Shown: positions 1 through 64,000 of the stretch, in pieces
How positions within the stretch are numbered: position 1 is the stretch's first letter
Layout of the letters: the number at the start of each line of letters is the position of its first letter
Source of the DNA: a bacterium
GTDB lineage: Bacteria > Patescibacteriota > Dojkabacteria > SC72
Reading direction: 5' to 3'
Length of the DNA stretch: 64,000 nucleotides
NCBI GenBank assembly: GCA_022840695.1
Contig: JALHDC010000001.1
Location: 169,281 to 233,280, forward strand
Translations under genes and position numbers: made by a program
Notes under the pieces: model-generated
Databases searched by the model: none
The model's input: the letters and a program-made list of their open reading frames with translations, nothing else
Told to the model about the DNA's origin: nothing

Positions 1-257
1 GAACATCTGAGATAGTTACAATCGAAAAACCGTTTCCAATCTCAAAGGTTATGTTGGTATGTCCAGTATGTGATAAGCCAACAAGAGTATCTTTGAAAAA
101 AGAAGGAGAAAAGATTATTAGAGTATGTAAAAAATGTGGAAAAGATATTGTAGAAAAAATAGAGAAATCAGATAAAGCTAAGAATTCTGAGAAAAAAGAA
201 AGTACAACAAAAAAGAAAAGTACAAAAGGAACTAAATCTAAATCTAAGAAAGAATAA
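1..257 (+). CDS. rplX: 50S ribosomal protein L24, C-terminal part (5' end lies outside the window; frame opens at nt 3). Carries a CxxC...CxxC motif and a Lys-rich tail.
   Basis: Open frame from the window edge reads [47 protein letters not shown]. This aligns with the L24 C-terminus (...[27 protein letters not shown]) and sits directly upstream of rplE as in the spc operon. Confidence 0.6.
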
Positions 258-811
258 TGGTAAGACTATTAGAAGAATATAATAAAACAGTAAAGAGCGA
301 GATAATGAAGGAAAAGGGATATGGAAATCCTATGCAAGTACCTACTTTAAAAAAGATAGTTGTGAATGTAGGAGCAGGAGATGCCGTATCCAATAGCTCA
401 GCATTGGAGGAAATAATTGGCATTCTAACATTGATAACAGGTCAAAAACCAATAGTTAACAAGGCTAAGAAAGCTATCTCTGCATTCAAGATAAGACAGG
501 GATTAGAAATAGGTGTATCTGTAACATTAAGAGGAGACAGGATGTGGGAGTTCTTTGATAAATTAGTTAATGTTGTACTCCCAAGAACTAAAGACTTCAG
601 AGGTCTAAATCCTGATTCTTTTGATGGTGCAGGTAACTATTCAATTGGAATAGAAGATCATACAGTATTTATAGAAATAGATCCTAACAATGTAACTAAG
701 GTAAGAAGTTTGCAAGTAACAATAGTGACTTCAGCAAAAACAGATGAAGAAGCAAAGTTACTTTTAGATAAATTTGGTTTCCCATTTAGAAAAGATGTCA
801 ACAGAAGCTAA
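257..811 (+). CDS. rplE: 50S ribosomal protein L5
   Basis: 184 aa. Typical L5 sequence ([11 protein letters not shown]..., ...FRGLNP..FDGRGNYS-like core). Position follows L24. Confidence 0.95.
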
Positions 812-989
812 AGAATACAAAGCAAGAAAGTTAAAGGAAAGTTCTAAATATAGCACTAAGGTCTACAACAGATGTAGCCAATGTGGAAGAGCTAGAGGAT
901 ATATAAGACATTATGGATTATGTAGAATATGTTTTAGAAAGTTAGCAAGTGAGGGAAGAATACCTGGAGTTAAGAAATCTATTTGGTAA
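774..989 (+). CDS. rpsN: 30S ribosomal protein S14 type Z (zinc-binding). The true start is probably the internal Met at 795.
   Basis: The C-terminal Cys4 pattern [25 protein letters not shown] is characteristic of short S14. It lies between L5 and S8. Confidence 0.9.
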
Positions 990-1010
990 TTTAATTTAAG
1001 ATAAAAGAGC

Positions 1011-1388
1011 ATGAACGATACAATAGCAGATATGTTAACAAGAATACAAAATGCAATCATGAGAATGAAGGAGAATGTTAATGTACCTAACACAAAAATT
1101 AATGCTGAAATATTAAAGGTTTTGAAACAGGAAGAAATGATTGAGGATTTTAGTCAAAAAGATAACGATTTGGAAGTTATTTTAAAATATGATGGCAATG
1201 AACCTGTTATTACAAAACTACAAAAAGTTAGTAAATTAGGACAGAGAATATATATAAGGCATGGTGAAATTAAACCAGTAATGAACGGAAGAGGGATATC
1301 TGTAATTAGTACCTCTCAAGGAGTTATGTCTGGAGCTATGGCTAAGAGTAAATCCCTTGGTGGAGAATTAATATGTCAAATATGGTAA
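1011..1388 (+). CDS. rpsH: 30S ribosomal protein S8
   Basis: The N-terminus MNDTIADMLTRIQNA matches the S8 signature. Operon position is as expected. Confidence 0.95.
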   Translation: MNDTIADMLTRIQNAIMRMKENVNVPNTKINAEILKVLKQEEMIEDFSQKDNDLEVILKYDGNEPVITKLQKVSKLGQRIYIRHGEIKPVMNGRGISVISTSQGVMSGAMAKSKSLGGELICQIW

Positions 1389-1392
1389 AGAA

Positions 1393-1938
1393 ATGTCTAG
1401 AATAGGACAACAAGAAATAAAAATAGAAGAAGGAGTTACAGTAACAGTAGAAGGAAAGAAAGTCACAGTTAAGGGGGCTTTAGGGGAAATAGCAGTATCT
1501 CTTCCTGAAAATTTAAACATTCAGATTAATGAAGGAATTATGTTATTAAATACTGAAGAAGAAACTAAACAAGCAAGATCAAACCATGGAACATATAGGA
1601 TGATATTAAGTAATGCTGTAGAAGGAGTTAAAAATGGATTTTCTAAAAATCTTGAATTAGTTGGAGTGGGATACAGAGCTAGGATGGAGGGAAGCAAATT
1701 AGTTATGAGCCTAGGATTAAACCATCCTGTAGAGGTTGAACCAATAGAAGGAATACAGATAGAAGTTCCTGAAGAAACAAAAATAGTAATCAAAGGTTAT
1801 GATAAACAAAAAGTTGGAGAAGTCGCAGCGAAAATAAGAGAATTAAAAAAACCTGAACCTTACAAAGGCAAAGGAATCAGATACCAAGATGAATATATAA
1901 GAAGAAAGAGCTCAAAATCTAACTTAGGAGCTGCTTAA
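1393..1938 (+). CDS. rplF: 50S ribosomal protein L6
   Basis: MSRIGQQEIKIEEGVTVTV..KKVTVKGALG is the L6 two-domain pattern. Operon position is as expected. Confidence 0.95.
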   Translation: MSRIGQQEIKIEEGVTVTVEGKKVTVKGALGEIAVSLPENLNIQINEGIMLLNTEEETKQARSNHGTYRMILSNAVEGVKNGFSKNLELVGVGYRARMEGSKLVMSLGLNHPVEVEPIEGIQIEVPEETKIVIKGYDKQKVGEVAAKIRELKKPEPYKGKGIRYQDEYIRRKSSKSNLGAA

Positions 1939-1943
1939 AGATA

Positions 1944-2270
1944 ATGAAAAACAAAAATAAACAACAAAAAAGAGAAAGAAGAAAAGCACATATTAGAAAG
2001 AATGTAAGAGGTACATCTTCTAAACCAAGAATATTTGTTTTCAAAAGTAACAAATACTTCTATGCAGGTTTAGCAGATGATGACAAAAGCATTGTCCTAA
2101 AATCCTTTATGTGCAAAAAAAGAAGTGATGATATAATTGCTATGGCTAAGAAATTTGCTAAAGAAGCAGTAAAAAGTGATAGCTTAGTATTCGATAGAAG
2201 TGGATATAGATATCATGGATTAATAAAGACATTTGCAGATGAATTAAGAAATCAGAAAGTTAATATTTAA
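1944..2270 (+). CDS. rplR: 50S ribosomal protein L18
   Basis: PRIFVFKSNKYFYAGLADD...FDRSGYRYHGLIKTFADELR matches the L18 consensus. Confidence 0.9.
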   Translation: MKNKNKQQKRERRKAHIRKNVRGTSSKPRIFVFKSNKYFYAGLADDDKSIVLKSFMCKKRSDDIIAMAKKFAKEAVKSDSLVFDRSGYRYHGLIKTFADELRNQKVNI

Positions 2271-2280
2271 AAATATTTAA

Positions 2281-2940
2281 ATGAGTCAAGATTTTAGAGG
2301 AAGAAACAAAGAAAGAAGTGAATTTGATAAAAAATCCTTACCAATAAGAAGGGTAGCAAAAGTTACTAAAGGTGGAAAAAGATTAAGATTTAGTACTGTT
2401 GTAGTTGTCGGAGATAAGAAAGGATCAGTTGGAGTAGCCTTGGGAAGAGGAGCTGATGTCAGAAGTGCAATAGAACAGGGAGAAAGACTAGGTACAAAAG
2501 CAGTAAAAAAGATAGAGTTAATAGGAGATACCATACCTCACGAAATCAATTATAAATATGGAGCAGCAAGAGTATTACTCAGACCTGCTAGACCAGGTAC
2601 TGGAGTAATTGCAGGGTCTTCAGTTAGAACCGTACTGGAACTCGCTGGAGTAGATAATGTATATGGAAAAATTTTAGGAAGTCCAGAGCCAAATGCCAAT
2701 GCATATTGTACATTTAAAGCTCTTAAAGCATTAAGAAAAGATAGAGTTTTGAGAAAAATGAGTAAGATGAGAGACAGAATAACACTTAAGGAAGAAATGG
2801 ACAAAGAGAAACAGGTTAAAGAGGAAAAAAGAAGGAAGGAACAGAAGGCAAAGAGAAAAGATAGCAAAAAATCTGAAAACAGGGGTAAATCGAGAACACA
2901 AAATAGAGTAAATAAATCTAAAGTAAGCAAAGAAGAGTAA
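2281..2940 (+). CDS. rpsE: 30S ribosomal protein S5 with a C-terminal K/E-rich extension of about 60 aa
   Basis: S5 core (RRVAKVTKGGKRLRFSTVVVVGDKKGSVGVALGRGADV...GTGVIAGSSVRTVLELAGV) followed by the tail KEEMDKEKQVKEEKRRKEQKAKRKDSKK... Confidence 0.9.
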   Translation: MSQDFRGRNKERSEFDKKSLPIRRVAKVTKGGKRLRFSTVVVVGDKKGSVGVALGRGADVRSAIEQGERLGTKAVKKIELIGDTIPHEINYKYGAARVLLRPARPGTGVIAGSSVRTVLELAGVDNVYGKILGSPEPNANAYCTFKALKALRKDRVLRKMSKMRDRITLKEEMDKEKQVKEEKRRKEQKAKRKDSKKSENRGKSRTQNRVNKSKVSKEE

Positions 2941-3383
2941 TGTATTTAGAAAACATACCAAAAAGAACAAATAGAAAAAGCAAAGGAAAAAGATTAGGAA
3001 GAGGATATGGATCTGGAGTTGGTGGCCATACAGTAGGAAGAGGTGTAAAAGGACAGAAATCAAGATCTGGTCATAAGTCCTTAGTAGCCTTTGAAGGAGG
3101 AAATGTTCCATTCTACAGAAGAATGCCTAAATATGCCGGTTTTAAGAGTATGTCATTAACTAAAACACAAGTTATCAATATTAATACTCTCTCAGAAAAC
3201 TTTAAATCAGGAGAGAAGGTTACAAAAGAATCTCTCGTGGAAAAAGGATTAATAAGCAAGAAATCCAACGAAATAAAAATATTAGCTGAGGGAGAAATTG
3301 AAAAGAAATTAGAAATTGAAGGATTAAAAATCTCTTCTACTGCCAAAGAAAAAATTGTAAAAGCAGGGGGAACAGTTAAATAG
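2940..3383 (+). CDS. rplO: 50S ribosomal protein L15. It directly follows S5, with no L30 gene in between.
   Basis: KGKRLGRGYGSGVGGHTVGRGVKGQKSRSGH is the L15 N-terminal signature. The ATGTAA start/stop overlaps rpsE. Confidence 0.9.
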   Translation: MYLENIPKRTNRKSKGKRLGRGYGSGVGGHTVGRGVKGQKSRSGHKSLVAFEGGNVPFYRRMPKYAGFKSMSLTKTQVININTLSENFKSGEKVTKESLVEKGLISKKSNEIKILAEGEIEKKLEIEGLKISSTAKEKIVKAGGTVK

Positions 3384-3394
3384 TTTAAAACCCG

Positions 3395-4660
3395 ATGAAA
3401 AAAACAATTGAGAGACTCAAATCTATATTAAGAACGAAGGAAATTCGGAAGAAAATAATCTTCTCGATATTGATATTAATTACATATAGAATTCTTTCTG
3501 CAATCCCTGTATCTGGTATTCCTGCAGAAGCAATTGTTAAACTATTTGAAGGAACCGGCTTTGGAGATATACTTTCAACCGTATCTGGAGGAGTTTTAGA
3601 AACAGCATCACTAGTTGCAATAGGGTTAACACCATACATTAATGCCTCGATCATATTTCAATTATTAGGCACAGTTATTCCTCAATTAGAAGAATTAGGG
3701 AAAGAAGGAGCGGAAGGTAGAAGAAAAATTTCTATGTACACAAGGATAGCTACTGTACCATTAGCAATCCTTCAATCATTTGTAATCTATTCCACTTTAC
3801 GAGGTTTTGGATTAGTAGAGACTTTAAATACCTTGGAATTAGCAACTATGTCTGCTACATTAACTGCAGGTTCAATGGTTATGATGTGGTTTGGAGAATT
3901 GGTCTCCGAAGATGGCCTTGGTGGAGGATCTTCATACCTAATAATGTTGGGAATATTGTCAGGAATACCTGGAACACTAAGATCAAATTTCCTAACCATG
4001 GATAATTTCCAAAAAAGTGTCTTTACTATTTTCTCAATACTATTAATCGTCGCAGTAATTATAATAAATCAGGCCGAAAGAAGAATTAAAATACAATACT
4101 CGAGAAGAGTTCGAGCTGGTGGTGCACTGGAAAGCTATATCCCAATCAAATTAACCCAATCTGGAGTTATGCCAGTAATTTTTGCAATGTCATTTCTCTC
4201 ATTCCCACAATTAATAGGAAAATTTATTGTGAGCCGAAATTTCAATGAAGAAGTTACTGTTATCACAGAAAAGATAATGAATCTACTTGAAAATCCATAT
4301 TTCTTTAATGGGGTATCATTTCTACTAATAATAGCATTCTCTTTCTTCTATTTAACTGTTGTTTTTAAAACTGACGAATTAGCAGAAAATTTACAAAAAC
4401 AAGGTGCTTTCATCCAAGGAATTCGACCTGGGGAAAGTACATCAAAATATTTACGAAAAGTAAGTTTTAGACTGACAGCAGTAGGATCAATTTTTCTTGC
4501 TTTGCTTTCTATTCTTCCAGACATCTTTGTTAGAACAGGTTTAATCTCTGCTGCAGTATTCTCTGGCACAGGGTTATTAATCGTTGTCGGTGTTATTCTT
4601 GATGTAAAAAGACAAGTTGAATCAATGATTACCGTCCGAAGCTACGATAAATACCTTTAG
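3395..4660 (+). CDS. secY: Preprotein translocase subunit SecY
   Basis: 421 aa, ten predicted TM segments. SecY-typical N-terminus (ILFSILILITYRILSAIPVSGI) and position after rplO. Confidence 0.95.
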   Translation: MKKTIERLKSILRTKEIRKKIIFSILILITYRILSAIPVSGIPAEAIVKLFEGTGFGDILSTVSGGVLETASLVAIGLTPYINASIIFQLLGTVIPQLEELGKEGAEGRRKISMYTRIATVPLAILQSFVIYSTLRGFGLVETLNTLELATMSATLTAGSMVMMWFGELVSEDGLGGGSSYLIMLGILSGIPGTLRSNFLTMDNFQKSVFTIFSILLIVAVIIINQAERRIKIQYSRRVRAGGALESYIPIKLTQSGVMPVIFAMSFLSFPQLIGKFIVSRNFNEEVTVITEKIMNLLENPYFFNGVSFLLIIAFSFFYLTVVFKTDELAENLQKQGAFIQGIRPGESTSKYLRKVSFRLTAVGSIFLALLSILPDIFVRTGLISAAVFSGTGLLIVVGVILDVKRQVESMITVRSYDKYL

Positions 4661-4713
4661 GTTGCTAAATATCACCGTGGTATCAAGGACTATATGCTTT
4701 TTATTAACGAAAT

Positions 4714-5214
4714 TTAATATTCTATAGGTGTATTGGATTCTATGAAGTTCAATACATAGAAATCAAAGAGAAATTTGTTAGTGAATAAATATTCGGATTT
4801 GTTAGACGAGCTGGTAATTGTAACATTATTTTCAATGTATTTGTAAACAATTTTCAATTGATCTTTAGTCGTAATGATCTTGCAATTGTAAGTACTTTGG
4901 AAAAGATGTCCAACAAAATTATATTTTTTGTTGAAATATTTTGTATATCTGGAGCTAATCTTTTGCATTACAGTTGCAATATTAACTTTTCCCTTTTGTT
5001 TTACTAATATGTGGTAATGGTTTGGTAGGAGACAATATGAAAGAATATCAAAATTGTTGGTTTGGAAGTGGTAGTGTAGTAGATTTTTAAAGAATAGGTA
5101 ATCTTTATTGCAAAGAAATATTCTCTCTTTTCTATTTCCCCTGTTATATAGATGTATAAGATAGGAACTTCTAGAAATTGTTTTAAATGTTTTTTTCATA
5201 ATTAGTTCTACCAA
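4714..5214 (-). mobile_element. REP-associated tyrosine transposase (RAYT) / IS200-like Y1 HUH transposase, 166 aa, antisense between secY and adk
   Basis: HUH motif LPNHYHILV. Also RAYT-like blocks (YLIHLYNRGNRKERIF, VGHLFQSTY, IVYKYIENN). Paralogous to the gene at 21882-22313. Confidence 0.7.
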
Positions 5215-5287
5215 ATAATTATGAAATCCTGATTAACTTGCCCTGTAGTATGTTAAAAACTGTTCATTTTATTGATATAGTTATTTA

Positions 5288-5296
5288 TGTTACAAT
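5288..5296 (+). promoter_or_regulatory. Candidate extended -10 promoter element (tgttacaat) upstream of adk, with AGGAGG Shine-Dalgarno at about 5323-5328
   Basis: TGnTACAAT, then the RBS AGGAGG 10 nt before the adk ATG. The -35 is weak or short-spaced. Confidence 0.3.
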
Positions 5297-5338
5297 CTTT
5301 CTAATTAATCTTGACATAGATGTAGGAGGATAATAAAT

Positions 5339-5983
5339 ATGACACTGCTTTTTCATGGGCCTTCCGGTTGTGGGAAGGATACGCAATCAGAGCTACTGGT
5401 TTCAAAATACGTTTTTCAAAGTATAGGGACAGGGGAAATGTTTAGAAAAATGTATTCTGATGGGGATATTTCCGCAATTAAAGCACATGAGTATTGGTCA
5501 AAGGGTCTTTTTGTTCCAAATGATTTAGTCTATGAAATGCTTGGAAGATGGATAAATAATTATGATCAAGAGAAGGATTGGATTTTTATTTCTGTTGTGA
5601 GGGAAGTCGGACAAATACCTTTATTTGATTCGCTTTTGGAGGGAAAGGGCAGATCTTTGGATAAATTCGTTCATTTTGTATTAAGTGAGGAAGCTGCTAT
5701 TGAAAGAATGTCTCTTAGAAGGGTTTGTGTGAATTGTGATGCCACATATCATAGTAAATACAAGAAAGAAAAGGTGGAGGGATATTGTGATAAGTGTGGT
5801 ACTATGTTGTCTCAGAGAGAGGATGACAAGCCAGAAAAGATTGTGAAAAGACTTGCAGAATACAATAGAACAATAGAGCCGATACTCCAAGAGTATCGTA
5901 ACAGAGGGATTTTACTCGAGATTGATGCAAATCCAAGTATAGAAGTGATCCATACAAATCTTGTGAAGCTTTTGAACTTGTAA
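5339..5983 (+). CDS. adk: Adenylate kinase with a zinc-binding LID (CxxC...CxxC)
   Basis: 214 aa. P-loop GPSGCGKDTQ, LID CVNCDATYH...CDKCGT. Classical operon position after secY. Confidence 0.85.
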   Translation: MTLLFHGPSGCGKDTQSELLVSKYVFQSIGTGEMFRKMYSDGDISAIKAHEYWSKGLFVPNDLVYEMLGRWINNYDQEKDWIFISVVREVGQIPLFDSLLEGKGRSLDKFVHFVLSEEAAIERMSLRRVCVNCDATYHSKYKKEKVEGYCDKCGTMLSQREDDKPEKIVKRLAEYNRTIEPILQEYRNRGILLEIDANPSIEVIHTNLVKLLNL

Positions 5984-6057
5984 AATAGACTTTTTTTTGT
6001 TATGCTTTCTCTGTTCTCTGATAGGTACCAAAATTACCGATATTTAATTACTTTTTG

Positions 6058-6086
6058 TTGAATTAAAGGTGTTCCTTTGATATAAT
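6058..6086 (+). promoter_or_regulatory. Sigma70-like promoter (-35 ttgaat, 17-nt spacer, extended -10 tgatataat) for the infA-rpmJ-rpsM-rpsK-rpsD-rpoA-rplQ operon
   Basis: Read directly: ttgaat at 6058-6063, tataat at 6081-6086 preceded by TG. It lies about 40 nt upstream of infA. Confidence 0.5.
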
Positions 6087-6124
6087 TCTGAGGATTGTCA
6101 CTAGATTGATAAAAAGAGATTTTT

Positions 6125-6358
6125 ATGAAAGAAAGCAAAAAAGTATTTGAATTTGACGGTATTGTAAAAGAGTGTCTGCCCAACACACAGTTTCTAGTTG
6201 AAATTGATGTAGAGGGTGTTAAGCATGAGGTTACAGGTTATCTGTCTGGGAAGATGAGAATGCATTACATTCGTATTCTTGAAGGTGATAAGGTGAAGAT
6301 CGAGATGACTCCATATGATAAAGAGAGGGGTCGTATAACATATAGATATATGAATTAA
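6125..6358 (+). CDS. infA: Translation initiation factor IF-1
   Basis: 77 aa S1-like OB fold. [21 protein letters not shown]...[24 protein letters not shown] is near-canonical IF-1. Confidence 0.95.
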
Positions 6359-6368
6359 AAATATTATT

Positions 6369-6485
6369 ATGAAAGTTCAGGCTTCTGTAAAAAAAAGGTG
6401 TCCAGATTGTTATGTAGTGAAGAGAGAAAGAAGGATCTATGTGTATTGTAAAAAGAACCCTAAGCATAAACAGAGGCAGGGTTAG
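6369..6485 (+). CDS. rpmJ: 50S ribosomal protein L36 (38 aa). Not in the ORF track because it is shorter than 60 aa.
   Basis: Manual translation gives [38 protein letters not shown], which is the L36 zinc-ribbon pattern. It lies between infA and rpsM as expected. Confidence 0.85.
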
Positions 6486-6511
6486 TTTTAATTAATTTTT
6501 TGTTATTAAAA

Positions 6512-6895
6512 ATGGCAAGAGTAGCAGGTATAGAAATATCAAATGAGAAGAGATTGTGGGTCTCTCTTATGGATGTCTATGGTGTTGGAGAAAGTAAAGC
6601 TAAGGAATTGTGTGAGAATACAAAACTTGATGGTAATAAATTAGTTAAAGATTTAAGTGAAGTTGAACTAGATGTTGTAAGAAGGTATATAGAGGAGAAT
6701 TTCAAGGTTGAGGGTGAATTGAGACAGGGAATATTTAGGGATATTAAGAGATTACAGGATATCAGAAGTTATAGAGGTGTTAGACATAAGTTAGGTCTTC
6801 CTGTTAGAGGACAGAGGACTAGACATAATGCAAGAACAAGAAAAGGAAAGAGTAGGCCTGTAGGTGGATTAAAACGTAAATTAGAAAAGACATAA
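6512..6895 (+). CDS. rpsM: 30S ribosomal protein S13 (start taken at MARVAGIEI; the track ORF begins 12 nt earlier)
   Basis: The MARVAGIEI N-terminus and RGQRTRHNARTRKG C-terminus are S13 signatures. Confidence 0.95.
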   Translation: MARVAGIEISNEKRLWVSLMDVYGVGESKAKELCENTKLDGNKLVKDLSEVELDVVRRYIEENFKVEGELRQGIFRDIKRLQDIRSYRGVRHKLGLPVRGQRTRHNARTRKGKSRPVGGLKRKLEKT

Positions 6896-6897
6896 AA

Positions 6898-7284
6898 ATG
6901 ACAACAGTTAAATCTAAAGGAAAAAATAAGAAGAGTGTACAGAGTGGGGTTGCAACTATTCAGTCCACTTTCAATAACACAATAATCAGTATTACAGATG
7001 AAGATGGTGAGGTTTTAGGTCAGGGTAGCCCTTCTAGAGTAGGTTTTAAAGGTGCCAAAAGAAGTACAGCATTTGCAGCTACTAAAGCAGCAATTGAGGT
7101 CGCAGATAGAGTAATAAAGAAATATGGATTAAAAGAAGTTAGAGTCTTCATAAAGGGACCTGGTGCAGGTAGAAATGCTGCAGTTAAGGGTTTGGATACA
7201 GCAGGGTTGAGGATTACAACATTGATAGATAGGACCCCTATTCCACATAATGGTTGTAGACCAAGGAAGGCTCCAAGAAAGTAG
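6898..7284 (+). CDS. rpsK: 30S ribosomal protein S11
   Basis: ATIQSTFNNTIISITDEDGEVL...GPGAGRNAAVKGL matches S11. Confidence 0.95.
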   Translation: MTTVKSKGKNKKSVQSGVATIQSTFNNTIISITDEDGEVLGQGSPSRVGFKGAKRSTAFAATKAAIEVADRVIKKYGLKEVRVFIKGPGAGRNAAVKGLDTAGLRITTLIDRTPIPHNGCRPRKAPRK

Positions 7285-7303
7285 TTAATATATTTTTATA
7301 ATT

Positions 7304-7915
7304 ATGGGTAGATATACAGGACCAAAAGAAAAATTAAGTAGAAGAGAGGGAGTGAATTTACACTTAAAGGGTGCTAGATCTTTCTCTGAAAAGAATGGGT
7401 TGGAAAGAAAGCCTTTTGCTCCAGGTCAACATGGTAATCAAAGAAGACCAAGATTATCTAACTACGGTTTTCAGTTAAGAGAGAAGCAAAAAGTTAAGAG
7501 AATCTATGGATTGAGAGAGAAGAATATGAAAAAAGCATTTAAAGAGGCTGATAGAAGATCAAAGTTGTTTAACTCTGATAAAGGATTAGAATTCCTTCGA
7601 TTATTAGAATTAAGATTGGATAATGTAATATATTTAGCAGGTTTAGCTGCTTCTAGAGCTTCTTCTAGACAGTTTGTTACTCACGGTCATGTAAAAGTTA
7701 ATGGTCAAAAGATAAATATTCCTTCATTAGAGTTAAAAGAGGGTGATTCAGTTGAATTAGTAAAAGCAAAATTGGCACCAAATGAGAAATTGTTTCAAAC
7801 ACCTGATTGGATTGAGAGTAAAGATGCTAAATGTAAAGTTGCAAGACTTCCAGTTAGAGATGATATTGATGAAGGTATTAAAGAGAACTTAATAATTGAG
7901 TTCTATTCTAGATAA
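7304..7915 (+). CDS. rpsD: 30S ribosomal protein S4
   Basis: MGRYTGPKEKLSRREG...QLREKQKVKRIYG; the S4/S4-domain sequence. Confidence 0.95.
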   Translation: MGRYTGPKEKLSRREGVNLHLKGARSFSEKNGLERKPFAPGQHGNQRRPRLSNYGFQLREKQKVKRIYGLREKNMKKAFKEADRRSKLFNSDKGLEFLRLLELRLDNVIYLAGLAASRASSRQFVTHGHVKVNGQKINIPSLELKEGDSVELVKAKLAPNEKLFQTPDWIESKDAKCKVARLPVRDDIDEGIKENLIIEFYSR

Positions 7916-7932
7916 TTTTATATTTTTTTTAC

Positions 7933-8898
7933 ATGGAATCATTTAAAGACATTAAAGTCACAATCAAAGAGGAGAAGGACAACTACGGTTTGTTTGAAAT
8001 ATCTCCTTTACCAAGAGGATATGGTCATACATTGGGTAATGCATTAAGAAGAATCCTCTACTCTAGTTTAAGAGGATCAGGTATTACCAGTGTACAGATA
8101 AAAGGAATAGATCATGAATATTCTACATTAGATGGTATCAAGGAAAATGTGGTAGATATAATTCTTAACCTCAAGCAGGTTAAATTTAGAACCAAGATGG
8201 ATGAAGTATTCACTTGTAAGGTATCTGCAAAGGGAAAGAAAGTAATAACAGCAGGAGATATAGAAGTTGCGGGTGATTTGGAAGTTGTAAATAAGGATGT
8301 AGTATTGGCTGAACTCACAGACTCATCTGCTGAATTAGATATGACATTAACTGTGGAATCAGGAGTTGGCTATAAAGCTATAGATGAAGGGGAAAGAAAA
8401 GAAGTTGGTTTAATTCCTTTGGATTGTGATTTCACTCCAGTTGAAAGAATTAGTTTAAGTGTAGAGCAGGCTCGTAAAGGTCAGGAAACAGATTTGGATG
8501 CTGTTTTGATAGGAGTTACAACAGATGGAAGTATTTCTCCTAAAGATGCCTTAGTTGAATCATCAAAGATTCTGCAAGAGTTCGCAGGTAAAGTTATGGT
8601 AGCAATGGGAATGTCAGAAAAGGAAGTCTTAGAATTAGAAGAAGAGGCAAATAAAGTAGAAATTACAGAAGATGAAGTAAAGGGAGAAGATGATGAAATT
8701 GGTGCTTGGAAAATAGAAGAGTTGCCAATATCTAAGAGATCAAAGACAGGTCTTCTAGCAGGAGAATTTAAAACAGTTGCTGATTTGAGAAATACTACAG
8801 CTACTGAGTTATTAAATCTTCCTGGTTTTGGTAATAAGTCATTAAATGAAGTCTTAGAACTCTTAAATGAGTACGGTATTAATATAAAAGGTGCATAA
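7933..8898 (+). CDS. rpoA: DNA-directed RNA polymerase alpha subunit
   Basis: 321 aa. The N-terminal dimerisation domain (FEISPLPRGYGHTLGNALRRILYSS) and C-terminal CTD (LNLPGFGNKSLNEV) are both present. Confidence 0.95.
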   Translation: MESFKDIKVTIKEEKDNYGLFEISPLPRGYGHTLGNALRRILYSSLRGSGITSVQIKGIDHEYSTLDGIKENVVDIILNLKQVKFRTKMDEVFTCKVSAKGKKVITAGDIEVAGDLEVVNKDVVLAELTDSSAELDMTLTVESGVGYKAIDEGERKEVGLIPLDCDFTPVERISLSVEQARKGQETDLDAVLIGVTTDGSISPKDALVESSKILQEFAGKVMVAMGMSEKEVLELEEEANKVEITEDEVKGEDDEIGAWKIEELPISKRSKTGLLAGEFKTVADLRNTTATELLNLPGFGNKSLNEVLELLNEYGINIKGA

Positions 8899-8907
8899 TA
8901 AAAAGTA

Positions 8908-9420
8908 ATGTATAAGAGAGTAAAAAGAAAAAAATTAGGTAGGGAAAAGTCACATAGGGAGTCTTTAATAAGAAATCTCTTGAGATCTCTTTTTGAATCT
9001 AACTATGTAGTTACAACTACACCAAAAGCAAAAGTACTAAAACAGGAGGCTTCATCTTTGATAGAAAAGGGAAAGAGTATAAAGGATGAGGTTGCTTTTA
9101 GAAGAAATCTTCAAAATCTTTTAGGTAAAGGCACTTTAGTTAATAAGTACTATGAATATGTAAAAAAGGAAAATGTAGGGGTAGGTTTTGTAAGAGTTGG
9201 ATTTAGAGGTGGTGATAATGCAGAGATGGCAAGAGTATTTCTTTTAGGTTTGGATAAGAAGAGGAAAAAAGTTGCAAAAGAAGATGAGAAAGATGAAAAG
9301 AGTAAGAGTGAGGAATCAAAAGTAGATAGAAAAGTTATAGAAAGAAATATCGACAAGAAGGTTGATAAAACTGCTGTAATAAGGAAAACAGAAAGAGCTA
9401 GAAGTAGAGCTGGTATTTAA
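8908..9420 (+). CDS. rplQ: 50S ribosomal protein L17 with a C-terminal K/E-rich extension
   Basis: L17 core (HRESLIRNLLRSLFE...) in the canonical position after rpoA. The last ~60 aa are Lys/Glu/Asp-rich. Confidence 0.9.
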   Translation: MYKRVKRKKLGREKSHRESLIRNLLRSLFESNYVVTTTPKAKVLKQEASSLIEKGKSIKDEVAFRRNLQNLLGKGTLVNKYYEYVKKENVGVGFVRVGFRGGDNAEMARVFLLGLDKKRKKVAKEDEKDEKSKSEESKVDRKVIERNIDKKVDKTAVIRKTERARSRAGI

Positions 9421-9436
9421 TTAACATAGTATAAAT

Positions 9437-9871
9437 ATGAAGTATAAAACTACTTGGACAAAAAAAGAAGAAATTGAAAGAAATTGGTACATAATTGATG
9501 TTAAGGATCAGATATTGGGTAGAGTTGCTACAAAGATAGCTTCCCTTTTAATAGGTAAGGAGAAAGCAGAGATAGTGCCTAATGTTGATTGTGGTGATTA
9601 TGTAATAGTTTTAAATAGTGATCTTGTTAAGTTGACTAGAGGTAAAGAGGTTAAAAAAATGTATTACAGACATTCAGGATATCCTGGTGCTTTGAAAGAG
9701 ACTAGATTTGATGAACAAATGAAAATAGATTCTAGAAAGATCATACAAGATGCAGTTAAAAATATGTTACCTCAAAACAAGTTAAAGGATCAGAGGGTAA
9801 ATAGATTGATAATATATAAAGATTCTGAGCATAAAAATTCTGCACAGAAACCAATAGAGATTAAATTGTAA
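9437..9871 (+). CDS. rplM: 50S ribosomal protein L13
   Basis: TWTKKEEIERNWYIIDVKDQILGRVATKIA is the L13 N-terminal signature. Confidence 0.95.
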   Translation: MKYKTTWTKKEEIERNWYIIDVKDQILGRVATKIASLLIGKEKAEIVPNVDCGDYVIVLNSDLVKLTRGKEVKKMYYRHSGYPGALKETRFDEQMKIDSRKIIQDAVKNMLPQNKLKDQRVNRLIIYKDSEHKNSAQKPIEIKL

Positions 9872-9882
9872 TTAAACAAATA

Positions 9883-10275
9883 GTGGAGAAATATATAGAA
9901 GGAATAGGAAGAAGAAAAACATCGACAGCTAGAGTAAGAATATATAAAGGAGATAAGGCTTGTACTGTTAATGGGAAAGCTTTAACTGATTATTTTTCTA
10001 CAAAAGCTGATGCAGAGAAGATTGTTAAAAGACCTTTGATAGTTGTTGGTATGGAGGGTAAATATTATTTCACTGCAAAAGTTTTAGGTGGTGGATTGAC
10101 AGGACAGTTAGAGGCTGTGAGATTAGGATTAGCTAGGGCTTTGTATGAGATGGATTCAGAATTAAAAACAACTTTAAGAAAAGAAAATTTGGTTAGTAGA
10201 GATCCAAGAGCTGTTGAGAGAAAGAAATATCATCACAGAAAGGCTAGAAAGAAACCTCAATTCTCTAAGAGATAG
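9883..10275 (+). CDS. rpsI: 30S ribosomal protein S9
   Basis: The C-terminus KYHHRKARKKPQFSKR is the S9 hallmark. It follows rplM. Confidence 0.95.
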   Translation: MEKYIEGIGRRKTSTARVRIYKGDKACTVNGKALTDYFSTKADAEKIVKRPLIVVGMEGKYYFTAKVLGGGLTGQLEAVRLGLARALYEMDSELKTTLRKENLVSRDPRAVERKKYHHRKARKKPQFSKR

Positions 10276-10336
10276 TTTCCATTGTAAATATTTTTTCAAT
10301 CCTCTATCATTTAGGATAATTTAAATATTTATATAT

Positions 10337-11245
10337 ATGGAAAAAAGAAAGAAATTTACCATAATCCTAATATTGGGTTTAATAGTTTTAGCTATACCAG
10401 TACTGCTTCTAGGAGGATTTTGGTTGTACAGGGTAAAAGATTCATATTCAAATATCACAACAGGTAACTATTATGGAGGAGTTGGTTTTGATAACTATGC
10501 TACTTCTGAAAGAGAATCTCTAATTACACCTCAAATTGATATGGTAAAAGAGGGTGATGCTGTAGAGTCTTCTTCAGAAGATGTAAATAAGAGTGTAATA
10601 CGAACTGGAAGTATGTCTGTTGCAGTTGATGATATCGATAATACTTTGGAAGAGGTTACAAACATAAGGAATGAGTACAGTGCTGATGTAGTTAGTTTGA
10701 ATGATTATGGAAAAGGTAAGGAGAGAGGTGTTGTTTTGACTATTAAGGTGGAGGAATCAAAATTTGATGAATTGTATAACAAATTGAAAGATTTAGATGG
10801 AGAGTATGAGGGATCTACAATCACTGAACAAGATGTTACAGATACAGTAATAGATTTAGAGGCGAGGTTAAAGAACTACAGGAGTGTAGAAACTCAATTG
10901 TTGGGTATTTTGGAAACAGCTACGAGTGTGGAGGATATATTAGCTGTGCATAAAGAATTGACAGATATTAGGTATAACATTGAGAGAATAGATGCAGAAT
11001 TAAAGAACATTTCTAACCAGACAGAATATTCCTACATATATCTTACTATTTCACAAAGTAGTACAGGTGCAGAGGTCTTAGAGGATGAATGGAAGCCTGT
11101 AGGGGTACTAAGGGATGCTGTGAGGGCTCTTGTAGAGTTTGCTAAGTTTATAGGTAGCATGTTTATATGGGTATTGGTATTTTCTCCAGTTATTGCTCTA
11201 ATAGTTGGTATTGTGTGGTTTGCTAAAAGAAAGGCTAAGAAATAA
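10337..11245 (+). CDS. DUF4349-like membrane-anchored protein (N- and C-terminal TM helices, central coiled coil)
   Basis: Sequence blocks recalled as typical of the DUF4349 family (IRTGSMSVAVDDID..., TDTVIDLEARLKNYRSVETQLLGILETATSVEDILAVHKELTDIRYNIERIDAELK). Hydrophobic at both termini. Confidence 0.55.
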   Translation: MEKRKKFTIILILGLIVLAIPVLLLGGFWLYRVKDSYSNITTGNYYGGVGFDNYATSERESLITPQIDMVKEGDAVESSSEDVNKSVIRTGSMSVAVDDIDNTLEEVTNIRNEYSADVVSLNDYGKGKERGVVLTIKVEESKFDELYNKLKDLDGEYEGSTITEQDVTDTVIDLEARLKNYRSVETQLLGILETATSVEDILAVHKELTDIRYNIERIDAELKNISNQTEYSYIYLTISQSSTGAEVLEDEWKPVGVLRDAVRALVEFAKFIGSMFIWVLVFSPVIALIVGIVWFAKRKAKK

Positions 11246-11267
11246 TCTTGTGTGAGTATTCTGAGGG

Positions 11268-11276
11268 TGTTATAAT
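11268..11276 (+). promoter_or_regulatory. Candidate extended -10 (tgttataat) for the toxin-antitoxin operon
   Basis: TGnTATAAT, 20 nt upstream of the antitoxin start. It sits in the loop of a weak hairpin (gagtatt..aatactc). Confidence 0.35.
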
Positions 11277-11296
11277 ACTCATATATAAGTTATATA

Positions 11297-11557
11297 TTGA
11301 GTATTATGGCTAAATATTCAAACAGAATACAGGTAAATTTATCCAACAAATTAAGAGATAGGGTATATTCAGAAGCAGAAAGTTTTGGAATATCTGTTCC
11401 AGAATATGTAAGGTATGTGATATTGAAGAATCTAGATAAGGCAGAAAATGATTATCTATTAAGAGATATTAAAAGAGCAGAGACAGAGTACGAGAAAGGT
11501 GAGATTATTAAAACAAATAGTACAGATGAAGCTCTTGATGTGTTGAGAAGTCTTTAG
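11297..11557 (+). CDS. Putative type II antitoxin (86 aa) upstream of a RelE/ParE-family toxin
   Basis: Small gene with 1-nt spacing to the downstream RelE-like gene. The N-terminal region could be a DNA-binding fold. Family not assignable by eye. Confidence 0.45.
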   Translation: MSIMAKYSNRIQVNLSNKLRDRVYSEAESFGISVPEYVRYVILKNLDKAENDYLLRDIKRAETEYEKGEIIKTNSTDEALDVLRSL

Positions 11558-11558
11558 A

Positions 11559-11843
11559 ATGATGGTTAAGATTACCTATTCTAAAACATTTTTAAAGAGA
11601 TATAAGAAATTAAAGAAGGGAAATAAAGAATTAGATAGGAGAATAGAAATATTCATTGAAAAGTTTGTAGAAAATCCTTTTTATTCAGGTTTGGAGACAC
11701 ATAAGATCTTTTTAGATAGTGGGTATGTGTATAGTTCTAGAGTTACAGGGGATATCAGGATATTATGGAGATTTATTAATGATGAAGAAGTATTCTTTCA
11801 GTCAATAGGTGGACATGAGGGAAAGCATTCAGTTTATAGGTGA
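11559..11843 (+). CDS. Type II toxin, RelE/ParE (plasmid stabilisation system) family
   Basis: 94 aa. YSKTFLKRYKKL..NPF..GDIRILWRFINDEEVFFQSIGGHEGKHSVYR resembles the RelE/StbE consensus (...Y.K.F.K....L........G.YRI.Y........I..IGHR...Y). Confidence 0.6.
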   Translation: MMVKITYSKTFLKRYKKLKKGNKELDRRIEIFIEKFVENPFYSGLETHKIFLDSGYVYSSRVTGDIRILWRFINDEEVFFQSIGGHEGKHSVYR

Positions 11844-11850
11844 TTTTTAG

Positions 11851-11856
11851 TATAAT
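11851..11856 (+). promoter_or_regulatory. -10 box TATAAT immediately upstream of the RNase P RNA 5' end
   Basis: tataatatcaa, then the P1 strand cgcaagta. The same 11-mer precedes tRNA-Pro at 42511. Confidence 0.4.
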
Positions 11857-11862
11857 ATCAAT

Positions 11863-12150
11863 GCGCAAGTATTACTAGATGATTGCACTTACTTTTTAAG
11901 TAAGTGAGGAAAGTCCGGACTCCTTAAAAGGGTGCCAACGAGAGTTGGGAGGGAGTGATCTTTCGGAGAAAAGGGCAGCAGAAAGATATACCGCCTAATT
12001 TATTAGGTAAGGGTGAAATGGTAGTGTAAGAGACTACCGGGTATTGTAGTAATACAGTATCGCGAGGTAACCCCCACCTGGAGCAAGGTTAAACCGCATA
12101 GACAGATAATCATCGTTATACAGAATCCGGCTTATTGTGTACTTGCGTAT
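11863..12150 (+). ncRNA. rnpB: RNase P RNA (bacterial type, compact, about 288 nt)
   Basis: Conserved P4 strands GAGGAAAGTCCGG (5' side) and ACAGAATCCGGCTTAT (3' side) are present. The P1 helix is cgcaagta (11864-11871) paired with tacttgcg (12140-12147). Contains GGTAACCCCCACCTGGAGCAAGG-type conserved loops. Confidence 0.8.
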
Positions 12151-12210
12151 TTTCTTTTTATGTTGTGATTTTTCTTAGGTGTTGATATGATTATGCTATA
12201 GGAGATTTAT

Positions 12211-12771
12211 ATGGAAAAAGAATTCAATATATTTGGAAATACAGAATTACATGATAGAGCTATAAGGGAGCTTTATACTGGTAATGATATTGATAAAGTA
12301 CTCCAAGATAAACCTTTTTCTAAGTATATATTCTACGATGTTCTAACTCCTCAGAATGAATTAGTTCCAATTGGTTTAATAGTATCTTGTAGTGGAAAGA
12401 AAGAGGATATGTTGAAAATGGTAGAAGATGATATGGTAGCAAGATTGTTTAATAGTGGTTATGCAGAAGAACTTGGGACGTCAAGAATATATGATACAGT
12501 TAGTAGGTTAGGTAATATTTTATCTGATAGATTTTCTAATGTTGGTAAAACTGTTTTTATTAAGGATATATCTATGAAAGAGGATTGCACTAATGCTAGT
12601 GAAAGAATATCAGGAGGTATTAGAGAATGCATAAATGAGAGTGGTAGTAGTACAGCTATATGTATTACAGATGCAGATAATGATGTAATGGATTTAATAG
12701 AAGATAGAAGGATTAATGTAGAATTAATAGATGAATTAGGAGATTTGAGAGTTTGGGGAATAGAAGCATAA
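12211..12771 (+). CDS. Hypothetical protein (186 aa)
   Basis: ORF with AGGAG RBS 10 nt upstream. No recognisable motif. Confidence 0.4.
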   Translation: MEKEFNIFGNTELHDRAIRELYTGNDIDKVLQDKPFSKYIFYDVLTPQNELVPIGLIVSCSGKKEDMLKMVEDDMVARLFNSGYAEELGTSRIYDTVSRLGNILSDRFSNVGKTVFIKDISMKEDCTNASERISGGIRECINESGSSTAICITDADNDVMDLIEDRRINVELIDELGDLRVWGIEA

Positions 12772-12854
12772 TTTGCTGATACTTTATATTTTCTATAGAC
12801 TTCACTTGTTTTTTCAATGTATAATTTCAGGATTAAAATTAATTAATAATCTTT

Positions 12855-14201
12855 GTGGAGAAAGAAAATTTCTTTGAAGAGGGAGGTTCAGGTGTTGCAA
12901 AAAGAATTGATAGGGAAGATCTTGTTGTAAAAAGTATTCAGGGAGAGGAATTAGAAGCCTCAAATATTGAAAATAAATTAGATGAGAACGATAATAATTT
13001 AAACGGGTTTCCCAAAAAAGAGACTGCTAATACAAATGTAGAATCTTCTCAAATGGTAATGGATAAAACACAAAGGGTATTATACTCAAAGAAAAATCAA
13101 GAATATTGGACAGATAAAAAAGATTCTTCTTTGGAGAGTGCCTATGCGATGATTGCTCCTGATATTCCTCTTGTCAATGTTGAACATAAAGAATTATTTT
13201 TGGAAAAATGTGCCAAATATTATAAAGAAATGGAACAAGATGCTCTTGGCATAAAGAAGATTGACAGATGGGATGAATATGAAATAGAAAGAATGTTTGG
13301 AAAAGGTCTAAATCCTACTTCTTTGAAAACAGCATTGAATAATATTAAATATCTTGTTGAAAATATTTCTTCTGATAACGATACCGTAAGGGTAGTAGAA
13401 TTTGGACCAGGTTCTGGGTGGTCAACATTGATGTTGAGAAATCAGCTACATAAGAAATTTCCTAATAAGAAAATAGAATTAATAAGTGTTGATAAATCAC
13501 CACATTCTGTTGTTGCTACTCAAAATTCTTTAGATTATTATGAAATTCCATGGCAGACAGAAATTAGGGATGGAAATGTTGAAACTATTCCAGATAAGGA
13601 CAAATATGTGACATTGGTCCTTGATGATTTTGTTGAGTTTGCTAATAAACAACCAAATAATTATTTTGATGGTTATTTTTCTAGTCATGGGACTGCATAT
13701 CTGTCTGAACAAGAATATGAGAAATTGTTAGCTTCAATAAAAACAAACGGAAAACCTGGTGCTGTTTTTGTTGCTGACTCACTAGATCCTCTTTATACAG
13801 TGAAATTGGATACATTACATTTGGTATTGTGTTCTATCTTCCCTTCTATCAGCAAGAATATGCAAGAATATACATATGGGAAAAGTCTATTAAGTAATTC
13901 TAAGTATTTTCCTGGACAAGAGGTAAAGAAACTAACAAGAGTACACAATGCCGAATCGGAGCTTTTTTATAATTGGAATAATTATCTTTTGTCAAAATTA
14001 AAGCTGAAGTATATATTACAGATGCTTAAATCTATTCGTATTACTACAGATGTTATTGAGGAGTATCGAGAAGACGTATATCCTTCCTATTTAGTTAATA
14101 ATCTTGTGAAGAAAGAAGCTTTGAATAATTGGGAAGAAATGAAGAATCTCCCCGAGTGTCCACTTTACATAACTAATTGTGCATTTAGGTTAAAGAAGTA
14201 A
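12855..14201 (+). CDS. Hypothetical protein with a class I SAM-dependent methyltransferase-like fold. Start codon uncertain: GTG at 12855, or an internal ATG.
   Basis: Motif I-like VVEFGPGSGWSTLML followed by the acidic ELISVDKS. The stop lies 2 nt before the HK start. Confidence 0.4.
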   Translation: MEKENFFEEGGSGVAKRIDREDLVVKSIQGEELEASNIENKLDENDNNLNGFPKKETANTNVESSQMVMDKTQRVLYSKKNQEYWTDKKDSSLESAYAMIAPDIPLVNVEHKELFLEKCAKYYKEMEQDALGIKKIDRWDEYEIERMFGKGLNPTSLKTALNNIKYLVENISSDNDTVRVVEFGPGSGWSTLMLRNQLHKKFPNKKIELISVDKSPHSVVATQNSLDYYEIPWQTEIRDGNVETIPDKDKYVTLVLDDFVEFANKQPNNYFDGYFSSHGTAYLSEQEYEKLLASIKTNGKPGAVFVADSLDPLYTVKLDTLHLVLCSIFPSISKNMQEYTYGKSLLSNSKYFPGQEVKKLTRVHNAESELFYNWNNYLLSKLKLKYILQMLKSIRITTDVIEEYREDVYPSYLVNNLVKKEALNNWEEMKNLPECPLYITNCAFRLKK

Positions 14202-14202
14202 T

Positions 14203-16434
14203 ATGACTGATTTGATCGGATTCATAAATCTGTCCTCCGGTATAATTCAAATATTGATGGGAATATTTGTTTTCTTGTCAGATACAACTAATAAAGTTAA
14301 AAAATATTACTTCGCATCAGCATTATTCCTAGGACTTTGGTCTTTATCTATATTTTTCTATTCTAATCCGATCATTTTAGATACAACTAATTGGTTGAAG
14401 ATTGTTTATACTATGGCATATTGCATGACTTTGGGATTGATTCTATTTGCAAGAGTTTATCCTAACGAATTAGAAAGAAAATTCAAGACATTCTTTTTTC
14501 TAGTTAGCACCTATATGTTAATATTTACTGCTATTTTGTGGCTGTCAGATTGGATACTCGTCTCGTCATACAATATATCAAAGGAATTTAACAGTATTGC
14601 GACAATGGGTCCCTTATATTTTTGGTATGGTCTCCCAGAATTTGTAACTGGAATATATATCGTCGGCTATTATCTTAATAGAATTAAGACACTGTCAGGA
14701 TTAGAGAAAAAGCAGGTTCAATATTATGTAATAGGTGGAGTTCTTATGTTAATTCCTGTGATAATATTTGACTTTGTACTTCCATTAGTTTGGAATGATA
14801 CAAGATATTATAAATTTGGAACGATAGGAAATGCAGTTTGGACAATGATAGTTGGATATTCTATCTTAACTACACGCTTTTTAGATACACGTGTTGTAAT
14901 CGGAAAGATCATAGGATCTATTCTAAAAACAGTATTTGTTTTCTCAATATTATCTGTATTGATATTTATAGTTGATCCTAAATGGGAGATAAGCTTTACT
15001 TTGTCAGGGTTGGTTAAATTAATAATTCTTTCTCTCCCAGTGGCATTGCTTTTAGAAAACATACTAAAAAGTATCGAGCAATTCCTTACAGAAAGATTTG
15101 TTTATGTAAAATATCATCCAATAAAAAGTTTGAGATTATTCATAAACAAGAATCTTGAAACAGTTGAGTTTGGAGATATTGTAAATAACTTAACCAGTTT
15201 AATAGAAGATTCTTTAAAACCTGGGTTTGTAAGGATCCTTCTATTTGATTCTTCTGGTAAATTGTTAATAAATACCGGAAAAGGGGATAAAAGTATGGAT
15301 ACCAGTAATATTATGGAGATTTTGGAAGTTTGGAATAGATTGAATAGTAATAGGATCTTAATTTTTTCAGAACTTAAAAATTATAAAAAAGTTGGAAAAA
15401 GTATCATAGATGAAAAAAGAGAATCGATACTATCATTTATGAAGACCAACTCTATAGAAGTGATATTTTCTTTGAAAGAACAGAATAAGTTTAATGGAGT
15501 TGTAATTGTTGGAGAGAATTATGATCGGGATGTATATACTGTTGGGGACATTGAATTCTTAGATAATATTATTCAAAATGCGCATATGTCCTTAGTAAGG
15601 GCATTTCTGTATTTAGAACTTCAACAATTCAACCAGACCCTCCAACAAAAAGTAAACCAACAAACAAAAGAATTACAAGTAAAAGTAAAACAATTACAAG
15701 AAGCAAGAAAAAAGGAAAGAGATATGATAGACATAATGGGTCAATTCACAGATGATGTACTAAATGATAAGGATAAATTCGAACTATACATTAAGAGAAT
15801 CAAAACAGCAGTTGATAATGAAATAAAATTAATTAATACTCTCCTTAGTAGTGCTAAGTTGGAAGGAGATAAAATAGAACTTAATCCTGAGAAAATTAAT
15901 ATTGTAGAAGATATAGAAATGGCTATACATGGACATGAAATAGAGGCTAAAGATAAAGGATTAGGATTAGTAAATAATGTATCTAAAGACACTCCAGAAA
16001 TATATGCAGATCATGCCAGAGTAATAGAAGTTCTTAACAACCTAGTAAGTAATGCTGTTAAATATACAAGTAAGGGTTCTGTAACCATATCCTCTAATCA
16101 TACAGAAGATGTAGTAAGCATATCTGTAGAAGATACAGGAAAAGGAATTCCTGAGGAAGAACTTTCAAAGTTAGGTCAAAAATTCTACAGAATTCAAAAC
16201 TATATAAGTGAGGAAGAGGGTAAACCAGATTTAGTAAGGCCAGGAGGAACAGGATTAGGCCTATATGTTACATTTGGTTTAGTAGAAAAGATGGGAGGAA
16301 AAATGGAAGTCGAAAGTGAAGTAGGAAAGGGTACGAAATTTACATTCTCTCTTCCTAGATACAATAATCAAGATAATGGAATTACAAAAGTAAATAGTAG
16401 GGATATGTTTCAAAGATTAGGACTTAAGAGATAG
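14203..16434 (+). CDS. Sensor histidine kinase with a polytopic (7-8 TM) N-terminal sensor domain
   Basis: 743 aa. About eight hydrophobic helices in the first 300 aa. Coiled coil (QQFNQTLQQKVNQQTKELQVKVKQLQE). HATPase_c G-boxes DTGKGIPEEEL and GGTGLGLYVTFGLVEKMGGKMEVESEVGKGTKFTFSLP. Confidence 0.8.
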   Translation: MTDLIGFINLSSGIIQILMGIFVFLSDTTNKVKKYYFASALFLGLWSLSIFFYSNPIILDTTNWLKIVYTMAYCMTLGLILFARVYPNELERKFKTFFFLVSTYMLIFTAILWLSDWILVSSYNISKEFNSIATMGPLYFWYGLPEFVTGIYIVGYYLNRIKTLSGLEKKQVQYYVIGGVLMLIPVIIFDFVLPLVWNDTRYYKFGTIGNAVWTMIVGYSILTTRFLDTRVVIGKIIGSILKTVFVFSILSVLIFIVDPKWEISFTLSGLVKLIILSLPVALLLENILKSIEQFLTERFVYVKYHPIKSLRLFINKNLETVEFGDIVNNLTSLIEDSLKPGFVRILLFDSSGKLLINTGKGDKSMDTSNIMEILEVWNRLNSNRILIFSELKNYKKVGKSIIDEKRESILSFMKTNSIEVIFSLKEQNKFNGVVIVGENYDRDVYTVGDIEFLDNIIQNAHMSLVRAFLYLELQQFNQTLQQKVNQQTKELQVKVKQLQEARKKERDMIDIMGQFTDDVLNDKDKFELYIKRIKTAVDNEIKLINTLLSSAKLEGDKIELNPEKINIVEDIEMAIHGHEIEAKDKGLGLVNNVSKDTPEIYADHARVIEVLNNLVSNAVKYTSKGSVTISSNHTEDVVSISVEDTGKGIPEEELSKLGQKFYRIQNYISEEEGKPDLVRPGGTGLGLYVTFGLVEKMGGKMEVESEVGKGTKFTFSLPRYNNQDNGITKVNSRDMFQRLGLKR

Positions 16435-16460
16435 TTTCCAATGCTTATGGACTTGCACAC

Positions 16461-17246
16461 TTAAATAAAAGTTTTCTCAAATAGTATTTTGTGCCATCTA
16501 CTGGGATATTTTTCTATCAAGATTTTACCCAAAATCCAAGAAAAAAAATGAGGATCTTCTAGAACTGAATCTTCCTCTTTTAGGTTCTTTTTCCTTTCTT
16601 TCTTTAAATGTTCTTGGAGAAATCTTGTAATTTTTTTATTCATTATAGAAAAATGTGTTGGGGCATATTTCCTAGAAAATTCATACTCAGTACAAAAGGC
16701 AAAAAGCTCTGAAAAATTTTTATATGATGGGATAAAAAATTTTTGTTCAAGGTTAGTTTCTTTATTCTTATATAACTTGATACTTGTATCTAGTATATTT
16801 ACTATTTCTTCTCTATCGGAATAATAGAATGGATTTTTATTATTGAAATATATATGGGCATATTCATGTATTATTGTCGCAATGCAACTCTCTTGATTTG
16901 TATAGATAGTCCCCAAGTTTCTTTGTAATTTGGAGAAATCGGAGCACAACCCTCCTGATATAATGTTTTGGATTTTATAATCTTTAGAAAAATATTTTCT
17001 AAAATCTTCTCCCTGTCTTAAATATGCACTCCATCCTTGTTTTGTTTTATCAAGAACATTCTCTTTATGAGGAATTTTTGACAGTTTGATATTTGAGTCA
17101 ATATTTTTATAAACATATAAGTTGTGATCATCAAAACTAACGATAGTAACTGTTTTAAGAATATTTCTATCTTTAAAGATAGTGGCTAATGAATTTGATG
17201 ATATGTATTGAATAGCTTTTTCTATTAATTCTGTATCACTTAACAT
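16461..17246 (-). CDS. Hypothetical HExxH-motif protein (putative zinc metallopeptidase-like) downstream of the rSAM-precursor pair
   Basis: 261 aa, soluble. IIHEYAHIYF contains HExxH. Same strand as, and 75 nt downstream of, the precursor gene. Confidence 0.35.
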   Translation of the reverse strand: MLSDTELIEKAIQYISSNSLATIFKDRNILKTVTIVSFDDHNLYVYKNIDSNIKLSKIPHKENVLDKTKQGWSAYLRQGEDFRKYFSKDYKIQNIISGGLCSDFSKLQRNLGTIYTNQESCIATIIHEYAHIYFNNKNPFYYSDREEIVNILDTSIKLYKNKETNLEQKFFIPSYKNFSELFAFCTEYEFSRKYAPTHFSIMNKKITRFLQEHLKKERKKNLKEEDSVLEDPHFFSWILGKILIEKYPSRWHKILFEKTFI

Positions 17247-17321
17247 AGGTAAATTCTTAACAGTAAAAATTAGAGGGGGAAGAAACCATATTTGCTGTCT
17301 TGTGGCTCCCCCTTTAGGTAA

Positions 17322-17477
17322 TTAATCGTGTGGATCACAGTCTGGATTACAATTACCCAATGGACCACAGTTAGGATTACAATCAAGCTGGGTGGGGATT
17401 AGTGAATCAGGTGATACACAAAGTACCATTGGATCTTCACTTTGATTTGCAATTACAATGCTTTTTAGGGTATCCAT
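17322..17477 (-). CDS. Cys-rich RiPP precursor peptide candidate (51 aa from the ATG at 17477; an alternative GTG at 17513 gives 63 aa)
   Basis: Manual reverse translation gives MDTLKSIVIANQSEDPMVLCVSPDSLIPTQLD-CNPNCGPLGNCNPDCDPHD. An AAGGAG RBS lies 7 nt upstream of the ATG. The gene lies 36 nt downstream of the rSAM stop on the same strand. Confidence 0.55.
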   Translation of the reverse strand: MDTLKSIVIANQSEDPMVLCVSPDSLIPTQLDCNPNCGPLGNCNPDCDPHD

Positions 17478-17513
17478 TTCTTTGCTCCTTTCTTTTTTGT
17501 TTAATTTTGTCAC

Positions 17514-18776
17514 TCACTCATTAAGAAGATTGTATGTCAAACCTTTCTCTGTATATTTCCAAGTGCCTTTACCCCATTCTCCTGTGTATGGATTATATGT
17601 ACATCTTGGATTGGGATATTTAAAAAATGAATCTATCACCTCGTAGGATGTTGCTGCAAGGGGCCTACAATCTGTACATACATATCGGTACTCACAATCT
17701 TGGCAAACTAAGATTTGATCTTTCGTTATAGATCTAATTTTTTCTGTCACAGGATCTGAAATAATATCTTCCAGAGTCTGAGATTTAATATTCCCAAGCA
17801 CTTTCTCTCTTGAAAAGACACATGGAATTACATCTCCAGTATCTATTATAGCCAATCTGTTGGACAAACAAGCATTAGAAACCTTATTTGAGAGGAATTT
17901 CTCTTTTGTTGTAATAAAATTTGGTGCCATAAAGAATCCATACTTCTTCATTGAATTTAATGATGGAGTTAGTAAGGAATCTATGCCTTTGCCAACAGGA
18001 CGAATAGGATCTGGTTTTCTATATTTAACTCCCAAGGATTTTAAGTATTCAACTGTTTCTTCTATGGTTTCTTCATTAATTGACATCAGGACAACTTCGA
18101 CTCTTACATTTATGTCCAAAGATATAAGTTTGTTTATAGCCTTCAATGATCTTTGCAGACTTCCTTGTTCTCCAGTAATTCTGTCATGTATCTTTTCATC
18201 TCTGGAATATATAGAAGTGGCTATCTTTACATTTAAATCTGAGATTTCTCTAATCTGTTTTTCAGATATTATTTGTGTATTTGTAAATATTTCAATGTCT
18301 GAGAAACCAACCTCCTTGGCATACATGACTAAGTCTATAAGATCTTTGTCCTCTTGGTGAAATAAGAAAGGTTCTCCGCCAATAAATTGACACCTTTTAA
18401 TCCCAAGGTTGTATGCTTGAGATATTGCATCTTTCCAGTTTTCAAAAGTTAGGGAATTTACTCTTTTTTGCGATTTTGAGTTCTGACCAATACAGCAATG
18501 TTTACATTTTAAATTACAAGAATTAGTGGCGATTTCGAACCATATAAAGGAAGGTTTATTAACAGTAACCTCTTGAATTTCTTCATGTTTATTCTTCTCT
18601 GAGGTTTGAAATATATTAAGTTTGGCTAATTCTTCTAAGAAAGATTGGTCGTGTTTCTTAAATAGCCTGGTCGCGACTTTATTTAGGGAATAAACTTTTC
18701 CACTATTACCATCGCAAATTGTTGAGTTTTTTGCTCCCTCTACAAAATAAACATTATTTAGTAGATTGTACTTCAT
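17514..18776 (-). CDS. Radical SAM enzyme with a C-terminal SPASM domain (peptide-modifying maturase candidate)
   Basis: CNLKCKHC (CxxxCxxC) at residues ~87-94. GGEPFLF SAM-binding motif. C-terminal Cys cluster C..C(x32)CQDCEYRYVCTDCR..C typical of SPASM auxiliary clusters. An ~85-aa N-terminal region precedes the core (possibly a precursor-recognition RRE domain). Confidence 0.85.
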   Translation of the reverse strand: MKYNLLNNVYFVEGAKNSTICDGNSGKVYSLNKVATRLFKKHDQSFLEELAKLNIFQTSEKNKHEEIQEVTVNKPSFIWFEIATNSCNLKCKHCCIGQNSKSQKRVNSLTFENWKDAISQAYNLGIKRCQFIGGEPFLFHQEDKDLIDLVMYAKEVGFSDIEIFTNTQIISEKQIREISDLNVKIATSIYSRDEKIHDRITGEQGSLQRSLKAINKLISLDINVRVEVVLMSINEETIEETVEYLKSLGVKYRKPDPIRPVGKGIDSLLTPSLNSMKKYGFFMAPNFITTKEKFLSNKVSNACLSNRLAIIDTGDVIPCVFSREKVLGNIKSQTLEDIISDPVTEKIRSITKDQILVCQDCEYRYVCTDCRPLAATSYEVIDSFFKYPNPRCTYNPYTGEWGKGTWKYTEKGLTYNLLNE

Positions 18777-18817
18777 GATCGTCTCCTTCTCTGTGTTTTT
18801 AAAGAACTATAAGAACT

Positions 18818-19747
18818 CTAGATTATAACATTTTCTTTAACAATTCTCTTCCCTTCAATTTGGTATTCTTGCAACTTAAGACATGCTAAAGGATCTCTTG
18901 TTGCAAACAAAAGAATATTCTTATCAATTATTAAATCTCCAGGATCTTTCTCTGAGCTATATTCTATTAGCGCTCCTTTATAAATTTTTATTCTCTTTCC
19001 TAATATACTCTTTCTAACATCTCCTTTTATAACACTCCATGCAATAGGCCAAGGAACAAAAGCCCTAACCATTCTGGCAATATATTCAGGAGTATATTCA
19101 TTCCATAGTATCTCTGCTTTTTCTTTGGATATATCCTTCTGCCAACAGTATGTAGCATCCTCATTCTTTTGTGATTTTGCCTCAATCTTTCCATTAACCC
19201 ATTTAAGCAATGTGGGTATTAGGACTTCAGTACTCTTTTTAACCAATCTTTCTCTTAATGTAATATTAGTATCATCTTCCCTAATTTCCTCTCTAAATAT
19301 TTCTAATACATCTCCCTCATCCAATCCTTCACTCATTAACATAATGGAAATACCAGTTTCCTTCTCTCCTTCCAGAATAGCTTTCTGTATTGGTACAGCA
19401 CCACGATATTTAGGTAGTATAGAGAAATGAATATTAATACATCCATACTTTGGATATTCTAAAAATTCTTTTGGCACTATTTCTCCAAAAGCCTTACATA
19501 CAACTATCTCAGGATCATATTTCTTTAAAACTTTAATATAGTTTTCCGTCTTGCCCTCAGTATGTACAACAGGAATACTATTTTCAATAGCATACTTTTT
19601 CACATCGGAAGGAGTCATCACCTGCTTTCTACCAACCGGCTTATCTGGAGTAGTAATTACACATACTACTTCAAAATTTGGATCATTGTGTAAAACTTTG
19701 AGTGTTTCCAATGATTCCCAAGCTGTCCCCAAAAATACTGTTTTCAT
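18818..19747 (-). CDS. fmt: Methionyl-tRNA formyltransferase
   Basis: 309 aa. N-terminal formyltransferase domain (VFLGTAWESLETL...VITTPDKPVGR) plus the C-terminal Fmt-specific domain. Confidence 0.9.
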   Translation of the reverse strand: MKTVFLGTAWESLETLKVLHNDPNFEVVCVITTPDKPVGRKQVMTPSDVKKYAIENSIPVVHTEGKTENYIKVLKKYDPEIVVCKAFGEIVPKEFLEYPKYGCINIHFSILPKYRGAVPIQKAILEGEKETGISIMLMSEGLDEGDVLEIFREEIREDDTNITLRERLVKKSTEVLIPTLLKWVNGKIEAKSQKNEDATYCWQKDISKEKAEILWNEYTPEYIARMVRAFVPWPIAWSVIKGDVRKSILGKRIKIYKGALIEYSSEKDPGDLIIDKNILLFATRDPLACLKLQEYQIEGKRIVKENVII

Positions 19748-19777
19748 CTCTTTATTTTATCCTAATTCATCAAGAAT

Positions 19778-19786
19778 TGGTATAAT
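19778..19786 (+). promoter_or_regulatory. Extended -10 promoter (tggtataat) for queA. It gives a very short leader (about 5-8 nt).
   Basis: The TGnTATAAT match ends 11 nt before the queA ATG, in the 50-nt divergent region between fmt and queA. Confidence 0.4.
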
Positions 19787-19797
19787 ACCGAGAATAT

Positions 19798-20838
19798 ATG
19801 AATATATCGGAATTCAAATACAACCTACAAGAGCAATTAATTGCACAATATCCTCCCAAAAAAAGAGGTACTACTAATCTTCTTATTTTGGAAAAGGAGA
19901 GTGGAAATATGGAAGATAAAAAATATTTCAATATTCCAGAATATATAGAGGAAGGGGATATAGTTGTTCTTAATGAAACGAAAGTGATAGATAGCAGGAC
20001 ATATTTTCTAACAACGAACAGAAAAAAGGTAGAAGTACTATTTTTAGAAGAAAGAGGAGAAGATACTTGGTATGTGCTAATAGGAAGAGCTAAATATGTC
20101 AAGAAAAAAGATTTTCTTGTTAATGAAGATTCGGAAAATATCCAAATTGAAATATTAGACAGAGAAGGAAATGGATTTCTAATCAAATTTCTAAAAGGAA
20201 ATAGCGAAGAACTTTTTGAAAAATATGGCCATACCCCGCTTCCTCCTTACATGAAAAGGCCAGATGAACAAAGCGATCATGAAAGATACAATACAGTATT
20301 TTCAAAACTACCTGGGGCAGTGGCAGCACCAACTGCAAGTCTTAACCTCACAGATGAAATATTAAAAGAAATTGAGAAGAAAGGTGCAAAGATAGTGAAA
20401 GTGGAACTAAAGGTGGGATGGGGCACATTTGCACCAATTAGGGAAGAAGATATAGAAGATCATCAAATACATGAGGAATATATCCATATATCGAAAGATA
20501 GCACAGAAAGTATTAATGAGGCAATATTAAATAATGGAAGAGTTTGGGCATTTGGTACAACAGTAGCAAGGACATTAGAAAGTGTTGCATACGAAGATAA
20601 TTCAAGTGGAAAATATCTAGTTAAAGAGTACCAAGGAAAAACATCTCTCTACATATATCCAGGTTATAAATGGAAGATTATTGATTGTTTAGTTACTAAC
20701 TTTCATATGCCTGACTCCTCATTAATACTACTTGTAAGCTCATTTGCAGGGAAGGAAAATATTAAAAATGCATATCTGCATGCAATTGATAATAAATACA
20801 AATTTCTAAGCTATGGTGATAGTATGTTAATAATTTAA
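19798..20838 (+). CDS. queA: S-adenosylmethionine:tRNA ribosyltransferase-isomerase
   Basis: 346 aa. Conserved QueA blocks (LQEQLIAQYP, GAVAAPTASLNLT, GTTVARTLES, NFHMPDSSLILLVSSF). Confidence 0.95.
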   Translation: MNISEFKYNLQEQLIAQYPPKKRGTTNLLILEKESGNMEDKKYFNIPEYIEEGDIVVLNETKVIDSRTYFLTTNRKKVEVLFLEERGEDTWYVLIGRAKYVKKKDFLVNEDSENIQIEILDREGNGFLIKFLKGNSEELFEKYGHTPLPPYMKRPDEQSDHERYNTVFSKLPGAVAAPTASLNLTDEILKEIEKKGAKIVKVELKVGWGTFAPIREEDIEDHQIHEEYIHISKDSTESINEAILNNGRVWAFGTTVARTLESVAYEDNSSGKYLVKEYQGKTSLYIYPGYKWKIIDCLVTNFHMPDSSLILLVSSFAGKENIKNAYLHAIDNKYKFLSYGDSMLII

Positions 20839-20840
20839 TT

Positions 20841-21872
20841 ATGAATGATCTAAATAGATTAAAAAACGAATACTTCTTCATGCCAGATGCAACTAGAGGT
20901 GCTGTTAGATATTTAACTACTAAACAGCTAAAGGAAACAGGTACAGAAGCAATAGTTACAAATACACTACATCTTCTTATACATCCAGGACCTGATATTA
21001 TTCAAAAGCTTGGAGGGATAAAGAAAATGATGGGATGGGATGGAATTGTACTAACAGATTCCGGGGGTTTCCAAGTATTTTCATTAATTCATTCAAAAAA
21101 ATGGCAGGGAAGTATAGATGAAGACGGTGCCAAATTTAAATCTCCCAGAGAAGGAAATACATATGAGTTAACTCCAGAATCATCAATTGATATACAAATG
21201 AAAATCGGGAGTGATGTGTTAGTTACACTTGATGATTGTAGAAAGAGTGATTTAGAAAAAGAAGAAGCCCAGGAATCAGTTGAAAGAACAATTAAATGGG
21301 CAAAGAGGTGTAAAGATCATTTTGAAAAAGAGTATGGTGGGACGAAGAAAACAGGTAAACTTCTAACTTGTGTCGTGCAAGGGGCAAATTATCCAGATCT
21401 AAGAGCTAGATGTGCGAAAGAATTAGTTTCCATAGGTTTCGATGGCTACAATTTTGGGGGTTTTGTAGTAGATAACGATCAGAAATTGGTTATAGACGAA
21501 ATGAGTGCAGTAATTGGAAATATTCCTAAAGATACTATTCGTTATGCAATGGGAGTTGGAAAGCCGGAAGATATTTTGGAAGCTGCTAGGATAGGGTATA
21601 ACCTTTTTGATACTGTATTGGTCACTAGAAATGCTAGACATGGGACATTGTATACATCCCAAGGGATTGTGAAGATTAACAATAGCTCCATGGCATTAGA
21701 TGAAAAACCTGTTGATCAGAATTGCGATTGCGAATGTTGCAGCAACTACTCTCGGGCATACCTTCATCATATGATGAAGAATGGAGAAGCTGTAGCACAG
21801 ACCTTAGCCACGATCCACAACCTCACCTATTACCAAAAGTTGATTAAGGGTCTGACCCCAGTCTGTCCCTAA
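20841..21872 (+). CDS. tgt: Queuine tRNA-ribosyltransferase. The last ~7 codons and the stop are supplied by the REP-like repeat.
   Basis: 343 aa. LTDSGGFQVFSL, zinc site CDCECCSNYSRAYLHH. The C-terminus ...GLTPVCP* is encoded by gggtctgaccccagtctgtccctaa. Confidence 0.95.
   Translation: MNDLNRLKNEYFFMPDATRGAVRYLTTKQLKETGTEAIVTNTLHLLIHPGPDIIQKLGGIKKMMGWDGIVLTDSGGFQVFSLIHSKKWQGSIDEDGAKFKSPREGNTYELTPESSIDIQMKIGSDVLVTLDDCRKSDLEKEEAQESVERTIKWAKRCKDHFEKEYGGTKKTGKLLTCVVQGANYPDLRARCAKELVSIGFDGYNFGGFVVDNDQKLVIDEMSAVIGNIPKDTIRYAMGVGKPEDILEAARIGYNLFDTVLVTRNARHGTLYTSQGIVKINNSSMALDEKPVDQNCDCECCSNYSRAYLHHMMKNGEAVAQTLATIHNLTYYQKLIKGLTPVCP
21848..21869. repeat. REP-like G/C palindromic repeat (left flank of the RAYT gene), inverted relative to 22354-22376
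   Basis: gggtctgaccccagtctgtccc. Its reverse complement is gggacagactggggtcagaccc, close to 22354-22376 (ggggacagaggagggtcagaccc). Confidence 0.6.
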
Positions 21873-21881
21873 TGTTTGTTG

Positions 21882-22313
21882 CTAGACCTTCGTCCATCGA
21901 TAATCCGAAGGCTTTTTGACGATGCCATCACGAACCGGATTCTGTTTGATATAGCTTAACACCCGCATCTGGTTCTTTTTGTATGGCAAGTAATTGGCAC
22001 TGTACCTTCCTTGAAAGATGTGGCCAACTCTATTTCTTTTTCTGTTTATGTTAACAGCATAACTAGTGGTGACTCTTTGCATATAATTTGATAATTTTTT
22101 AGGATCCTTTCCTGTTTTTATCAAGAGATGAAAATGATTATCCATAATACAATAACTTACAAGCTTTATTTCGCAAATATCTTTGTTCTTGTAAAGTTGA
22201 TTGATGAACAAATTCTTGTCATCAGCATATTTAAATACTTCTTCCTTGTTGTTTCCACGATTGTATACATGGTAAAAACTATTCGGTTTGTAATTCCTTG
22301 GAGCTCTGGCCAT
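21882..22313 (-). mobile_element. REP-associated tyrosine transposase (RAYT, TnpA_REP; IS200/IS605-like Y1 HUH transposase), 143 aa
   Basis: FYHVYNRGNNKEEVF, HUH motif MDNHFHLLI, GHIFQGRY, YIKQNPVRDGIV..PSDYRW. These match the RayT/YafM-type consensus and the gene is flanked by inverted REP-like repeats. Confidence 0.8.
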
Positions 22314-22353
22314 AATCTACTATACCAGCCAGTTGTGAAATTAAGATGAACTG

Positions 22354-22376
22354 GGGACAGAGGAGGGTCAGACCCT
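22354..22376. repeat. REP-like G/C palindromic repeat (right flank of the RAYT gene)
   Basis: ggggacagaggagggtcagaccc, the inverted partner of 21848-21869. Confidence 0.6.
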
Positions 22377-22586
22377 AGAAACAAATCTTCAAAAATGATA
22401 TTATTACAAAAGTCCTTAACAAAGACTCTTTTGGTAATTGGAAGTTTTGATAAAAACATTATTTTTGTATATGAAGTTTAAAATCGGAAAATCAGAGATT
22501 TTTTACTATTTAAATAGCCTCGCGGCTATTCTGTATTCCAAAAGTGTTTAGATAGAAGGACAATTTAAATTGTTAGATAAAAAGAC

Positions 22587-24110
22587 ATGGAAACATTGTT
22601 GTTGATTCTTTTGTCGATAATAGTTACTGCAATAGTTGTTGTCGTTGTTCTTAAAGTCTTTTTCCATTGGGTCGATGTGAATAAGATTCCGGAAAAAGAG
22701 ATAGAGCAAGCCGCAATGAAAATGATGAAAGAAAAATTTGAGAAAGCAGAAAGAGAAGTTGCCGAAATGAAAGCTCAGGAGGAAAGAAAATTGAGGGAGA
22801 TGAGAAAAGAAAGTACTGAGCATGAAGAGATATTGATTGAAAGAGAAAGAAAATTGAATAAGAGATCAAAGATCTTAGATGAAAAGAGTGAAGAATTGGA
22901 AAGTAAGGAAAATTATTTGAAAGAAGGTGTCAAAAAATTAGAAGGAGATAGAGGGCAATTAAAAACTCAGTTGGAAAAAATCTCTGGACTTTCCAGAGAT
23001 GAAGCTAGAGAGAAGTTAATGAAAGAAATTGATCAGGATTTGAAGGAGTATGAGGCTAAGAAGATAAGGCAAGCTGAGAAGAACATAGAAGCTGTTGCCG
23101 AAGAGGAAGCACAGAAGATATTGGTAGAGTCTATGCAAAGAGTTGCAACCGATTATGTAGGGGAAACAACCACTAGAGTTATAAAGGTTGAAGATGACAA
23201 GGTTAAAGGAAGAGTAATAGGAAGAGAAGGAAGAAATATTAGATCTTTCGAGCAAATGACTGGAGTTGATGTCATTGTAGATGAATCTCCAGATGCCATA
23301 GCCCTTTCATCCTTCGATCCATTGAGAAGAGAGATAGCCTATGTCGCTATGACAAAATTAATTGCAGATGGGAGAATTCATCCAGGATCTATAGAAGAAT
23401 CTGTCAAAAGGGCAAAGAACGAAATATCCAAGGAGATAAAGAAAAATGGTCAGATACTTGCAGACGAAGCAGGTTGGCCAGATATGGATATAGGTTTAAT
23501 GAAATTAGTTGGAAAAATGAAGTATAGAACAAGCTATGGACAGTCTCTCATGGCACATACTATAGAGGTTATTAGGTTAGCCGAGGTATTGGCTATAGAG
23601 ATTGGGGCAGATGTTCAATTAGCAAAAAGAGCTGCTTTGCTACATGATGTCGGTAAGGTTTTAACTCATAAGGTTGATAGCCCTCATCATCATATATCTG
23701 GACAGGTAGCAAGAAAATACGGTTTAGATGAGAAGTTAGTAAATGCAATTGAGGCACATCACTTGGATATTGATCCTCAGGGAGTGGAAGCTGTTGTAAT
23801 ATATTTGGCGGATGCTATATCAGGTGCAAGGCCAGGAGCAAGAAAAGATAGCTATGAGCAATATGTACAGAGGATTGAGGGTATTGAAAATGCTGCAAAG
23901 GAAATTGGTGGAGATAAAATCGAAGAGGTCTATGCAATTAAAGCAGGAAGAGAAGTAAGGATAATTGTAAAGCCTAAGTTAGTGACTGATGACGATGCCA
24001 AGGTTATGGCGAAGGATATAGCTCAAGAGATTGAGAGTAAGCAGAGCTATCCAGGTAATGTAGAAGTTACTGTTATTAGAGAAACAAGAGCTGTAGAAGT
24101 AGCAAAATAG
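22587..24110 (+). CDS. rny: Ribonuclease Y
   Basis: 507 aa. N-terminal TM helix, long coiled coil, KH domain (GRVIGREGRNIRSFEQMTGVDVIVDE), HD domain (LLHDVGK...HH). Confidence 0.9.
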   Translation: METLLLILLSIIVTAIVVVVVLKVFFHWVDVNKIPEKEIEQAAMKMMKEKFEKAEREVAEMKAQEERKLREMRKESTEHEEILIERERKLNKRSKILDEKSEELESKENYLKEGVKKLEGDRGQLKTQLEKISGLSRDEAREKLMKEIDQDLKEYEAKKIRQAEKNIEAVAEEEAQKILVESMQRVATDYVGETTTRVIKVEDDKVKGRVIGREGRNIRSFEQMTGVDVIVDESPDAIALSSFDPLRREIAYVAMTKLIADGRIHPGSIEESVKRAKNEISKEIKKNGQILADEAGWPDMDIGLMKLVGKMKYRTSYGQSLMAHTIEVIRLAEVLAIEIGADVQLAKRAALLHDVGKVLTHKVDSPHHHISGQVARKYGLDEKLVNAIEAHHLDIDPQGVEAVVIYLADAISGARPGARKDSYEQYVQRIEGIENAAKEIGGDKIEEVYAIKAGREVRIIVKPKLVTDDDAKVMAKDIAQEIESKQSYPGNVEVTVIRETRAVEVAK

Positions 24111-24140
24111 CAATATTTCGCTTGTCTTCTAGTAAACAAT

Positions 24141-24180
24141 GCTATAGGGGAGAATGCTTTAACAAAGGCATTCTCCTTAT
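24141..24180 (+). terminator. Rho-independent terminator after rny
   Basis: Perfect 9-bp stem ggagaatgc/gcattctcc, 10-nt loop, then ttatatttttta. Confidence 0.7.
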
Positions 24181-24489
24181 ATTTTTTACTCAGAATGTAA
24201 CAAAATACTTACTGCTTAAGGAAAATATTAACATATCTACTGAAAAGTGTTGATACATAAGGGTTTTAGATGGGGCCAGACCCTATTACTTTTTAATGAT
24301 TTGTACAAAAATATAATTCATTAAAAAATGCTATTAGATCAAACTTTGTAGCTAATTTGCTATTTACCCTATAATAAATATCAGCCTTGACGAAATGTTG
24401 AATATACAATATTTTAGAAGTGGATATACACAAATTCCTTTATTTACAGTGTTTGTGTATAGTATCTCTAAGAAAGGAGGCATCATGAA

Positions 24490-24759
24490 ATGTTAAAGAA
24501 AGACTTAATTGACAGAATCGCAGCTACAGGTCTCACAAAGAGACAAGCTGGAGATGCTTTAGACGCAATGTTAGAGGCAATCGAAGATTCTTTGAAGAGT
24601 GGAGATCCTGTTTTATTAACAGGTTTTGGTAAATTCGAAGTCAGAACAAGAGCTGCAAGGACTGGAATCAATCCTAAGACTCTTGAGAAGATTCAACTTC
24701 CTGCAACAAAGGTTCCTGCTTTCAAACCAGGTAAATCTTTGAAGGCTGCTGTGAAGTAG
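24490..24759 (+). CDS. hup: DNA-binding protein HU
   Basis: 89 aa. LIDRIA...TKRQAGDALDAMLEAIEDSLKSGDPVLLTGFGKFEVRTRAARTGINPKT matches the HU/IHF fold consensus. GGAGG RBS upstream. Confidence 0.9.
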   Translation: MLKKDLIDRIAATGLTKRQAGDALDAMLEAIEDSLKSGDPVLLTGFGKFEVRTRAARTGINPKTLEKIQLPATKVPAFKPGKSLKAAVK

Positions 24760-24803
24760 TAAATGGCCGGTATTTCTTTGTAAAGAAGAAATGCAACTGA
24801 ATT

Positions 24804-24830
24804 GGACCCTGAGGGGTCCTTTTCTTTTCT
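24804..24830 (+). terminator. Rho-independent terminator after hup
   Basis: ggaccc-tgag-gggtcc hairpin followed by ttttcttttct. Confidence 0.7.
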
Positions 24831-24892
24831 ATTGAATTAACAAATGTTTCTACTTCACAATTCCAATTAAATAGCTTAAACTATATCGAAGT

Positions 24893-26308
24893 ATGATAAA
24901 AAATCTGTTCATCCCAAATAAGAAGAATAATTACAAGGCTCTACTACTTAGAAAAATCGCAATACTTTCATATTCCGTTCTGTTAATATTCGTTAATAGC
25001 TTCGGAGGGTTTTTAGGAATAAATGAAGCACAGGCAAGCACTATAACGGCTGGTAATATAATTAGCTTAACTAATCAGGAAAGAGTTGCTTGGGGATTGA
25101 ATACTTTGCAAACAAATTCGCAACTTTCTGCCGCTGCATTGGCAAAGGCGAATGATATGTTTGAGAAGCAGTATTGGGATCATTTTGGTCCTAATGGTGA
25201 ATCTCCTTGGCAGTTTATCAGAGCTGCTGGATATAATTATGTGTATGCAGGAGAAAATCTTGCGAAAGGGTTTAAGACAGCAGAAGGAGTTCACGAAGCC
25301 TGGATGGCAAGCCCCACACATAAGGCCAACATTATAAGTGGTAATTATAAGGATATTGGTGTAGCTGTTGTGGAAGGAGTTCTATTGGGTAAACAGACTA
25401 CTCTTGTAGTGCAGATGTTTGGGAATTTAACTACAGAGGTTTTTGGTGTTGCTGTGCCTCCTGTTGAAAATAATGAAAAGGTAGTGGAGACTCCTCAAGT
25501 GGTAAATCCTCCATCCTCACAGGAAAAGGTAGTGGTGAATAAAGAGGTTGGAGAAATAAAAAGTATAAGGATTACATCTCCTCAGGAAGGTAGTGTTGTT
25601 ACTGATCCCAATACAAACATAAAAGGAGATACGAGTAATGTCTCAGGTAATTACACAGTAACTATATATGATGGAGATAATGCTGTTGGAGATGTCTCTT
25701 CTGGGGCACCTGAATGGGAATTTGATAAAGGTAGTGATTGGGAGGAAGGAAATCATTCAGTTATGGCAGAATTGAAAGACTCAACTGTTAAATCGGATAA
25801 AGTCTCTTTTACAGTAGATTCCAAAGCACCAGTTGTTTCTATGGAAACTATTCAAGTAAATAAAATAGATGGGAAATATACAATATTTTTCAAAATAGAA
25901 GGAGAGTGGAAGAGTATTTCTCTAGTTTTAGGTTCTGAGATAATAGAGGTGGAATATACGGAGGAAGAAGAGGGATTACTTATAGAGCTAACAGAGGAAC
26001 AGGTATTAGGTTCTGTGATAATTGTATTAGCTGATGAATATGGTAATACTTCTGAATTGGATATATCAGAGTACTTTATTGAGGAAGATAATCAAAAAAT
26101 AATCTTTCCTACTCTTAGACTGAATACAGGCGATAAAATTAGTGTTGGAATAGTATCTTTTGTCTTCCTATTACTCTTGATAGAGGTAGTTGTTTATTGG
26201 AAGAAAGGGAGGATTAAGGATGCTGTTAATGATATCTTCACCATAGGGGTATGGTGGATTGTTATAACTATCGCACTTTTTAATGGATTTTCTGGAATAA
26301 TTAATTAG
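24893..26308 (+). CDS. Secreted/membrane-anchored CAP (SCP/PR-1, YkwD-like) domain protein
   Basis: N-terminal TM/signal. CAP block GENLAKGFKTAEGVHEAWMASPTHKANIISGNYKDIGVAV. C-terminal TM anchor. Confidence 0.6.
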   Translation: MIKNLFIPNKKNNYKALLLRKIAILSYSVLLIFVNSFGGFLGINEAQASTITAGNIISLTNQERVAWGLNTLQTNSQLSAAALAKANDMFEKQYWDHFGPNGESPWQFIRAAGYNYVYAGENLAKGFKTAEGVHEAWMASPTHKANIISGNYKDIGVAVVEGVLLGKQTTLVVQMFGNLTTEVFGVAVPPVENNEKVVETPQVVNPPSSQEKVVVNKEVGEIKSIRITSPQEGSVVTDPNTNIKGDTSNVSGNYTVTIYDGDNAVGDVSSGAPEWEFDKGSDWEEGNHSVMAELKDSTVKSDKVSFTVDSKAPVVSMETIQVNKIDGKYTIFFKIEGEWKSISLVLGSEIIEVEYTEEEEGLLIELTEEQVLGSVIIVLADEYGNTSELDISEYFIEEDNQKIIFPTLRLNTGDKISVGIVSFVFLLLLIEVVVYWKKGRIKDAVNDIFTIGVWWIVITIALFNGFSGIIN

Positions 26309-26327
26309 TAACATTTACTGCCTAACA

Positions 26328-27122
26328 ATGAAATATAATTTGAAAATTAAAAATGACCTACTATATCTCTTTGTTTTATTATCCGTAACTCAGTTTTTTA
26401 ATTATGCAGTATTACATGCTCCATTTCATATACTGCTCCTTTTCGGTTCATTAGGTCTACTACTATTAGAAACATGGTTTGTTAGAGCTTTCACTGTTTA
26501 TTCTGGTAGAAAGATATCTAAGTACAGTGATGTTATTGTTAGGATATCATTAAAGGATAGATTTTTTGGATATTTTATTCTTCCTGCAATATTCTACATT
26601 TCAATACTGTTATTTCTATACTTCAATCGAAATGTTGTATTAGGTCATACAGTATTGGGTATATGTACAATACTGCTGTTAGTTCTTTTTCTTAATGTTA
26701 AAAGCTCTCTTAATAAAATGTACTCCTTGGCTATTGCTACAAGGGCAATATTTGATTTCATATGTATAACAATATTCTATCTTCTTCTAAATAGCTTTGT
26801 GAGAATGGGTATGAGTTTAGAAAATTTTTCTATAATAAGCACCATATCCTCGTTAATTTTACTTTTATTTGTTTTGAGAATACACGATAGGTTGGGGTTA
26901 TTAGAGATCTTTGTCTCTATCCTTAGCTCATTATTCATTACATTCTTCACAATTTATTTTTGGAATCACAATATCTTTGTAATTCCTGCGATTGGTTCAT
27001 TAGCCTTCTACTTAGTAATTTCTTTATGGAATATCCGTTTTGCTGGGAAAATAAAGGTTGTTGAATACTTAATTCCTTTCCTTTATGTTGTAGTTGCAAT
27101 TATTTTAGTATTAAATCTTTAA
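26328..27122 (+). CDS. Polytopic membrane protein, hypothetical
   Basis: 264 aa, about 8 hydrophobic segments, no motif recognised. Confidence 0.35.
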   Translation: MKYNLKIKNDLLYLFVLLSVTQFFNYAVLHAPFHILLLFGSLGLLLLETWFVRAFTVYSGRKISKYSDVIVRISLKDRFFGYFILPAIFYISILLFLYFNRNVVLGHTVLGICTILLLVLFLNVKSSLNKMYSLAIATRAIFDFICITIFYLLLNSFVRMGMSLENFSIISTISSLILLLFVLRIHDRLGLLEIFVSILSSLFITFFTIYFWNHNIFVIPAIGSLAFYLVISLWNIRFAGKIKVVEYLIPFLYVVVAIILVLNL

Positions 27123-27827
27123 ATGCAAAAAAGCTTTGTTCTTAAAATAGGAGGTTCTGTACTATATGATAATTTACTCAATCTTAATGAAGAATTGCTC
27201 AAGAAAGTTAAAGATTGGTATTTTGATGTAAGTGGTGAATATGAAAAGATTGTGATGGTAGTTGGAGGAGGGTCCCTTTCTAGAGATTTACAAAAGAAGA
27301 TCTCTACTTCTGTAGGGGGAGAGGAGTATCTACATAATATTGGGATGAGTGTTACTCAAACTAATGCTGCTGTAATTCAAGGATATATTGAAGATCCTAG
27401 TATATATGTACCTAAGAAATTGGGAGATGCATATGAATTTCTTTGGGAAGAGGGGAAAAGAACTATTCTAAGTGGTGGATTAAAGGTTGGTTGGAGTACA
27501 GATATGGATGCAGCAGTTTTTGCTGATATATTGGGAGTGGATAGGGTGTATAAGATCTCGAATGTTAGTCATATATATGAAGAGGATCCAGATTCAAATC
27601 CTAATGCTTCTTTGATAAAGGATCTTTCTTGGGATCAATACTTTGATTTATTTAATATCCTAGAAGATTCTGTACATAAAGCAAATAACAGCATTCCAAT
27701 TGATATTGAATGTGCTAGATTCTGCTCTACTAAAGGAATATCATTCTTTCTCTCAGGAGGAAAATATATTTACGAGAAATCAAACATAAAGGATATTCTG
27801 ACAGAAGGAACCTTAATCCATCCTTAA
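27123..27827 (+). CDS. pyrH: Uridylate (UMP) kinase, amino-acid-kinase family
   Basis: FVLKIGGSVL, VMVVGGGSLSRD, ILSGGLKVGWSTDMDAAVFADILGVDRVYKISNVSHIYEEDPDSNPNASL and the C-terminal ...GTLI align block-by-block with PyrH. Confidence 0.65.
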   Translation: MQKSFVLKIGGSVLYDNLLNLNEELLKKVKDWYFDVSGEYEKIVMVVGGGSLSRDLQKKISTSVGGEEYLHNIGMSVTQTNAAVIQGYIEDPSIYVPKKLGDAYEFLWEEGKRTILSGGLKVGWSTDMDAAVFADILGVDRVYKISNVSHIYEEDPDSNPNASLIKDLSWDQYFDLFNILEDSVHKANNSIPIDIECARFCSTKGISFFLSGGKYIYEKSNIKDILTEGTLIHP

Positions 27828-28297
27828 GATATTTTCTCTATAGTATATTCAATATCACCCTTAGGTGTTGATATTGTAACCTTATCTCCAACTCTCTTTC
27901 CCATAACTGCTATCCCTATTGGTGATTTATGAGAAATTTTTCTTTCCAAAGGATTTGCTTCATGTTCCCCAGTTATTTCATACTTAATCTTCTTGCCATT
28001 TTTCAATGTTACGAAATCTCCAATACCAACTACATTCTTGTTCGTATCCTTAATTATCTTTGCATCCTTAATCTTGTCTTTTAATTCTATGATCTTCTCT
28101 TCATTGATATTTTGCTCTTCTACAGCCATGGAGTATCCATCGTTTTCCCTAAGGTCTCCTTGATTCCGCATCTCATTTAAAGTATTTGCGATTTTAGCTC
28201 TTAATTCTTTTTCTCTAAATTTCAATTCTTCAACTAATTTTTCAAATCCTTTTTTCGTTGTTTCATATCTTTTTTCTTCTTTCATATAAAGTGACAT
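27824..28297 (-). CDS. greA: Transcription elongation factor GreA family
   Basis: 157 aa. N-terminal coiled coil with DLRENDGY...EQ, C-terminal FKBP-like domain (GDKVTISTPKGDIEYTIEKI). Confidence 0.8.
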   Translation of the reverse strand: MSLYMKEEKRYETTKKGFEKLVEELKFREKELRAKIANTLNEMRNQGDLRENDGYSMAVEEQNINEEKIIELKDKIKDAKIIKDTNKNVVGIGDFVTLKNGKKIKYEITGEHEANPLERKISHKSPIGIAVMGKRVGDKVTISTPKGDIEYTIEKIS

Positions 28298-28409
28298 TAC
28301 AACTTAGTCGGGACATAATATATGTTACGAATATGTAATGTCAAATAAATAGAAACCTGTAGTAACAGTTCAAAATAGTATAGTAATATGATAAAATCAC
28401 TATTTGTAA

Positions 28410-28484
28410 GCCGCTATCGTCTAACGGTTAGGACACAGGATTCTCAATCCTGCAATCGGGGTTCGATTCCCCGTAGCGGTACCA
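28410..28484 (+). tRNA. tRNA-Glu (anticodon CUC), CCA encoded
   Basis: Cloverleaf read by hand: acceptor gccgcta/tagcggt, D arm tcgtctaacggttaggaca, anticodon stem cagga/tcctg with loop ttCTCaa, T arm ggggttcgattcccc, then ACCA. Confidence 0.85.
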
Positions 28485-28502
28485 AATTGTTTAATCAAAA
28501 CT

Positions 28503-29147
28503 ATGACTTTCGATATCATCACAATCTTTCCCAATGTAGTGGAAGAATATATTAATACAGGTATTGTAAGCAATGCTCTTAAGAAAGGGTTTGTAGAGAT
28601 AAATGTACATGATCTTAGGAAATGGACTGATGATAAACATAAGACAGTAGATGATACTCCATACGGTGGTGGTCCAGGTATGATAATGAAAGTAGAGCCA
28701 ATATATAAAGCTATACAGGAATTAAAAAAGGAAAATACCATAGTAGCTATAACAACTCCCAAAGGTAAAATTCTTGAACAAAAAGAGCTTTCTGATTTCT
28801 CAGAGCAAAAAGACTTACATATGATAATTCTCTGTGGAAGATATGAAGGATTTGATCAAAGGATACACGATCATTTAGTTGATTATGAATTCTCCATAGG
28901 AAAATATGTCCTTTCTGGGGGAGAACTCCCTGCATTAGTATTGATAGACGGTATTACAAGATTAATTCCTGGAGTATTAGGTAATATTGAATCTCTAAAT
29001 GATGAATCCTTTACCGATGGTAAATTAGAGTATCCACAATATACCAAACCAGAAGAGTTTAATGGCTGGAAAGTTCCTGAAATCCTTCTTTCTGGGGATC
29101 ATAAAAAAATTGAAAAGTACAGACAAAAAAGACAGAAAATGATATAA
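28503..29147 (+). CDS. trmD: tRNA (guanine37-N1)-methyltransferase
   Basis: 214 aa SPOUT fold. FDIITIFP, TPYGGGPGMIM, LCGRYEGFDQRI, LSGGELPALVLIDGITR. Confidence 0.9.
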   Translation: MTFDIITIFPNVVEEYINTGIVSNALKKGFVEINVHDLRKWTDDKHKTVDDTPYGGGPGMIMKVEPIYKAIQELKKENTIVAITTPKGKILEQKELSDFSEQKDLHMIILCGRYEGFDQRIHDHLVDYEFSIGKYVLSGGELPALVLIDGITRLIPGVLGNIESLNDESFTDGKLEYPQYTKPEEFNGWKVPEILLSGDHKKIEKYRQKRQKMI

Positions 29148-29213
29148 TCAAAATCTATTTAAGAAATATTTGTTCCACATTTTCCTACCTTAATTCTTAG
29201 AAATATATTAGTT

Positions 29214-29678
29214 ATGAATGAAAAAATTGTATTAACAAAACAGAAGATAGAGGAGCTCAAAACTGAGCTAAATAAGCTTGAAAATGAAAAGAGAAAAGAA
29301 CTATCTCAGTCGTTAGAACAAGCTCGATTAAGTGATGTTAGTGAAGATACAGATGCAATAATTGCTGTTATGAGTGAATTGGAAAAGCTAGATCAAAGGA
29401 GTGAAGAGATTAAGGAAATCTTAGCTAATTCTTCAGAGTTAAAGAAAAGCCATAAAAATGGACATGAGGTTGGGATAGGATGCAGTGTTAAATTGAGAAA
29501 TAATGATAAAACTACTGTATTTCATATAGTCTCTGAGGTTGAATCTGATCCTTCTCAGAATAAGATATCTGACAAATCTCCATTAGGAAAAGAATTACTT
29601 AAATCCAAAGTGGGTGATTGTGTAACATTAAAGGTTGCATCAAGAACTATTGAATATAAGGTATTAGAGATAAGTTAA
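29214..29678 (+). CDS. GreA/GreB-family transcription elongation factor, second paralog
   Basis: 154 aa. Coiled-coil N-terminus and C-terminal domain (VGIGCSVKL...SPLGKELLKSKVGDCVTLKVASRTIEYKVLEI) parallel the greA at 27824-28297. Confidence 0.7.
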   Translation: MNEKIVLTKQKIEELKTELNKLENEKRKELSQSLEQARLSDVSEDTDAIIAVMSELEKLDQRSEEIKEILANSSELKKSHKNGHEVGIGCSVKLRNNDKTTVFHIVSEVESDPSQNKISDKSPLGKELLKSKVGDCVTLKVASRTIEYKVLEIS

Positions 29679-30979
29679 GAAAGATACTCTCTTAAATCCT
29701 CTATCTTAATCCTTTCCTGTTTCATACTATCTCTCTCTCTTACAGTTACAGTATCATTTTCTAAGGATTCATAATCAATAGTTATGCAGAATGGTGTACC
29801 TATCTCGTCTTGATATCTATATCTTTTACCAATATTCCCTCTATCATCCCAAATAACTTTGATATCTTCACTTAATAGCTCAAAGACATCCCTTGCTTTT
29901 TTGGTAATATCTTCCTTATTCGATACTAATGGGAATATTGCAGCCTTGTATGCAGCAATATCTTTGTGTATCTTTAAAACAGTCCTACTATTTCCATCCC
30001 CTAAATCCTCTTCTTCATAGGCATCAAAGAGTAACATTAAAAGTGTTCTATCTACACCTCCAGAAGTTTCAACTATCCATGGAATATATTTTTCTCCACT
30101 CTTAGGATCTGTATATGAAAGATCCTTGCCTGAGAATTTACTGTGTTGTGTTAAGTCATAATCACTTCTCCAATGTATTCCCTCATTCTCTGCCCAACCC
30201 CAAGGAGCTAAGTATTCAACATCATATGCATCCTTGGCATAGAATACTAATTTCTCTTTTGGATGTTGTCTAAATCTAAGATTTTCCTGTTTTCTGTACA
30301 ACTCCTTGTAGAATCTCATTCTTTCATCCATCCAATATTTAAACCATTTTTCCATCTCATCAGGATGTACAAAAAATTGCATATCCCACTGTTCAAACTC
30401 TCTAGAACGATATGTTAATTTGCCTGGAGTTATCTCATTTCTAAAAGCCTTACCAATCTGTGCTATACCGAAAGGAACTTGCATTCTTGTACTGTCGACG
30501 ACATTCTTAAAATCCAAATATATTGTTTGACAAGCTTCACCTCTCAAATATGCCTTCATTTTTGCACCTTCCAAAACACCAACCTCTGTTTCAAAAAGCA
30601 TATTGTAACTTCTAGGTTCTGTAAAATCAGAACTACCACACTTAGGACATTTTCCCTCTATATCCTCAGGCCTATATCTTTGATGACACTTCTTACACTC
30701 AACAACCTCATCTCCAAAGTTCTCAACATGACCACTTGCTTCCCAAACCTTAGGATGTGTAATTATAGTACCATCTATACCTACAACATTCTCCCTCCTG
30801 TCCACCATATCCTTCCACCAATACCTCTTCAAATTATTCTTCATCTCAACTCCAACTGGTCCGTAATCATAGAAACCACCAATACCTCCATATATCTCAG
30901 AGTTAGGATATATTATGCCTCTTCTTTTTGCTAAGGAAGTAACTTTCTCTAACAAATCATTTTTTTCTACATCAAGCAT
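29675..30979 (-). CDS. glyQS: Glycyl-tRNA synthetase, dimeric class II (GlyQS type). Start assigned to the internal Met; the ORF continues 75 nt upstream.
   Basis: RGIIYPNSEIYGGIGGFYDYGPVG, FEQWDMQFF, GGVDRT... are GlyRS class II motifs. Confidence 0.9.
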   Translation of the reverse strand: MLDVEKNDLLEKVTSLAKRRGIIYPNSEIYGGIGGFYDYGPVGVEMKNNLKRYWWKDMVDRRENVVGIDGTIITHPKVWEASGHVENFGDEVVECKKCHQRYRPEDIEGKCPKCGSSDFTEPRSYNMLFETEVGVLEGAKMKAYLRGEACQTIYLDFKNVVDSTRMQVPFGIAQIGKAFRNEITPGKLTYRSREFEQWDMQFFVHPDEMEKWFKYWMDERMRFYKELYRKQENLRFRQHPKEKLVFYAKDAYDVEYLAPWGWAENEGIHWRSDYDLTQHSKFSGKDLSYTDPKSGEKYIPWIVETSGGVDRTLLMLLFDAYEEEDLGDGNSRTVLKIHKDIAAYKAAIFPLVSNKEDITKKARDVFELLSEDIKVIWDDRGNIGKRYRYQDEIGTPFCITIDYESLENDTVTVRERDSMKQERIKIEDLREYLS

Positions 30980-31104
30980 GCTCAAATTATATATCATGAC
31001 AAGGACTATTGGTAGTAAATGAACGAAATTTAAGATTCTATAGGCAAAAATCATAGGAATGGTATGATATAATAATATTTAGTTAATATAATAAACTCAC
31101 AGCA

Positions 31105-32577
31105 ATGGCGATGTTAGATACCATCCGAGAAGGAAGAATAGAAAAAGCTAATAAATTTAGAGAAAAGGGAATAAATCCATATCCTTCCAAGTCAAACCGA
31201 GATACAAACAGTGGGGATATAATCGAAAACTACGAAAAATTTGAAGGAAAGAAAGTAACAGTATCAGGAAGAGTAATGCTATTTAGGGAATTAGGAAAAA
31301 TATCCTTTATGAAGCTAAAAGATATGTCTGGTGAAATCCAACTATATCTCAAAAGAGAGGAACTTGGGGAAGAAGAGTGGGAAGATCTCAAACTCTTTGA
31401 TGTAGGAGATTTTGTAGATGCAAGCGGTGTTGTATGTAAAACCAAAACAGGAGAGATATCAGTACAGATCGAAGAATTAAGAATATTAGCAAAGTCCATC
31501 AGACCTCTACCTGAAAAATGGTTAGGAATTCAAGATGAAGACAAAAGATTTAGACAAAGATATCTAGATTTTCTAGTGAACCCAGAATCTAGAGAAAGAA
31601 TAGAAAAAAGAGCAAAACTTCTAAAATATCTAAGAGAGTTTTTATGGAGTAAAGGATTCATAGAAATAGAGAACCCTTCCTTGGAAGTCAATCCAGCTGG
31701 AGCACAAGCAGAGCCATTTAAGACACATATAAATGCATATGACATGGATCTATATCTACGCATATGTGCTGGTGAACTTTGGCAAAAAATGTCCACAATT
31801 GGTGGCTTTGAAAGGGTCTTTGAAGTTGCTCGAGCATACAGAAATGAAGGTGTAGATGCAGAACATAATCCAGAATTTACAATGCTAGAATTCTACTGGG
31901 CCTATGCAACCATAGAAGACAATATTAAATTCCATGAAGAACTATTTTCCGGAATGGTTAAAGAAGTGGTGGGGGACTACAAATTCCAATACCAAGGTAA
32001 AACACTTGATATGACACCTCCATATAGAGTTGCTAGATATAATGACCTTTTCATAGAACATATTGGAATTGATCTTGATAAATATGAAGATTTAGAAGAA
32101 CTGAAAAAGGTTGCTATAGAAAAAGGTGTAGAACTAGAAGAAGGTCTGGGTTGGAGTACTACAATAGACCAAATATTTAAACAGAAGGTTAGACCAAAGC
32201 TCTTTGACCCTGTCTTCGTTACAGACTATCCGTACATTCTAACCCCTCTTGCCAAGAGAGTTGAAAACGGTAATGGGAAATATGTACAAATGTTCCAGTT
32301 TGTAATCGATTCCATGGAAATGTGCAGAACATATGGAGAGCTAAATGATCCAATAGACCAAATGAAAAGATTCGAAGAACAACAGGAATCTCAAGTTGAC
32401 GGAGAAGATGAAGATAACTGGGCAGCCGATTATGAATTTGTAGAAGCAATGGAATACGGTATGCCTCCACAAAGTGGTTCAGGCCTAGGAATAGACAGGT
32501 GGGTAAAAGTATTAACAGATGCCCAGAGCTTAAGGGAATGCATTGCATATCCAATTATGAAGCCTGAGAAAAAGTAG
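31105..32577 (+). CDS. lysS: Lysyl-tRNA synthetase (class II)
   Basis: 490 aa. N-terminal OB anticodon-binding domain. Motifs FIEIENP, YRNEGVDAEHNPEFTMLEFY, GMPPQSGSGLGIDRW. Confidence 0.95.
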   Translation: MAMLDTIREGRIEKANKFREKGINPYPSKSNRDTNSGDIIENYEKFEGKKVTVSGRVMLFRELGKISFMKLKDMSGEIQLYLKREELGEEEWEDLKLFDVGDFVDASGVVCKTKTGEISVQIEELRILAKSIRPLPEKWLGIQDEDKRFRQRYLDFLVNPESRERIEKRAKLLKYLREFLWSKGFIEIENPSLEVNPAGAQAEPFKTHINAYDMDLYLRICAGELWQKMSTIGGFERVFEVARAYRNEGVDAEHNPEFTMLEFYWAYATIEDNIKFHEELFSGMVKEVVGDYKFQYQGKTLDMTPPYRVARYNDLFIEHIGIDLDKYEDLEELKKVAIEKGVELEEGLGWSTTIDQIFKQKVRPKLFDPVFVTDYPYILTPLAKRVENGNGKYVQMFQFVIDSMEMCRTYGELNDPIDQMKRFEEQQESQVDGEDEDNWAADYEFVEAMEYGMPPQSGSGLGIDRWVKVLTDAQSLRECIAYPIMKPEKK

Positions 32578-32596
32578 TAGGTCATTTAGAAAAAAT

Positions 32597-32980
32597 ATGG
32601 ATTCAATAAAGGACATAGTTTCGCAATTTAGAAAGGATAATACCCCTGAAGAAAAAGAGGATCTAAATCAATCAAAACTATTCGATACTTCCAAACTAAA
32701 AACAAACCCCAATAAAATGTTTGGTAACAAACATAAATACATATCCAAAGAGTATCAATCATACGGACTTAGATTAGCAGGTAAGCTAGATGACAAGGAA
32801 AGAGCAACCATGTACATCAAATGGGCCAAAGAGAAGCCCAGAGCAGTACTAGAGAGAGCCCTAAGCTTCACAATAGACTACCCATCAGCCAAAGACAAAA
32901 GCAGAATCTTTATGTGGAAAGTAAAAGAATTGGAAAAGGAACACGAAGAAAACAAAACTAAGAAGAAACAACCTCATTAA
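32597..32980 (+). CDS. Hypothetical protein (127 aa, basic)
   Basis: ORF only. Its 3' end overlaps the convergent DHH gene by 23 nt. Confidence 0.3.
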   Translation: MDSIKDIVSQFRKDNTPEEKEDLNQSKLFDTSKLKTNPNKMFGNKHKYISKEYQSYGLRLAGKLDDKERATMYIKWAKEKPRAVLERALSFTIDYPSAKDKSRIFMWKVKELEKEHEENKTKKKQPH

Positions 32981-33956
32981 CTACACCTAAAACCCTCTCT
33001 ACCACTTCCTCCACTGTATTTGCTGTTATTTTTGTAGCTGAAGAATACTCATGACCCCCTCCATTTAATTTCTTTGCTATAACCTCAACATCCTGATACC
33101 CCTTAGTACTCCTAAAAGACACATACCATTTATTTACATAATCATAACTTGGTCTAACTATAAAACCCCAATGTACACCCTGTATAAATCTCAAATAGCT
33201 ATCCCTTAAAAATGCTTGTGCGGTATTCACACCCTGCTTACTCAGCCCTTTTTCATCAATAATCTCCTTAGGCATATACATATATGCCATATCACCTTCT
33301 ATTTTTAATGTCTTTAAGAACTCAACAACAGCATCCGTAGCATCCTTAGGGAACTTCTTAGACTTATATGCAAACTCCTCTAAATCAACCCTATGAAATT
33401 CCATAACTTCAGCAAAAACTCTCATGGTTTCAGGTGTTGTTATATCATATAGAAACCTCCCTGTATCATCCACTATCCCATACTGTACTAAACTAGCAAT
33501 ATCCTCATCAACTTTAAACTTCTTCTCAAAAATTCTTTTCAATGTAACATATACTTGCTCTGTTGCAGAACTTCTCAATTCATTTACAACCTCATCTCTC
33601 TCCTCATCAATTCTATGGTGATCAATAAAGAACTTTGTCACTTTGCTATTAAATATCCCATCCTTATGTTCATCTACAAATAATTCCCATTCTGAGCTAT
33701 CAGTACAGATTATTAAATCTTCATTTTCAGAATCAATTTCTTCAACTAAATTAATATTCTCCATCTGAGGTAATTTAACAGTAGGATACTGCCTTGTTTT
33801 CATTGTAATTCTTTTTGAAGGAAATATATTAATAAGTTCCTTGTAGAGTAATAACATACTACAAAATGCATCAATATCAGGTCCTCTATGTGTCAATATC
33901 AGTATATTTTTTGCTTTACTAATCTCCTTTTTTAACCTTTTCTCCTGCTTGTTCAT
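32958..33956 (-). CDS. DHH-DHHA1 family phosphoesterase (NrnA-like nanoRNase / pAp phosphatase)
   Basis: DHH motifs ILTHRGPDIDAF, CTDSS, IDHHRID. DHHA1 GGGH motif (LNGGGHEYSSATKI). Confidence 0.7.
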   Translation of the reverse strand: MNKQEKRLKKEISKAKNILILTHRGPDIDAFCSMLLLYKELINIFPSKRITMKTRQYPTVKLPQMENINLVEEIDSENEDLIICTDSSEWELFVDEHKDGIFNSKVTKFFIDHHRIDEERDEVVNELRSSATEQVYVTLKRIFEKKFKVDEDIASLVQYGIVDDTGRFLYDITTPETMRVFAEVMEFHRVDLEEFAYKSKKFPKDATDAVVEFLKTLKIEGDMAYMYMPKEIIDEKGLSKQGVNTAQAFLRDSYLRFIQGVHWGFIVRPSYDYVNKWYVSFRSTKGYQDVEVIAKKLNGGGHEYSSATKITANTVEEVVERVLGVVNEVVSS

Positions 33957-34020
33957 AATCTTGATAATACCAAGAATGCAGAATATAATACAATAATTTG
34001 CTAAATTAATAATTACAGAA

Positions 34021-35289
34021 ATGATAGATATTAAAAGAATTGTTGATCAAAGAGAAAAAGTAGAAGAAGGTTTGTTAAAAAGATTGTCTAAAGAGGAATT
34101 TGATCTAGATGAAATATTGAAAATATATGAAAAGAAGAAAGATTTACAATTAGAGTTTGATACAAAGAGAGCACAGCAGAATCAATTTAATGACAAAATG
34201 GCTTCCACAGAAAAGGGTAGTGATGAATTTAAAAAACTCCTAACCGATTTAAAAGAAAAAGCAGCTGAGGTTAAAGATTTGGAGAGTAAATTGAAGGAAG
34301 TTGAAAAAGAATTGGTCTCAAAATTAGAAGTACTACCCAACATTCCAGATGAGGATGTAGTAGCAGGAGGAAAGGAGAACAATGAAGTTGTGAAGACTGT
34401 AGGAGAGAAACCTAAGTTTGATTTTGAACCAAAGGATCATATTCAATTAGGAAAGGATTTGGGACTTTTAGATTTAGAAAGAGCAACAAAAATATCAGGA
34501 AACAACTTTAGTATGTACAGAGGAATGGGTGCCAGATTAGAATGGGCAGTAATAAATTTCTTCATTAATGAACATATTAAGGATGGATACGAAATGATAA
34601 TACCTCCTAACTTGGTTACAAGAGATTCTGCATATGCAGCTGGTCAACTACCTAAGTTTGAAAACGATGTCTACTGGACAACAGATGGTCTTTGTTTAGT
34701 ACCAACTGCAGAGACTGTTCTCACAAATATATTTAAAGATGAAATTGTCGATGAGAAGGATTTACCAAAGAAAATATTTGCATATACACCCTGTTACAGG
34801 AAAGAGGCAGGTAGCTACAGAGCAAATGAGAAAGGTCTCATAAGAATGCATCAATTTAATAAAGTTGAGATGTATCAATTTACTACCGATGAGAAATCAG
34901 AGGAAGCTTTGGAGGAACTAGTAAAGAAAGCAGAGAGTTTGGTAGAGAAGCTAGGTTTACACTATCAAACTGTAAAATTAGCTGCAGGAGATTGTGGTGC
35001 TGGTGCTGCAAAGACATTTGATGTAGAGGTATATATTCCTACAATAGATCAATATTATGAAGTAAGTTCTGTGTCCAATGTGAGAGAATATCAAACAAGA
35101 AGAGGAAATATGAGATTTAAACCTGCAAGCGGTGGAAAACCAAGATATATGCACTCATTGAATGGCTCAGGATTAGCTACAAGTAGATTAATGGTTGCAC
35201 TTTTGGAAACATATCAACAGGAAGATGGAAGCATAATAGTTCCAGAAGTTTTAAGACCCTATATAGGTGTAGATAAGATTACTAAATAA
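34021..35289 (+). CDS. serS: Seryl-tRNA synthetase
   Basis: 422 aa. N-terminal coiled-coil arm. Class II motifs (YTPCYRKEAGS..., FNKVEMYQF, GSGLATSRLMVALLE). Confidence 0.95.
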   Translation: MIDIKRIVDQREKVEEGLLKRLSKEEFDLDEILKIYEKKKDLQLEFDTKRAQQNQFNDKMASTEKGSDEFKKLLTDLKEKAAEVKDLESKLKEVEKELVSKLEVLPNIPDEDVVAGGKENNEVVKTVGEKPKFDFEPKDHIQLGKDLGLLDLERATKISGNNFSMYRGMGARLEWAVINFFINEHIKDGYEMIIPPNLVTRDSAYAAGQLPKFENDVYWTTDGLCLVPTAETVLTNIFKDEIVDEKDLPKKIFAYTPCYRKEAGSYRANEKGLIRMHQFNKVEMYQFTTDEKSEEALEELVKKAESLVEKLGLHYQTVKLAAGDCGAGAAKTFDVEVYIPTIDQYYEVSSVSNVREYQTRRGNMRFKPASGGKPRYMHSLNGSGLATSRLMVALLETYQQEDGSIIVPEVLRPYIGVDKITK

Positions 35290-35295
35290 TAGGAT

Positions 35296-35865
35296 ATGAG
35301 TTTCTTCTTAGGGTTTTCATTAAATAATGACTCTATTGACTCTGTTGAAAAAATTAGGGAGGAAGTAGGCAAAGTATTTGATGGATTCGAAATTCCTGTA
35401 AGATGGTCTAAAAAAGAAAACTATCACATGACCTTACTTTACTTAGGAAATACATTTCCCTTTTACAAAAAATTTCTACTACAGTACAGACTAAAGAGCT
35501 TAAAATTTAAAAGATTTAAAGTTAAGTTTAATACCGTTAAACTAGGTATATCAAGAAAGTACAAGGAATTAATATATCTTGATCTTTCTCAAGGTGGAGA
35601 GGAAATGAGGAATCTTCTATTGCAAGTAATGGATCTTTTAAAAGTGAAAGATAGTGATAACTTCATCCCCCATCTAACATTGGGTAGAGTTAGCAAAGAA
35701 TTAACTGATCAGGAATATTCAAATATTTGTAGAGATTTGGCTGTAGTTACGAAGAAGTTAGATATTAAATCTGTGGAATTTTATATTGATGATGTGAAAT
35801 TAATGAGGAGTGAGGATGGACAAAATTATGTGTTAATGAATTTCAAAGATTGTTCTAGTATGTAA
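35296..35865 (+). CDS. 2H phosphoesterase superfamily protein (LigT/ThpR-like RNA 2',3'-cyclic phosphodiesterase)
   Basis: Two H-x-T-x motifs (NYHMTLLYLG and IPHLTLGRV), spaced as in LigT. Confidence 0.6.
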   Translation: MSFFLGFSLNNDSIDSVEKIREEVGKVFDGFEIPVRWSKKENYHMTLLYLGNTFPFYKKFLLQYRLKSLKFKRFKVKFNTVKLGISRKYKELIYLDLSQGGEEMRNLLLQVMDLLKVKDSDNFIPHLTLGRVSKELTDQEYSNICRDLAVVTKKLDIKSVEFYIDDVKLMRSEDGQNYVLMNFKDCSSM

Positions 35866-36704
35866 TTATAATCGTTACTCCATTTCGCATGTTTATGCTT
35901 TCTAAACCAAGTCCTTTGCCTCTTTGCATACTGCTTTGTATGATTGATAATTTCTTCTTTTACTTCTTCTATACTTTTTTCTCCTTCAAAGTATCCATCA
36001 AATTCCTGATACCCAATCGTTTTTACAGAAATATATTTATCTAGACCCAATCCCCTAATCCTTTTATTCTCTTCCTCCAAGCCATTCTGAATCATCTTTT
36101 TTACTCTCTGCTCTATATTTTTATTTAATATTTCTTTTGGTTGATCAATGACGAAATAGATATGGTTAAGGGGTCTGTCCCGCTTCTTATCCGGCTTCCT
36201 ATCTAGGTTTTCTATGGCTCGGATTAATCTAACAGGATTCTTAGAGTCGCTCTCATTTAGAGAATTTAATACCGCTGTCGGTATCAGGTGTTGCAATTCA
36301 GTTGTTCCCATCTTGCTAAGCTTTTCCCTTTTTACCTGGTCTATCTCGTTATCAACTAAGTTATATTTGAAAAGGACTGAGTCAATGTACAGGCCTGACC
36401 CGCCTACTAATATCGGTATCTCATTATTTTTAAGATTTTTAAAAACATCCTCTACATCCTTTTGATATTGAAATATACTGTATCCATCTTTTAGTGATAT
36501 ATGACCAAATAGATAGTGAGGGATATTTCCCATCTCGGTTTTTGTAGGTCTTGCAGTTCCTATTGAAATCTCTTTATAGACCTGTTTGGAGTCTGCATTG
36601 ATAATAACTCCATTTATCTCTTTTGCTAATTTCATAGCGATGGAAGATTTCCCAGAGGCAGTTGGGCCAGCTATTACAATTATCGATCCGGAATATTCAA
36701 GCAT
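35826..36704 (-). CDS. miaA: tRNA dimethylallyltransferase
   Basis: P-loop IIVIAGPTASGKSSIA, then NADSKQVYKEISIGTARPT. Confidence 0.9.
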   Translation of the reverse strand: MLEYSGSIIVIAGPTASGKSSIAMKLAKEINGVIINADSKQVYKEISIGTARPTKTEMGNIPHYLFGHISLKDGYSIFQYQKDVEDVFKNLKNNEIPILVGGSGLYIDSVLFKYNLVDNEIDQVKREKLSKMGTTELQHLIPTAVLNSLNESDSKNPVRLIRAIENLDRKPDKKRDRPLNHIYFVIDQPKEILNKNIEQRVKKMIQNGLEEENKRIRGLGLDKYISVKTIGYQEFDGYFEGEKSIEEVKEEIINHTKQYAKRQRTWFRKHKHAKWSNDYNYILEQSLKFINT

Positions 36705-36705
36705 A

Positions 36706-37218
36706 CTACTTAATTAACTTGTGAAGAATAATGTAGTTTATCCAAATTACTGCTAAAGAAAGGACAGCTGTAATGAGAATGAATATGAAAAATGTTGATG
36801 AAAGAAAAACAGAAAATGCAGAGAAGAGGAGGAGAATAAAGATAGAAAGTTGTATAGAATCTTTTACATATTCTTTCTTCAAATCGCCCATACTAAAGTT
36901 TTTACTTTTGTTATGTAAGGTGTAATATCCTACAGATGTTCCAATACTTAGTGTGTTTATAAATAGAAGTATTATTGGGATTAGGAGAAATATATAGGTA
37001 ATTGTTATTGAAAAAATAATATTTAGAAACCAAATAAATATTATGGTTAGTATGGCACTTGAGATTAATGAAATTGTTGAGAAGAATATTAACTGTCTAC
37101 TATTTGTTATTAATTTGATTAATACAGGAAGAAGAATAAGAAGTAACGAGAAAATTATCAAAGTAGATACTTTTTCATAATTACTCCAGTTTTGCCACAA
37201 ATTTAAAAATATCTCCAT
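36706..37218 (-). CDS. Membrane protein, hypothetical (4-5 TM)
   Basis: Hydrophobic ORF translationally coupled to the upstream gene. Confidence 0.3.
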   Translation of the reverse strand: MEIFLNLWQNWSNYEKVSTLIIFSLLLILLPVLIKLITNSRQLIFFSTISLISSAILTIIFIWFLNIIFSITITYIFLLIPIILLFINTLSIGTSVGYYTLHNKSKNFSMGDLKKEYVKDSIQLSIFILLLFSAFSVFLSSTFFIFILITAVLSLAVIWINYIILHKLIK

Positions 37219-37220
37219 AA

Positions 37221-38441
37221 TTATATTTTTCTAACTTTATCTATATACCAGCCTGAGATAATTACACATAATTTGGAAAGGAGTATTAGTATTATCAGGT
37301 TGGTAGCAAGTGTCGAAATATATCCAATTCCTAATATTTTTATAATCAAAAGAGATAATATCAATCCAGATTCAATATATATAACGGAATCATCATTTTC
37401 GGAAAGAACCTTTATTAATATAAATGTTAATATCGCTTGTATGGGAAGAAGGAATGTATCTATGGGAATTTGAAGAATCTTTAGAACAGTTAAATATATA
37501 CTAATGGTAAGTACTGTTGCTAAGAAAGATTTTCTCAATACTTCAAAATCATTCTGTTTAATGAAAGCAAGATATATATATGCAAGAACTAAGGAAATAG
37601 CTAATCCTATACTTACCTTTACATGATCAATTTTGATAATCTCTGGATCTAGTTCATTTTCTGATTCTAATGTGTAATTAACAGGGATCACGCCGCTGTT
37701 ATAAAGGATATCGATTGCCTTAATTTGAATAGGATCTTCTGTAGACACTGGTATTGCAAATATACTTGTATCATCAAAAGGAACAAGGTATGGAGTTACA
37801 AAGCCATCTATACTAACTCCAAGATACTCTCCCTTGTGTTGTCCTATAAATGTATTAAATTCAGATTGTCTGTTTGGCCATAGCTTAAATATTGCAAAAT
37901 TGGCATATTCATTATTTGATGTTTTCAATTCTGTGATATATACATTTCTAAAATCACTCCTATCCCAATCTGTAGGATTGTAATTATCTGCAAATAGATA
38001 TGCATACGGATCCTCTTCACTCAAAAAATCAACATCTTCTTTCCTCGTCATTATTAACACATCAAACCTGTTATTTATTAATTCTTTAACTAAATCTCTA
38101 TCCTTAGATGTAGTTACAACTACTTTCAAAAATGTATTTCCTTCTTCATCTTTTCCTTCGTTATATATCTTTGCTCTTTCAACTCCAAATTTTCTTAACC
38201 TTGTTGAAAGTATATTTCTAGCTTCTTCTAATTTTTTTGAATCAGTATTAACAAGCTTTAAGTTGTATTCTGCCGACCAGTAGTATGGATCTTTTGTAAT
38301 TAGGTTGAAGGATGTTTTCTCTGATATTTTTTCCGTAAGAGGTAGAGCTACTAACATTGTAGCAATTCCAAATGCAGTGAAGAGTATAACTATTAGGTAA
38401 TTTAGAAACGGTTTTACATTAAATTTGAACTTTATTTTCAT
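37221..38441 (-). CDS. Membrane protein, hypothetical (N-terminal TM, extracytoplasmic domain, C-terminal multi-TM)
   Basis: 406 aa ORF only. Confidence 0.3.
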   Translation of the reverse strand: MKIKFKFNVKPFLNYLIVILFTAFGIATMLVALPLTEKISEKTSFNLITKDPYYWSAEYNLKLVNTDSKKLEEARNILSTRLRKFGVERAKIYNEGKDEEGNTFLKVVVTTSKDRDLVKELINNRFDVLIMTRKEDVDFLSEEDPYAYLFADNYNPTDWDRSDFRNVYITELKTSNNEYANFAIFKLWPNRQSEFNTFIGQHKGEYLGVSIDGFVTPYLVPFDDTSIFAIPVSTEDPIQIKAIDILYNSGVIPVNYTLESENELDPEIIKIDHVKVSIGLAISLVLAYIYLAFIKQNDFEVLRKSFLATVLTISIYLTVLKILQIPIDTFLLPIQAILTFILIKVLSENDDSVIYIESGLILSLLIIKILGIGYISTLATNLIILILLSKLCVIISGWYIDKVRKI

Positions 38442-38442
38442 T

Positions 38443-39015
38443 CTAGAGTAGATCAGATAATTGACCGAACATAATTATCTTATCCTTTTCTAAAATATTC
38501 ATCAAGAATGGCTCCTTTTTCTTTCTAGCAAAATCAAAATCTTCCTTTCTAATCGCACTAAATCTAATCTGTCTCTCTAATTCTTTCTCTACTTGTGAGA
38601 TCGCTGTTGAGAGATCTTTTATTTTCATATTTCCGATGAAAAGGAAATCTACATCTGTATCATGCTCATACTTTCCGGTAATGAAGCTCTCAGTTAAGAC
38701 AACAAGCTGTATGCCTTCAACATCCCTTACAACATCTGATATCTTTTGACCAATAGGGGACTCCTTGAAAAAGAGAGATCTTAATTCCCATAATATGGGG
38801 CAATCCTTGTTAACTCTATATACTATCTTGTTTCCATCTTTTTTTGATTTAAGAATACCTGCTGATTCTAGATTAAGGAGTTCTCTTCTTACAGCATTTA
38901 TCTCTTCATCGACCTTTCTAACCAATCCTCTAACATGGAAAGAAGCATTCAAATCAGACATAAACTCGTTAAGAACACAAATTCTAACTTTTGATATAAA
39001 TAGTTTCTTCAGCAT
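38443..39015 (-). CDS. Putative winged-helix transcriptional regulator
   Basis: The N-terminal segment FHVRGLVRKVDEEINAVRRELLNLESAGILKSKKDGNKIVYRVN looks like an ArsR/MarR-type wHTH. The C-terminal domain is unassigned. Confidence 0.3.
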   Translation of the reverse strand: MLKKLFISKVRICVLNEFMSDLNASFHVRGLVRKVDEEINAVRRELLNLESAGILKSKKDGNKIVYRVNKDCPILWELRSLFFKESPIGQKISDVVRDVEGIQLVVLTESFITGKYEHDTDVDFLFIGNMKIKDLSTAISQVEKELERQIRFSAIRKEDFDFARKKKEPFLMNILEKDKIIMFGQLSDLL

Positions 39016-39036
39016 AGTTCCCCAACCTGCTTAATA

Positions 39037-40374
39037 TTATTGCTCAATTATATCAAATTTCCCGAAAGATTGTGGAATCATCGATATCCATAGCCTTCCT
39101 CTGTTAAATTTGATGGGGTTTCCTGAACTATCATAATATTTTGTTCTATCGGTTCTAGATATCTTCTTCCATGATCCTTCCACTATTTTCCCATCTTGAA
39201 GTATTACTGCATCTCCCTCTCCAATTGTTGTAGTTATTAATCTTCCTGCACTATCTCCTGATTGTACTGACTTAACTTGTTGTATCACAACGACCTTTGC
39301 AGATATTTGTGTATTAGTTTCCGCATCCATATCTGCCTGTCCACCGATTTTTCTAAAATAGCTGTTTGTTGAACTATCGTATGTCCATATTGCATCATAA
39401 TGACCGCTATTTACCAATGCGGTATGAAATATTGTCTTAACGATTGTCTTGCTTCCTCGATCCTTTACATCAGCATCTCTCTTAAATTCATAACTCTGTA
39501 TACTAGTTGGGAAAGAATTCCATTCCATCTTTACTCCATACTCCCAAGCATTATTCACCGAACTATACTCATTATGTGGAGCAACTCTCCCTCCCTCATT
39601 TGATCTCCAAGCTCCCAATGTTGCTATATCCTTAATTCCATAGCTATATGTATTCCCACAAGCATTTGTTCGAGGATCATCTGTTTGTGCACATCCATCA
39701 TGTATCAATATCGGATCAAACTCACTTAACCATTCCAGATAGTACTGTCTTAAACTTCTAATAGGGCCAACCTTTGTAGGAGCCTTGCTCCAAAAGATTC
39801 CCAAATGCCTCGTTATTCCACTCTCCGCATTTGCCTCTATTACAATATCAGCACTATTCAAACCAGAAAGAGGTCTTGCTTCCACATGATTATTAATCAT
39901 CACCGCAACAGGCCTCCTCTTTTTCATAATATCCATTTCACTCTTAGAAAAAAGCAAACCATTAAGAGGACTCTCTTCTGTTCTTGGCTCTTCAGGCTTA
40001 GAAAGTAAAGGAAGATTATTCAGAAATGATTTCTCACTAGGATACGAAGAAACAAACATCTCATCAAAAGTTAAAACCTCATAAAGTGGAGTTGGTTTTA
40101 ATTTATATATCCCAAAATAATAGAACAAACCAATTCCAACCAATGTTAATAACGCCACAGTTGGGAAAAGGAAATTTTTCCAAGAAATATTTTTAAGAAA
40201 ACCTTTCTTCTCTTCCGTTGATTTTGGAAGATCCTCTGTTTGTTCAATCTCTTTCTCGACAGGAACTTCCTTAATTTGTTCTGAATCAGGAACAATCTCT
40301 TTTTCCTCTATAACAGCATCCTTTTTCTCTTCTACATCTCCCTTGCTGTCACTGATCTTGAATGTCTTTGCCAT
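39037..40374 (-). CDS. DUF3048 (YerB-like) domain protein, membrane-anchored
   Basis: RPVAVMINNHVEARPLSGLNSADIVIEANAESGITRHLGIF matches the DUF3048 N-terminal consensus. One TM helix near the N-terminus. Confidence 0.6.
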   Translation of the reverse strand: MAKTFKISDSKGDVEEKKDAVIEEKEIVPDSEQIKEVPVEKEIEQTEDLPKSTEEKKGFLKNISWKNFLFPTVALLTLVGIGLFYYFGIYKLKPTPLYEVLTFDEMFVSSYPSEKSFLNNLPLLSKPEEPRTEESPLNGLLFSKSEMDIMKKRRPVAVMINNHVEARPLSGLNSADIVIEANAESGITRHLGIFWSKAPTKVGPIRSLRQYYLEWLSEFDPILIHDGCAQTDDPRTNACGNTYSYGIKDIATLGAWRSNEGGRVAPHNEYSSVNNAWEYGVKMEWNSFPTSIQSYEFKRDADVKDRGSKTIVKTIFHTALVNSGHYDAIWTYDSSTNSYFRKIGGQADMDAETNTQISAKVVVIQQVKSVQSGDSAGRLITTTIGEGDAVILQDGKIVEGSWKKISRTDRTKYYDSSGNPIKFNRGRLWISMIPQSFGKFDIIEQ

Positions 40375-40459
40375 GCATCCATAGTATCACAACTCTTTCC
40401 TCTTTTAAACAATATTTAAAAAGTGTTAATATGTATTAATAATATTTAATGATATTAAA

Positions 40460-41449
40460 ATGAATAAAAAATTCGTATGGACTCTCCTGCTCCTAATTGT
40501 AATTGGAGTTGGAATATTTTTTCTAACTAAAAAACCAAAAGAAGAGGTTATAGAGGAAAATGAAGATGAAATAGTTGAGGAAACAGATGAAGAAGAGGAA
40601 GTAGAAGAAGAACCAGAATATACAGGAGATACAGATTTCACTTCATTCTCTACGGATACACAAACATTAGGAGAACAATCAGAAGCTACATTCAGCATAG
40701 AAAGCTTGGAACATTCATCCAAAGATGGATATCATGAATTTCTTTTCACTTTAAATACTGAGTACGAAGAAGAGCCATATGTCATAGCTTCATACCTTTC
40801 AAATATGTCAGTCATTAGGTTAGATTTTCAAGGAATATCAAAAGATAGTACAGGCATAGGGTATCAACAGGAACAGGCAATAAATAAGGAAGGCATAACA
40901 AAAATATATCACAACATTTCTGCCCAATCAGATCAAGAACTTTACGATATCGGTGTAAGTAAAAGTACAATATTTCATCTCTCTGCAGAAGAAATATCTG
41001 AGGGAGAGTGGAGTGTAATTTTGAAAATAAAATATCCTGGAGAAATAACAAAAGATATTGACTTAGGAAATGAAGAATTCTCAACAGAAGATCAGGAAAT
41101 AGAGGGAATTGGAGCAACCAAAAATGCATCAATAACCTCATACACATACGGGACAACGGGAGGTATTCTTAAATTAGTATGGAGTGTCTCAGGAGATGGA
41201 GATAACCCAATTCCTTCTGTGACTGCTAGTTACAATGATGAAGACGAACTTATTGTCACTTTCCCAAGTCTCTCTATTGATAGAGTTTCGAATATCTCCA
41301 CAGGAATGACTTTACCATTGGGAATAACCGCAACTCCTGAAAGATCTGGCGAGCAAAGCATATATACATTTACAGGGATGGAGGGTAAGGCAGAATATAG
41401 GATTAGTGCATCCTTAAGTCCTAATCAAGTAATACTAGAAATTAAATAG
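40460..41449 (+). CDS. Secreted/membrane-anchored acidic protein, hypothetical
   Basis: N-terminal TM/signal, an acidic low-complexity linker, then a globular domain. No motif. Confidence 0.3.
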   Translation: MNKKFVWTLLLLIVIGVGIFFLTKKPKEEVIEENEDEIVEETDEEEEVEEEPEYTGDTDFTSFSTDTQTLGEQSEATFSIESLEHSSKDGYHEFLFTLNTEYEEEPYVIASYLSNMSVIRLDFQGISKDSTGIGYQQEQAINKEGITKIYHNISAQSDQELYDIGVSKSTIFHLSAEEISEGEWSVILKIKYPGEITKDIDLGNEEFSTEDQEIEGIGATKNASITSYTYGTTGGILKLVWSVSGDGDNPIPSVTASYNDEDELIVTFPSLSIDRVSNISTGMTLPLGITATPERSGEQSIYTFTGMEGKAEYRISASLSPNQVILEIK

Positions 41450-41536
41450 ATTACGTTTTACCTTTAAGTTAGTCAAAAATACTTACTCTTAAGCAAACTA
41501 TATAGGTATTATTAAAGAAATTTAATATACTATGAG

Positions 41537-41971
41537 ATGATTAAAGCCATAGTTTTTGATTTTTACAATGTAATATATAAGCCTGGATTAAAAGAAATAG
41601 ATTCAAAAATTCTCTCGATCTTTAAATTTCTTTCTAAAAAGAAGATCCCCATTTACCTTTTCACTAATACTAATAAATCACATGTCGAGAGCTTTGATAA
41701 GAGAAAAAAGTTTCTTAATCTTTTCAGTGGACAAATATACAATGAAGAATATCCAAAACCACAACCAGAAGCATTTGAAAAATTAATAACAACTCTCGGC
41801 ATAAATCCCAATCAAATTATTCTAATAGATGATGACCTAAACAACATTAAAGTTGCACAGCAGTTTGGTATAATTGCTTTGCAATACATTAACCAGTCGG
41901 ATCTAAAAAATAACTTAAATAATTACATAAACAATGATAACTCGAGAAAAAGCCCAACAGCTCTTAGATAA
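41537..41971 (+). CDS. HAD-superfamily hydrolase (small)
   Basis: Motif I-like AIVFDFYNV and motif IV-like ILIDDDLNNIKVAQQFGI. Confidence 0.45.
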   Translation: MIKAIVFDFYNVIYKPGLKEIDSKILSIFKFLSKKKIPIYLFTNTNKSHVESFDKRKKFLNLFSGQIYNEEYPKPQPEAFEKLITTLGINPNQIILIDDDLNNIKVAQQFGIIALQYINQSDLKNNLNNYINNDNSRKSPTALR

Positions 41972-42515
41972 ATACATTTCAACAGAATGGCTTAAACTAC
42001 ACATGAGAGAAACAGAAGTTATTATGAAAGCCTTAGCAAAACACTTTGGAGAAGATGAAGAATTATGGGGAACATCAGGACTACTTCATGACCTAGACTA
42101 TGACTATGTAGAAAAAGATCCTCAAAGACATGTTGTTGAATTTGACAAAATATTGGAAATGGAAAATTTGAAAATAGGGGAAGATATCCCAGAAGATATG
42201 TATCATGCAATTAAGGCCCATTACGAAGAACATCCTCAAATATCACAAAAGAGAGAATCAAAACTAGACTATTCTCTAAGTGCTGCAGAGAATATTTCTG
42301 GATTTTTAGTAGCATGTGCATTAGTACAACCAGATAAAAAGATATCTAGTGTTGGAGTAGAGAGTGTAATGAAAAAATTCAAGAAAAAAGATTTTGCAAA
42401 AGCAGTAAACAGAAGTTTAATTTATGATATAGAAAAAACAGGTCTTTCCTTGGAAGATTTTATTAAAATATCCTTAGATTCTGTTAATGAAATTAGTAAT
42501 GAAATTGGGTTATAA
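41934..42515 (+). CDS. HD-domain phosphohydrolase
   Basis: H...HD pattern (LHMRETEVIM...SGLLHDLDY...D). Confidence 0.45.
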   Translation: MITREKAQQLLDKYISTEWLKLHMRETEVIMKALAKHFGEDEELWGTSGLLHDLDYDYVEKDPQRHVVEFDKILEMENLKIGEDIPEDMYHAIKAHYEEHPQISQKRESKLDYSLSAAENISGFLVACALVQPDKKISSVGVESVMKKFKKKDFAKAVNRSLIYDIEKTGLSLEDFIKISLDSVNEISNEIGL

Positions 42516-42524
42516 TATCAACCA

Positions 42525-42598
42525 CGGGGTGTAGTTCAGATGGCTAGAACGCTTGCATGGGGTGCAAGAGGTCGCTCGTTCAAGTCGAGTCACCCCGA
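42525..42598 (+). tRNA. tRNA-Pro (anticodon GGG), CCA not encoded
   Basis: Cloverleaf read by hand: acceptor cggggtg/caccccg, D arm gttcagatggctagaac, anticodon stem cttgc/gcaag with loop atGGGgt, T arm gctcgttcaagtcgagt. Preceded by tataatatcaa. Confidence 0.8.
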
Positions 42599-42620
42599 CT
42601 CCTAATGAATATCTCAATAA

Positions 42621-42629
42621 TGGTATAAT
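42621..42629 (+). promoter_or_regulatory. Extended -10 promoter (tggtataat) for the thioredoxin module
   Basis: TGnTATAAT lies 33 nt upstream of the GTG start of the thioredoxin gene. Confidence 0.4.
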
Positions 42630-42662
42630 AGAAGATATACTTAATTTCTCTTAATCTCATCA

Positions 42663-42929
42663 GTGAAAGTTCTTAAATTCGGTGCAATATGGTGTTCTGG
42701 ATGTTTAGTAATGAAACCAATATGGAAAGAAATTGAGGAAGAACTCTCTTGGCTTCAGACAGAATATTACGATGTAGATGAACAGAAAGATGTTTCAAAA
42801 AAATATGATATAGTTGATTTGCCCACTTTCATATTTCTAGATCAAGATGGAAATGAAATACATAGGGAAATAGGAGAGATAGGGAAAGAGACAATGATAG
42901 AAATAATTAACATGTACAAGAATAGATAG
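42663..42929 (+). CDS. Thioredoxin (GTG start)
   Basis: 88 aa. WCSGC active site in a thioredoxin-fold context (KVLKFGAIWCSGCLVMKPIW...DLPTFIF). Confidence 0.75.
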   Translation: MKVLKFGAIWCSGCLVMKPIWKEIEEELSWLQTEYYDVDEQKDVSKKYDIVDLPTFIFLDQDGNEIHREIGEIGKETMIEIINMYKNR

Positions 42930-42933
42930 AATC

Positions 42934-44175
42934 ATGAAGAAAGTAATAACAAAGATTTTGATAACCCTTTTTCTCTTCTTAACAGTATTTCTCTTCTTTT
43001 CTTCAAACAAATTAAATGCTCAAGAAGAGACAGAGAATTTGGAAACAGCAAAAGTTCTAAACCTACACTTTTTCCAAGGTATTGGTTGTCCTCATTGTGC
43101 TAAAGAAAAGGAATTTTTAAAAGGAGTGAAGGAGCAGTATGAAGAGAGAATAAAGATAAATGATTATGAAATATATTACAATCAGAAAAATCAGAAATTC
43201 TTTAACAAAGTAATAGAGGAATTAGAAATAGCTAGAGCGGGGGTTCCTCTTTTAGTAATAGGTGAGGAATATATAATTGGGTATTCTGATGATGAAACTA
43301 CAGGGGTGCAGATAATAGCTGCTATTGAAAGAAATCTTAATTCTGAATCAAAGGATATCGTTTCCGAGCTACTCGCTCAGGATCAAAATCCCCAAGAGCA
43401 AGAAGAGGAACTCCCAGAAGATACCTCTCCAATATATTTAAATATACCAATATTTGGAAAGATCAATCTTAAAAGTGTATCACTTCCTTTAGGAACTATG
43501 ATAATTGCTCTCTTAGATGGCTTTAATCCTTGTGCTATGTGGATATTAATATTCCTAATAACCATGTTAATTAACATGAAGGATAGGAAGAAGCTGTATA
43601 TACTTGGATCAGTATTTATAATTACATCTGGACTTGTATATTTTGTATTCTTAGCAGCTTGGTTAAATTTCTTTAAATATGTAGGGTTTGTATATTGGAT
43701 AAGGAGTGTCATAGGAGTAGTTGCAGTTGTAAGTGGAATATTACATCTCAAGGATGCTTTCAGTAATAAGGGGGAGTGTCGTGCTACAGATGAGAAAAAG
43801 AGAGAAACCGTGATGGAGAAAATAAAGAAAGTTCTTTCTGAGAAAAGCTTCATATTGGCAATTATAGGTATAGTAACATTAGCAATATCAGTAAATTTGA
43901 TAGAAGTTGTTTGCTCTGCAGGACTACCAGCAGTATATACCAGCTTGCTCTCTTCAGTACCTTTAAGTAACACTGAATACTATCTCTACCTTATACTCTA
44001 CATAATAATCTTTATGTTAGATGACCTAATAGTCTTTTTCATAGCAGTAAGGACATTTGAAGTAACAGGTATTGCTAAGAAATATACCAAATGGTCTAGT
44101 ATCATCGGAGGCATAATAATATTAGCTTTAGGAATAATATTAATAGTAAAACCTGAGCTATTAATGTTTGGATAA
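42934..44175 (+). CDS. Membrane thiol-disulfide oxidoreductase: an extracytoplasmic thioredoxin-like domain (CPHC) fused to a CcdA/DsbD-type six-TM electron-transfer domain
   Basis: N-terminal signal. FFQGIGCPHCAKEKEFL in a thioredoxin-like region. Six TM helices with single Cys in TM1 (GFNPCAMW) and TM4 (VVCSAGLP), as in CcdA/DsbD. Confidence 0.5.
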   Translation: MKKVITKILITLFLFLTVFLFFSSNKLNAQEETENLETAKVLNLHFFQGIGCPHCAKEKEFLKGVKEQYEERIKINDYEIYYNQKNQKFFNKVIEELEIARAGVPLLVIGEEYIIGYSDDETTGVQIIAAIERNLNSESKDIVSELLAQDQNPQEQEEELPEDTSPIYLNIPIFGKINLKSVSLPLGTMIIALLDGFNPCAMWILIFLITMLINMKDRKKLYILGSVFIITSGLVYFVFLAAWLNFFKYVGFVYWIRSVIGVVAVVSGILHLKDAFSNKGECRATDEKKRETVMEKIKKVLSEKSFILAIIGIVTLAISVNLIEVVCSAGLPAVYTSLLSSVPLSNTEYYLYLILYIIIFMLDDLIVFFIAVRTFEVTGIAKKYTKWSSIIGGIIILALGIILIVKPELLMFG

Positions 44176-44184
44176 TCTCATATC

Positions 44185-44841
44185 ATGTCTAGAAAAAAGA
44201 AAAAGAAATTTGAGGAAATGAAATCATTTCCTAATGTATTGCAATGGGATGATGAAGATGTGAAGGGGAAAGTAAAGAAAATAATTAATCAGTATGAAAA
44301 AGTAATATTAGAATTAGCATGTGGAAAGGGAGAATACTCTCTACATTTAGGAAATAAATACAGAGATACATTAATCATAGGTATAGATATTCAAGGAGAG
44401 AGGATATGGAAAGGAGCTAAGGATGCTTTAGAGAAGAATTTAAATAATGTATATTTTCTTAGAATTCAAATACAAAATATAGAAGAATATATTTCAGAAA
44501 ATAGTATTGATGAAATATGGATTACATTTCCAGATCCTTTTTTAAGAGAAAGAGATATTAAAAGAAGATTAACATCTCCTAACTTCTTACATATTTATAA
44601 AAAGATTTTAAAAAAGAATGGAATTATACATTTAAAAACAGATTCTGATGAATTGTATGAATATACATTAGAAACTATTAATTCTATGAAATTGAATATA
44701 TTAAAAAATATATCTGATATATATTCATTTGGGGATATAGAAAATGTTACAAATGTACAGACTACATTTGAAAAGAAACATTTAGAAAATGGAAAGAAGA
44801 TTAAGTATCTAGAATTTAATTTTTACATAATCTTTTCTTAA
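44185..44841 (+). CDS. trmB: tRNA (guanine46-N7)-methyltransferase
   Basis: LELACGKGEYSLHL, IGIDIQGERI, WITFPDPF match TrmB. Confidence 0.85.
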   Translation: MSRKKKKKFEEMKSFPNVLQWDDEDVKGKVKKIINQYEKVILELACGKGEYSLHLGNKYRDTLIIGIDIQGERIWKGAKDALEKNLNNVYFLRIQIQNIEEYISENSIDEIWITFPDPFLRERDIKRRLTSPNFLHIYKKILKKNGIIHLKTDSDELYEYTLETINSMKLNILKNISDIYSFGDIENVTNVQTTFEKKHLENGKKIKYLEFNFYIIFS

Positions 44842-45426
44842 AAAAGGATGCCTGTCTACATCTCTCTGTAAAAATGCTCCTCCAAAGAAATCATTAGTTC
44901 TACCACAGACTAGATTATAGAATTTATCCAAATCTTCCTCTTCTGTACTGTAATCTCTCAATACAAACTGAATTATTTGTTGCAAAGAAGTCTCGTCTGT
45001 AGTTGGTGATATATTATCATCAGTTATAATGTCTAGGAAAAAAGCATGAGCTATATTTTCAATGTCCTGCCTTATACACTCCGAATTAAAATCAACTCTC
45101 TCTGCTAATGGTACATCTTCCTCTATGAATTCACCTTCCTCATCTTCATCATCATCTTCATTCCCAAAATGTTCTGCATCAAGTATCTCAAGCTCTGTTG
45201 CCATGATATGTGTTTTCTCTTTGAGGTATCTTAGAGTTATCCTTGTATCCATATATTCACCTAATTCATACAGAAGTATCTGCTCTAGTGATGTTAGACC
45301 GTTTCTTCGTGAAGGATTGTCATCTGTAATTTCATTTAGGAGTAATGCATCTGCAATTTCTTCCAATCTCTCCTCTATGATATCCATTTTGCTAAGAGGA
45401 TCCTGTTCTAGTTCGAAATCTTCCAT
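44809..45426 (-). CDS. Acidic protein with an internal duplication, hypothetical
   Basis: Two ~35-aa repeats (IADALLLNEITDDNPSRRNGLTSLEQILLYELGEY and IAHAFFLDIITDDNISPTTDETSLQQIIQFVLRDY). Very acidic. Confidence 0.3.
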   Translation of the reverse strand: MEDFELEQDPLSKMDIIEERLEEIADALLLNEITDDNPSRRNGLTSLEQILLYELGEYMDTRITLRYLKEKTHIMATELEILDAEHFGNEDDDEDEEGEFIEEDVPLAERVDFNSECIRQDIENIAHAFFLDIITDDNISPTTDETSLQQIIQFVLRDYSTEEEDLDKFYNLVCGRTNDFFGGAFLQRDVDRHPFLRKDYVKIKF

Positions 45427-45570
45427 CAGTATTTCTAGTGTATGTAATTTTTAAGATAGTAGCATATCAAGTGTCAGTATAGCAAGAACTATGAGGTAAT
45501 ATATTTATACTTGTATTCTTTTTTCTTTTATGGATATAATCTCCAACGCTCTAAATTAATAGAATATACA

Positions 45571-46086
45571 ATGCATGAAATCTTTAAGAAGAGAAGAAGT
45601 ATTAGAGAATATAGTGATAAAGAGGTTACTGAGGAACAAATACACAATATTCTATGTTCTGCTATGGTTGCTCCCTCTGGTAATCATGCTAATCCGTGGG
45701 AATTTGTAGTAGTTAGAGAAAAAGAAAAATTATCCAAGTTAAGTAGATGTGGTAAATGGCAATCATTTGTTAAGGATTCTTCTGTAGCTATAGTCATAAT
45801 TGCAAAGGAAAGTGACACAGATATGTGGTTACAGGATTGTAGTATAGCTGCAGCACATATATATCTAGAAGTAGCTAATCAAGGATTAGGATGTTGTTGG
45901 GCTAATGTAAAGGATAGTAAAACAGAGGAGGGAGAGGATAGGGAGGAGTATGTTATAAAGGTATTAAATATTCCTAAGGAATATAGGGTTGTATGCATTA
46001 TGAGTATTGGATATCCACTAAAGGAAGTACAGGAACATTCAGAAGAGGAATATGATGAGACAAAGGTACATAGGGAGGTTTTCTAA
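45571..46086 (+). CDS. Nitroreductase-family protein (start at the internal Met; the track ORF begins at 45511)
   Basis: KKRRSIREYSDKEVTEEQIHNILCSAMVAPSGNHANPWEFVVV is the classical nitroreductase N-terminus. Confidence 0.75.
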   Translation: MHEIFKKRRSIREYSDKEVTEEQIHNILCSAMVAPSGNHANPWEFVVVREKEKLSKLSRCGKWQSFVKDSSVAIVIIAKESDTDMWLQDCSIAAAHIYLEVANQGLGCCWANVKDSKTEEGEDREEYVIKVLNIPKEYRVVCIMSIGYPLKEVQEHSEEEYDETKVHREVF

Positions 46087-46126
46087 TATACATATATTAT
46101 ACTAAATCTTTGAATCGTTCACAATA

Positions 46127-46156
46127 TTGACTCAATGTAATCATTTTTGCTAATAT
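46127..46156 (+). promoter_or_regulatory. Candidate promoter (-35 ttgact, 18-nt spacer, extended -10 tgctaatat) for the ABC exporter genes
   Basis: Read directly. It lies 29 nt upstream of the ATG at 46185. Confidence 0.35.
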
Positions 46157-46184
46157 GATGGACTTAATATATCATATTAACTAA

Positions 46185-47084
46185 ATGAGAAAAAAGAAAA
46201 AAGAAATTTCTTTTAAAGAGTATATTGATATAGCCTGGTGGTCTCTTAGGGTGAGCTGGGGAATATCAAAATGGGCTACATTGGGAGCATTATCAACTGA
46301 AGTCATTAGGAATCTCAGACCAATTATTAATACATATGTTTTTGCTAAGTTAATAGATAAGTTAGTAGCATGGGCTGTTAATGATTCTGCGAATATTAAG
46401 GATCTCTTTCCATATATTTTGATACTGTTAGTCTTAGACATATTCTTTTCAGCCATAGGAGAACTTCGTGGATACAGTACAGGAGTCTTGAGGAGATTAT
46501 CTGGATCATATCTGGATAAAATGGCTTATGAAAAAGTAAATTATCTTGGTGCTCAAACAATAGAATTACCAACTGTAGCTAATGCTCATCAAAGAATGAA
46601 AGATTGGTTAGGATTTACTTTGGAAGTTGGTGCTAATGTCTTAAGAATCATATCAGCAACAATCAAAACAATTGTTGCTGGAGTAATAATCTATAAATCT
46701 ATTCCAATAGTTATTCCAATGGTCTTGGCTGTTTCCTTTGCATTCTTTTTGCAAAGAAAATATTTCTTCAAGAAAGAATTTGATTGGCAAACAAATGATG
46801 ATCATGTTACTAGAAGAAGAATGAACGGTTGGGTAGCTGGAAGATTAGCAGATCCAAGAGACTTAGGGGAAATATCAATAACGGGAGCTTTTGGATATTT
46901 AAATAGAAAATTTGTTGAATTCTACAATTACTACAATCGTGGGCTTTTAAAAATAATGAAAAGTGCTACTCTTGGGAGCTTCCTACTTTCTGTATTAGGA
47001 AACTTTGTATTGATGGTAGGATATATACAGGTGTTTGGTCTTCTTTTGTTAAAAAAATATCCATTGGTGATACTACATTCTTGA
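46185..47084 (+). CDS. ABC exporter transmembrane domain (six TM), encoded as a separate ORF
   Basis: 299 aa with ABC_membrane-like six-helix topology. Its stop overlaps the start of the ATPase ORF (TGATG). Confidence 0.7.
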   Translation: MRKKKKEISFKEYIDIAWWSLRVSWGISKWATLGALSTEVIRNLRPIINTYVFAKLIDKLVAWAVNDSANIKDLFPYILILLVLDIFFSAIGELRGYSTGVLRRLSGSYLDKMAYEKVNYLGAQTIELPTVANAHQRMKDWLGFTLEVGANVLRIISATIKTIVAGVIIYKSIPIVIPMVLAVSFAFFLQRKYFFKKEFDWQTNDDHVTRRRMNGWVAGRLADPRDLGEISITGAFGYLNRKFVEFYNYYNRGLLKIMKSATLGSFLLSVLGNFVLMVGYIQVFGLLLLKKYPLVILHS

Positions 47085-48004
47085 TGAGTTCAATCGATAG
47101 CTTCTATGACGGAATAGAGTATCTTTTTGGTGAAATAGTTGTATTTAGAGACTTTGTTATGAAAAGCAGGGAGGTTTATAATTTCTTCAACTTAGAACCT
47201 TGTATCGAAGATGGAAATACTTTCCTTCCTCGATTTGAAGAACCACCTTTGATAGAGATAAAGAACATATCCTTCAATTATCCTAATGATAAGAGAAAGA
47301 TATTTGATAATTTCTCGTTAAGAATAGAGAAAGGAGAAAAAATAGCTATAGTAGGTGCAAATGGTGCAGGTAAAACAACCTTAGTTAAGTTACTTTCCCG
47401 TATCTATGACCCTTCGGATGGAGAGATATTTGTAAATGGTATTAGTCTAAAGGATATTAAGATAGATGATTGGTACAAGAATTTAGGAGTTCTTTTCCAA
47501 GACTATAACTTCTATGGGGAGTTAACTGTTGAGGAGAATATATATATGGGTAAGTCTGTTAAGAAGATAGATAAAGAAAAGATTATAGAAGCTGCTAAGA
47601 ATGCTGATGCTCACGAATTCATTATGAAGTATAAGCATAAATATAATACGATTATGAGTGAAAGGTTTAGAGAGGGGATAAGGCCAAGTAATGGACAGAA
47701 GCAAAAAATCGCTATTGCTAGATTCTTTTACAGAAATGCTCCTGTTGCTATATTTGATGAACCTACATCTGCAATAGATGCAGAATCAGAGTATAGAATA
47801 TTTAATAGAATATATGAATTTTTTGCTAATAAAACTGTATTAATAATTTCTCACAGATTTTCTACAGTTAGAAATGCAGATAGAATAATTGTATTAGATG
47901 AAGGAAAAATAGTAGAGGAAGGTACACATGGGGAACTAATGGCAAACAAGAAGAAATATTATGATGCTTTCACAAAACAGGCTGAAGGTTATACTAAGGA
48001 GTAG
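47084..48004 (+). CDS. ABC transporter ATP-binding domain (includes the linker region normally fused to the TMD)
   Basis: Walker A GANGAGKTTLVKLL. Signature-like SNGQKQKIAIARF, Walker B IFDEPTSAID, H-loop ISHR. Confidence 0.85.
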   Translation: MSSIDSFYDGIEYLFGEIVVFRDFVMKSREVYNFFNLEPCIEDGNTFLPRFEEPPLIEIKNISFNYPNDKRKIFDNFSLRIEKGEKIAIVGANGAGKTTLVKLLSRIYDPSDGEIFVNGISLKDIKIDDWYKNLGVLFQDYNFYGELTVEENIYMGKSVKKIDKEKIIEAAKNADAHEFIMKYKHKYNTIMSERFREGIRPSNGQKQKIAIARFFYRNAPVAIFDEPTSAIDAESEYRIFNRIYEFFANKTVLIISHRFSTVRNADRIIVLDEGKIVEEGTHGELMANKKKYYDAFTKQAEGYTKE

Positions 48005-48035
48005 ACCCTAAGGTCTACTCCTTAAATATCTATAC

Positions 48036-48650
48036 TTAGTTATTTCCTCTTCCGCTTGTACTACCTGATGAGTTCCCTGTATCACTACTATTTGAATTAT
48101 CTACATTCTGTTCCTGATTTTGTTGTTGAATCTGTGTATCAGTACCCTGATTCTGTAATGTATTCTTCTCCATCTCTAAGTTATCTCTAACCTCTTGTCC
48201 AATATTTCCATACTGCTCTTGTGCTTTAGTTGTTGTCTCTATTTGCTTCTGAATCTGCTCTTGATACTTGTTTTGAACTTGTTCCAAAGCCTTTACAACC
48301 TCTGTATTTCCTTTCTGTTCCATCTTCTCCTGTGTCTCTCCCAACTTTACAATCATTCTCTTTCTTTGTTCTTCCATCCTATTCATACACTCTTCTACAA
48401 CCTCCTCTGTTGCATCCTCTGTTCCAAGTATTTCTCCCAATTCTAATTCTCTCTCTTCCAAAATATTCTGCTCTAACTCAACCAATGCGACTTGATCTAA
48501 AGTGACTACCCTTTCCACACTCTCAAAGAAAAGATCAACAGGGTATAAAGTATCCAGTGGTGTAGCAGCATCTGCCTTTGTAGCTAGGAAATAACCTCCT
48601 ACACCTAGGATTACTACCACTCCTAGTAAAATAGAAAATACTTTCTTCAT
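48036..48650 (-). CDS. Secreted coiled-coil, Q/E-rich protein, hypothetical
   Basis: N-terminal signal/TM, low-complexity coiled coil. Confidence 0.3.
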   Translation of the reverse strand: MKKVFSILLGVVVILGVGGYFLATKADAATPLDTLYPVDLFFESVERVVTLDQVALVELEQNILEERELELGEILGTEDATEEVVEECMNRMEEQRKRMIVKLGETQEKMEQKGNTEVVKALEQVQNKYQEQIQKQIETTTKAQEQYGNIGQEVRDNLEMEKNTLQNQGTDTQIQQQNQEQNVDNSNSSDTGNSSGSTSGRGNN

Positions 48651-48722
48651 ATATATGATATATTTAATTTATATATATCTTAATATATTACACTCCTCCT
48701 ATTTAAGTTCAAGTTAAAAACT

Positions 48723-49427
48723 ATGAAAAAAATACTCTTAACCATACTATTTCTTTTAATTCCTTTTGGTATTACATATGCATATACATTGGAAGATGTG
48801 CAAGATCATAACACTCCTGGGGATTGTTGGATGATATTTGAGGAAAAGGTATATGACTTCTCAGAATATATACCATCTCATGACAAATATCTGGATATTA
48901 GAGAGTGGTGTGGTTTGGATATGACAGAAGATTTTAAGAGCAAGGGCGATTTAGGGAGAGATCATAGGGAATCAACATATGCTCTTCTAGAAATGTACGA
49001 GATTGGAGAGCTAGAAGCTACGGAGGGGAATGAGGTAGATTTAGTAGATGCAGAGATTATTTTGACTGAAGAGAGTAATGAAGATCAAGAGGTGGTAAAG
49101 GGTAGGAAGTATAATTTAGTTATACCTTTTCTCATATCAGTAATTACATATTGGAGTGGATATTTCTTAACTAAGAAAAATAAATTTTTTGGTTTAACAC
49201 TTGTTAAGTTTAATGCATTTTGGAATAGTATTCTTTTCTTAACACTACTTGTTCCTGCATTAGGGTTTGGGATTTTCATGGTAATTCGTACACAGAAACC
49301 TGAATTATGGAATATAGATTTTGATTTTCTGTATTGGCATGTAGAACTATCTATGGTTATGGGTATATTAGGGATGAATCATTTCATACAGCGGTTAGGA
49401 ATATATTTCAAACAATTGAAGAAGTAG
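48723..49427 (+). CDS. Cytochrome b5-like heme-binding domain protein, secreted/membrane (N-terminal signal, C-terminal TM helices)
   Basis: YTLEDVQDHNTPGDCWMIFEEKVYDFSEYI aligns with the b5 consensus (ytleEvakHn...cWvaihgkVYDvTkFl). The HPGG motif is replaced by PSHDKY. A second His lies in GRDHRES. Confidence 0.45.
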   Translation: MKKILLTILFLLIPFGITYAYTLEDVQDHNTPGDCWMIFEEKVYDFSEYIPSHDKYLDIREWCGLDMTEDFKSKGDLGRDHRESTYALLEMYEIGELEATEGNEVDLVDAEIILTEESNEDQEVVKGRKYNLVIPFLISVITYWSGYFLTKKNKFFGLTLVKFNAFWNSILFLTLLVPALGFGIFMVIRTQKPELWNIDFDFLYWHVELSMVMGILGMNHFIQRLGIYFKQLKK

Positions 49428-49488
49428 TGGTTTGACCAATTGGAATATATCTGCAAGAATATACAGTTAAATTTACACATATATATTA

Positions 49489-49692
49489 ATGAAAGTAAGT
49501 ATAGATAAAGAGAAGTGTTCTATGTGTGCTACATGTGTTGCAATATGTCCAGAAGTTTTTGAATTAAAAGATGATGGTAGTATAGATGTAAAGGATGAGT
49601 ATAAGGGGGTAGATGTACCTACAGAATTAGAAGCTAAGGTGCAGGAGGCTGCTTCTTCATGTCCATCTACAGCTATTGTAGTTGAAGCATAG
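49489..49692 (+). CDS. Ferredoxin (single [4Fe-4S]/[3Fe-4S] cluster type)
   Basis: 67 aa. CSMCATCVAICP ... SCP cysteine pattern. Confidence 0.75.
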   Translation: MKVSIDKEKCSMCATCVAICPEVFELKDDGSIDVKDEYKGVDVPTELEAKVQEAASSCPSTAIVVEA

Positions 49693-49695
49693 GTT

Positions 49696-50106
49696 ATGAG
49701 TGATTGTATATTTTGTAAGATAGTAAGTGGAGATATTCCCTCGTACAAGATATATGACGATGATAGGGTATTTGCTTTCTTAGATATTAAACCACTTAGT
49801 AAAGGTCATACATTGGTTCTGCCTAAGGAACATTTTGAAAATGTATTTGATATTCCTGAGGATTTGTATGCATATATGTTTGAGGTTGCTAAGAATATAT
49901 CTGCAAATATTAAGGAAAAATATCAACCTGAGGGAATTTTCATAAATCAAAACAATGGAGAGATGGCGGGACAGTCAGTACTTCATATTCATATACATGT
50001 AAAACCGATATATAACGAAAGTCAGAAACATAAAGAAGAAGATAAGGGAATGCAACTATCTACTGAAGAGATGGAAAAGATATGTAATGATTTAAAGATT
50101 GCCTAA
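49696..50106 (+). CDS. HIT-family (histidine triad) nucleotide hydrolase
   Basis: CIFCKIVSGDIPS...HLHIHIHV; the HxHxHxx motif is present. Confidence 0.9.
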   Translation: MSDCIFCKIVSGDIPSYKIYDDDRVFAFLDIKPLSKGHTLVLPKEHFENVFDIPEDLYAYMFEVAKNISANIKEKYQPEGIFINQNNGEMAGQSVLHIHIHVKPIYNESQKHKEEDKGMQLSTEEMEKICNDLKIA

Positions 50107-50934
50107 AAAATACAGTATTAATTCATCTATATACTCTGTATCTAAATCCCAATGACCTATACCCTCTACCGTGACTAATGGTATCTCTCTTCCCAATGAG
50201 CTTAGCCTATTCACAAATGTAGTACTCAATGAATACGGTACGTTCACATCGGCAGTACCATGCCATATCTGAATATCAATATCTGCTATCTTTTGTATCC
50301 TTGCTGTATTCCATTCCGCAGAGTATGTAGTTGGAGCAAGTAGTGCAATCTTGGATACCATTTCTGGATATGTAGTTGCAAAATTCATAGTAGGTAACCC
50401 TCCCATACTATATCCAATCATATATATCTTCTCTTGAGTATCGTAATTCTCTTTAATATATTCAATCATATTCAATGTATCCTGTATTGCTTGCGAGCTA
50501 CCCCAATTAGCACCATGTTGATTAGATGCTGCAAATATATAATTGTTTTTTGTAAATGCTTCTCCATACAGCTGTAAATCTTTCATAAAAGGATCTTCTG
50601 TATCTGTAGTGACTTCTGTATTAGAACCGTGACTGTATACTACAATGGTGGGAGTTGTAACTTCTGTAATCTTTTTCGGTCTAGCGATATATGCTATTTG
50701 TCCCTGTATATCTTGATATATCTCTTCATAGTGTGGAGTATCATATATATCTACCTTAATTTCTTCTTCATCCTTCTCTTCCTCTTCCTCTGTCTCAGCA
50801 TCAAATATCTCTACTCTAGGAAAAAGTACAGTGTATGCAAAGTATGTAGGTACTGAAAGGAGAATTAAGAAAAGTATTAATGCCAATATATCTGATGCAG
50901 TTATTTTTGCTTCTACCTTATTCATATTGCCCAC
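50092..50934 (-). CDS. Alpha/beta-hydrolase (esterase/lipase-like), membrane-anchored
   Basis: N-terminal TM helix, nucleophile elbow GYSMGG, and catalytic D/H candidates downstream. Confidence 0.6.
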   Translation of the reverse strand: MGNMNKVEAKITASDILALILFLILLSVPTYFAYTVLFPRVEIFDAETEEEEEKDEEEIKVDIYDTPHYEEIYQDIQGQIAYIARPKKITEVTTPTIVVYSHGSNTEVTTDTEDPFMKDLQLYGEAFTKNNYIFAASNQHGANWGSSQAIQDTLNMIEYIKENYDTQEKIYMIGYSMGGLPTMNFATTYPEMVSKIALLAPTTYSAEWNTARIQKIADIDIQIWHGTADVNVPYSLSTTFVNRLSSLGREIPLVTVEGIGHWDLDTEYIDELILYFLGNL

Positions 50935-51026
50935 ATCCTATTATATTCAGTTTTACTTAATGTGTCCATAAACGGTATAATATATATTACATAACTGTCT
51001 AGTATTTAAAATTAAAGTTTAGTTAA

Positions 51027-51779
51027 ATGGCAAATTCAAAAAAGAACGAGAAAGAAATGACTATTAACTTGGATACATTGGGAGTACCAATAGCTATCAT
51101 AGTATCAGGAATACTCATTGCTACAATGATATTTTTTGCTTCTAGGAATAATAACAATGTAGATAACGGAGCTGGGGATGATACTACTAATGTGGCTGAT
51201 GAGGGTACAGATGCACCTGTTGATTCTGAAATTAGTTTAGGTGATGATCCATATTTAGGAAATGCAGAGACTGCTAAAGTTGCTGTCATTGATTTCAGTG
51301 ACTATCAGTGTGGGTATTGTCAAAGACATAGTACTGAGGTATATCCAAGTATTAAGGAGAACTATATTGATACAGGGAAGATATTGTATGTATTTAAGGA
51401 ATTTCCTTTAAGTGGTGCTGGTCAGATTGGGTATGTAACTGCAGAGGGTGCATCATGTGTGTTCAATCTTTCAGATAGTGAGACATATGCTAAGTATCAT
51501 AAGGATGGATTCTTTCTTAATAGTAAGAGTGAGGTTGTATCATTGGCTACAAGCTTAGGTATAAATGAGGGTGAGTTTAATGCATGTTTAGATGAGGGTA
51601 AATATCAAGATGAGATAGAGGCAGATCAAACAGAGGGACAGGGTGCTGGTATTTCTGGTACTCCTGGTTTTGTAGTTGGATTGATAGGGGAGAATGGAGT
51701 TATACAGAATGCTACATTGATAGCAGGAGCATATCCATATGATACATTTGTTAATGCTATTGAGAAGTTATTAGAGTAA
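51027..51779 (+). CDS. DsbA-family thiol:disulfide oxidoreductase, membrane-anchored
   Basis: N-terminal TM. Thioredoxin fold with CGYC (FSDYQCGYCQRH) and the DsbA-like C-terminal GTPGFVV block. Confidence 0.7.
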   Translation: MANSKKNEKEMTINLDTLGVPIAIIVSGILIATMIFFASRNNNNVDNGAGDDTTNVADEGTDAPVDSEISLGDDPYLGNAETAKVAVIDFSDYQCGYCQRHSTEVYPSIKENYIDTGKILYVFKEFPLSGAGQIGYVTAEGASCVFNLSDSETYAKYHKDGFFLNSKSEVVSLATSLGINEGEFNACLDEGKYQDEIEADQTEGQGAGISGTPGFVVGLIGENGVIQNATLIAGAYPYDTFVNAIEKLLE

Positions 51780-51787
51780 TAGTTTTA

Positions 51788-52960
51788 CTATTTCTTCTTT
51801 ACAACCTTTTTAATAGTAACTTGCTTTTTAGCCATAGAGAAGTAATCATTCTTCATTCTGATTATTGCTCCTAATGCAAGTAATCCTATTATACTGCTAT
51901 AGAATCCTCCAACTACTGGAATTAGAGTAATTAGGACTGTAATAACTCTACCAATAAGGAATGATTTAAATGGTCTGTACTCTTTTACACCGAATAGTTC
52001 TAATACTTCTTTACCGAATGCTAACTCTACCCATACTTTTCCAAATATGAAAAGGAATGAGAGTAGTCCGGTTATGAGTAAAGCGAGGGGTGTCCCAATT
52101 ACTGAGAAAGAAAGAATTAATAATGGTAGAGGTATTATGACTGCAGCCAAGAAACCAATACCTAAACTACTTAGAAGGTCAGTTGTGGAATCAGTAATTC
52201 TTTTTCTAATCTCAATACTTTTTACAGGTGTTAATGTAATTAAAACAAATCCTACAAGTAGCATACTTAGGAAATTAATTAATATAATACTCAGGTTAAA
52301 TTTAAGATTTCTTTTTAATGTAGGCATATCTACATTAATACCATCATCAATATCTACTCCTTGTGATTTAGCAATATCCTTTAATGTAGTATTGTAGAAT
52401 ATATCTCCTGTTACATTCATATCATTTACAGTATGACCATCTCCTAATAGTATTGCATCACCTCTTACAATTGATTCAATATTGGATCTAAAACCTACAA
52501 TTCTAAGATCATCTCCTATTGTTCCTTTCATACTACTTTCTAAAAAGAAACCAAAGAGATCTTTCTGTGTATCGGCATTGTAGTTAAGTATTGAGGTCAT
52601 TATATATGTACTTTCTGCTAATGTTCCTTCTATAGATGTATTATTACCAAATACAAAAGTATTACCATATACTGTTGCATCTATGTTTATTTTTTCACCA
52701 ACCAAATATACATCTCCTGTTACTGTACCGTTTAGTTGTATTGTATTACCTAATACAACTACATCACCATTTACTACTCCATCTATTTTAAAGTCTTCCC
52801 CTACTGCATATATATCATCATCTATGCTTTGTTCTTGGGATAGGGTATATGATTTGAAATGGAATTGTGCAGCTTCTATTTTAGATGGAAGGAGAATAGA
52901 TAGTAATAGGAAGAGAAATGTAATGGGTAGTATCTTGTATATATTTTTAAATATATTCAT
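51788..52960 (-). CDS. Beta-helical repeat (bactofilin/DUF4097-like) protein with a C-terminal polytopic membrane domain
   Basis: Signal peptide, then repeating G-[DN]-[VT]-x-[VLI] units (GVVNGDVVVLGNTIQLNGTVTGDVYLVGEKINIDATVYGNTFVFGNNTSIEGT), then about 5 TM helices. Confidence 0.35.
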   Translation of the reverse strand: MNIFKNIYKILPITFLFLLLSILLPSKIEAAQFHFKSYTLSQEQSIDDDIYAVGEDFKIDGVVNGDVVVLGNTIQLNGTVTGDVYLVGEKINIDATVYGNTFVFGNNTSIEGTLAESTYIMTSILNYNADTQKDLFGFFLESSMKGTIGDDLRIVGFRSNIESIVRGDAILLGDGHTVNDMNVTGDIFYNTTLKDIAKSQGVDIDDGINVDMPTLKRNLKFNLSIILINFLSMLLVGFVLITLTPVKSIEIRKRITDSTTDLLSSLGIGFLAAVIIPLPLLILSFSVIGTPLALLITGLLSFLFIFGKVWVELAFGKEVLELFGVKEYRPFKSFLIGRVITVLITLIPVVGGFYSSIIGLLALGAIIRMKNDYFSMAKKQVTIKKVVKKK

Positions 52961-53066
52961 ATTTAGGACAGATTAGATTATTAGTATATGTTAGCAGATA
53001 TGAGTTTTTTGTGGAATAGGATTAAATGATTTGACGAGATTAGTAACTTCTTGGTAATATATTGGT

Positions 53067-53342
53067 ATGAAGAAAATAAAGAATTACACTACCACAGAGT
53101 TTTACAACAATCCTTCTAAAGCTTTAAACTATGTACGTGATGGAGGTGTTGTATATCTAGGGTATAAAAAGATAAAGGAGCCTATTGCAGTATTAACTAC
53201 CTATAAGGACTATACTTTCAAAAAAGAGTGTGTTGATAAGAGTAAATCTTTTTTGGAGAGGTACAAGGATAAAATAATGAGTGCCCCAGAATATCCAGAT
53301 AGTACCAAGTTAATCAGGGAGCAAAGAAATGCAGATGAATAG
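53067..53342 (+). CDS. Putative antitoxin partner of the PIN-domain protein
   Basis: 91-aa ORF overlapping the downstream PIN gene by 14 nt. Confidence 0.3.
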   Translation: MKKIKNYTTTEFYNNPSKALNYVRDGGVVYLGYKKIKEPIAVLTTYKDYTFKKECVDKSKSFLERYKDKIMSAPEYPDSTKLIREQRNADE

Positions 53343-53727
53343 GTATGTAGTAGATACAAGTTTTCTAGTTTCTTTCTTTAATAATAAAGATGTGAATCAT
53401 CTAAAGGCTTTGGAATTTATGAGTACTATGTATCATGAGTATTTAATAATCCCTACAGTTGTTATAGCTGAGTTAGCTAGTTTTAGAAAAAATAAAAAAT
53501 TTAGAGATTTAATAATAGGGAATGTTTTTAATATCGCATCGGAGATATGTTCGTTAAATGAGGCAAACATATTTGAATATCTCTCTTTTAGAGAGAATTT
53601 TGATATTAATTTGAGAGCAATGGATTCAGTAATTCTTTTTTCAGCGGTACAAGGTGATGCAGAGCTTTTAACTTTTGATGAAGAGTTATTAAAAGTGTAT
53701 TCTAAATTGCAAAAGCAAAGAAGCTAG
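53329..53727 (+). CDS. PIN-domain (VapC-like) ribonuclease toxin
   Basis: YVVDTSFLVSFF (Asp in first strand), later acidic residues (PTVVIAELAS, LTFDEEL), about 130 aa. Confidence 0.6.
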   Translation: MQMNRYVVDTSFLVSFFNNKDVNHLKALEFMSTMYHEYLIIPTVVIAELASFRKNKKFRDLIIGNVFNIASEICSLNEANIFEYLSFRENFDINLRAMDSVILFSAVQGDAELLTFDEELLKVYSKLQKQRS

Positions 53728-53912
53728 TATTTCCTTATAATCTAATAGAGTATACGGGTATATGACTAATCAGTTTTGTCTGGTAGAAGTTTTATTATTC
53801 TATCGGTGATTTCATCTTCTGATTCAGACACATATATTAAGATAATATCAAAACAAAGAGATTTAATGAAAATAGGTACATCCTTTCTTTAATTTTTCTA
53901 TGTCAATTTAGC

Positions 53913-53941
53913 ATTGAAGGAAATAAGACTATGCGATATAC
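53913..53941 (+). promoter_or_regulatory. Candidate promoter (-35 ttgaag, 17-nt spacer, -10 tatact) for the glycan-biosynthesis cluster
   Basis: Read directly in the 248-nt intergenic region upstream of 53976. Confidence 0.3.
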
Positions 53942-53975
53942 TAAGTGGAAATAAAATATAAAGACAAGAAGTCTA

Positions 53976-54995
53976 ATGATGAAACAAAATCAAGATATTT
54001 TTAAAGATAAAGTATTATTAATTACAGGTGGTACAGGTTCATTTGGAAATAGGGTTTTAAAAAGATTTTTGAATTCAGATATAAAGGAGATTAGAATATT
54101 TTCTAGGGATGAAAAAAAACAGGATGATATGAGAAAGAGATATGCAAACGATAAGATTAAGTTTTATATAGGTGATGTTCGTGATTTCAATTCAATAGAT
54201 AATGCAATGGTGGGAGTTGATTATGTATTCCAAGCTGCTGCCTTAAAACAAGTGCCATCTTGTGAATTCTTCCCTGTGGAAGCAGTGAAGACAAATATCT
54301 TAGGAACGGACAATGTTGTTAATTCAGCCATAAAGAATAAAGTTAAGAAAGTAATATGTTTGAGTACAGATAAAGCTGCATATCCCATCAATGCTATGGG
54401 TATGAGTAAAGCATTAATGGAAAAAGTAGCATTGGCAAAAGCAAGAACTGTAGATGGTAATGATACTACTATTTGTGTTACAAGATATGGAAATGTAATG
54501 GGTTCAAGAGGTTCTGTTATACCTCTTTTTTACAGGCTCATTGAAGAGGGAAAACCCCTAACTATCACCAATCCTGATATGACAAGATTTATGATGACTT
54601 TGGATGATGCTGTAGAGTTAGTATTGTTTGCATTTGAAAATGGCAGACCAGGAGATTTATTTGTTCAGAAAGCTCCGGCTGCGACTATAGAGACATTAGC
54701 AGAAGCTGTATGCAAGCATAAAGGAGTAGAAATAAATACAAAAATTATTGGTACAAGACATGGAGAAAAACAGGCTGAAACTTTAGTAACTAAAGAGGAA
54801 ATGTTAAGAGCAGAAGACTTAGGAAATTATTTTCGTATAGGAATGGATGATAGAGATCTTAATTATGAAAAATATTTTGAGAAAGGGATCAAAAGTATAG
54901 ATGATATATCTGAATACACTTCAGATAATACCACAAGATTAGATACTAACGGTATGATAGAACTCTTAATTAAAATGGGGGAAATAGAAGAATGA
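53976..54995 (+). CDS. UDP-N-acetylglucosamine 4,6-dehydratase/5-epimerase (CapE/FnlA/WbvB family)
   Basis: Near-canonical family sequence throughout (VLLITGGTGSFGN..., IRIFSRDEKKQDDMRK, YIGDVRD, FQAAALKQVPSCEF, CLSTDKAAYPINAMGMSKALMEK, TRYGNVMGSRGSVIPLF, IGTRHGEK). Confidence 0.85.
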   Translation: MMKQNQDIFKDKVLLITGGTGSFGNRVLKRFLNSDIKEIRIFSRDEKKQDDMRKRYANDKIKFYIGDVRDFNSIDNAMVGVDYVFQAAALKQVPSCEFFPVEAVKTNILGTDNVVNSAIKNKVKKVICLSTDKAAYPINAMGMSKALMEKVALAKARTVDGNDTTICVTRYGNVMGSRGSVIPLFYRLIEEGKPLTITNPDMTRFMMTLDDAVELVLFAFENGRPGDLFVQKAPAATIETLAEAVCKHKGVEINTKIIGTRHGEKQAETLVTKEEMLRAEDLGNYFRIGMDDRDLNYEKYFEKGIKSIDDISEYTSDNTTRLDTNGMIELLIKMGEIEE

Positions 54996-55858
54996 AAATC
55001 TTAATACTCGGTTGCGATGGTATGTTAGGTCATGTAGTTAAGCAGTACTTCAATGAAAGAGGTTCTGATGTTATCTGTACAACTAGAAGGGATGAAAAAT
55101 CACCCCTATATTTTGATATAACAAATAGTGTCTCGGGTATTAATACTATTGTAGATAGAGAAAAGCCTGATGTATTAATAAATTGTATTGGAATACTGAA
55201 TAAAGTTTGTGAAGAGAATAAAGCTTTAGCAGTTTTAATAAATAGCTATCTTCCTCACTATCTAGATAGACTCTCAGAAGAAAAGAATTTCAAATTTATA
55301 CATGTAAGTACAGATTGTGTTTTTGATGGAGAGGTAGGGAATTACAATGAAACAGATTTTCCTAATGCAAAAGATATGTATGGAAGATCCAAGGCATTAG
55401 GTGAGGTTATAAATGATAGAAGTGTTACATTAAGAACATCAATAGTAGGTCCAGATATAAATGAAAATGGTATAGGTCTTTTTAAATGGTTTATGGATCA
55501 AGAAGGTGAAATAGGTGGTTATGATAAAGTCATATGGACAGGGGTTACAACCATATGGTTTGCTAAGTGTATGGAGATAGCCATAGAGAAGAATTTAACT
55601 GGGTTACATCATTGTGTAAATAATGAAACAATAAGTAAGCATGATTTACTAAATCTATTTAAAAAGCATTTTAATAAAGATATAGAAATAAATGTAAATT
55701 CTGAAGTTGAAAGTAAAAAAACATTAGTTAGAACTGACTTGAGTTATGATTTTGGAATCCCAAGTTATGACAAAATGGTAGAAGAAATGAAAGAATGGGT
55801 ATTGGAACATAAGGATTTGTATCCAGAGCTAATTAAGAAAATGAAAGTTAATAAATAA
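54992..55858 (+). CDS. NAD(P)-dependent sugar-nucleotide 4-reductase, RmlD/WbvR-like (second step of a UDP-6-deoxy-L-HexNAc pathway)
   Basis: 288 aa Rossmann fold (KILILGCDGMLGH), RmlD-like length and YxxxK region (MYGRSKALGE). Translationally coupled to the CapE-like gene. Confidence 0.55.
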   Translation: MKILILGCDGMLGHVVKQYFNERGSDVICTTRRDEKSPLYFDITNSVSGINTIVDREKPDVLINCIGILNKVCEENKALAVLINSYLPHYLDRLSEEKNFKFIHVSTDCVFDGEVGNYNETDFPNAKDMYGRSKALGEVINDRSVTLRTSIVGPDINENGIGLFKWFMDQEGEIGGYDKVIWTGVTTIWFAKCMEIAIEKNLTGLHHCVNNETISKHDLLNLFKKHFNKDIEINVNSEVESKKTLVRTDLSYDFGIPSYDKMVEEMKEWVLEHKDLYPELIKKMKVNK

Positions 55859-55863
55859 ATTAA

Positions 55864-56985
55864 TTGGTTTTCAATATGAAAGTAATGACTATAGTGGGTA
55901 CAAGACCTGAAATTATTAAACTCTCTTGCGTAATTGAGGAATTAGATAAATATACGGACCATGTCTTAGTTCATACTGGACAGAATTATGATTATGAATT
56001 GAATGAAATATTTTTTGAGCAAATGGGTATCAGGAAACCAGATATATTTATGGAGGCTGCAGGAGAGACACCTGCTGAAACCATAGGGAATGTTATAAAA
56101 ATATCTGATGACCTATTTAAAGAGCATAAACCAGATGCTTTGTTAATCTATGGAGATACAAACTCCTGTCTATCCATAATATCAGCAAAGAGAAATAAAA
56201 TTCCTGTATTCCATATGGAAGCAGGTAACAGATGTTTTGATCAAAGAGTTCCAGAAGAAATTAACAGAAAAATAGTAGACCATCTAAGTGATATTAATAT
56301 GACAATAACGGAGCATGCTAGGAAGTATTTAGTATCAGAAGGTATTAGACCTGAAACAGTAATTAAGGTTGGTTCAAGTATGAAAGAGGTTTTAGAAAAA
56401 CAAAAGGAAAGTATAGAGAAGAGTAAGGTATTAGAGGAATTAGAGGTGAAACCTAAAGAATATTTTGTTCTAAGTACTCATAGGGAAGAGAATCTAGATG
56501 ATCCTAAGAATTTAGATTTTTTAGTGGAATCTATAAATGCTGTTGCAGAGAAGTATAAAATGCCTATTATCTTTTCTACTCATCCTAGAACCCAGAAAAA
56601 GATAGATGCAGGAGATATTAAATTTAATCCATTAGTAAAGATTATGAAGCCTTTGGGTTTTGCAGATTATATTACTTTACAAAAGAATGCATTTTGTGTT
56701 ATTTCTGATAGTGGAACTATTACAGAAGAATCTTCATTGTTAGGTTTTCCTGCAATTACAGTAAGGCAGGCTCATGAGAGACCAGAAGGTATGGATGAAG
56801 GAACGGTAATTATGAGCAACTTAGATAAGGAAAGTGTATTGGATAGTATAAAGGTAGTAACAGAACAGAATGTTAGGATGAATGTAGTTAGTGATTATGA
56901 TAATGATATTTTAGCTAGTAAAATAGTTAGAATAATACTAAGTTATACAGGATATATTAATAGGACTGTATGGAAGAAGTATTAA
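55864..56985 (+). CDS. UDP-N-acetylglucosamine 2-epimerase, non-hydrolysing (WecB/FnlC/WbvD family)
   Basis: VMTIVGTRPEIIKL, HTGQNYDYELNEIFF, GDTNS, HMEAGNRCFDQRVPEEINRKIVDHLSDIN, SDSGTITEESSLLGFPAITVRQAHERPEG. Confidence 0.85.
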   Translation: MVFNMKVMTIVGTRPEIIKLSCVIEELDKYTDHVLVHTGQNYDYELNEIFFEQMGIRKPDIFMEAAGETPAETIGNVIKISDDLFKEHKPDALLIYGDTNSCLSIISAKRNKIPVFHMEAGNRCFDQRVPEEINRKIVDHLSDINMTITEHARKYLVSEGIRPETVIKVGSSMKEVLEKQKESIEKSKVLEELEVKPKEYFVLSTHREENLDDPKNLDFLVESINAVAEKYKMPIIFSTHPRTQKKIDAGDIKFNPLVKIMKPLGFADYITLQKNAFCVISDSGTITEESSLLGFPAITVRQAHERPEGMDEGTVIMSNLDKESVLDSIKVVTEQNVRMNVVSDYDNDILASKIVRIILSYTGYINRTVWKKY

Positions 56986-57059
56986 AAAGATTATCGCTTT
57001 AAGAAGGTAGCTATCCAGGCATTCGTTGTCATTATAAATTTATATAAAAAGTTTTTCTA

Positions 57060-58487
57060 ATGAATTTTAAAAAGAATAAGAATAATGTAAAGGCATTTAT
57101 GGATCTAGAGGCAGGTAATAGGAATTATTGGATAAAAAGAGCAAAATATTATTATTCCGATTTGAGCAATTTTCTTATAAAGAATATTTCTTCCTCAGAA
57201 AGTATTTTAGAGGTAGGGTGTGGGATTGGTAATTTGATAGGAAAATTTAAAGCAAAAAGATTAGTAGGTGTTGATATCTCTCAAATAATGATAGATGAGG
57301 CTAAAAAGAATAATCCAGAAGTAGAGTTTTACAATATAAATATTGAAAGTAAATTTCAATTAAAAGGTAAGTTTGATCAAATAATAATTTCCGACACAAT
57401 TGGTTATTTTGAAGATGTTCAAAAAGTATTCACCAATCTAAAACCTCTTACACATAGTGGTACTAGAATAATAATAACTTATCAGAACTTCTTATGGAAT
57501 TGGTTATTGAGTATTTTAGAAATTTTACGTTTGAAAATGCCAACAAAGAACATAAAATTAAATTGGCTAGAAATTGAAGACATAAATAATCTACTTCGTC
57601 TATCGGGCTTTGAAGTTGTTAAAACTGGAAGAAGGATGCTTTTTCCAATCAACATACCATTATTATCTTATTTCATAAATAAATATATAGCGAATCTGCC
57701 TTTAATAAATAATCTTTGTTTGACTACCTATGTAATTGCAAGACCACTAGAACCAAAGGAAAAAGAAGTTGGTGTAAGTATAATTATTCCTGCTAGAAAC
57801 GAAAAAGGGAACATAGAAGAAGCAATTAATAGACTGCCGAATTTTGGAGCATGGCAAGAGATAATTTTTGTAGAGGGCCATTCCAGTGATGGTACTTATG
57901 AAGAAATCAAGAGGGTCTCCCAAAAATACCGAGGAGACTATATAATTAAATATTTTAGACAAGAAGGTAAGGGCAAAGGAGATGCAGTGAGAAAGGGTTT
58001 TGATAAGGCCAAAGGCGAGATATTAATGATTCAAGATGCAGATTTGACAGCCCCTCCTGAGGATTTGCCAAAATTTTATAATGCTATTGTTACTGGATTA
58101 GGCGAATTCATCAATGGCAGTAGATTAGTATATCCATTGGAAAAAGATTCTATGAGATTTCTTAATATCCTTGGAAACAAAATCTTTTCAATTTTATTTT
58201 CCTGGCTTTTATCCCAAAGAGTAAAAGATACACTTTGTGGTACGAAAGTAATTTCCAAAGAAAATTGGAAAAAAATATCTGCAAACAGAAAATATTTTGG
58301 AGATTTTGATCCTTTTGGAGATTTTGATTTAATTTTTGGAGCCACAAAATTAAATCTAAAATATGTAGAAATTCCTGTCAGATATAAAGCAAGAACCTAT
58401 GGATCAACAAATATCTCTAGATTTAAACATGGTTTACTATTGATTAAAATGGTATTCTTTGCAATGGGAAAAATAAAATTTGTATAA
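57060..58487 (+). CDS. Fusion protein: class I SAM-dependent methyltransferase (N-terminal) plus family-2 glycosyltransferase (C-terminal)
   Basis: Motif I ILEVGCGIGNLIG. GT2 block VSIIIPARNEKGNIEEAINRL ... MIQDADLTAPPEDL (DxD). Confidence 0.6.
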   Translation: MNFKKNKNNVKAFMDLEAGNRNYWIKRAKYYYSDLSNFLIKNISSSESILEVGCGIGNLIGKFKAKRLVGVDISQIMIDEAKKNNPEVEFYNINIESKFQLKGKFDQIIISDTIGYFEDVQKVFTNLKPLTHSGTRIIITYQNFLWNWLLSILEILRLKMPTKNIKLNWLEIEDINNLLRLSGFEVVKTGRRMLFPINIPLLSYFINKYIANLPLINNLCLTTYVIARPLEPKEKEVGVSIIIPARNEKGNIEEAINRLPNFGAWQEIIFVEGHSSDGTYEEIKRVSQKYRGDYIIKYFRQEGKGKGDAVRKGFDKAKGEILMIQDADLTAPPEDLPKFYNAIVTGLGEFINGSRLVYPLEKDSMRFLNILGNKIFSILFSWLLSQRVKDTLCGTKVISKENWKKISANRKYFGDFDPFGDFDLIFGATKLNLKYVEIPVRYKARTYGSTNISRFKHGLLLIKMVFFAMGKIKFV

Positions 58488-59226
58488 TTATTCTATGAAA
58501 GAAGAAGATCAAAGGTTAGAAAATGAGATTAATCATGGGAAATTTATTGCTAAACATGGTGAGGAAATTTGGAATTGGTCTTCTCCAGCAGGAAAAGTAA
58601 GATGGCAAAGAAGAGTAGACATTTTCAAAGATTATATTGGTAACAAAAACAAAAAAATATTGGAGATTGGATGTGGAACGGGTTTGTTTACATCAGAAAT
58701 TGCTTGTACAAGCAATCAAATTGTTGCAATAGATATTTCAAAAGATTTACTTGATATCGCAAGGAGAAAAGTGAATAAAAAAAATGTTGTATTTCAAATA
58801 GAAAATGCTTATAAATCATCTTTTAAGGATAAGTCTTTTGATTTTATAGTTGGTAGCTCAGTATTACATCATTTAGATGAAGATTTAGCCTTGCAAGAAT
58901 TCTTCAGAGTATTAAAAGATGGTGGGAAAATTATCTTTACAGAACCTAATATACTGAATCCACAAATCGCTTTACAAAAAAATATTGCCTTTATTAAGAA
59001 AGCTGTTGGAGACTCTCCGGATGAAAAGGCTTTCTTAAAATGGTCTCTTGAAAAGAAATTAAAAAAATATGGATTTAAAGACATAGAGATAATAAATTTT
59101 GATTTTCTCCACCCGGCAATTCCGAAGTTTATGCTATCTATTATGAGAAAAATTACATACATTATTGAAAAAATTCCTGTAATAAAGTTAATCAGTGGTT
59201 CCTTAATTATAAAAGCATCAAAGTAA
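58480..59226 (+). CDS. Class I SAM-dependent methyltransferase
   Basis: ILEIGCGTGLFTSEIA (motif I), DFIVGSSVLHHL (motif II/III). Confidence 0.6.
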   Translation: MYNYSMKEEDQRLENEINHGKFIAKHGEEIWNWSSPAGKVRWQRRVDIFKDYIGNKNKKILEIGCGTGLFTSEIACTSNQIVAIDISKDLLDIARRKVNKKNVVFQIENAYKSSFKDKSFDFIVGSSVLHHLDEDLALQEFFRVLKDGGKIIFTEPNILNPQIALQKNIAFIKKAVGDSPDEKAFLKWSLEKKLKKYGFKDIEIINFDFLHPAIPKFMLSIMRKITYIIEKIPVIKLISGSLIIKASK

Positions 59227-59231
59227 GAGAT

Positions 59232-59885
59232 ATGAAAAATGTAAAATTTGTTGTGCCAAGGAAAGGTGTCCTCACTTCAAACGGTCCGAGTGATCCTATT
59301 GATTTCTATTACAAACCTATATCTAAAAGTATGTATATTGGTCGTATACAAGTGGGACTTGATTTATTAAAATCTCATTATAAAAGAGTTATGGAATTTG
59401 GTTATGGTAGTGCAATTTTGTTCCCAACTTTGGATATAATTTCTGATGAATTATTTGGTTTAGATATCGACTCTGAACCAAAGATCATTTCCGAAAACAT
59501 CGCAGATTTAAATTTAAAAAACAAACCTATCTTAAGTCAGAAGGATTTGATAAAGGAGGGATATCCTGATAACTATTTTGACCTAATTGTAGCATTTTCG
59601 GTTTTTGAACATATTAAAAATCCTAATAAATTATTGAAAGAATTGTATAGAATAATGAGACCCAAGGGACAGTTATTAGTTGGTATGCCAAGGGTTGATA
59701 AATATATGAAACAGTTATTTAAATTGATAGGATTTGATAAAATCGATGACCATCATGTGGCAAGACATCAAGATTTTGTAATTAATGCAGCTAAATATTT
59801 TGAATTAATAGACAAACAACATTTTCCAAAGTGTTGCCCAGAAATATGCGGATTATATTTTAATATGCTCTTCGAAAAGAAATGA
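59232..59885 (+). CDS. Class I SAM-dependent methyltransferase (type 11-like)
   Basis: VMEFGYGSAIL and DLIVAFSVFEHIKNPNKLLKELYRIMRPKGQLLV. Confidence 0.5.
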   Translation: MKNVKFVVPRKGVLTSNGPSDPIDFYYKPISKSMYIGRIQVGLDLLKSHYKRVMEFGYGSAILFPTLDIISDELFGLDIDSEPKIISENIADLNLKNKPILSQKDLIKEGYPDNYFDLIVAFSVFEHIKNPNKLLKELYRIMRPKGQLLVGMPRVDKYMKQLFKLIGFDKIDDHHVARHQDFVINAAKYFELIDKQHFPKCCPEICGLYFNMLFEKK

Positions 59886-61267
59886 GAAGAAGACTATATG
59901 AATTTTTGGACAAATATAAGTTTTTCATTATTCTTGTCCTTATAATTTGTTTTTGGGTTGTACGATTACCTCTGTTTAATGAGAAATTTGGCTGGCATAT
60001 ATGGGAAGATGGAAATGGATTAGATACAGCAATTTTTGTAAATCAACCATTGTATCCTAATTATAGTTTAAGTGGAAGAATAAATGGTAAAGAATTATAT
60101 TTTCCAATTGTGGGGCATCCTTTGTTGCCATATGAAATGTTCAGATTACTTGGTAAATTTGTCAATTTTTTTCTTCCTTTCGAGAATTTCTCGGCTGAAC
60201 ATACTGTACTCTCTATAAAAATAATGGTTACTTCTTTTCAATTCTTAATATACTTCTTGATAGGTTTACAATTATTCAAGAGAGTTGAGAATCCTTTGAA
60301 AAAGACTTTATCATTTATTTTATTATTCCTATTAACCTGTGCTCCTATTTCCATATACAATTCGAATGAATTTCAAATAGATAGTTTTTGGGGATTCTTG
60401 ATGATAGGACTATTTTTTCTTGCATTTATTAACTTCCTTAATTACAAAAAAATGTTTCCAGGAATCTTTCTTCTCTTGTCATCAGCCTTTGTTGGCTTTG
60501 GAAAAAACGAGTGGAGTCTAATGTTAATTCCTTCCTGTATCTTTATTCTTTTGTTATATGTAGTTATTCAGAAATTGATGGAAAAAGAGAAATTTGATAG
60601 CTTCTTTATTAAAACAATTGTAATTGTTGTTGTTGGGAACCTGGTAGGTAATTTCATAAATTACTTACTTGATCCACAAATGTACATAAGTGGAATTAAT
60701 TTGATTGTTAAAATGGTTACAATTGGAACCATGTCTGGTGCTCCAAATACAGTTTCCTGGTTCGATGTTTTTGTTATTAGAATCCCGTTTATTAGTACTT
60801 GTATATTACTTGTATTTCTCATATTACTTTTTATTTGCCAATATAGGAAGAAAATCGATTATTATTATCTATTTTTATTTATTTACAGTTTTTCTTTATT
60901 TTTTGCTTTTTTTATATCCTCATGGGGAAATTATTCAAGATACTTTGCTCCCAGCTTAATAGGGTTGATATATGTATTTTTGCTTTATTTCACGACGTAT
61001 AAAATTAATAAGACCAATATAGTTGCAATAATAATTACAATGTTGATTACGATTTTTTTTGGTTATAAACAGATTAAGGAATTTCATATACAATCAAAAA
61101 ACAGTGAATATTTTAGTGTTGTGAAAGATCCTTCTTTGAACTGTATACCATTAATAGATGTTGGAAGAGTTTATAAAAATAAGGAAATAGACTTCATCCA
61201 TCTCTCAATTGGCTATTCAGAAGCACAGAAGATCGCAGATGATTTTGGGAAGGAGGTGTGTAGGTGA
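59882..61267 (+). CDS. Large polytopic membrane protein (about 12 TM). Possibly a GT-C-type glycosyltransferase or polymer polymerase; not assignable.
   Basis: 461 aa, highly hydrophobic, embedded in the glycan cluster. Confidence 0.3.
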   Translation: MRRRLYEFLDKYKFFIILVLIICFWVVRLPLFNEKFGWHIWEDGNGLDTAIFVNQPLYPNYSLSGRINGKELYFPIVGHPLLPYEMFRLLGKFVNFFLPFENFSAEHTVLSIKIMVTSFQFLIYFLIGLQLFKRVENPLKKTLSFILLFLLTCAPISIYNSNEFQIDSFWGFLMIGLFFLAFINFLNYKKMFPGIFLLLSSAFVGFGKNEWSLMLIPSCIFILLLYVVIQKLMEKEKFDSFFIKTIVIVVVGNLVGNFINYLLDPQMYISGINLIVKMVTIGTMSGAPNTVSWFDVFVIRIPFISTCILLVFLILLFICQYRKKIDYYYLFLFIYSFSLFFAFFISSWGNYSRYFAPSLIGLIYVFLLYFTTYKINKTNIVAIIITMLITIFFGYKQIKEFHIQSKNSEYFSVVKDPSLNCIPLIDVGRVYKNKEIDFIHLSIGYSEAQKIADDFGKEVCR

Positions 61268-61401
61268 TCTCAAAGATATTTCAGCAATGCTGTAATCTTT
61301 TAGTCTTGTATTGCTAAATATATTGAATGTTGTTCTGTAAGTACTCCCTAATATTACGAATTTGGATAGTTAACACCTATGTGTTATTATACAAAACATA
61401 A

Positions 61402-61674
61402 ATGCAAAAGACATTCAATACAAATAAAAATAATTATAACTTCCAAGAATCTCAGAAATTGTTAAGTGAAGTTTCAATATTACTCGCAAATATAACTAAG
61501 TATGTAGAAGGAAGAGAAGAATATATTATCTATTTAGAAAAACAAATAAAAGAACATGATAAAATTCGATTTTTATTAAAAAAGATTGGAAGATTAGTTA
61601 TTTGCAACATTAGGAAAAGAGTTTCTTTTGTCATCAATAAAATTAAGGATAAATTTAAATCATATATTAAATGA
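61402..61674 (+). CDS. Hypothetical small protein
   Basis: 90-aa ORF overlapping the next gene by 4 nt. Confidence 0.2.
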   Translation: MQKTFNTNKNNYNFQESQKLLSEVSILLANITKYVEGREEYIIYLEKQIKEHDKIRFLLKKIGRLVICNIRKRVSFVINKIKDKFKSYIK

Positions 61675-62897
61675 AGATATTGCAGGTAAACGATATAGAT
61701 TTGCCAGGCAGAAGATTTAATGGTTATGATCTACAATTAATGCTTAATGAAAATGGACATGAGGCTAAGCAGATAGTAATGAATAAACTTAGTAGAGATA
61801 ATAATGTTATTTCTTTGATTAATACCCAAGGAGGCCATTTTATAAGAGAGAAGTGTAGGGAGTTTGAAGAGAGGATATCCTTACAATCAGTGGCTTATCC
61901 ATTTGGAGAACTTCTATTGGAATCAAAATTCTTCAAAAAAGCAGATATTGTTCATTATCACCTTATTTTCAATCACTTACTATCGCTGTATTCTTTTAAA
62001 GATTTGGTTAATGCAAAGCCTTCTGTTTGGACTTTGCATGATCCGTGGGCTTTGACAGGACATTGTGTCCATCCTGTAGATTGCCAAGGTTGGCTTACAG
62101 GTTGTAAAAATTGTCCTTATTTGGATAGATATTCTCCTTTAAATAAGGATAACTCAAATAGTATTTGGAATATGAAAAAAGAGATATATAAAAGTATTGA
62201 TATAGATATAGTTGTTTCTTCCCAGTGGATGTACGACATGGTAAAGAGAAGTCCATTAACTAAGCACTTTGAGAGAGTACATTTAATACCATTTGGAATA
62301 GATCTTGAACATTTTAAGGCTAGGAAGAATAAAGAAGAAATTAGGGAAAATTTGGGAATAAAGAAGGACTCTTTTGTTATGATGTTCAGACAAGATGATC
62401 AAGAGTGGAAGGGATTACCTTTTATTAAAGAGATGCTCAATAATTTAAAAGTGAACAAACATGTGACACTACTAACAGTTGGCAAAATTGGATTATTAGA
62501 AGAGTATAAGAGTAGGTATGATGTAATAGAATATGAATGGGTAAATGATAATAATTTTTTGGTTGATTTATATTCTGCAGCAGATTTATTTCTAATGCCT
62601 TCAGTAGCAGAATCCTTTGGAATGATGGCAATAGAAGCAATGGCTTGTTCTCTACCGGTAGTAGTAATGGAGGGGACTGCTTTGCCACGTGTTACTTTTG
62701 CACCAGAATTTGGAGTATCCTTTTCAAAAGGTAATATTTTTGAATTTACTCAAAAAGTTTCTGACTTAATTATGACTGAGGAAGAGTTGAGACATAGGCA
62801 ATCTATAGTAAGAAAAAAAATAGAGGAAAACTACGATATAAAAATTTATAATTCGAAGATTCTCAAGATGTATGAAAAAATATATTCTAAGAAATAA
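61671..62897 (+). CDS. Glycosyltransferase family 4 (GT-B, group 1)
   Basis: C-terminal EX7E region LMPSVAESFGMMAIEAMACSLPVVVME. Confidence 0.75.
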   Translation: MKILQVNDIDLPGRRFNGYDLQLMLNENGHEAKQIVMNKLSRDNNVISLINTQGGHFIREKCREFEERISLQSVAYPFGELLLESKFFKKADIVHYHLIFNHLLSLYSFKDLVNAKPSVWTLHDPWALTGHCVHPVDCQGWLTGCKNCPYLDRYSPLNKDNSNSIWNMKKEIYKSIDIDIVVSSQWMYDMVKRSPLTKHFERVHLIPFGIDLEHFKARKNKEEIRENLGIKKDSFVMMFRQDDQEWKGLPFIKEMLNNLKVNKHVTLLTVGKIGLLEEYKSRYDVIEYEWVNDNNFLVDLYSAADLFLMPSVAESFGMMAIEAMACSLPVVVMEGTALPRVTFAPEFGVSFSKGNIFEFTQKVSDLIMTEEELRHRQSIVRKKIEENYDIKIYNSKILKMYEKIYSKK

Positions 62898-62915
62898 GAT
62901 TATTAGAAAGATAAC

Positions 62916-63629
62916 TTGATTGAATTAATAAGTCCTAAAAGTGTAAAAAAAGAAATGGAATTAATCCAAGATTTTGATTCATTTGGACTTAAACATTTGG
63001 ATATTAATTCTCCTCTTGGCTGGAATTATATACTTGATCACACTTGGTTATACAGGATGATAGAGAATTACTTAAATACTTCCCTTATACGAGAGCCTGT
63101 TATTTTGGATGTAGGTTGTGGTAATTCATCATTTCATAATTTTGTTGAAGACAAATTGAATATTGAAGTTCTTGGTCTTGATAGACCTGCAGGTTATTGT
63201 CATCAAAATAAACTTAAAAATGTTGATTTCAATGTTGACTTTCTCAAGTTTAAAAAATATGCGGAGGAGACAGTCGATATTATATATTGGTTATCATCTA
63301 TTGAGCACAACAAATTGGATGATATTAAGGCTTTGTATGAAAAGAGTATGTATTTCTTACGACCAGGAGGACTTTTATTAGTAACATTTCCGATAAGTCA
63401 GGAGACATCTTGGTTTGATCAATCACAACAGACCAATATGTCTATAAAAACAGCCTTGAAAGTTTTTGAGGAGAAAAAAGTCTGTGGTCGTTACAAGAAA
63501 ACTCGTAAAGAATTTCAAAATAATATCTTGTACCTGAAGGACAAATATGAAAAAAGATATGGGAAATTTGATAGGAATGACCCTGAATTTATAGTGGGAG
63601 GCTTGTATAAAATTAAAGCATCTCTTTAG
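62916..63629 (+). CDS. Class I SAM-dependent methyltransferase
   Basis: VILDVGCGNSSFHNFV (motif I), VDIIYWLSSIEH, LRPGGLLLVTFP. Confidence 0.5.
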   Translation: MIELISPKSVKKEMELIQDFDSFGLKHLDINSPLGWNYILDHTWLYRMIENYLNTSLIREPVILDVGCGNSSFHNFVEDKLNIEVLGLDRPAGYCHQNKLKNVDFNVDFLKFKKYAEETVDIIYWLSSIEHNKLDDIKALYEKSMYFLRPGGLLLVTFPISQETSWFDQSQQTNMSIKTALKVFEEKKVCGRYKKTRKEFQNNILYLKDKYEKRYGKFDRNDPEFIVGGLYKIKASL

Positions 63630-64000
63630 ATATATGGTGTTTCGTCATTTTATCCCAGTAATCCTCTCCGTACTTTCTTTTTAGAATGTCTCTCATGTTT
63701 CGATCAGCTAGTGTAACTCTATCTCCTGCCGACATATTCATTCTTTTCATCTTGTATCCTATATTTGTGATTTTTGTTACATTTACTCTTTCGTCTATCC
63801 ATAAGCTTAGGTGATTCTTTCTAGCTAAATAACAGGTCTCAAGATCAATTCCCCAAGCATATACCAATTCGGGGTCAAACCATCCTATTTTGTCAAACCA
63901 ATCAGCACGAAACATAGAAGCTATATTATCAATCATCCAAGTTTCTCTAGGCTTCTTAGTATCTCTAGTTATCAAATGAGTCCAGTAGGTTGTGCTTTCT
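63613..64000 (-). CDS. Glycosyltransferase-like protein, C-terminal part (GT2-like). The reading frame stays open to the window end, so the gene is truncated by the window.
   Basis: WFDPELVYAWGIDLETCYLARKN resembles GT2 C-terminal regions. No stop codon lies between 63976 and 64000 in this frame. Confidence 0.35.
   Translation of the reverse strand, partial: ESTTYWTHLITRDTKKPRETWMIDNIASMFRADWFDKIGWFDPELVYAWGIDLETCYLARKNHLSLWIDERVNVTKITNIGYKMKRMNMSAGDRVTLADRNMRDILKRKYGEDYWDKMTKHHISKEML

Follow-up and report, generated by a model that had tools for sequence, protein, structure and literature searches.

The DNA analysed here, referred to as the window, is a stretch of 64 kb from a Dojkabacteria genome of ~32% GC. 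At the junction of tgt and rny it carries a gene for a small nuclease between inverted, GC-rich repeats (Table 1). The first-pass annotation had described this arrangement, and it was confirmed by a repeat search, by counting the repeat pattern against shuffled sequences and by a match of the open reading frame (ORF) to Pfam Y1_Tnp (E 3.6e-10). The gene had also been called the second of two RAYT genes; the other, a distant RAYT-like gene at 4714-5214, is indeed present and is 32% identical to the cassette nuclease, and a search around it returned no comparable repeats, only AT-rich chance matches. The tgt reading frame had been said to terminate in the left repeat. Its last codons (337-343) are indeed supplied by that arm, but the TAA is the first triplet after it, which places the tgt stop (21870-21872) inside the cassette and outside the repeat.

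Table 1. Features of the tgt-rny junction (positions in the window)
Feature	Position	Strand	Description
tgt (queuine tRNA-ribosyltransferase), host gene	20841..21872	+	Pfam TGT, E 1e-111
Whole inserted cassette (TIRtron)	21848..22375		528 bp; missing from three related loci, whose flanks align with those here on either side
Left terminal inverted repeat	21848..21869	+	two tandem 11-nt units, GGGTCTGACCC + cAGTCTGTCCC; encodes Tgt residues 337-343 (GLTPVCP)
Inner spacer, 12 nt	21870..21881		holds the tgt stop TAA (21870-21872); parts the convergent stop codons
TIRYT-type Y1/HUH tyrosine nuclease gene	21882..22313	-	143 aa; HUH = H60/H62, catalytic Tyr = Y121, N125
Inner spacer upstream of the nuclease gene, 40 nt	22314..22353	-	carries conserved TGGTATAGT (22319-22327)
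Right terminal inverted repeat, non-coding	22354..22375	-	minus strand reads GGGTCTGACCC + tccTCTGTCCC(C)
Native tgt-rny spacer, outside the element	22376..22441	+	same block directly 3' of the tgt stop in empty loci

The letters at 21848-21869 and 22354-22376 read GGGTCTGACCCCAGTCTGTCCC and GGGGACAGAGGAGGGTCAGACCC, respectively. The repeat search returned the arms as an inverted repeat of 23 nt, 87% complementary and 484 nt apart; each arm is 22 nt long, and 20 of 23 positions are complementary once the arms are extended by one base. The pattern GGGTCTGACCCNNNTCTGTCCC occurs exactly twice in the window even when 3 mismatches are allowed (0.00 occurrences expected from shuffles); the inverted repeat is genuine, well outside what chance would give. 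The arms have a GC content of 68%, compared with 32.5% for the window, and each is built from two 11-nt units of the form GG(G)WCWGWCC(C). Both contain a match to GGGGWSAS, namely GGGGTCAG on the minus strand at 21852-21859 and GGGGACAG at 22353-22360; this 8-mer is not enriched in the window (5 found, 4.5 expected) and is therefore weak as class evidence on its own. A GT[AG]G tag was not found at the arms, where the adjoining bases are TTAA and CTAG.

Folding the repeats, as the first-pass annotation had proposed for these presumed palindromes, gave weak and non-significant hairpins for the arm DNA on all four strands (-4.2 to -4.9 kcal/mol, z -1.4 to -2.0), and 8-23 of 200 shuffles folded as well. 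The putative stem retains two T·T mismatches, and between species the orientation of the units within the arms flips without compensating or kept pairing. We rejected the reading of each arm as a REP hairpin because the folds are weak and what is conserved across species is the tandem 11-nt unit, with no stem. Since the arms lack convincing hairpins, the recognition of single-stranded DNA hairpins known for TnpA-REP and IS608 may not apply to them. A terminator or structured RNA was also rejected: the consensus scan found no terminator-like site, and Rfam gave no match at E values up to 1.

The sequence TGGTATAGT lies 5 nt before the nuclease ATG and is kept in loci L054, L001 and L003; it could represent an extended -10 promoter from which a leaderless mRNA starts. 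For this 40-nt spacer a consensus scan listed a single weak site, TTCACA/GATTAT, and sites were no more numerous than in shuffles. On the other side of the right arm, the native tgt-rny spacer has a promoter-like TAGAAA-17-TATTAT with TG (a consensus match only) that abuts the arm, and it carries the conserved block AAAATGATATCATT…GTCCTT…TTTTGGTAATT. We considered this block (22392-22441) as a part of the element and rejected the idea because it is also present in the empty sites described below; no consensus structure was found for the conserved spacer.

The nuclease ORF contains the RAYT signatures quoted in the first-pass annotation (YHVYNRGN, NHFHLLI, GHIFQGRY and DYRW), and H60, H62, Y121 and N125 are intact and invariant in the alignment. 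Its match to the NCBIfam model REP_Tyr_transpos (NF047646) spans the full model at 78.3 bits, with a cut-off of 80, and the NCBIfam model transpos_IS200 gave no match. When a family profile was searched against the PDB, the best match was 4ER8 (TnpA-REP, E 1.2e-11), and ISDra2 TnpA followed at 1.5e-3; a match to a Plasmodium antigen in a single-sequence PDB search was dismissed as spurious, and the family profile was needed. An AlphaFold model made with alignment A2 (pLDDT 92) likewise matched 4ER8 best in Foldseek (TM 0.81, rmsd 2.6 Å over 142 columns), with IS608 and ISDra2 TnpA at about 0.6. We also compared the protein by blastp with the published TIRYT and RAYT reference sequences (PMC3733652, Additional file 5). 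The TIRYT gbm2474 from G. bemidjiensis was 35% identical (E 8e-31) and the TIRYTs dau2153, rba2408, pfs148A and sml1152 were 31-32% identical (E 1e-24 to 1e-27), identities that hold over the full length of the nuclease. The RAYTs pfs3939 and E. coli b228 reached 24% (E 1.5e-13) and 21% (E 2e-4).

We compared 120 Tgt orthologues and distinguished repeat-encoded from native tail types. In related Dojkabacteria the native tail reads …KxLNxxI. Three loci (L097, L098 and L099) are empty: Tgt has its native tail, tgt abuts rny, the nuclease gene is missing and no repeat unit occurs in 24 kb. All nine occupied loci examined have repeat-encoded Tgt tails, at the same tgt-rny site. Because three relatives with native tails lack the gene and the repeats and have tgt abutting rny, 21848-22375 is one discrete 528-bp insertion, which replaced about 6 native tgt codons. 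The first-pass annotation had left two readings of the left repeat, an element whose insertion at the 3' end of tgt gave the gene a rebuilt C-terminus, or a tgt that naturally ends in a REP; the alignment of the Tgt C-termini, with seven repeat-encoded last residues here and native tails in the empty loci, shows the former to be right. No target-site duplication is visible around the cassette when occupied and empty loci are aligned. The occupied sites lack 18-22 nt of the native tgt tail, so a plain Y1-type insertion, which deletes nothing, would not be sufficient on its own to produce the junction. The native x-L-N tail matches the canonical C-terminal helix of Tgt. The idea that native tails are solo repeats decayed towards AT was rejected, as the x-L-N tail also starts the long-tailed Dojkabacteria variants (…TLNELRPQL…).

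Occupied and empty loci are interleaved in the trees of Tgt, QueA and Rny, both Rny clades contain a mixture of the two junctions, and the gene trees from the two sides of the cassette, queA and tgt on the left and rny on the right, do not agree; this incongruence comes from 11 loci only and from single-gene NJ trees. Support was calculated as split-frequency bootstrap, and the Biopython bootstrap_consensus trees were discarded because they contradicted the identity matrices. Given this interleaving, one ancient insertion with purely vertical inheritance thereafter is too simple a history, and the patchy occupancy may reflect gains, losses or allele exchange.

The nuclease gene has a GC content of 35%, close to that of the genome. 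Orthologues are 56-94% identical, and their comparison gave a dN/dS of 0.04-0.10 at a dS above 1, which shows the gene to be under strong purifying selection. Across the orthologous loci, whose synonymous divergence is saturated, the left arm is 95-100% conserved, and the right arm, which is non-coding, is 87-100% identical. The right arm is maintained no less than the left, coding one, and the repeats stay GC-rich against the AT pressure of the genome. Selection thus appears to act on the repeats, and not on the gene alone, in a genome with strong AT pressure.

Within the window the full repeat has no further copy; both copies are at the nuclease gene. It is not unique to this locus, as copies occur elsewhere in related genomes. 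Two related, near-complete contigs of 760 kb and 330 kb have 3 and 4 exact copies, two of which flank the gene in each; our scans of the collection needed an exact 19-base match and would miss diverged copies, so these numbers are lower bounds. The extra copies in related Dojkabacteria lie in tsaD, in the valS-rnj spacer and in the pheS-rplT spacer, some of them as doublets. The identical 22-mer is present in a Pseudomonadota metagenome-assembled genome (MAG), the only place where it is abundant (>45 copies), and there flanks a homologue with 28% identity (alignment A1), its polarity towards the gene being the same as here; it also adjoins nuclease homologues in other high-GC contigs. Searching the literature for the repeat sequence yielded nothing beyond unrelated primers and the like. 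This 22-nt repeat, common to distant proteobacterial homologues, offers a concrete substrate for biochemistry.

TIRtrons and their TIRYTs (Di Nocera 2013, PMC3733652) correspond to subclass 2.1 of TnpAY1 (Quentin 2018, PMC6006769) and to RAYT group 1 (Bertels 2017, PMC5581495). TIRs share GGGGWSAS, are unrelated to the GTAG REPs and form a moderately repeated family in some hosts only (PMC3733652). Subclass 2.1, which ranks second in size among the TnpAY1 subclasses surveyed by Quentin 2018, has the motifs NHVH or NH[YF]H, W[EQ] or FQ, and YIELNP or Y[IV]HLNP, with Y---NP as the class 2 signature (PMC6006769). The nuclease has NHFH (59-62), FQ (100-101) and YIKQNP (121-126), in which the Y---NP signature is exact and the middle residues differ from the YIELNP / Y[IV]HLNP consensus. 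Proteins of subclass 2.1 have a median length of 238 aa and typically an extra C-terminal HTH-like domain (PMC6006769), whereas the protein here has no such domain and terminates directly behind the core, at residue 143 (…DYRWTKV); its Dojkabacteria orthologues all have 143-145 aa. As subgroup 2.1.2 is heterogeneous, with or without the HTH-like domain (PMC6006769), its absence lowers the case for membership in subclass 2.1 without excluding it.

The closer relation to TIRYTs, the GGGGWSAS matches, the lack of GTAG, the weak folds and the very low copy number together identify a TIRtron with a TIRYT (PMC3733652), that is, TnpAY1 subclass 2.1 (PMC6006769), and not a classical REP/RAYT system. 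The first-pass annotation was right about the architecture, a RAYT-like gene between inverted repeats, and mistaken in taking the repeats for classical REPs. The Dojkabacteria cassette is not a new kind of element or system; it is a fresh, clear case of a known and little-studied class. Like other TIRtrons it combines a Y1/HUH gene showing NH[YF]H, FQ and Y..NP with non-GTAG TIRs in low copy number, and its repeats sometimes occur as dimers or clusters. Besides its short protein, the cassette differs from them in its host, which belongs to the CPR (Dojkabacteria), a group that the Quentin 2018 survey does not name in its text (PMC6006769), in that it overlaps and re-codes the end of a gene of an essential pathway, and in that natural occupied and empty alleles define the ends of the unit to the nucleotide. 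With a core-only enzyme of 143 aa in a 528-bp unit, it is the smallest version seen in this analysis. Among the papers searched, those that name TIRYTs or TIRtrons report no experimental demonstration of TIRYT activity.

The explanation that we consider likely is that a TIRtron, consisting of a TIRYT-type nuclease and its cognate TIRs, entered the tgt-rny junction in a Dojkabacteria ancestor and then stayed as a single-copy resident. The 528-bp unit, bounded exactly by the outer repeat ends, lies just upstream of the tgt stop and the promoter-like site of rny; it swapped about 6 native tgt codons for 7 repeat-encoded ones plus a stop from the inner spacer and left both neighbour genes intact. 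By analogy with TnpA-REP and IS608 TnpA, the HUH/Tyr enzyme would act as a dimer that recognises the repeat units in single-stranded form, cutting the DNA at the unit borders and rejoining it there. Such reactions would move or rearrange repeat units, and the whole cassette would have moved at least once. The few extra copies elsewhere in related genomes, including those in-frame in tsaD, are consistent with movement of units.

A classical REPtron is quite unlikely; the arms would then be REP hairpins and belong to a REP/REPIN population that a domesticated RAYT has spread through the genome. The near cut-off score with REP_Tyr_transpos, the structural match to TnpA-REP, the inverted flanking repeats and the few dispersed copies, some as doublets, in related genomes would fit it. 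The E. coli REPtron (4ER8; REP/BIME) gives the best structural and PDB profile match and is likewise a single-copy gene bracketed by inverted cognate repeats, but the proteins share only 16-21% identity, and the REPs of E. coli form stable bulged hairpins with a GTAG guide and exist in hundreds of copies. The arms in Dojkabacteria have no GT[AG]G at their foot, their hairpins are weak and are not maintained when unit orientation flips between species, and only a handful of copies exists (0 extra in the 64 kb, 1-2 extra exact ones on the related contigs of 330-760 kb); the protein is clearly nearer to TIRYTs than to RAYTs. Even less probable is a fully domesticated cassette whose enzyme has stopped moving DNA and has its own two repeats as sole substrate, for instance to regulate itself or to nick and recombine locally at the tgt-rny junction. 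The single copy, the strong purifying selection on the gene, the maintenance of both arms and the disagreement of the queA and tgt trees with that of rny are in line with it, the last with the stated restriction to 11 loci and single-gene NJ trees, but units also occur at other loci and the tsaD array is polymorphic.

That the cassette is a currently active IS200/IS605-type insertion sequence transposing as a unit seems very improbable. The block is discrete, its ends are sharp and the target is not duplicated, as is typical of Y1 elements, its presence among relatives is patchy, and the HUH/Tyr fold is shared with IS608 and ISDra2 TnpA. Elements of that family are nonetheless multi-copy, and they have asymmetric subterminal hairpins, a Y..Q motif and, in many cases, tnpB. 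The cassette shares none of these traits; it has terminal inverted repeats, a Y..NP motif, no tnpB and no transpos_IS200 match. It is present once in the window, with one other homologue at 32% identity, it always occupies the same site in the nine occupied loci examined, and the divergence of its orthologues indicates old residence and not recent copies. We give the least credit to the repeats being host cis-elements, such as a bidirectional terminator or a regulator site of tgt or rny, next to a coincidental transposase relic. The arms do lie at the ends of convergent genes and beside the rny promoter-like site, and the non-coding arm is conserved, but the three empty loci lack repeats and gene alike while keeping the native spacer, neither the terminator scan nor Rfam gave a match, and in unrelated phyla, where the neighbouring genes differ, homologous genes are flanked by this same 22-mer.

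It is unlikely, if somewhat less so than these alternatives, that the 528-bp unit is a minimal self-sufficient Y1 cassette that entered or left the same position in the last codons of tgt several times independently in Dojkabacteria. If true, the cassette would have to choose its target site strictly, or its nuclease would have to stimulate the exchange of alleles at the cassette's repeats. Such a history would explain the interleaved occupied and empty junctions, the disagreement between left and right gene trees, and the preservation of the repeat and its polarity across phyla at about 28% protein identity, and TIRtrons would then be an active site-specific mobile or recombination system and not relics.

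The repeat units also enter coding sequence away from tgt. In related genomes they lie in-frame in tsaD, where they encode a TsaD loop (GSDPGLSL…GLSL), and the site ranges from 1 unit to 4 units plus spacer between proteins that are 80% identical. Tiny CPR genomes thus tolerate repeat-encoded peptides in tRNA-modification enzymes, in the tail of Tgt and, in relatives, in this loop. Rickettsia palindromic elements (RPEs) and intragenic REPs are likewise short, GC-rich units tolerated in-frame in coding genes (PMC3733652). Unlike the units described here, which are cognate to the adjacent Y1 gene, RPEs are CGTC-tagged and have no dedicated transposase (PMC3733652). Within the window, a lone repeat unit is located in miaA.

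The 528-bp block between tgt and rny is a discrete cassette in which one minus-strand gene is bounded by two 22-nt GC-rich inverted repeats (the arms). The window has a GC content of 32.5%, and close matches to its proteins carry the source-given name Candidatus Dojkabacteria (candidate division WS6, CPR). A repeat search returned the arm pair as the region's top inverted repeat (23 nt, 87% complementary, 484 nt apart), and GGGTCTGACCCNNNTCTGTCCC, allowing up to three mismatches, has two sites in the 64 kb, both of them arms (0.00 expected from shuffles). Together with the arm sequences and the ORF, this bears out the first-pass annotation in its report of a transposase-like gene of 143 aa bracketed by inverted repeats. 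That annotation also placed both the last codons and the stop of tgt inside the left repeat; the arm does encode Tgt codons 337-343 (GLTPVCP), but the TAA stop is the first triplet beyond it.

Coordinates of the cassette, its surroundings and related features (L numbers are loci fetched from other genomes or metagenomes)
Feature	Position	Strand	Remarks
First RAYT-like gene	4714-5214	minus	166 aa (ORF list), between secY and adk
Region of discordant gene trees	19798-24110
tgt	20841-21872		converges on cassette ORF; Pfam TGT E 1e-111
Block absent from empty sites	21848-22375		528 bp
Left arm	21848-21869		plus strand reads GGGTCTGACCCCAGTCTGTCCC
tgt stop	21870-21872		TAA
Cassette ORF	21882-22313	minus	143 aa, sole ORF between arms; Pfam Y1_Tnp over full length, E 3.6e-10
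Right arm	22354-22375		minus strand reads GGGTCTGACCCTCCTCTGTCCC
Native spacer	22376-22441		conserved AAAAATGATATCATT…AAAGTCCTT…CTTTTGGTAATT
Promoter-like site	22376-22404		in native spacer
Conserved block	22392-22441		in native spacer
rny	22587-24110		other side of cassette, transcribed away
Degenerate unit	24272-24283		GGGGCCAGACCC, rny-hup spacer
miaA	35826-36704	minus
Unit in miaA	36170-36181		GGGGTCTGTCCC, read …RDRP…; GGTCTGTCC at 36172-36180
valS-rnj doublet	L025:7880-7985		divergent spacer
valS-rnj doublet	L072:6290-6400		divergent spacer
tsaD	L077:10143-11246
tsaD	L088:1629-2732
tsaD, short allele	L174:2501-3511
Paralogue	L172:2501-2953		150 aa, between fmt and DUF4349 gene
Empty site	L097:2430-4526		tgt directly after fmt

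Di Nocera et al. [quoted passage not shown] TIRYTs correspond to TnpAY1 subclass 2.1, or Bertels group 1, with the motifs NHVH or NH[YF]H, W[EQ] or FQ, and YIELNP or Y[IV]HLNP; subgroup 2.1.2 is heterogeneous as to its C-terminal HTH-like domain (Quentin et al., PMC6006769). Judged by its sequence, the cassette protein is a Y1/HUH enzyme of the TIRYT type with intact catalytic residues: H15, H60 and H62 (HUH motif), N90, G97, Y121 and N125 are invariant in an alignment with 20-26 homologues. It contains NHFH, FQ and YIKQNP and lacks the C-terminal HTH-like domain of subclass 2.1. We compared it with reference sequences typed from Additional file 5 of PMC3733652. The best match was the TIRYT gbm2474 of G. 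bemidjiensis (35% over 141 aa, E 8e-31), followed by the TIRYTs dau2153, rba2408, pfs148A, sml1152 and pca3049 (31-32%, E 1e-27 to 3e-23) and by the RAYTs pfs3939 of P. fluorescens (24%, E 1.5e-13) and b228 of E. coli (21%, E 2e-4). The NCBIfam model REP_Tyr_transpos scored 78.3 bits across its full length (cut-off 80), and the NCBIfam IS200 model gave no match. Searched against structures, the family profile found E. coli TnpA-REP (4ER8) with E 1.2e-11 and ISDra2 TnpA with only 1.5e-3. The AlphaFold model (pLDDT 92.3, pTM 0.86) likewise had 4ER8 as its top structural match (TM 0.81, rmsd 2.6 Å, 142 columns), with TM about 0.6 for IS608, ISDra2 and IS200 TnpA. The product of the first RAYT-like gene is 32% identical to the cassette protein and, among published proteins, nearest to the TIRYTs rba2408 and gbm2474 (about 30-32%); no GC-rich or otherwise convincing inverted repeats were seen around that gene.

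Each arm consists of two quasi-palindromic units of 11 nt in tandem, GGGTCTGACCC and then nnGTCTGTCCC, with the general pattern GG(G)WCWGWCC(C). The left arm's GGGGTCAG and the right arm's GGGGACAG both match GGGGWSAS. The arms fold into poor hairpins (-4.2 to -4.9 kcal/mol, z -1.4 to -2.0), and the bases beside them form no GT[AG]G tag. At orthologous loci that are more distant, the units differ in orientation and type, with no pairing kept (GGGTCAGACCC-GGGTCAGACC in L005, TCTGTCC-TA-GGACAGA in L171, GGTCTGTCC-TAGA-TCTGACCC in L173). Hence, the arms are TIRs of the TIRYT kind and not REPs, as they had been called on first reading. The window holds three GGWCWGWCC units (0.43 expected), and the sole one outside the arms, in miaA, could be a relic copy or chance. 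A search of eight related loci found no unit-like patterns outside the cassette arms. A degenerate unit lies in the rny-hup spacer.

Orthologues of the cassette protein (56-94% identity, all 143-145 aa) occupy the tgt-rny interval at each of the loci fetched (L001, L003, L005, L037, L054, L100, L116, L171 and L173). Behind …YYQxLI, a set of 120 Tgt proteins from Dojkabacteria has two kinds of tail, either repeat-encoded (KGLTPVCP, KGLTLL, GLSQV(CP), RGLTRV, GLS) or native (KKLNKDI, KDLNSNL, EKLNNR, and longer forms that start alike, …TLNELRPQLQSF…). In the native-tail loci L097, L098 and L099, rny follows tgt directly at 180-225 nt with no intervening gene, and no repeat units were found in 24 kb. 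Aligned with these empty sites, the window matches on both flanks, on the left up to …TTGATTAA(G) and on the right from TAGAAA…AAAAATGATAT, which is the tgt stop and spacer of the empty sites; the cassette stands in place of an 18-22 nt native tail, with no visible target duplication at its ends. The empty loci with native tails thus confirm the first of the two alternatives in the first-pass annotation, that an element inserted at the 3' end of tgt and rebuilt its C-terminus. The promoter-like site and the conserved block belong to the native spacer, so the cassette lies exactly at the end of tgt and just ahead of the likely rny promoter. The strongly conserved block of this spacer is present in occupied and empty loci alike; the palindrome TGATATCA looks like an extended -10 element when read either way, and no consensus RNA structure was found in the spacer. 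Tail variants such as …YYQDLRLRV* (protein P0101) suggest that the Tgt tail peptide itself is unconstrained; this variant may end at the TGA within the repeat unit, read in another frame.

In a neighbor-joining tree of Tgt, proteins with repeat-type tails and proteins with native tails alternate many times. Rny from 11 loci splits into {L097, L099, L100, L171} and the rest with 100% bootstrap support (69% identity between the groups, 80-89% within), and both groups contain occupied and empty junctions. Empty L099 and occupied L100 are sisters for Rny (87%), whereas Tgt and QueA show no such split and pair L099 with occupied L171 (83% and 78%); the gene trees thus disagree across the cassette. 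In the tree of the cassette protein, only the window/L054/L001/L003 group is resolved, the remainder (56-66% identical) being star-like. From this interleaving and discordance in a few loci and single-gene trees, we infer either several gains or losses of the cassette at precisely this position, or an exchange of alleles with and without it by homologous recombination through the conserved genes on both sides. In the few loci compared, a Y1-type insertion of the simple sort would not account for the lack of the native tail in occupied sites, unless tgt already ended directly behind …LIK in the ancestor. Empty L097 lacks, between fmt and tgt, the queA that all other loci examined have there.

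Gene and repeats are under purifying selection. In comparisons of the window with L054, L001 and L003, dN/dS of the gene, whose GC content of 35% is near that of the genome, is 0.04-0.10, and dS ranges from 1.1 to saturation. Over the same distances the arms, including the non-coding right one, both remain 87-100% identical; in the most distant pair the inner spacers fall to 53-77%. The retention of two 68%-GC 22-mers in a strongly AT-biased genome points to a function of the arms at the DNA level.

Copies of the repeat away from the gene are few, dispersed and polymorphic. An exact scan of JGI metagenomes gave 90 stretches, about a dozen of which are low-GC Dojkabacteria-like contigs. Away from the gene, copies lie inside tsaD (L069, L077, L088), as a doublet in the valS-rnj spacer (L025, L043, L072), in the pheS-rplT spacer (L011, L027) and at two further positions (L084, L088). 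Of the three exact copies on a 760-kb contig, two flank the gene. L025 and the window-identical L037 come from the same metagenome. In the valS-rnj doublets of L025 and L072 the arms are about 45-60 nt apart, and that of L072 is enclosed by another inverted repeat of 10-11 nt (CATCCACACAA / TTGTGTGGATG). In tsaD, a 31-aa loop insert separates proteins that are 80% identical: the long allele contains four units together with a spacer of 44 nt, the whole of it in frame (GSDPGLSL…GSYQGLSL) and placed after HMEGHLLSG, and the short allele L174 has a single unit, GGGACAGACCCC, in opposite orientation and read GTDP. In another Dojkabacteria genome, a paralogue (L172, 43% identity) lies about 2.5 kb away from the tgt locus, between the arms of a different inverted repeat that is perfect over 11 nt (AGGCCTTGCCT / AGGCAAGGCCT).

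Homologues in other phyla are associated with the same repeat. The other JGI stretches are contigs of 55-73% GC with the motif in tandem arrays of 11-12 nt period, and in four of them it adjoins homologues of the cassette protein. Over 45 of the 70 stretches from a scan of species-representative genomes fall in one Pseudomonadota MAG, often as perfect palindromic doublets (…GGGGACAGACCGGGGTCAGACCC|GGGTCTGACCCCGGTCTGTCCCC…). The homologue in this MAG, L121, shares 28% identity with the window protein (alignment A1) and 51% with P. fluorescens TIRYT pfs148A; on both sides it has four-unit versions of the arms, with the polarity seen in the window (GGGTCTGACCC…TCTGTCCCC upstream, GGGGACAGA…GGGTCAGACCC downstream). 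In this protein family, the sequence of the repeat and its polarity are thus shared across phyla, which is consistent with a role of the repeat as the cognate site. This conservation exceeds the 8-nt GGGGWSAS motif reported in 2013. In a Burkholderiales MAG (JANLXC01; L133, L134, L144, L152, L164) the 22-mer lies within a longer palindrome, GGGGTCGTAGCGGGG-TCTGACCCCGGTCTGT-CCCCGCTACGACCCC, GTAG included, which may be a hybrid of a GTAG-type REP stem and TIRYT-type units.

Overall, the TIRtron is the closest known system, and the cassette has all of its defining features that can be tested save the C-terminal domain of subclass 2.1. We regard it as probable that the cassette is a TIRtron with the general mode of action of TnpA-REP and IS608-like enzymes. 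On the model of TnpA-REP and IS608 TnpA, the enzyme would bind the units on single-stranded DNA and cut and rejoin at their borders, which would move units and would have moved the whole cassette at least once. The smaller remaining share of probability is divided among four alternatives. A classical REPtron would require the features that define REPs, and GTAG tag, stable hairpin and abundance all fail here; for an active IS, the IS200 features fail. A purely local, domesticated role of the cassette and coincidental host cis-elements share that remainder with them. Within the known TIRtron kind, the cassette stands out by its minimal size, its CPR host, ends defined to the nucleotide and the re-coded Tgt tail. 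At a guess from conservation, its gene might be expressed from the TGGTATAGT element 5 nt before the ATG, as a leaderless mRNA.

Follow-up and report, generated by a model that had tools for sequence, protein, structure and literature searches.

To the authors' knowledge, thiol-disulfide exchange across membranes is known from few scaffolds, with DsbD, CcdA and ScsB serving reduction and DsbB, VKOR and, more recently, MauE serving oxidation. In mycobacterial DipZ, a CcdA-type membrane domain recognisable as PF02683 is fused to a C-terminal extracytoplasmic thioredoxin-like domain. In the DsbD pathway, DsbC and DsbG as terminal acceptors are maintained in the reduced state although they match DsbA in oxidising power. 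Organisms of the CPR and DPANN are, as far as is known to the authors, without quinones and most of the known Dsb machinery. The design of CcdA comprises six transmembrane helices (TMs) in two repeats, with the active cysteines on TM1 and TM4 (PMC7329351), and DsbD and ScsB are alpha-beta-gamma electron hubs (PMC3322552).

Within the window, meaning the whole stretch of 64,000 nucleotides that was analysed, a pair of adjacent genes was found to encode a small thioredoxin and a membrane protein. The latter belongs to a family that follows the logic of CcdA but has its own motifs, conserves a third cysteine and is fused to a DsbA-like head. The features of the pair are as follows:

42663..42929, + strand: small cytoplasmic thioredoxin, 88 aa, GTG start, W10-C11-S-G-C14, cis-Pro P54; presumed electron donor
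42934..44175, + strand: 413-aa fusion of a signal peptide, an extracytoplasmic glutaredoxin (Grx)-sized thioredoxin (Trx)-fold domain and a six-TM, cysteine-bearing membrane domain (predicted)
42934..43023, + strand: signal peptide or N-terminal anchor, aa 1-30, with K-rich n-region, hydrophobic core and LNA|QEE; from reading of the sequence, with a modelled helix at 2-22
43045..43383, + strand: predicted extracytoplasmic Trx/Grx-fold domain; C52-P-H-C55 at 43087-43098, V104-cisPro105 at 43243-43248
43480..44148, + strand: predicted six-TM membrane domain, aa 183-405, N-out/C-out; from AF2 helices, conservation and positive-inside counts
43531..43533, + strand: Cys200 codon (TGT), at the TM1 break; invariant (151/151), aligned with the CcdA TM1 SPC cysteine in hhalign
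43777..43779, + strand: Cys282 codon (TGT), in cytoplasmic loop 3, a basic loop; 129/151 (85%), Ser/Thr in the remainder
43912..43914, + strand: Cys327 codon (TGC), at the TM4 break; invariant (151/151)

The gene pair and its neighbourhood

A preliminary description of this locus had named a cytoplasmic thioredoxin with a WCSGC motif, and this identification holds. The 88-aa ORF matched the Pfam Thioredoxin model (PF00085) above its cut-off (E = 6e-12; 45.8 bits against 23.5), WCSGC occupies codons 10-14 (42690-42704), the invariant cis-proline is present as P54 and the dipeptide of the WCxxC motif is not GP. The Pfam alignment covers profile positions 22-101 and, because it begins only at position 22, the protein appears to be N-terminally short, with the first strand and helix missing; a signal peptide is likewise absent from the predicted product. 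The start of 42621 given previously is 42 nt too early, the GTG lying at 42663 with an in-frame TAA eight codons 5' of it. This GTG is taken as the real start since the 88-aa form, with the sequence MK[VI]LK.GA.WCxGC, is kept across other phyla. It should also be noted that some gene callers choose an alternative start at M17, which gives 72 aa and loses the CxxC. The spacing between the two ORFs is exactly 4 nt (AATC, 42930-42933), in agreement with the gap first reported. A thioredoxin reductase (TrxR) or CcdA was sought in ten other ORFs of the window and neither was found.

The suggestion that the membrane protein is coupled to a cytoplasmic thioredoxin gains support from conserved synteny. 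Of 74 species-level loci, 39 have a small thioredoxin gene as the immediate upstream neighbour of the family gene, always in the same orientation. These 39 come from CPR phyla, Bacillota-labelled MAGs and one Bathyarchaeia MAG; in most cases, and in phyla far removed from one another, the spacing falls between roughly -30 and +16 nt. These neighbouring thioredoxins are about 88 aa long with the characteristic motif WC[SPNA][GSA]C, never WCGPC, and constitute a dedicated subfamily. In a few Parcubacteria (3-5 loci) the thioredoxin is replaced by a Grx-like gene and a TrxR-like flavoprotein whose redox centre is CLTC, and such operons point to a reduction that may be driven by NAD(P)H or ferredoxin. 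No adjacent Trx, Grx or TrxR was present in 32 of the 74 loci.

Other genes recur less often near the family loci. These include ArsR, an ArsP_1 permease, Trx_3, an ArsG-like DsbD_2, ZIP, P-type ATPase and cation-efflux genes, each in fewer than 20% of loci compared with more than 50% for Trx. A cytoplasmic 1-Cys peroxiredoxin is encoded directly downstream in one Dojkabacteria locus (L006); it was rejected as an extracytoplasmic substrate due to its lack of a signal peptide. The DsbA-type and cytochrome b5 partners which had been proposed could not be retained as conserved partners, being found within 4 kb in only 2/86 and 1/86 loci, respectively.

Domains and affinities of the membrane protein

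The sequence and an AF2 model of the 413-aa protein (pLDDT 82) agree with the earlier account of a signal peptide, a CPHC thioredoxin-like domain and a six-TM domain within one protein. In the model, the outer domain has a beta-alpha-beta-alpha-beta-beta-alpha Trx/Grx fold in which C52-P-H-C55 opens helix 1 and V104-P105 precedes strand 3, and the N-domain is thereby predicted to have the whole Trx fold, CxxC and cis-Pro included. It reached E = 0.024 and 15.3 bits against the glutaredoxin model PF00462 (cut-off 22.9), a model matched by 49 of 70 scanned family members at E<=1, the best at 4.6e-9. A search of PDB sequences with the family profile returned only DsbA, Trx and Grx matches, all of them on the N-domain, the best being DsbA proteins (E = 8e-7) with both flanks of the fold matched. 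CPHC is found in about 100 of 133 N-domains of the family, with valine preceding the cis-proline. The Pfam DSBA model (PF01323) gave no match to the window protein, and the helical insertion is also absent from the AF2 model. The domain order, with the Trx domain first, had been considered unusual; it is the norm across the family. In long homologues (520-575 aa) the outer domain is tandemly duplicated, with CPHC followed by CPLC, and a fused cytoplasmic Trx was rejected as an explanation for their length, the extra part being this second outer domain.

The CPHC domain is predicted to lie outside, as had been supposed, with loops 1, 3 and 5 inside. This prediction follows from the positive-inside counts, from the net charge of -9 of the N-domain after a signal peptide (n-region net charge +1.9 across the family) and from one permuted homologue in which the Trx domain is placed after TM6. 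Over 151 sequences, the K+R counts were 1.5, 8.0 and 1.8 for loops 1, 3 and 5 and 0.3, 0.2 and 0.8 for loop 2, loop 4 and the C-terminus. Six long helices are modelled, with breaks at 197-198 in TM1 and 328-329 in TM4. The invariant motifs of the membrane domain are D195-G-F-N-P-C200 (TM1), N321/E324/C327-S-A-G-x-P332 (TM4) and D363-D364 (TM5).

Conservation of the cysteines was counted over 151 family representatives at 50% clustering. The single cysteines described for TM1 and TM4, Cys200 and Cys327, are both present and are found in every one of these homologues; as a full cysteine count the description fell short, as it missed Cys282. This third cysteine lies in a strongly basic loop of 30 residues between TM3 and TM4 and was present in all 86 loci of the neighbourhood analysis, leaving no variation for a correlation with an upstream Trx. 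An internal 3+3 repeat was not detected, the hhalign comparison of half 1 with half 2 giving P = 0.044, equal to the reversed control.

The assignment of the membrane domain to CcdA/DsbD in the preliminary description was not supported by the HMM searches. In Pfam and NCBIfam, no DsbD (PF02683) or DsbD_2 (PF13386) match to the window protein was obtained at E<=10, DsbD and DsbD_2 gave none to 10 divergent homologues, and both were absent from the 25 families matched most often when 70 members were scanned at E<=1. A search of the PDB with the family profile found no chain of CcdA or DsbD at E<=10. Comparison by hhalign with 120 Bacillaceae CcdA sequences gave a probability of 52.8% (P = 1.4e-4, 196 columns, against P = 0.11-0.26 for reversed-sequence controls) in an alignment that pairs the TM1 cysteines of the family and CcdA and does not pair those of TM4. 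With 120 CPR DsbD_2 (ArsG-like) sequences the result was null (1%, P = 0.05, no better than the controls); CcdA versus DsbD_2, used for calibration, reached 98% (1.9e-13). The nearest solved fold was CcdA (5vkv), which was not significant (Foldseek E = 0.79, TM 0.39-0.42), and no DsbB, VKOR or MauE-type folds were among the top 60 structural matches. As judged by these sequence comparisons, the membrane domain cannot be recognised as belonging to DsbD/CcdA.

Among the Pfam families, SfLAP (PF11139) alone aligned collinearly with the membrane domain, at scores below threshold and in 6 of the 70 scanned members at E<=1. Its best match spans TM1-TM5 and aligns residues 226-398 of one member (P0053) with profile positions 3-161 of 213 (E = 1.4e-4; 21.8 bits, cut-off 35). 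GAP proteins are, to the authors' knowledge, lipid-addressing transporters for which no catalytic cysteine pair or redox partners are known. SfLAP/GAP (TC 2.A.116) is placed in the LysE superfamily, in which the majority of families transport metal ions (PMC4608589).

The membrane domain is best read as a distinct, widespread and uncharacterised family of the CPR, DPANN and some Bacillota. Clustering at 50% identity divides it into approximately 2,500 clusters, and the species-level genomes that carry it, mostly of CPR bacteria and DPANN archaea, number in the hundreds. The family is without a Pfam or NCBIfam model of its own, no existing model of either matched the membrane domain above threshold, and a search of the literature for this family in CPR/Patescibacteria returned nothing specific.

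Proposed relay and alternative readings

With moderate confidence, the two genes are proposed to form a transmembrane thiol-disulfide relay which works reductively, like CcdA/DsbD. Support for this comes from the closely spaced gene pair, from the conserved synteny with the dedicated Trx or, in Parcubacteria, with Grx and a TrxR-like gene, from the invariance of Cys200 and Cys327 at the helix breaks of TM1 and TM4 and from the CcdA-like design. The hhalign P-value against CcdA relative to the reversed controls, the predicted outward position of the N-domain and the Trx fold modelled for it also speak for the relay. The inferred course of the relay, including its direction, the part played by Cys282 and its substrates, would be as follows. 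A flavoprotein of the thioredoxin-reductase type, encoded elsewhere or, in some Parcubacteria, in the same operon, would keep the small WCSGC thioredoxin reduced, and this thioredoxin would in turn reduce a Cys200-Cys327 disulfide at the TM1 and TM4 breaks, in the middle of a six-helix domain resembling those of the LysE superfamily. Cys282 in the cytoplasmic loop probably assists in accepting or resolving the disulfide that is shared with Trx. The reduced membrane pair could then, by alternating access, reduce the CPHC disulfide of the tethered outer Trx-fold domain. This domain, expected to be of high potential and DsbA/DsbC/DsbG-like, may act on surface or secreted proteins, either by isomerising disulfides or by reducing cysteines that have been wrongly oxidised or sulfenylated. 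Counted against a reductive relay are the lack of HMM placement, the weak CcdA fold and profile scores, the TM4 motif mismatch, the lack of a 3+3 repeat and the 32 of 74 loci without Trx, Grx or TrxR.

Also counted against a reductive direction is CPHC with Val-cisPro, the active site of DsbA, an oxidase. The same hardware could be run in reverse as an oxidative-folding module for quinone-less cells, with the outer CPHC domain as a DsbA-like oxidant, which is considered unlikely. Electrons would then move inward via Cys327 and Cys200 (and Cys282) to the dedicated cytoplasmic Trx and on to cytoplasmic acceptors such as peroxiredoxin or ribonucleotide reductase, disulfides in effect being exported. 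The frequency of CPHC among the N-domains, the valine before the cis-proline as in DsbA and the DsbA proteins as best PDB sequence matches would all suit an oxidant. The motif itself does not settle the direction, because DsbC and DsbG are equally oxidising and are yet kept reduced. The N-domain is also without the DsbA helical insertion, which counts against an oxidant. On the cytoplasmic side, the partner Trx never carries the strongly reducing WCGPC and a peroxiredoxin follows directly in L006, both as expected of inward flow, whereas the operons in which Grx and a TrxR-like flavoprotein are encoded just upstream favour a donor that is reduced. Recent papers stressing unfilled gaps in bacterial disulfide-forming pathways would leave room for an oxidative module (bioRxiv 10.64898/2026.03.05.709764; PMC12453122). 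Little probability is also given to a disulfide conduit that arose independently in the LysE superfamily, nearer to GAP/SfLAP than to DsbD and oxidising outward in quinone-less CPR and DPANN, in which cytoplasmic disulfides would pass to the WCxxC Trx, then to Cys282, Cys200 and Cys327 and finally to the CPHC domain. If true, such a conduit would be the missing DsbB/VKOR equivalent in the oxidative folding of proteins by organisms without a respiratory chain.

A role in the handling of thiophilic metals or metalloids (Hg, Cu, Cd, Zn, As), with the ion passed across the membrane in a MerP-MerT-like manner or sensed by the outer CxxC domain, the intramembrane cysteine pair with its Asp/Asn/Glu neighbours, the loop cysteine and the cytoplasmic CxxC protein, is decidedly unlikely. 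It would account for the invariant D195, N198, N321, E324, D363 and D364 in the TM core beside the cysteines, and the only sequence-level hint for the membrane domain is to the LysE superfamily (SfLAP/GAP), composed mostly of metal-ion movers (PMC4608589). The recurring metal- and arsenic-type neighbours would also be explained, but each of them is far less frequent than Trx, the N-domain keeps the CxxC and cis-Pro signature of an oxidoreductase rather than a metallochaperone fold, and the link to TrxR suits thiol-disulfide chemistry. That the genes are uncoupled, with a general Trx beside a LysE/GAP-type exporter that has an anchored redox domain and structural cysteines, would fit the loci without adjacent Trx, the failure of the membrane domain in all DsbD-family HMM tests and the weak SfLAP similarity, but is highly improbable in view of exactly two mid-membrane cysteines invariant at helix breaks over 151 divergent clusters and of a Trx of its own subfamily, with a characteristic motif, held tightly upstream across distant phyla.

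The reductive relay would be a compact system of two genes and five cysteines. Since quinones and most Dsb machinery are lacking in the CPR and DPANN, the family may be their main means of redox control of surface cysteines.

Comparison with described systems

With SfLAP/GAP, the family shares an arrangement of six TMs as 3+3, TM3 and TM4 being joined by a large hydrophilic loop. With DsbA, it shares CPHC and the valine before the cis-proline, and the family profile matches Neisseria DsbA to either side of the fold. The N-domain differs from DsbA in its size of approximately 110 residues, its Grx topology without the helical insertion, and in being tethered to a membrane domain with a cysteine pair instead of being partnered with DsbB or VKOR. 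DipZ similarly combines a membrane domain and an extracytoplasmic Trx-like domain in one chain; however, the Trx-like domain of the present family is not C-terminal and its membrane domain is not recognisable as PF02683.

As in DsbD and ScsB, a cysteine-bearing conduit and extracytoplasmic redox domains are found in one chain which would be fed by a cytoplasmic Trx, and the two tandem outer domains of the long forms recall a two-step outer relay. DsbD and ScsB have eight TMs, an N-terminal Ig-like alpha domain and a C-terminal Trx-like gamma domain, whereas the family has six TMs, one or more N-terminal Grx-sized outer domains and, except in rare permuted forms, nothing after TM6.

The resemblance to CcdA (PF02683; Thermus thermophilus, PDB 5VKV) lies in six TMs with a predicted N-out/C-out topology, mid-membrane cysteines on TM1 and TM4 (essential in CcdA), a TM1 motif of [S/N]-P-C, a cytoplasmic thioredoxin presumed to be the donor, with an extracytoplasmic Trx-fold acceptor, and weak collinear profile similarity. 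The family differs in its TM4 motif of E-x-x-C-S-A-G-x-P (here E-V-V-C-S-A-G-L-P), compared with T-P-C-x-G-P in CcdA, and the P-C-x-x-P signature is not repeated in both halves, only the N-P-C of TM1 resembling S-P-C. It also has the additional cytoplasmic Cys282 with its basic loop 3 of 30 residues, invariant acidic residues in TM1, TM4 and TM5, and an acceptor that is fused N-terminally, whereas CcdA stands alone. The family could serve as a second, independent sample for the elevator-type mechanism that has been proposed for CcdA.

The thioredoxin gene and the fusion gene

The gene encoding the small thioredoxin and the gene encoding the fusion protein are arranged as follows:

42525-42599, + strand: tRNA-Pro(GGG), preceding the thioredoxin gene
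42663-42929, + strand: 88-codon thioredoxin ORF
42934-44175, + strand: 413-codon fusion ORF, after a 4-nt gap (AATC)
44185-44841: TrmB-like methyltransferase, after a 9-nt gap

The tRNA ends 63 nt before the thioredoxin gene. A promoter-like site (ATGAAA-18-TATAAT, 10/12 match) is present at 42487-42516, and no terminator-like site was found between this site or the tRNA and the thioredoxin gene. These four genes may form one transcript. The closest contigs have the gene order of the window. On the minus strand, a very acidic 205-aa ORF (44809-45426) has an apparent internal duplication of ~90 residues, with EE..IA.A..L..ITDDN....T.LQQI.. in each half and no Pfam family on record.

The start of the thioredoxin ORF had been placed at 42621 in the preliminary description, 42 nt too early, as an in-frame TAA eight codons upstream leaves the GTG at 42663 as the only possible start. 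The ORF is matched by Pfam PF00085 (45.8 bits, cut-off 23.5) with the alignment beginning at profile position 22, the initial strand and helix seen in classical thioredoxins being absent. It has no signal peptide and its active site, W-C-S-G-C, is encoded at 42690-42704. Some automatic gene calls choose Met17 as the start, by which the CxxC is lost. The 88-89-aa form, starting MK[VI]LK.GA.WCxGC, is kept across Dojkabacteria and Peribacteria loci, which shows the long form to be real.

Structure, topology and conservation of the fusion protein

An AlphaFold2 model of the fusion protein (59-sequence alignment, mean pLDDT 82) has an N-terminal hydrophobic helix (aa 2-22), an outer domain (aa ~40-136) with a compact beta-alpha-beta-alpha-beta-beta-alpha Trx/Grx fold (pLDDT >90), an acidic linker with a short hairpin and six long C-terminal helices. 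In the outer domain, helix 1 opens with C52-P-H-C55 and strand 3 is preceded by V104-P105. TM1 and TM4 are broken at 197-198 and 328-329, with Cys200 and Cys327 exactly at the breaks. The 30-residue basic loop that joins TM3 to TM4 holds a third membrane-domain cysteine, Cys282, which had gone unmentioned.

The extracytoplasmic location proposed earlier for the CPHC domain agrees with several features of the family. Among 151 representatives, mean Lys+Arg counts were 1.5, 8.0 and 1.8 in loops 1, 3 and 5 and 0.3, 0.2 and 0.8 in loops 2, 4 and the C-terminus. The N-domain follows a signal sequence whose n-region is basic, and its own net charge is -9. In homologue P0153 the membrane domain comes first and a Trx-like domain follows TM6, and TM-only members also exist. 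Together these observations put the CPHC domain on the outer face along with both ends of the six-TM core, and loop 3 with its Cys282 in the cytoplasm.

The single cysteines previously noted in TM1 and TM4 proved invariant (C200 and C327, each 151/151 representatives), as are D195, N198, P332 and Y356; N321, E324, D363 and D364 are nearly so. At position 282, 129 representatives have Cys and the other 22 Ser/Thr. The outer CxxC, mostly CPHC, is present in 132 of 133 domain-bearing sequences, and the residue before the cis-Pro is Val in 113. In around one third of the family, helix 3 of the outer domain is followed by an additional C-x4-C pair; the window protein has lost this pair (N134, S139). 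Long forms of 520-575 aa (P0051, P0063, P0067, P0098, P0104, P0106 and P0112) have a GCPHC domain, a GCPLC domain and then the membrane domain; a fused cytoplasmic thioredoxin was considered for them and rejected, the extra length being the second outer domain.

The window protein has >7,800 matches in a 90%-clustered database, the closest named relatives being Candidatus Dojkabacteria, and with the membrane domain alone 2,478 clusters (50% identity) are matched at E<=1e-3. When GTDB was scanned with one genome for each species, at least 506 matching stretches were confirmed. Those listed belong to many CPR phyla, Aenigmatarchaeota, Bathyarchaeia, Bacilli, Erysipelotrichaceae and Mollicutes MAGs and some proteobacteria-labelled MAGs; the taxon labels of co-assembled MAGs should be read with caution.

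Relationship of the membrane domain to CcdA and DsbD

The membrane domain of the window protein has no Pfam or NCBIfam match at E<=10, and no model for the domain was found in either database. No DsbD/CcdA HMM matched ten divergent homologues, neither family is among the 25 most frequently matched by 70 scanned members, and a family profile found no CcdA among PDB sequences. Using hhalign, the family was aligned with 120 real CcdA proteins (seed verified against 5VKV) at a probability of 52.8% (P=1.4e-4, 196 columns), with N-P-C of TM1 opposite S-P-C of CcdA; reversed-sequence controls gave P=0.11-0.26. The comparison with 120 CPR DsbD_2 (ArsG-like) proteins gave no signal, its P of 0.05 being that of the controls, whereas CcdA against DsbD_2 in the same set-up reached 98% (1.9e-13).

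Six of the 70 scanned members matched Pfam SfLAP (PF11139) collinearly below threshold, as with residues 226-398 of homologue P0053 against positions 3-161 of 213 (E=1.4e-4, 21.8 bits, cut-off 35). SfLAP is the GAP family, placed by Tsu and Saier alongside DsbD in the LysE superfamily, whose six-TM core is of 3+3 type, with TM3 and TM4 separated by a large hydrophilic loop (PMC4608589). No internal repeat was detectable by sequence. It is fair to describe the six-TM domain as LysE-superfamily-like, with CcdA as the nearest solved structure. Its functional design is that of CcdA, but membership of the DsbD/CcdA family, to which it had earlier been assigned, is not demonstrable. Literature searches found no paper describing the family, whose members are labelled in the source records only as "thioredoxin family protein", "glutaredoxin" or "hypothetical".

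Genomic neighbours and the proposed relay

Among 80 genome loci, 74 had enough upstream sequence. In 39 of these a small thioredoxin gene precedes the family gene by <=200 nt on the same strand, in 3 a TrxR-like gene is present and in 32 neither. The motif of the thioredoxin neighbours is always WC[SPNA][GSA]C and never WCGPC, so they form a dedicated subfamily; other Dojkabacteria and Peribacteria have the 88-89-aa form directly upstream. In Parcubacteria/Paceibacteria two genes stand upstream, one for a Grx-like protein of 83-84 aa (C[SP]YC) and one for a TrxR-like flavoprotein of 306-307 aa. The flavoprotein has a CLTC redox centre and two motifs for dinucleotide binding; it is without the HRR NADPH-specificity motif and so may use an electron donor that is not NADPH. 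Further neighbours recur far less often than the small thioredoxin: cysteine-desulfurase-like (16 loci), DUF134 (15), YibE/F-like membrane protein (12), DUF5320 (11), ArsP_1 permease (9), ArsR (7), P-type ATPase (6) and ZIP (5). Two arrangements directly precede the family gene:

Grx-like and TrxR-like genes (Parcubacteria): L007 3826-4990; L009 3838-4996; also L016, L020, L088
ArsR - Thioredoxin_3 - ArsP_1 permease - DsbD_2: L008 149-4015; L009 2218-3833; L010 576-3602; L019 2405-3532

The DsbD_2 gene of the latter carries the NCBI name ArsG-type aromatic aminobenzylarsenical efflux permease, and DUF134 and DUF5320 genes also recur.

DsbA-like (CGYC) and cytochrome-b5 proteins had been suggested as clients. 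In the window their genes are 5-7 kb distant, and only 2/86 and 1/86 loci have such genes close to the family gene. The former (51027-51779) is membrane-anchored (Thioredoxin_4/DSBA), its CGYC being a DsbC-type dipeptide, and is a possible client or partner. The latter (48723-49427, 234 aa) carries a cytochrome b5-like haem-binding domain (Pfam E=8e-13) along with a signal peptide and TM helices at its C-terminus. The genome is CPR-like, and the b5 domain would apparently be extracytoplasmic. An ABC exporter at 46185-48004 is split into two ORFs with a 4-nt overlap (299-aa TM domain, 307-aa ATPase), called identically on a related contig.

A reductive relay is favoured and considered probable. 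The cytoplasmic thioredoxin would hand electrons to Cys282 and/or the Cys200-Cys327 pair, these to the outer CPHC site, and the CPHC domain to surface proteins. The TrxR-like flavoprotein sharing the operon in some lineages argues for reductive flow. The CPHC/Val-cisPro site is DsbA-like and is expected to have a high potential, as would suit a DsbC/DsbG-type terminal oxidoreductase, kept reduced as an isomerase or sulfenic-acid reductase. The site would also suit flow in the reverse, oxidative direction, which is judged rather unlikely. For CPR and DPANN cells, which are not known to have quinones, the oxidative direction would be of real interest if true. Acidic residues within the TM core and the metal- and arsenic-related neighbours would suit a relay of thiophilic metals or metalloids, which ranks weaker and is improbable. 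An uncoupled LysE-type exporter is the most unlikely, given the invariant cysteines and tight synteny with thioredoxin.

In the DsbD superfamily (DsbD, CcdA, ScsB), electrons pass from cytoplasmic thioredoxin to extracytoplasmic Trx-fold proteins (PMC3322552), and all elements of this logic are found here in two genes: a dedicated cytoplasmic thioredoxin, a mid-membrane cysteine pair and an outer, tethered Trx-fold domain. The six TMs of CcdA form two inverted repeats, and its active cysteines on TM1 and TM4 are thought to shift between faces (PMC7329351); the present family likewise has six TMs and invariant cysteines on TM1 and TM4. It differs in its own motifs, namely DGFNPCAxW, NxxExxCSAGxP, the TM5 DD pair and the cysteine of loop 3. 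The best-rated reading is a CcdA-design transmembrane thiol-disulfide relay carried by a distinct membrane family that is very widespread.

Follow-up and report, generated by a model that had tools for sequence, protein, structure and literature searches.

The DNA carries a real but largely ordinary surface-sugar gene cluster, predicted to make the rare sugar N-acetyl-L-quinovosamine (L-QuiNAc); it also contains a conserved, uncharacterized set of genes whose probable role is to attach a methylated sugar on the outside of the cell membrane. We consider it fairly probable that in this region a small-genome, CPR-like bacterium encodes a cell-surface glycan pathway as a single operon with three functional blocks. 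With the same guarded confidence, we propose that an L-QuiNAc-containing glycan is built in the cytoplasm and receives, outside the membrane, a probably methylated sugar from a lipid-linked donor system of the Gtr/Arn kind. Candidate acceptors are polysaccharides, lipoglycans, and proteins.

Ten genes are packed tightly on one strand between positions 53976 and 63629 of the window (the whole 64,000-nucleotide stretch of DNA analyzed), and an eleventh, convergent gene exits the window on the opposite strand (Table 1). The co-directional genes are spaced by no more than 135 bp, several overlap by 4 bp, and a scan of the ten-gene run for terminator-like sites found none internal to it. We assigned the genes by Pfam, NCBIfam, and PDB searches, and the positions of the open reading frames (ORFs) agree with those of the original prediction. 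That prediction had described a glycan-biosynthesis locus with several glycosyltransferases, a description borne out by these assignments (GT4 and GT2 by Pfam). Since independent contigs carry the same gene sets at 35-67% identity, the clustering goes beyond chance. Past the window edge, a matching public contig (L001) extends the locus by at least 6 kb with additional GT2/GT4 genes. In neither the locus nor these 6 kb up to the contig end did we find a flippase (GtrA, SMR, MATE, or Wzx), an initiating phosphoglycosyltransferase, a polymerase, a ligase, or an ABC exporter.

Table 1. Features of the glycan locus (positions within the window; products as assigned or predicted)
Position	Strand	Feature	Length	Remarks
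53976-54995	+	UDP-GlcNAc 4,6-dehydratase/5(3)-epimerase, FnlA/CapE/WbvB type	339 aa	
54992-55858	+	C4 reductase, WbvR/QnlB type, RmlD fold	288 aa	predicted product UDP-L-RhaNAc
55876-56985	+	non-hydrolyzing 2-epimerase, WbvD/QnlC/CapG type	369 aa	predicted product UDP-L-QuiNAc
57060-58487	+	methyltransferase-GT2 fusion	475 aa	
57135-57623	+	fusion, N-terminal class I SAM methyltransferase	~aa 26-188	Methyltransf_23/31/25/11
57774-58457	+	fusion, C-terminal GT2, polyprenyl-phosphate sugar synthase type	~aa 239-466	Glycos_transf_2
58495-59226	+	class I SAM methyltransferase MT2	243 aa	Methyltransf_11, E = 1.5e-23
59232-59885	+	class I SAM methyltransferase MT3	217 aa	Methyltransf_23, E = 3e-15
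59882-61267	+	putative GT-C-fold glycosyltransferase	461 aa	~12-13 TM
61402-61674	+	conserved small ORF, soluble	90 aa	absent from the original list
61671-62897	+	GT4 (GT-B fold) Leloir glycosyltransferase	408 aa	Glycos_transf_1, E = 2.1e-17; Glyco_transf_4
62916-63629	+	divergent class I SAM methyltransferase MT4	237 aa	TTG start; alternative start gives 224 aa
63613-64000	-	convergent gene, C-terminal part	129 codons of 233 aa	frame open up to window edge

By homology, the first block is the L-RhaNAc/L-QuiNAc (WbvBRD / fnlA-qnlBC) branch, with UDP-L-QuiNAc as its predicted product: enzymes of the FnlA/WbvB, WbvR/QnlB, and WbvD/QnlC types would turn UDP-GlcNAc first into UDP-L-RhaNAc and finally into UDP-L-QuiNAc. 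Both wbvBRD and fnlA-qnlBC have been assigned to UDP-L-QuiNAc synthesis (PMC6765297; PMC4379981). The dehydratase matches Polysacc_synt_2 (E = 4.5e-102) and Polysacc_syn_2C in Pfam and, in the PDB, FnlA (4j2o, 497 bits) and CapE (457 bits). In its motif, STDKA...NAMGMSK, the SDR Tyr is replaced by Met, a substitution shared with CapE and FnlA. The reductase matches RmlD_sub_bind (E = 3.9e-28), retains STDCVFDG...YGRSK, and from end to end is 38% identical (169 bits) to the reductase (qnlB) of the E. coli fnlA-qnlBC type. The 2-epimerase, whose ORF opens at a TTG at 55864 and whose start is called at 55876 on L001, matches Epimerase_2 (E = 1.5e-90) and scores 244 bits against the wecB model TIGR00236, over the cut-off of 210. 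In the PDB, it is closest to a Rickettsia bellii enzyme (4hwg, 481 bits) and to CapG (7ya2, 440 bits), with just 105-145 bits for the classical WecB/MnaA enzymes. All three enzymes of the route that the original prediction foresaw to a UDP-2-acetamido-2,6-dideoxy-L-hexose are present: dehydratase, RmlD-fold reductase, and 2-epimerase.

That prediction left the sugar as L-FucNAc or L-QuiNAc, and only the second part stands, on the qnlB-type match of the reductase. In favor of a route to UDP-L-FucNAc through FnlABC/CapEFG/WbjBCD, the dehydratase (68% identical) and the 2-epimerase (55%) resemble E. coli fnlA and fnlC no less than they do the qnl-type genes. However, the second enzyme of that route, an FnlB/WbjC/CapF protein of about 370 aa, is missing; the 288-aa reductase neither resembles E. 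coli WbjC (E = 0.02) nor matches the WbjC model NF047837, and it is with the qnlB-type enzyme that it aligns. Because no FnlB/WbjC/CapF-type enzyme is present, we exclude L-FucNAc, a reading to which we give hardly any credence. A grouping of the reductase with RmlD had also been named as evidence against the route. That criterion was badly framed, because WbvR/QnlB is itself RmlD-like. The reductase scores 93 bits against the rmlD equivalog TIGR01214, far under the cut-off of 224, and 31 bits against Salmonella RmlD, compared with 169 bits against the E. coli qnlB-type protein. The order of the three genes is that of E. coli, and the same enzyme types in the same order make up WbvB/WbvR/WbvD of V. 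cholerae O37 (equivalent to E. coli fnlA-qnlB-qnlC); the first three Rickettsia pso genes are the equivalent of this UDP-L-QuiNAc set, and the top PDB match of our epimerase likewise comes from Rickettsia. In contrast to these systems, the host here is CPR-like rather than a proteobacterium with LPS, the reductase is divergent, and the dehydratase, at 533 bits, falls under the NCBI FnlA equivalog cut-off of 730 (TIGR04130), with the activities being predicted ones.

The second block centers on the fusion of a methyltransferase to a GT2 domain. Its GT2 half is, judged by sequence and by structural model, of the polyprenyl-phosphate sugar synthase type, and its nearest matches by both are all polyprenyl-phosphate glycosyltransferases. 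The best NCBIfam matches are AglJ (105 bits), Dol-P hexose transferase, and ArnC; by PDB sequence, they are DPMS (5mlz, 66 bits), ArnC, and GtrB, with the motif DADLTAPPED. A Foldseek search with the AF2 model returned ArnC, DPMS, or GtrB in all of the top 12 places (E = 1e-14 to 1e-11). Both domains retain their invariant motifs, and more than 8,000 homologs are of equal length and about 60% identity. The fusion is found in at least 595 species, usually next to a second methyltransferase and often next to a large multi-pass membrane protein. GtrB, ArnC, and archaeal DPMS are TM anchored, whereas no anchor is predicted for the fusion, which has only hydrophobic helices between the domains and at the C terminus.

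The original prediction listed a 12-TM membrane protein. The multi-pass protein is there, but its identity was missed: by its structural model, it is a GT-C glycosyltransferase. It has no sequence similarity to any solved GT-C enzyme in the PDB, and its family is without a Pfam match. The model was built from a five-sequence alignment, and its catalytic loop (residues 36-45) has a pLDDT of <50; a conserved di-acidic motif follows TM1. Taken together, the GT-C protein and the polyprenyl-phosphate-type fused GT2, whose type the original prediction had also overlooked, point to an extracytoplasmic glycosylation step.

Several unrelated contigs group the fusion, the methyltransferases, and the GT-C family. 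The fusion lies within three genes of a GT-C family member in the window and in L007, L095, L097, and L098, with MT2 and/or MT3 orthologs alongside; in L097 and L098, SMR/EamA-like small membrane proteins, candidate flippases, adjoin the GT-C gene. Across many phyla, a large membrane protein (at least seven predicted TM) is found within three genes of the fusion in 43 of 75 loci; only 8 of these 43 neighbors have a Pfam GT-C label, and a few are Wzx-type, Wzy-type, or unrelated. In 37 loci, the immediate neighbor of the fusion is a soluble protein of 225-295 aa, and 30 of these neighbors are class I methyltransferases. MT2 is a conserved partner of the fusion, its orthologs (236-347 bits) adjoining it directly in Bacteroidota, Saccharibacteria, Deltaproteobacteria, and other loci. 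Orthologs of MT3, 64-74% identical, adjoin the GT-C gene in L007 and L010; the L097 copy is split.

From these folds and this synteny, we infer the following chemistry. The Dpm1/ArnC/GtrB-like GT2 would charge polyprenyl phosphate with a monosaccharide on the inner membrane face; the fused methyltransferase, MT2, and MT3 would modify the loaded sugar or its product; and after the sugar-lipid flips, the GT-C protein would move the sugar from carrier to acceptor outside the membrane. Three-component systems are a published precedent, including tailoring of the sugar during the lipid-linked stage (PMC11127046). GtrA/GtrB/Gtr* of Shigella and Salmonella, ArnC/ArnEF/ArnT, and the pentofuranose systems (PMC11127046) likewise have a GtrB/ArnC/DPMS-related GT2 beside a GT-C-fold transferase in a glycan locus, and the methyltransferases here could act on the lipid-linked sugar as tailoring enzymes comparable to ArnD or the undP-Ribf epimerases. 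Unlike those systems, the present locus has no flippase gene, its synthase is without a TM anchor and has a methyltransferase at its N terminus, and the module adds two more methyltransferases.

The missing flippase and anchor would also fit an assembly that is wholly cytoplasmic, methylation included. Here, a WsaE-like fusion would add a sugar to the growing lipid-PP-linked chain and methylate it, for example as a chain-terminating cap, while the other methyltransferases O-methylate the finished repeat and the 12-TM protein only exports, polymerizes, or ligates. WsaE of Geobacillus stearothermophilus, with characterized N-terminal methyltransferase and rhamnosyltransferase domains, caps an S-layer glycan (PMC2943079) and resembles the fusion in joining an N-terminal SAM methyltransferase to GT2-type domain(s) in a surface-glycan locus; in L008, a distant GT-C relative sits with an ABC-2 exporter and four methyltransferases. 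WsaE differs in being a soluble Leloir enzyme that has two GT domains and works on the growing chain; our fusion has one GT2 domain, which belongs to the polyprenyl-phosphate synthase clade and is linked to a GT-C protein. We regard this combined alternative as possible but rather unlikely. Protein O-glycosylation of the Ppm1/PMT kind, known from Actinobacteria and eukaryotes, strikes us as less likely again; in it, the GT-C protein would put the (methylated) sugar from polyprenyl phosphate directly on Ser/Thr of secreted proteins, S-layer or pilin subunits for example, and the L-QuiNAc genes would serve a different glycan. Against it, the best match of the GT-C protein is ALG12, and most others act on lipid-linked or polysaccharide acceptors; MIR and other PMT-specific domains are absent, and sequence similarity to PMT is limited to one weak family member. 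The module also has associated methyltransferases, is consistently surrounded by Leloir glycosyltransferases, and has no candidate acceptor protein encoded nearby.

The four class I methyltransferase domains originally counted are all recognized by Pfam; the weakest, MT4, still exceeds the cut-offs for Methyltransf_25 (30.0 bits; cut-off, 27) and Methyltransf_11 (28.6 bits; cut-off, 21.2), and its motif I, ILDVGCGNS, is readable in the translation. Best PDB matches are generic; for both MT2 (68 bits) and MT3 (29 bits), the top match is a phosphoethanolamine N-methyltransferase, with the phospholipid N-methyltransferase PmtA among the weak NCBIfam matches. Some or all of the enzymes might accordingly target a non-sugar substituent (phosphoethanolamine to phosphocholine, a lipid, or a carboxyl group), leaving the sugars without O-methylation. 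Scores this low are, however, expected from any Methyltransf_11 protein; the locus has no phosphoethanolamine/choline transferase, kinase, or cytidylyltransferase; and the fusion of one methyltransferase to a glycosyltransferase favors a sugar-linked substrate. We judge a non-sugar target improbable, slightly more so than PMT-like protein glycosylation.

In the third block, the GT4, the GT2/GT4 genes downstream of the window, and MT4 would build and decorate the main glycan from cytoplasmic nucleotide sugars. A further GT2-like gene had been expected to run off the window. A gene does so, but on the minus strand and convergent to the others, and the GT2 assignment is unsupported. Its full length is seen on L001 (11943-12644, minus strand), and it overlaps MT4 by 17 bp. 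Pfam and PDB sequence searches returned nothing for it, and an hhalign comparison with a GT2 alignment yields E = 0.07; IDNGSD is present and DxD absent, and the product looks only faintly GT-A-like. The 90-aa ORF ahead of the GT4 gene, whose stop overlaps the GT4 start by 4 bp, has no Pfam match and is called as a gene on five contigs. L010, which holds a GT4 ortholog (70% identical) in the equivalent position, has an 81-aa ORF, 49% identical to the 90-aa one, in the same slot between the GT-C and GT4 genes, and a 75-aa ORF fills that slot in L095.

The glycan genes of the window form a run of ten plus-strand genes with intergenic gaps of at most 135 bp and 4-bp overlaps at several junctions (see the table of coordinates). 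We found the open reading frames (ORFs) where the original prediction had placed them, and its gene inventory proved essentially correct, the glycan locus being both real and coherent. No terminator-like sites were found within the run, and a promoter scan stayed at the level of shuffled sequence, with 56 sites seen and 59 expected. The eleventh ORF lies on the minus strand; it is convergent with the last methyltransferase gene (MT4), overlaps it by 17 bp, and stays open to the window edge. On the 5' side, a 248-bp gap and a VapB-like/PIN toxin-antitoxin pair precede the first glycan gene; the 91-aa antitoxin-like ORF overlaps the PIN-domain toxin, and the position of the pair directly upstream of the operon is kept in relatives. 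A 390-aa protein adjoins the locus in relatives too. It has a signal-peptide-like N terminus, a repetitive G-D/N-V region, and C-terminal transmembrane (TM) helices, and precomputed Pfam hits assign it to DUF8173, which our own scan did not recover. Exact matches to the locus proteins lie on JALHFM010000001.1 (239.6 kb; assembly GCA_022839185.1) as well as on several contigs derived from SRA data. On JALHFM010000001.1 the locus runs on for about 6 kb more, as far as the contig reaches, and includes additional GT2 and GT4 genes. The G+C content is about 32%. The RNase P RNA of the window, of bacterial class A, has only 284 nt versus a 367-position model, and the ribosomal protein operon (L18-S5-L15-SecY) has no L30 gene, the S5 stop abutting the L15 start. 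A short RNase P RNA and an L30-less ribosomal operon are typical of reduced CPR-type genomes. Together with the G+C content they place the host among bacteria and agree with, but do not prove, a Patescibacteria/CPR origin.

Coordinates of the features discussed in the text
Feature	Sequence	Position	Strand
Ribosomal protein operon	Window	1944-4660	
RNase P RNA	Window	11866-12149	
Counterpart of L099 and L100	Window	48036-55858	
390-aa protein	Window	51788-52960	-
Toxin-antitoxin pair	Window	53067-53727	
Dehydratase	Window	53976-54995	+
104-bp segment absent from GCA_022839185.1	Window; L001	54018-54121; ~2451	
Reductase	Window	54992-55858	+
2-Epimerase	Window	55876-56985	+
Methyltransferase-GT2 fusion	Window	57060-58487	+
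MT2	Window	58495-59226	+
MT3	Window	59232-59885	+
12-TM protein (GT-C)	Window	59882-61267	+
Small ORF	Window	61402-61674	+
GT4	Window	61671-62897	+
MT4	Window	62916-63629	+
Convergent gene	Window	63613-64000	-
Coiled coils with end motif	L001	14080-14142; 15929-15991; 18083 onward	
Repeated GT2 modules	L001	14139-18371	
SMR/EamA-like proteins	L097; L098	119-397; 6960-7322	

The first three genes were predicted to make a UDP-2-acetamido-2,6-dideoxy-L-hexose of the L-FucNAc or L-QuiNAc type. The dehydratase is an extended SDR with the GxxGxxG motif TGGTGSFG at aa 18 to 25, and both its Polysacc_synt_2 core (PF02719, E = 4.5e-102) and its Polysacc_syn_2C tail (PF08485, E = 4e-17) are present. In its catalytic STDK...MxxxK signature (STDK...NAMGMSK), Met replaces the SDR Tyr, and STDKAAYPINAMGMSK aligns to INAMGISK of CapE/FnlA. 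It scores 497 bits against Acinetobacter baumannii FnlA (4j2o) and 457 bits against CapE, so by sequence we predict it to be an FnlA/CapE-type UDP-GlcNAc 4,6-dehydratase/5-epimerase. It falls below the NCBI FnlA equivalog cut-off (533 bits versus 730), but this cut-off appears to be set for the fnlABC subgroup, since PGAP leaves the dehydratase of the E. coli qnl cluster unnamed too. The 2-epimerase has the Epimerase_2 fold and scores 244 bits against a wecB equivalog cut-off of 210; its subgroup is that of CapG (440 bits) and the Rickettsia bellii enzyme (4hwg, 481 bits), with classical WecB/MnaA at 105 to 145 bits.

The reductase, encoded between these two, decides the branch. E. coli O-antigen loci hold both cassettes: the L-FucNAc branch is fnlA-wbjC-wecB, and the second consists of a "polysaccharide biosynthesis protein," a "dTDP-4-dehydrorhamnose reductase family protein," and wecB. 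An L-FucNAc route would agree with the dehydratase and 2-epimerase, which are equally similar to both cassette types, as expected. It is effectively excluded by the reductase: the locus has no ~370-aa gene for FnlB/WbjC/CapF, and the 288-aa RmlD-fold SDR found instead (PF04321, E = 3.9e-28) misses NF047837 and matches E. coli WbjC at only E = 0.02. It is 38% identical over its full length (169 bits) to the E. coli qnlB-type protein in the same position. Since wbvB/R/D and fnlA-qnlBC have been assigned to UDP-L-QuiNAc synthesis via UDP-L-RhaNAc (PMC6765297; PMC4379981), the three-enzyme route that had been proposed holds but narrows to L-RhaNAc/L-QuiNAc: the reductase product is predicted to be UDP-L-RhaNAc, becoming UDP-L-QuiNAc after the 2-epimerase, and the L-FucNAc half of the assignment drops out. 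Nor is the reductase a true dTDP-rhamnose RmlD, with 93 bits versus the TIGR01214 cut-off of 224 and 31 bits against Salmonella RmlD (1kbz); no rmlA/B/C partners occur among the locus genes. The L-QuiNAc cassette alone is ordinary, and the glycan gene cluster as a whole is unsurprising.

We also considered archaeal transfer, since NCBI labels a reductase with 77% identity as Candidatus Methanofastidiosum, an archaeon, and rejected it. A longer contig, L099, carries the identical protein, and its upstream gene order is that of the window (DUF5667, HIT, hydrolase, DsbA-like, DUF8173, antitoxin/PIN, dehydratase), so the archaeal name given to the 3.4-kb contig probably stems from a binning error. 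L099 and a further contig, L100, are relatives of this part of the window. Within the dehydratase gene, GCA_022839185.1 lacks 104 bp that the window shares with two SRA-derived contigs, L002 and L003. Without them the NAD-binding GxxGxxG motif is lost and the reading frame shifts, and the gene is called there as a 288-aa N-terminally truncated protein. Either an assembly error or a population variant in which the pathway is switched off could explain this.

Both domains of the methyltransferase-GT2 fusion are intact, with motif I and the DAD sequence invariant across 19 homologs. The GT2 domain has the GT-A fold and a DxD motif, its DADLTAPPED aligning to DADLQHPPE of DPMS and DADLQNPPE of ArnC. 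By sequence its nearest relatives are DPMS, ArnC, and GtrB; AglJ is the top NCBIfam match, along with a Dol-P hexose transferase. Furthermore, when the AlphaFold model of the fusion was searched with Foldseek, the best 12 matches were all ArnC, DPMS, or GtrB. The domain is thus, in sequence and in model, closest to enzymes that load sugar onto polyprenyl phosphate (the DPMS/GtrB/ArnC/AglJ clade). A hydropathy scan predicts no TM segments in the fusion; where a C-terminal anchor would be expected there is only a short hydrophobic helix at aa 454 to 471, and human DPM1 likewise has no anchor. The fusion has more than 8,000 homologs of equal length at about 60% identity. At least 595 species-level hits, at about 50 to 60% identity, span many phyla, including Bacteroidota, Nitrospirota, Omnitrophota, Planctomycetota, and CPR groups. 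A literature search found neither a paper that describes it nor a functional study.

The 12-TM protein matched nothing in Pfam or NCBIfam. A word-indexed search gave four relatives, and 252 representatives were recovered among 1.84 billion proteins; a profile of 124 family members had no sequence match among solved structures. Its model has the multi-pass fold (~10 to 13 TM) common to ALG, PMT, STT3, ArnT, and Aft enzymes, which identifies it as a predicted GT-C glycosyltransferase of an unrecognised family. About ten residues past TM1 lies an E-[D/E] pair: E42 is kept in 86% of the 124 members, and position 43 is acidic in 99%. The pair fits the place where GT-C enzymes usually have their catalytic acid, in a first extracytoplasmic loop modelled at low confidence. 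H79, D167, K208, E210, W211, and R353 are near-invariant. One of 100 family members gave a weak PMT_2 match. A polymerase, a flippase, and a permease were ruled out on fold. A GT-C family scan with one genome per species (alignment A1) gave no matches. Between this gene and GT4 lies a small ORF for a 90-aa soluble protein without a family match, translationally coupled to GT4. At least three organisms keep an ORF at this position (in L010 with 81 aa and 49% identity; in L095 with 75 aa).

We then surveyed 75 fusion loci from many phyla for a membrane neighbour, defined as a protein of at least 380 aa with at least seven predicted TM segments within three genes. One was present in 43 loci, and in 35 of the 52 with complete flanks. 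Most of the 43 have no Pfam match; seven match PMT_2 and one YfhO. In 37 loci the immediate neighbour of the fusion is a soluble protein of 225 to 295 aa, which in 30 is a class I methyltransferase, including some clear MT2 orthologs. The GT-C family is conservedly associated with the very widespread methyltransferase-GT2 fusion, as the related loci illustrate.

Order or content of module genes in the window and in contigs carrying related loci
Locus	Genes
Window	Fusion, MT2, MT3, GT-C, small ORF, GT4
L010/L011	MT2, MT3, GT-C, small ORF, GT4 (67-78% identity)
L007	L-QuiNAc-type genes, then MT3, fusion, GT-C
L095	Fusion, MT2, another methyltransferase, GT-C, small ORF, GT4
L097	Split MT3, GT-C, split fusion, MT2
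L098	GT-C, methyltransferase, SMR-like protein, fusion

Outside the window, L-QuiNAc genes are rarely found near the fusion, so the sugar of this module is probably not L-QuiNAc. From the folds, motifs, and gene linkage observed here, we infer a lipid-linked transfer chemistry. The GT2 domain of the fusion would make a polyprenyl-P-monosaccharide at the cytoplasmic face, and the fused and partner methyltransferases would modify the sugar on this carrier. After flipping, the GT-C would hand it to an extracytoplasmic acceptor; on the grounds of its fold and the adjacent synthase-type GT2, its donor would be polyprenyl-(di)phosphate linked. Assembly and decoration of the main chain, the one with L-QuiNAc, would fall to GT4, MT4, and the GT2/GT4 genes further downstream. 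This make-flip-transfer scheme parallels GtrB/GtrA/Gtr* and ArnC/ArnEF/ArnT, and in pentofuranose systems a lipid-linked sugar is likewise tailored before transfer (PMC11127046).

The main alternative is that the fusion is a WsaE-like cytoplasmic capping enzyme (PMC2943079). The resemblance of its GT2 domain to polyprenyl-phosphate loading enzymes and its linkage to the GT-C are what the lipid-linked scheme builds on. Weak points of the scheme are the fusion's lack of a TM anchor and the partner genes not found: Gtr/Arn-type systems have a dedicated flippase (GtrA, ArnE/F-like SMR, or MATE), and neither the locus nor the stretch from there to the end of the contig encodes a small multi-TM protein. 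An initiating transferase, a polymerase, and an exporter were also not found in the visible locus. The GT-C could instead act in PMT-like protein O-glycosylation. A third rival concerns the methyltransferases, whose acceptors may not be sugars. All four class I SAM methyltransferase domains, Rossmann-like in fold, pass Pfam gathering scores, MT4 marginally, and all carry motif I, (E/D)xGxGxG (LEVGCGIG, LEIGCGTG, MEFGYGSA, and LDVGCGNS). Their matches are generic class I throughout, none being diagnostic for a sugar hydroxyl. That the glycan is heavily methylated, and perhaps novel, is still a prediction. A phosphoethanolamine methyltransferase role for MT2 and MT3 was dropped, the matches being judged generic.

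Returning to the lipid-linked scheme, we consider it possible, if rather doubtful, that fusion, methyltransferase(s), and GT-C represent a widespread class of extracytoplasmic systems in which a lipid-linked sugar is methylated before transfer, and that the 461-aa protein founds a new GT-C (CAZy) family. Such a family would add one missed by current sequence models, and the link to the GT-C gives a testable function to a very common protein family. Hardly any envelope glycan has been defined by experiment in small-genome, mostly uncultured bacteria of this kind; the chemistry predicted from this locus can be tested, namely L-QuiNAc together with a side sugar that is lipid-linked and probably methylated. 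New relative to the original prediction are the assignment to L-QuiNAc, the recognition of the membrane protein as a GT-C, and the association of this GT-C with the fusion. In L097 and L098, SMR/EamA-like small membrane proteins adjoin the GT-C; they resemble the lipid-linked-sugar flippases ArnE/ArnF and have no counterpart in the window locus.

The gene that runs off the window had been taken for a further GT2-like gene, a reading that the searches do not support. The 233-aa convergent protein has no Pfam match even at E up to 10, its hhalign comparison with GT2 gives E = 0.07, and the position aligned to DxD reads TSTN. A 233-aa gene in L010/L011 is unrelated to it, the equal length being coincidental. 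On L001, a matching public contig that runs on beyond the window, three glycosyltransferase genes further downstream have at their ends a coiled coil and then a common sequence, S-[FL]-S-W-K-x-T-x-[PI]-L-R-x-x-x-x-L-[LV]-N. This motif was absent from the window proteins and the related loci checked and might serve as a tag for assembly or for membrane association. A GT2 N-terminal module (MKREFNPKVSIVIPVYNGSNY...) occurs there three times, with two apparently disrupted genes among them: a two-domain GT2 is split by a frameshift into ORFs of 422 and 206 aa, and a GT2-GT4 fusion is missing about 40 codons and is called as ORFs of 55 and 696 aa. These reflect either paralog decay or assembly collapse between repeats.
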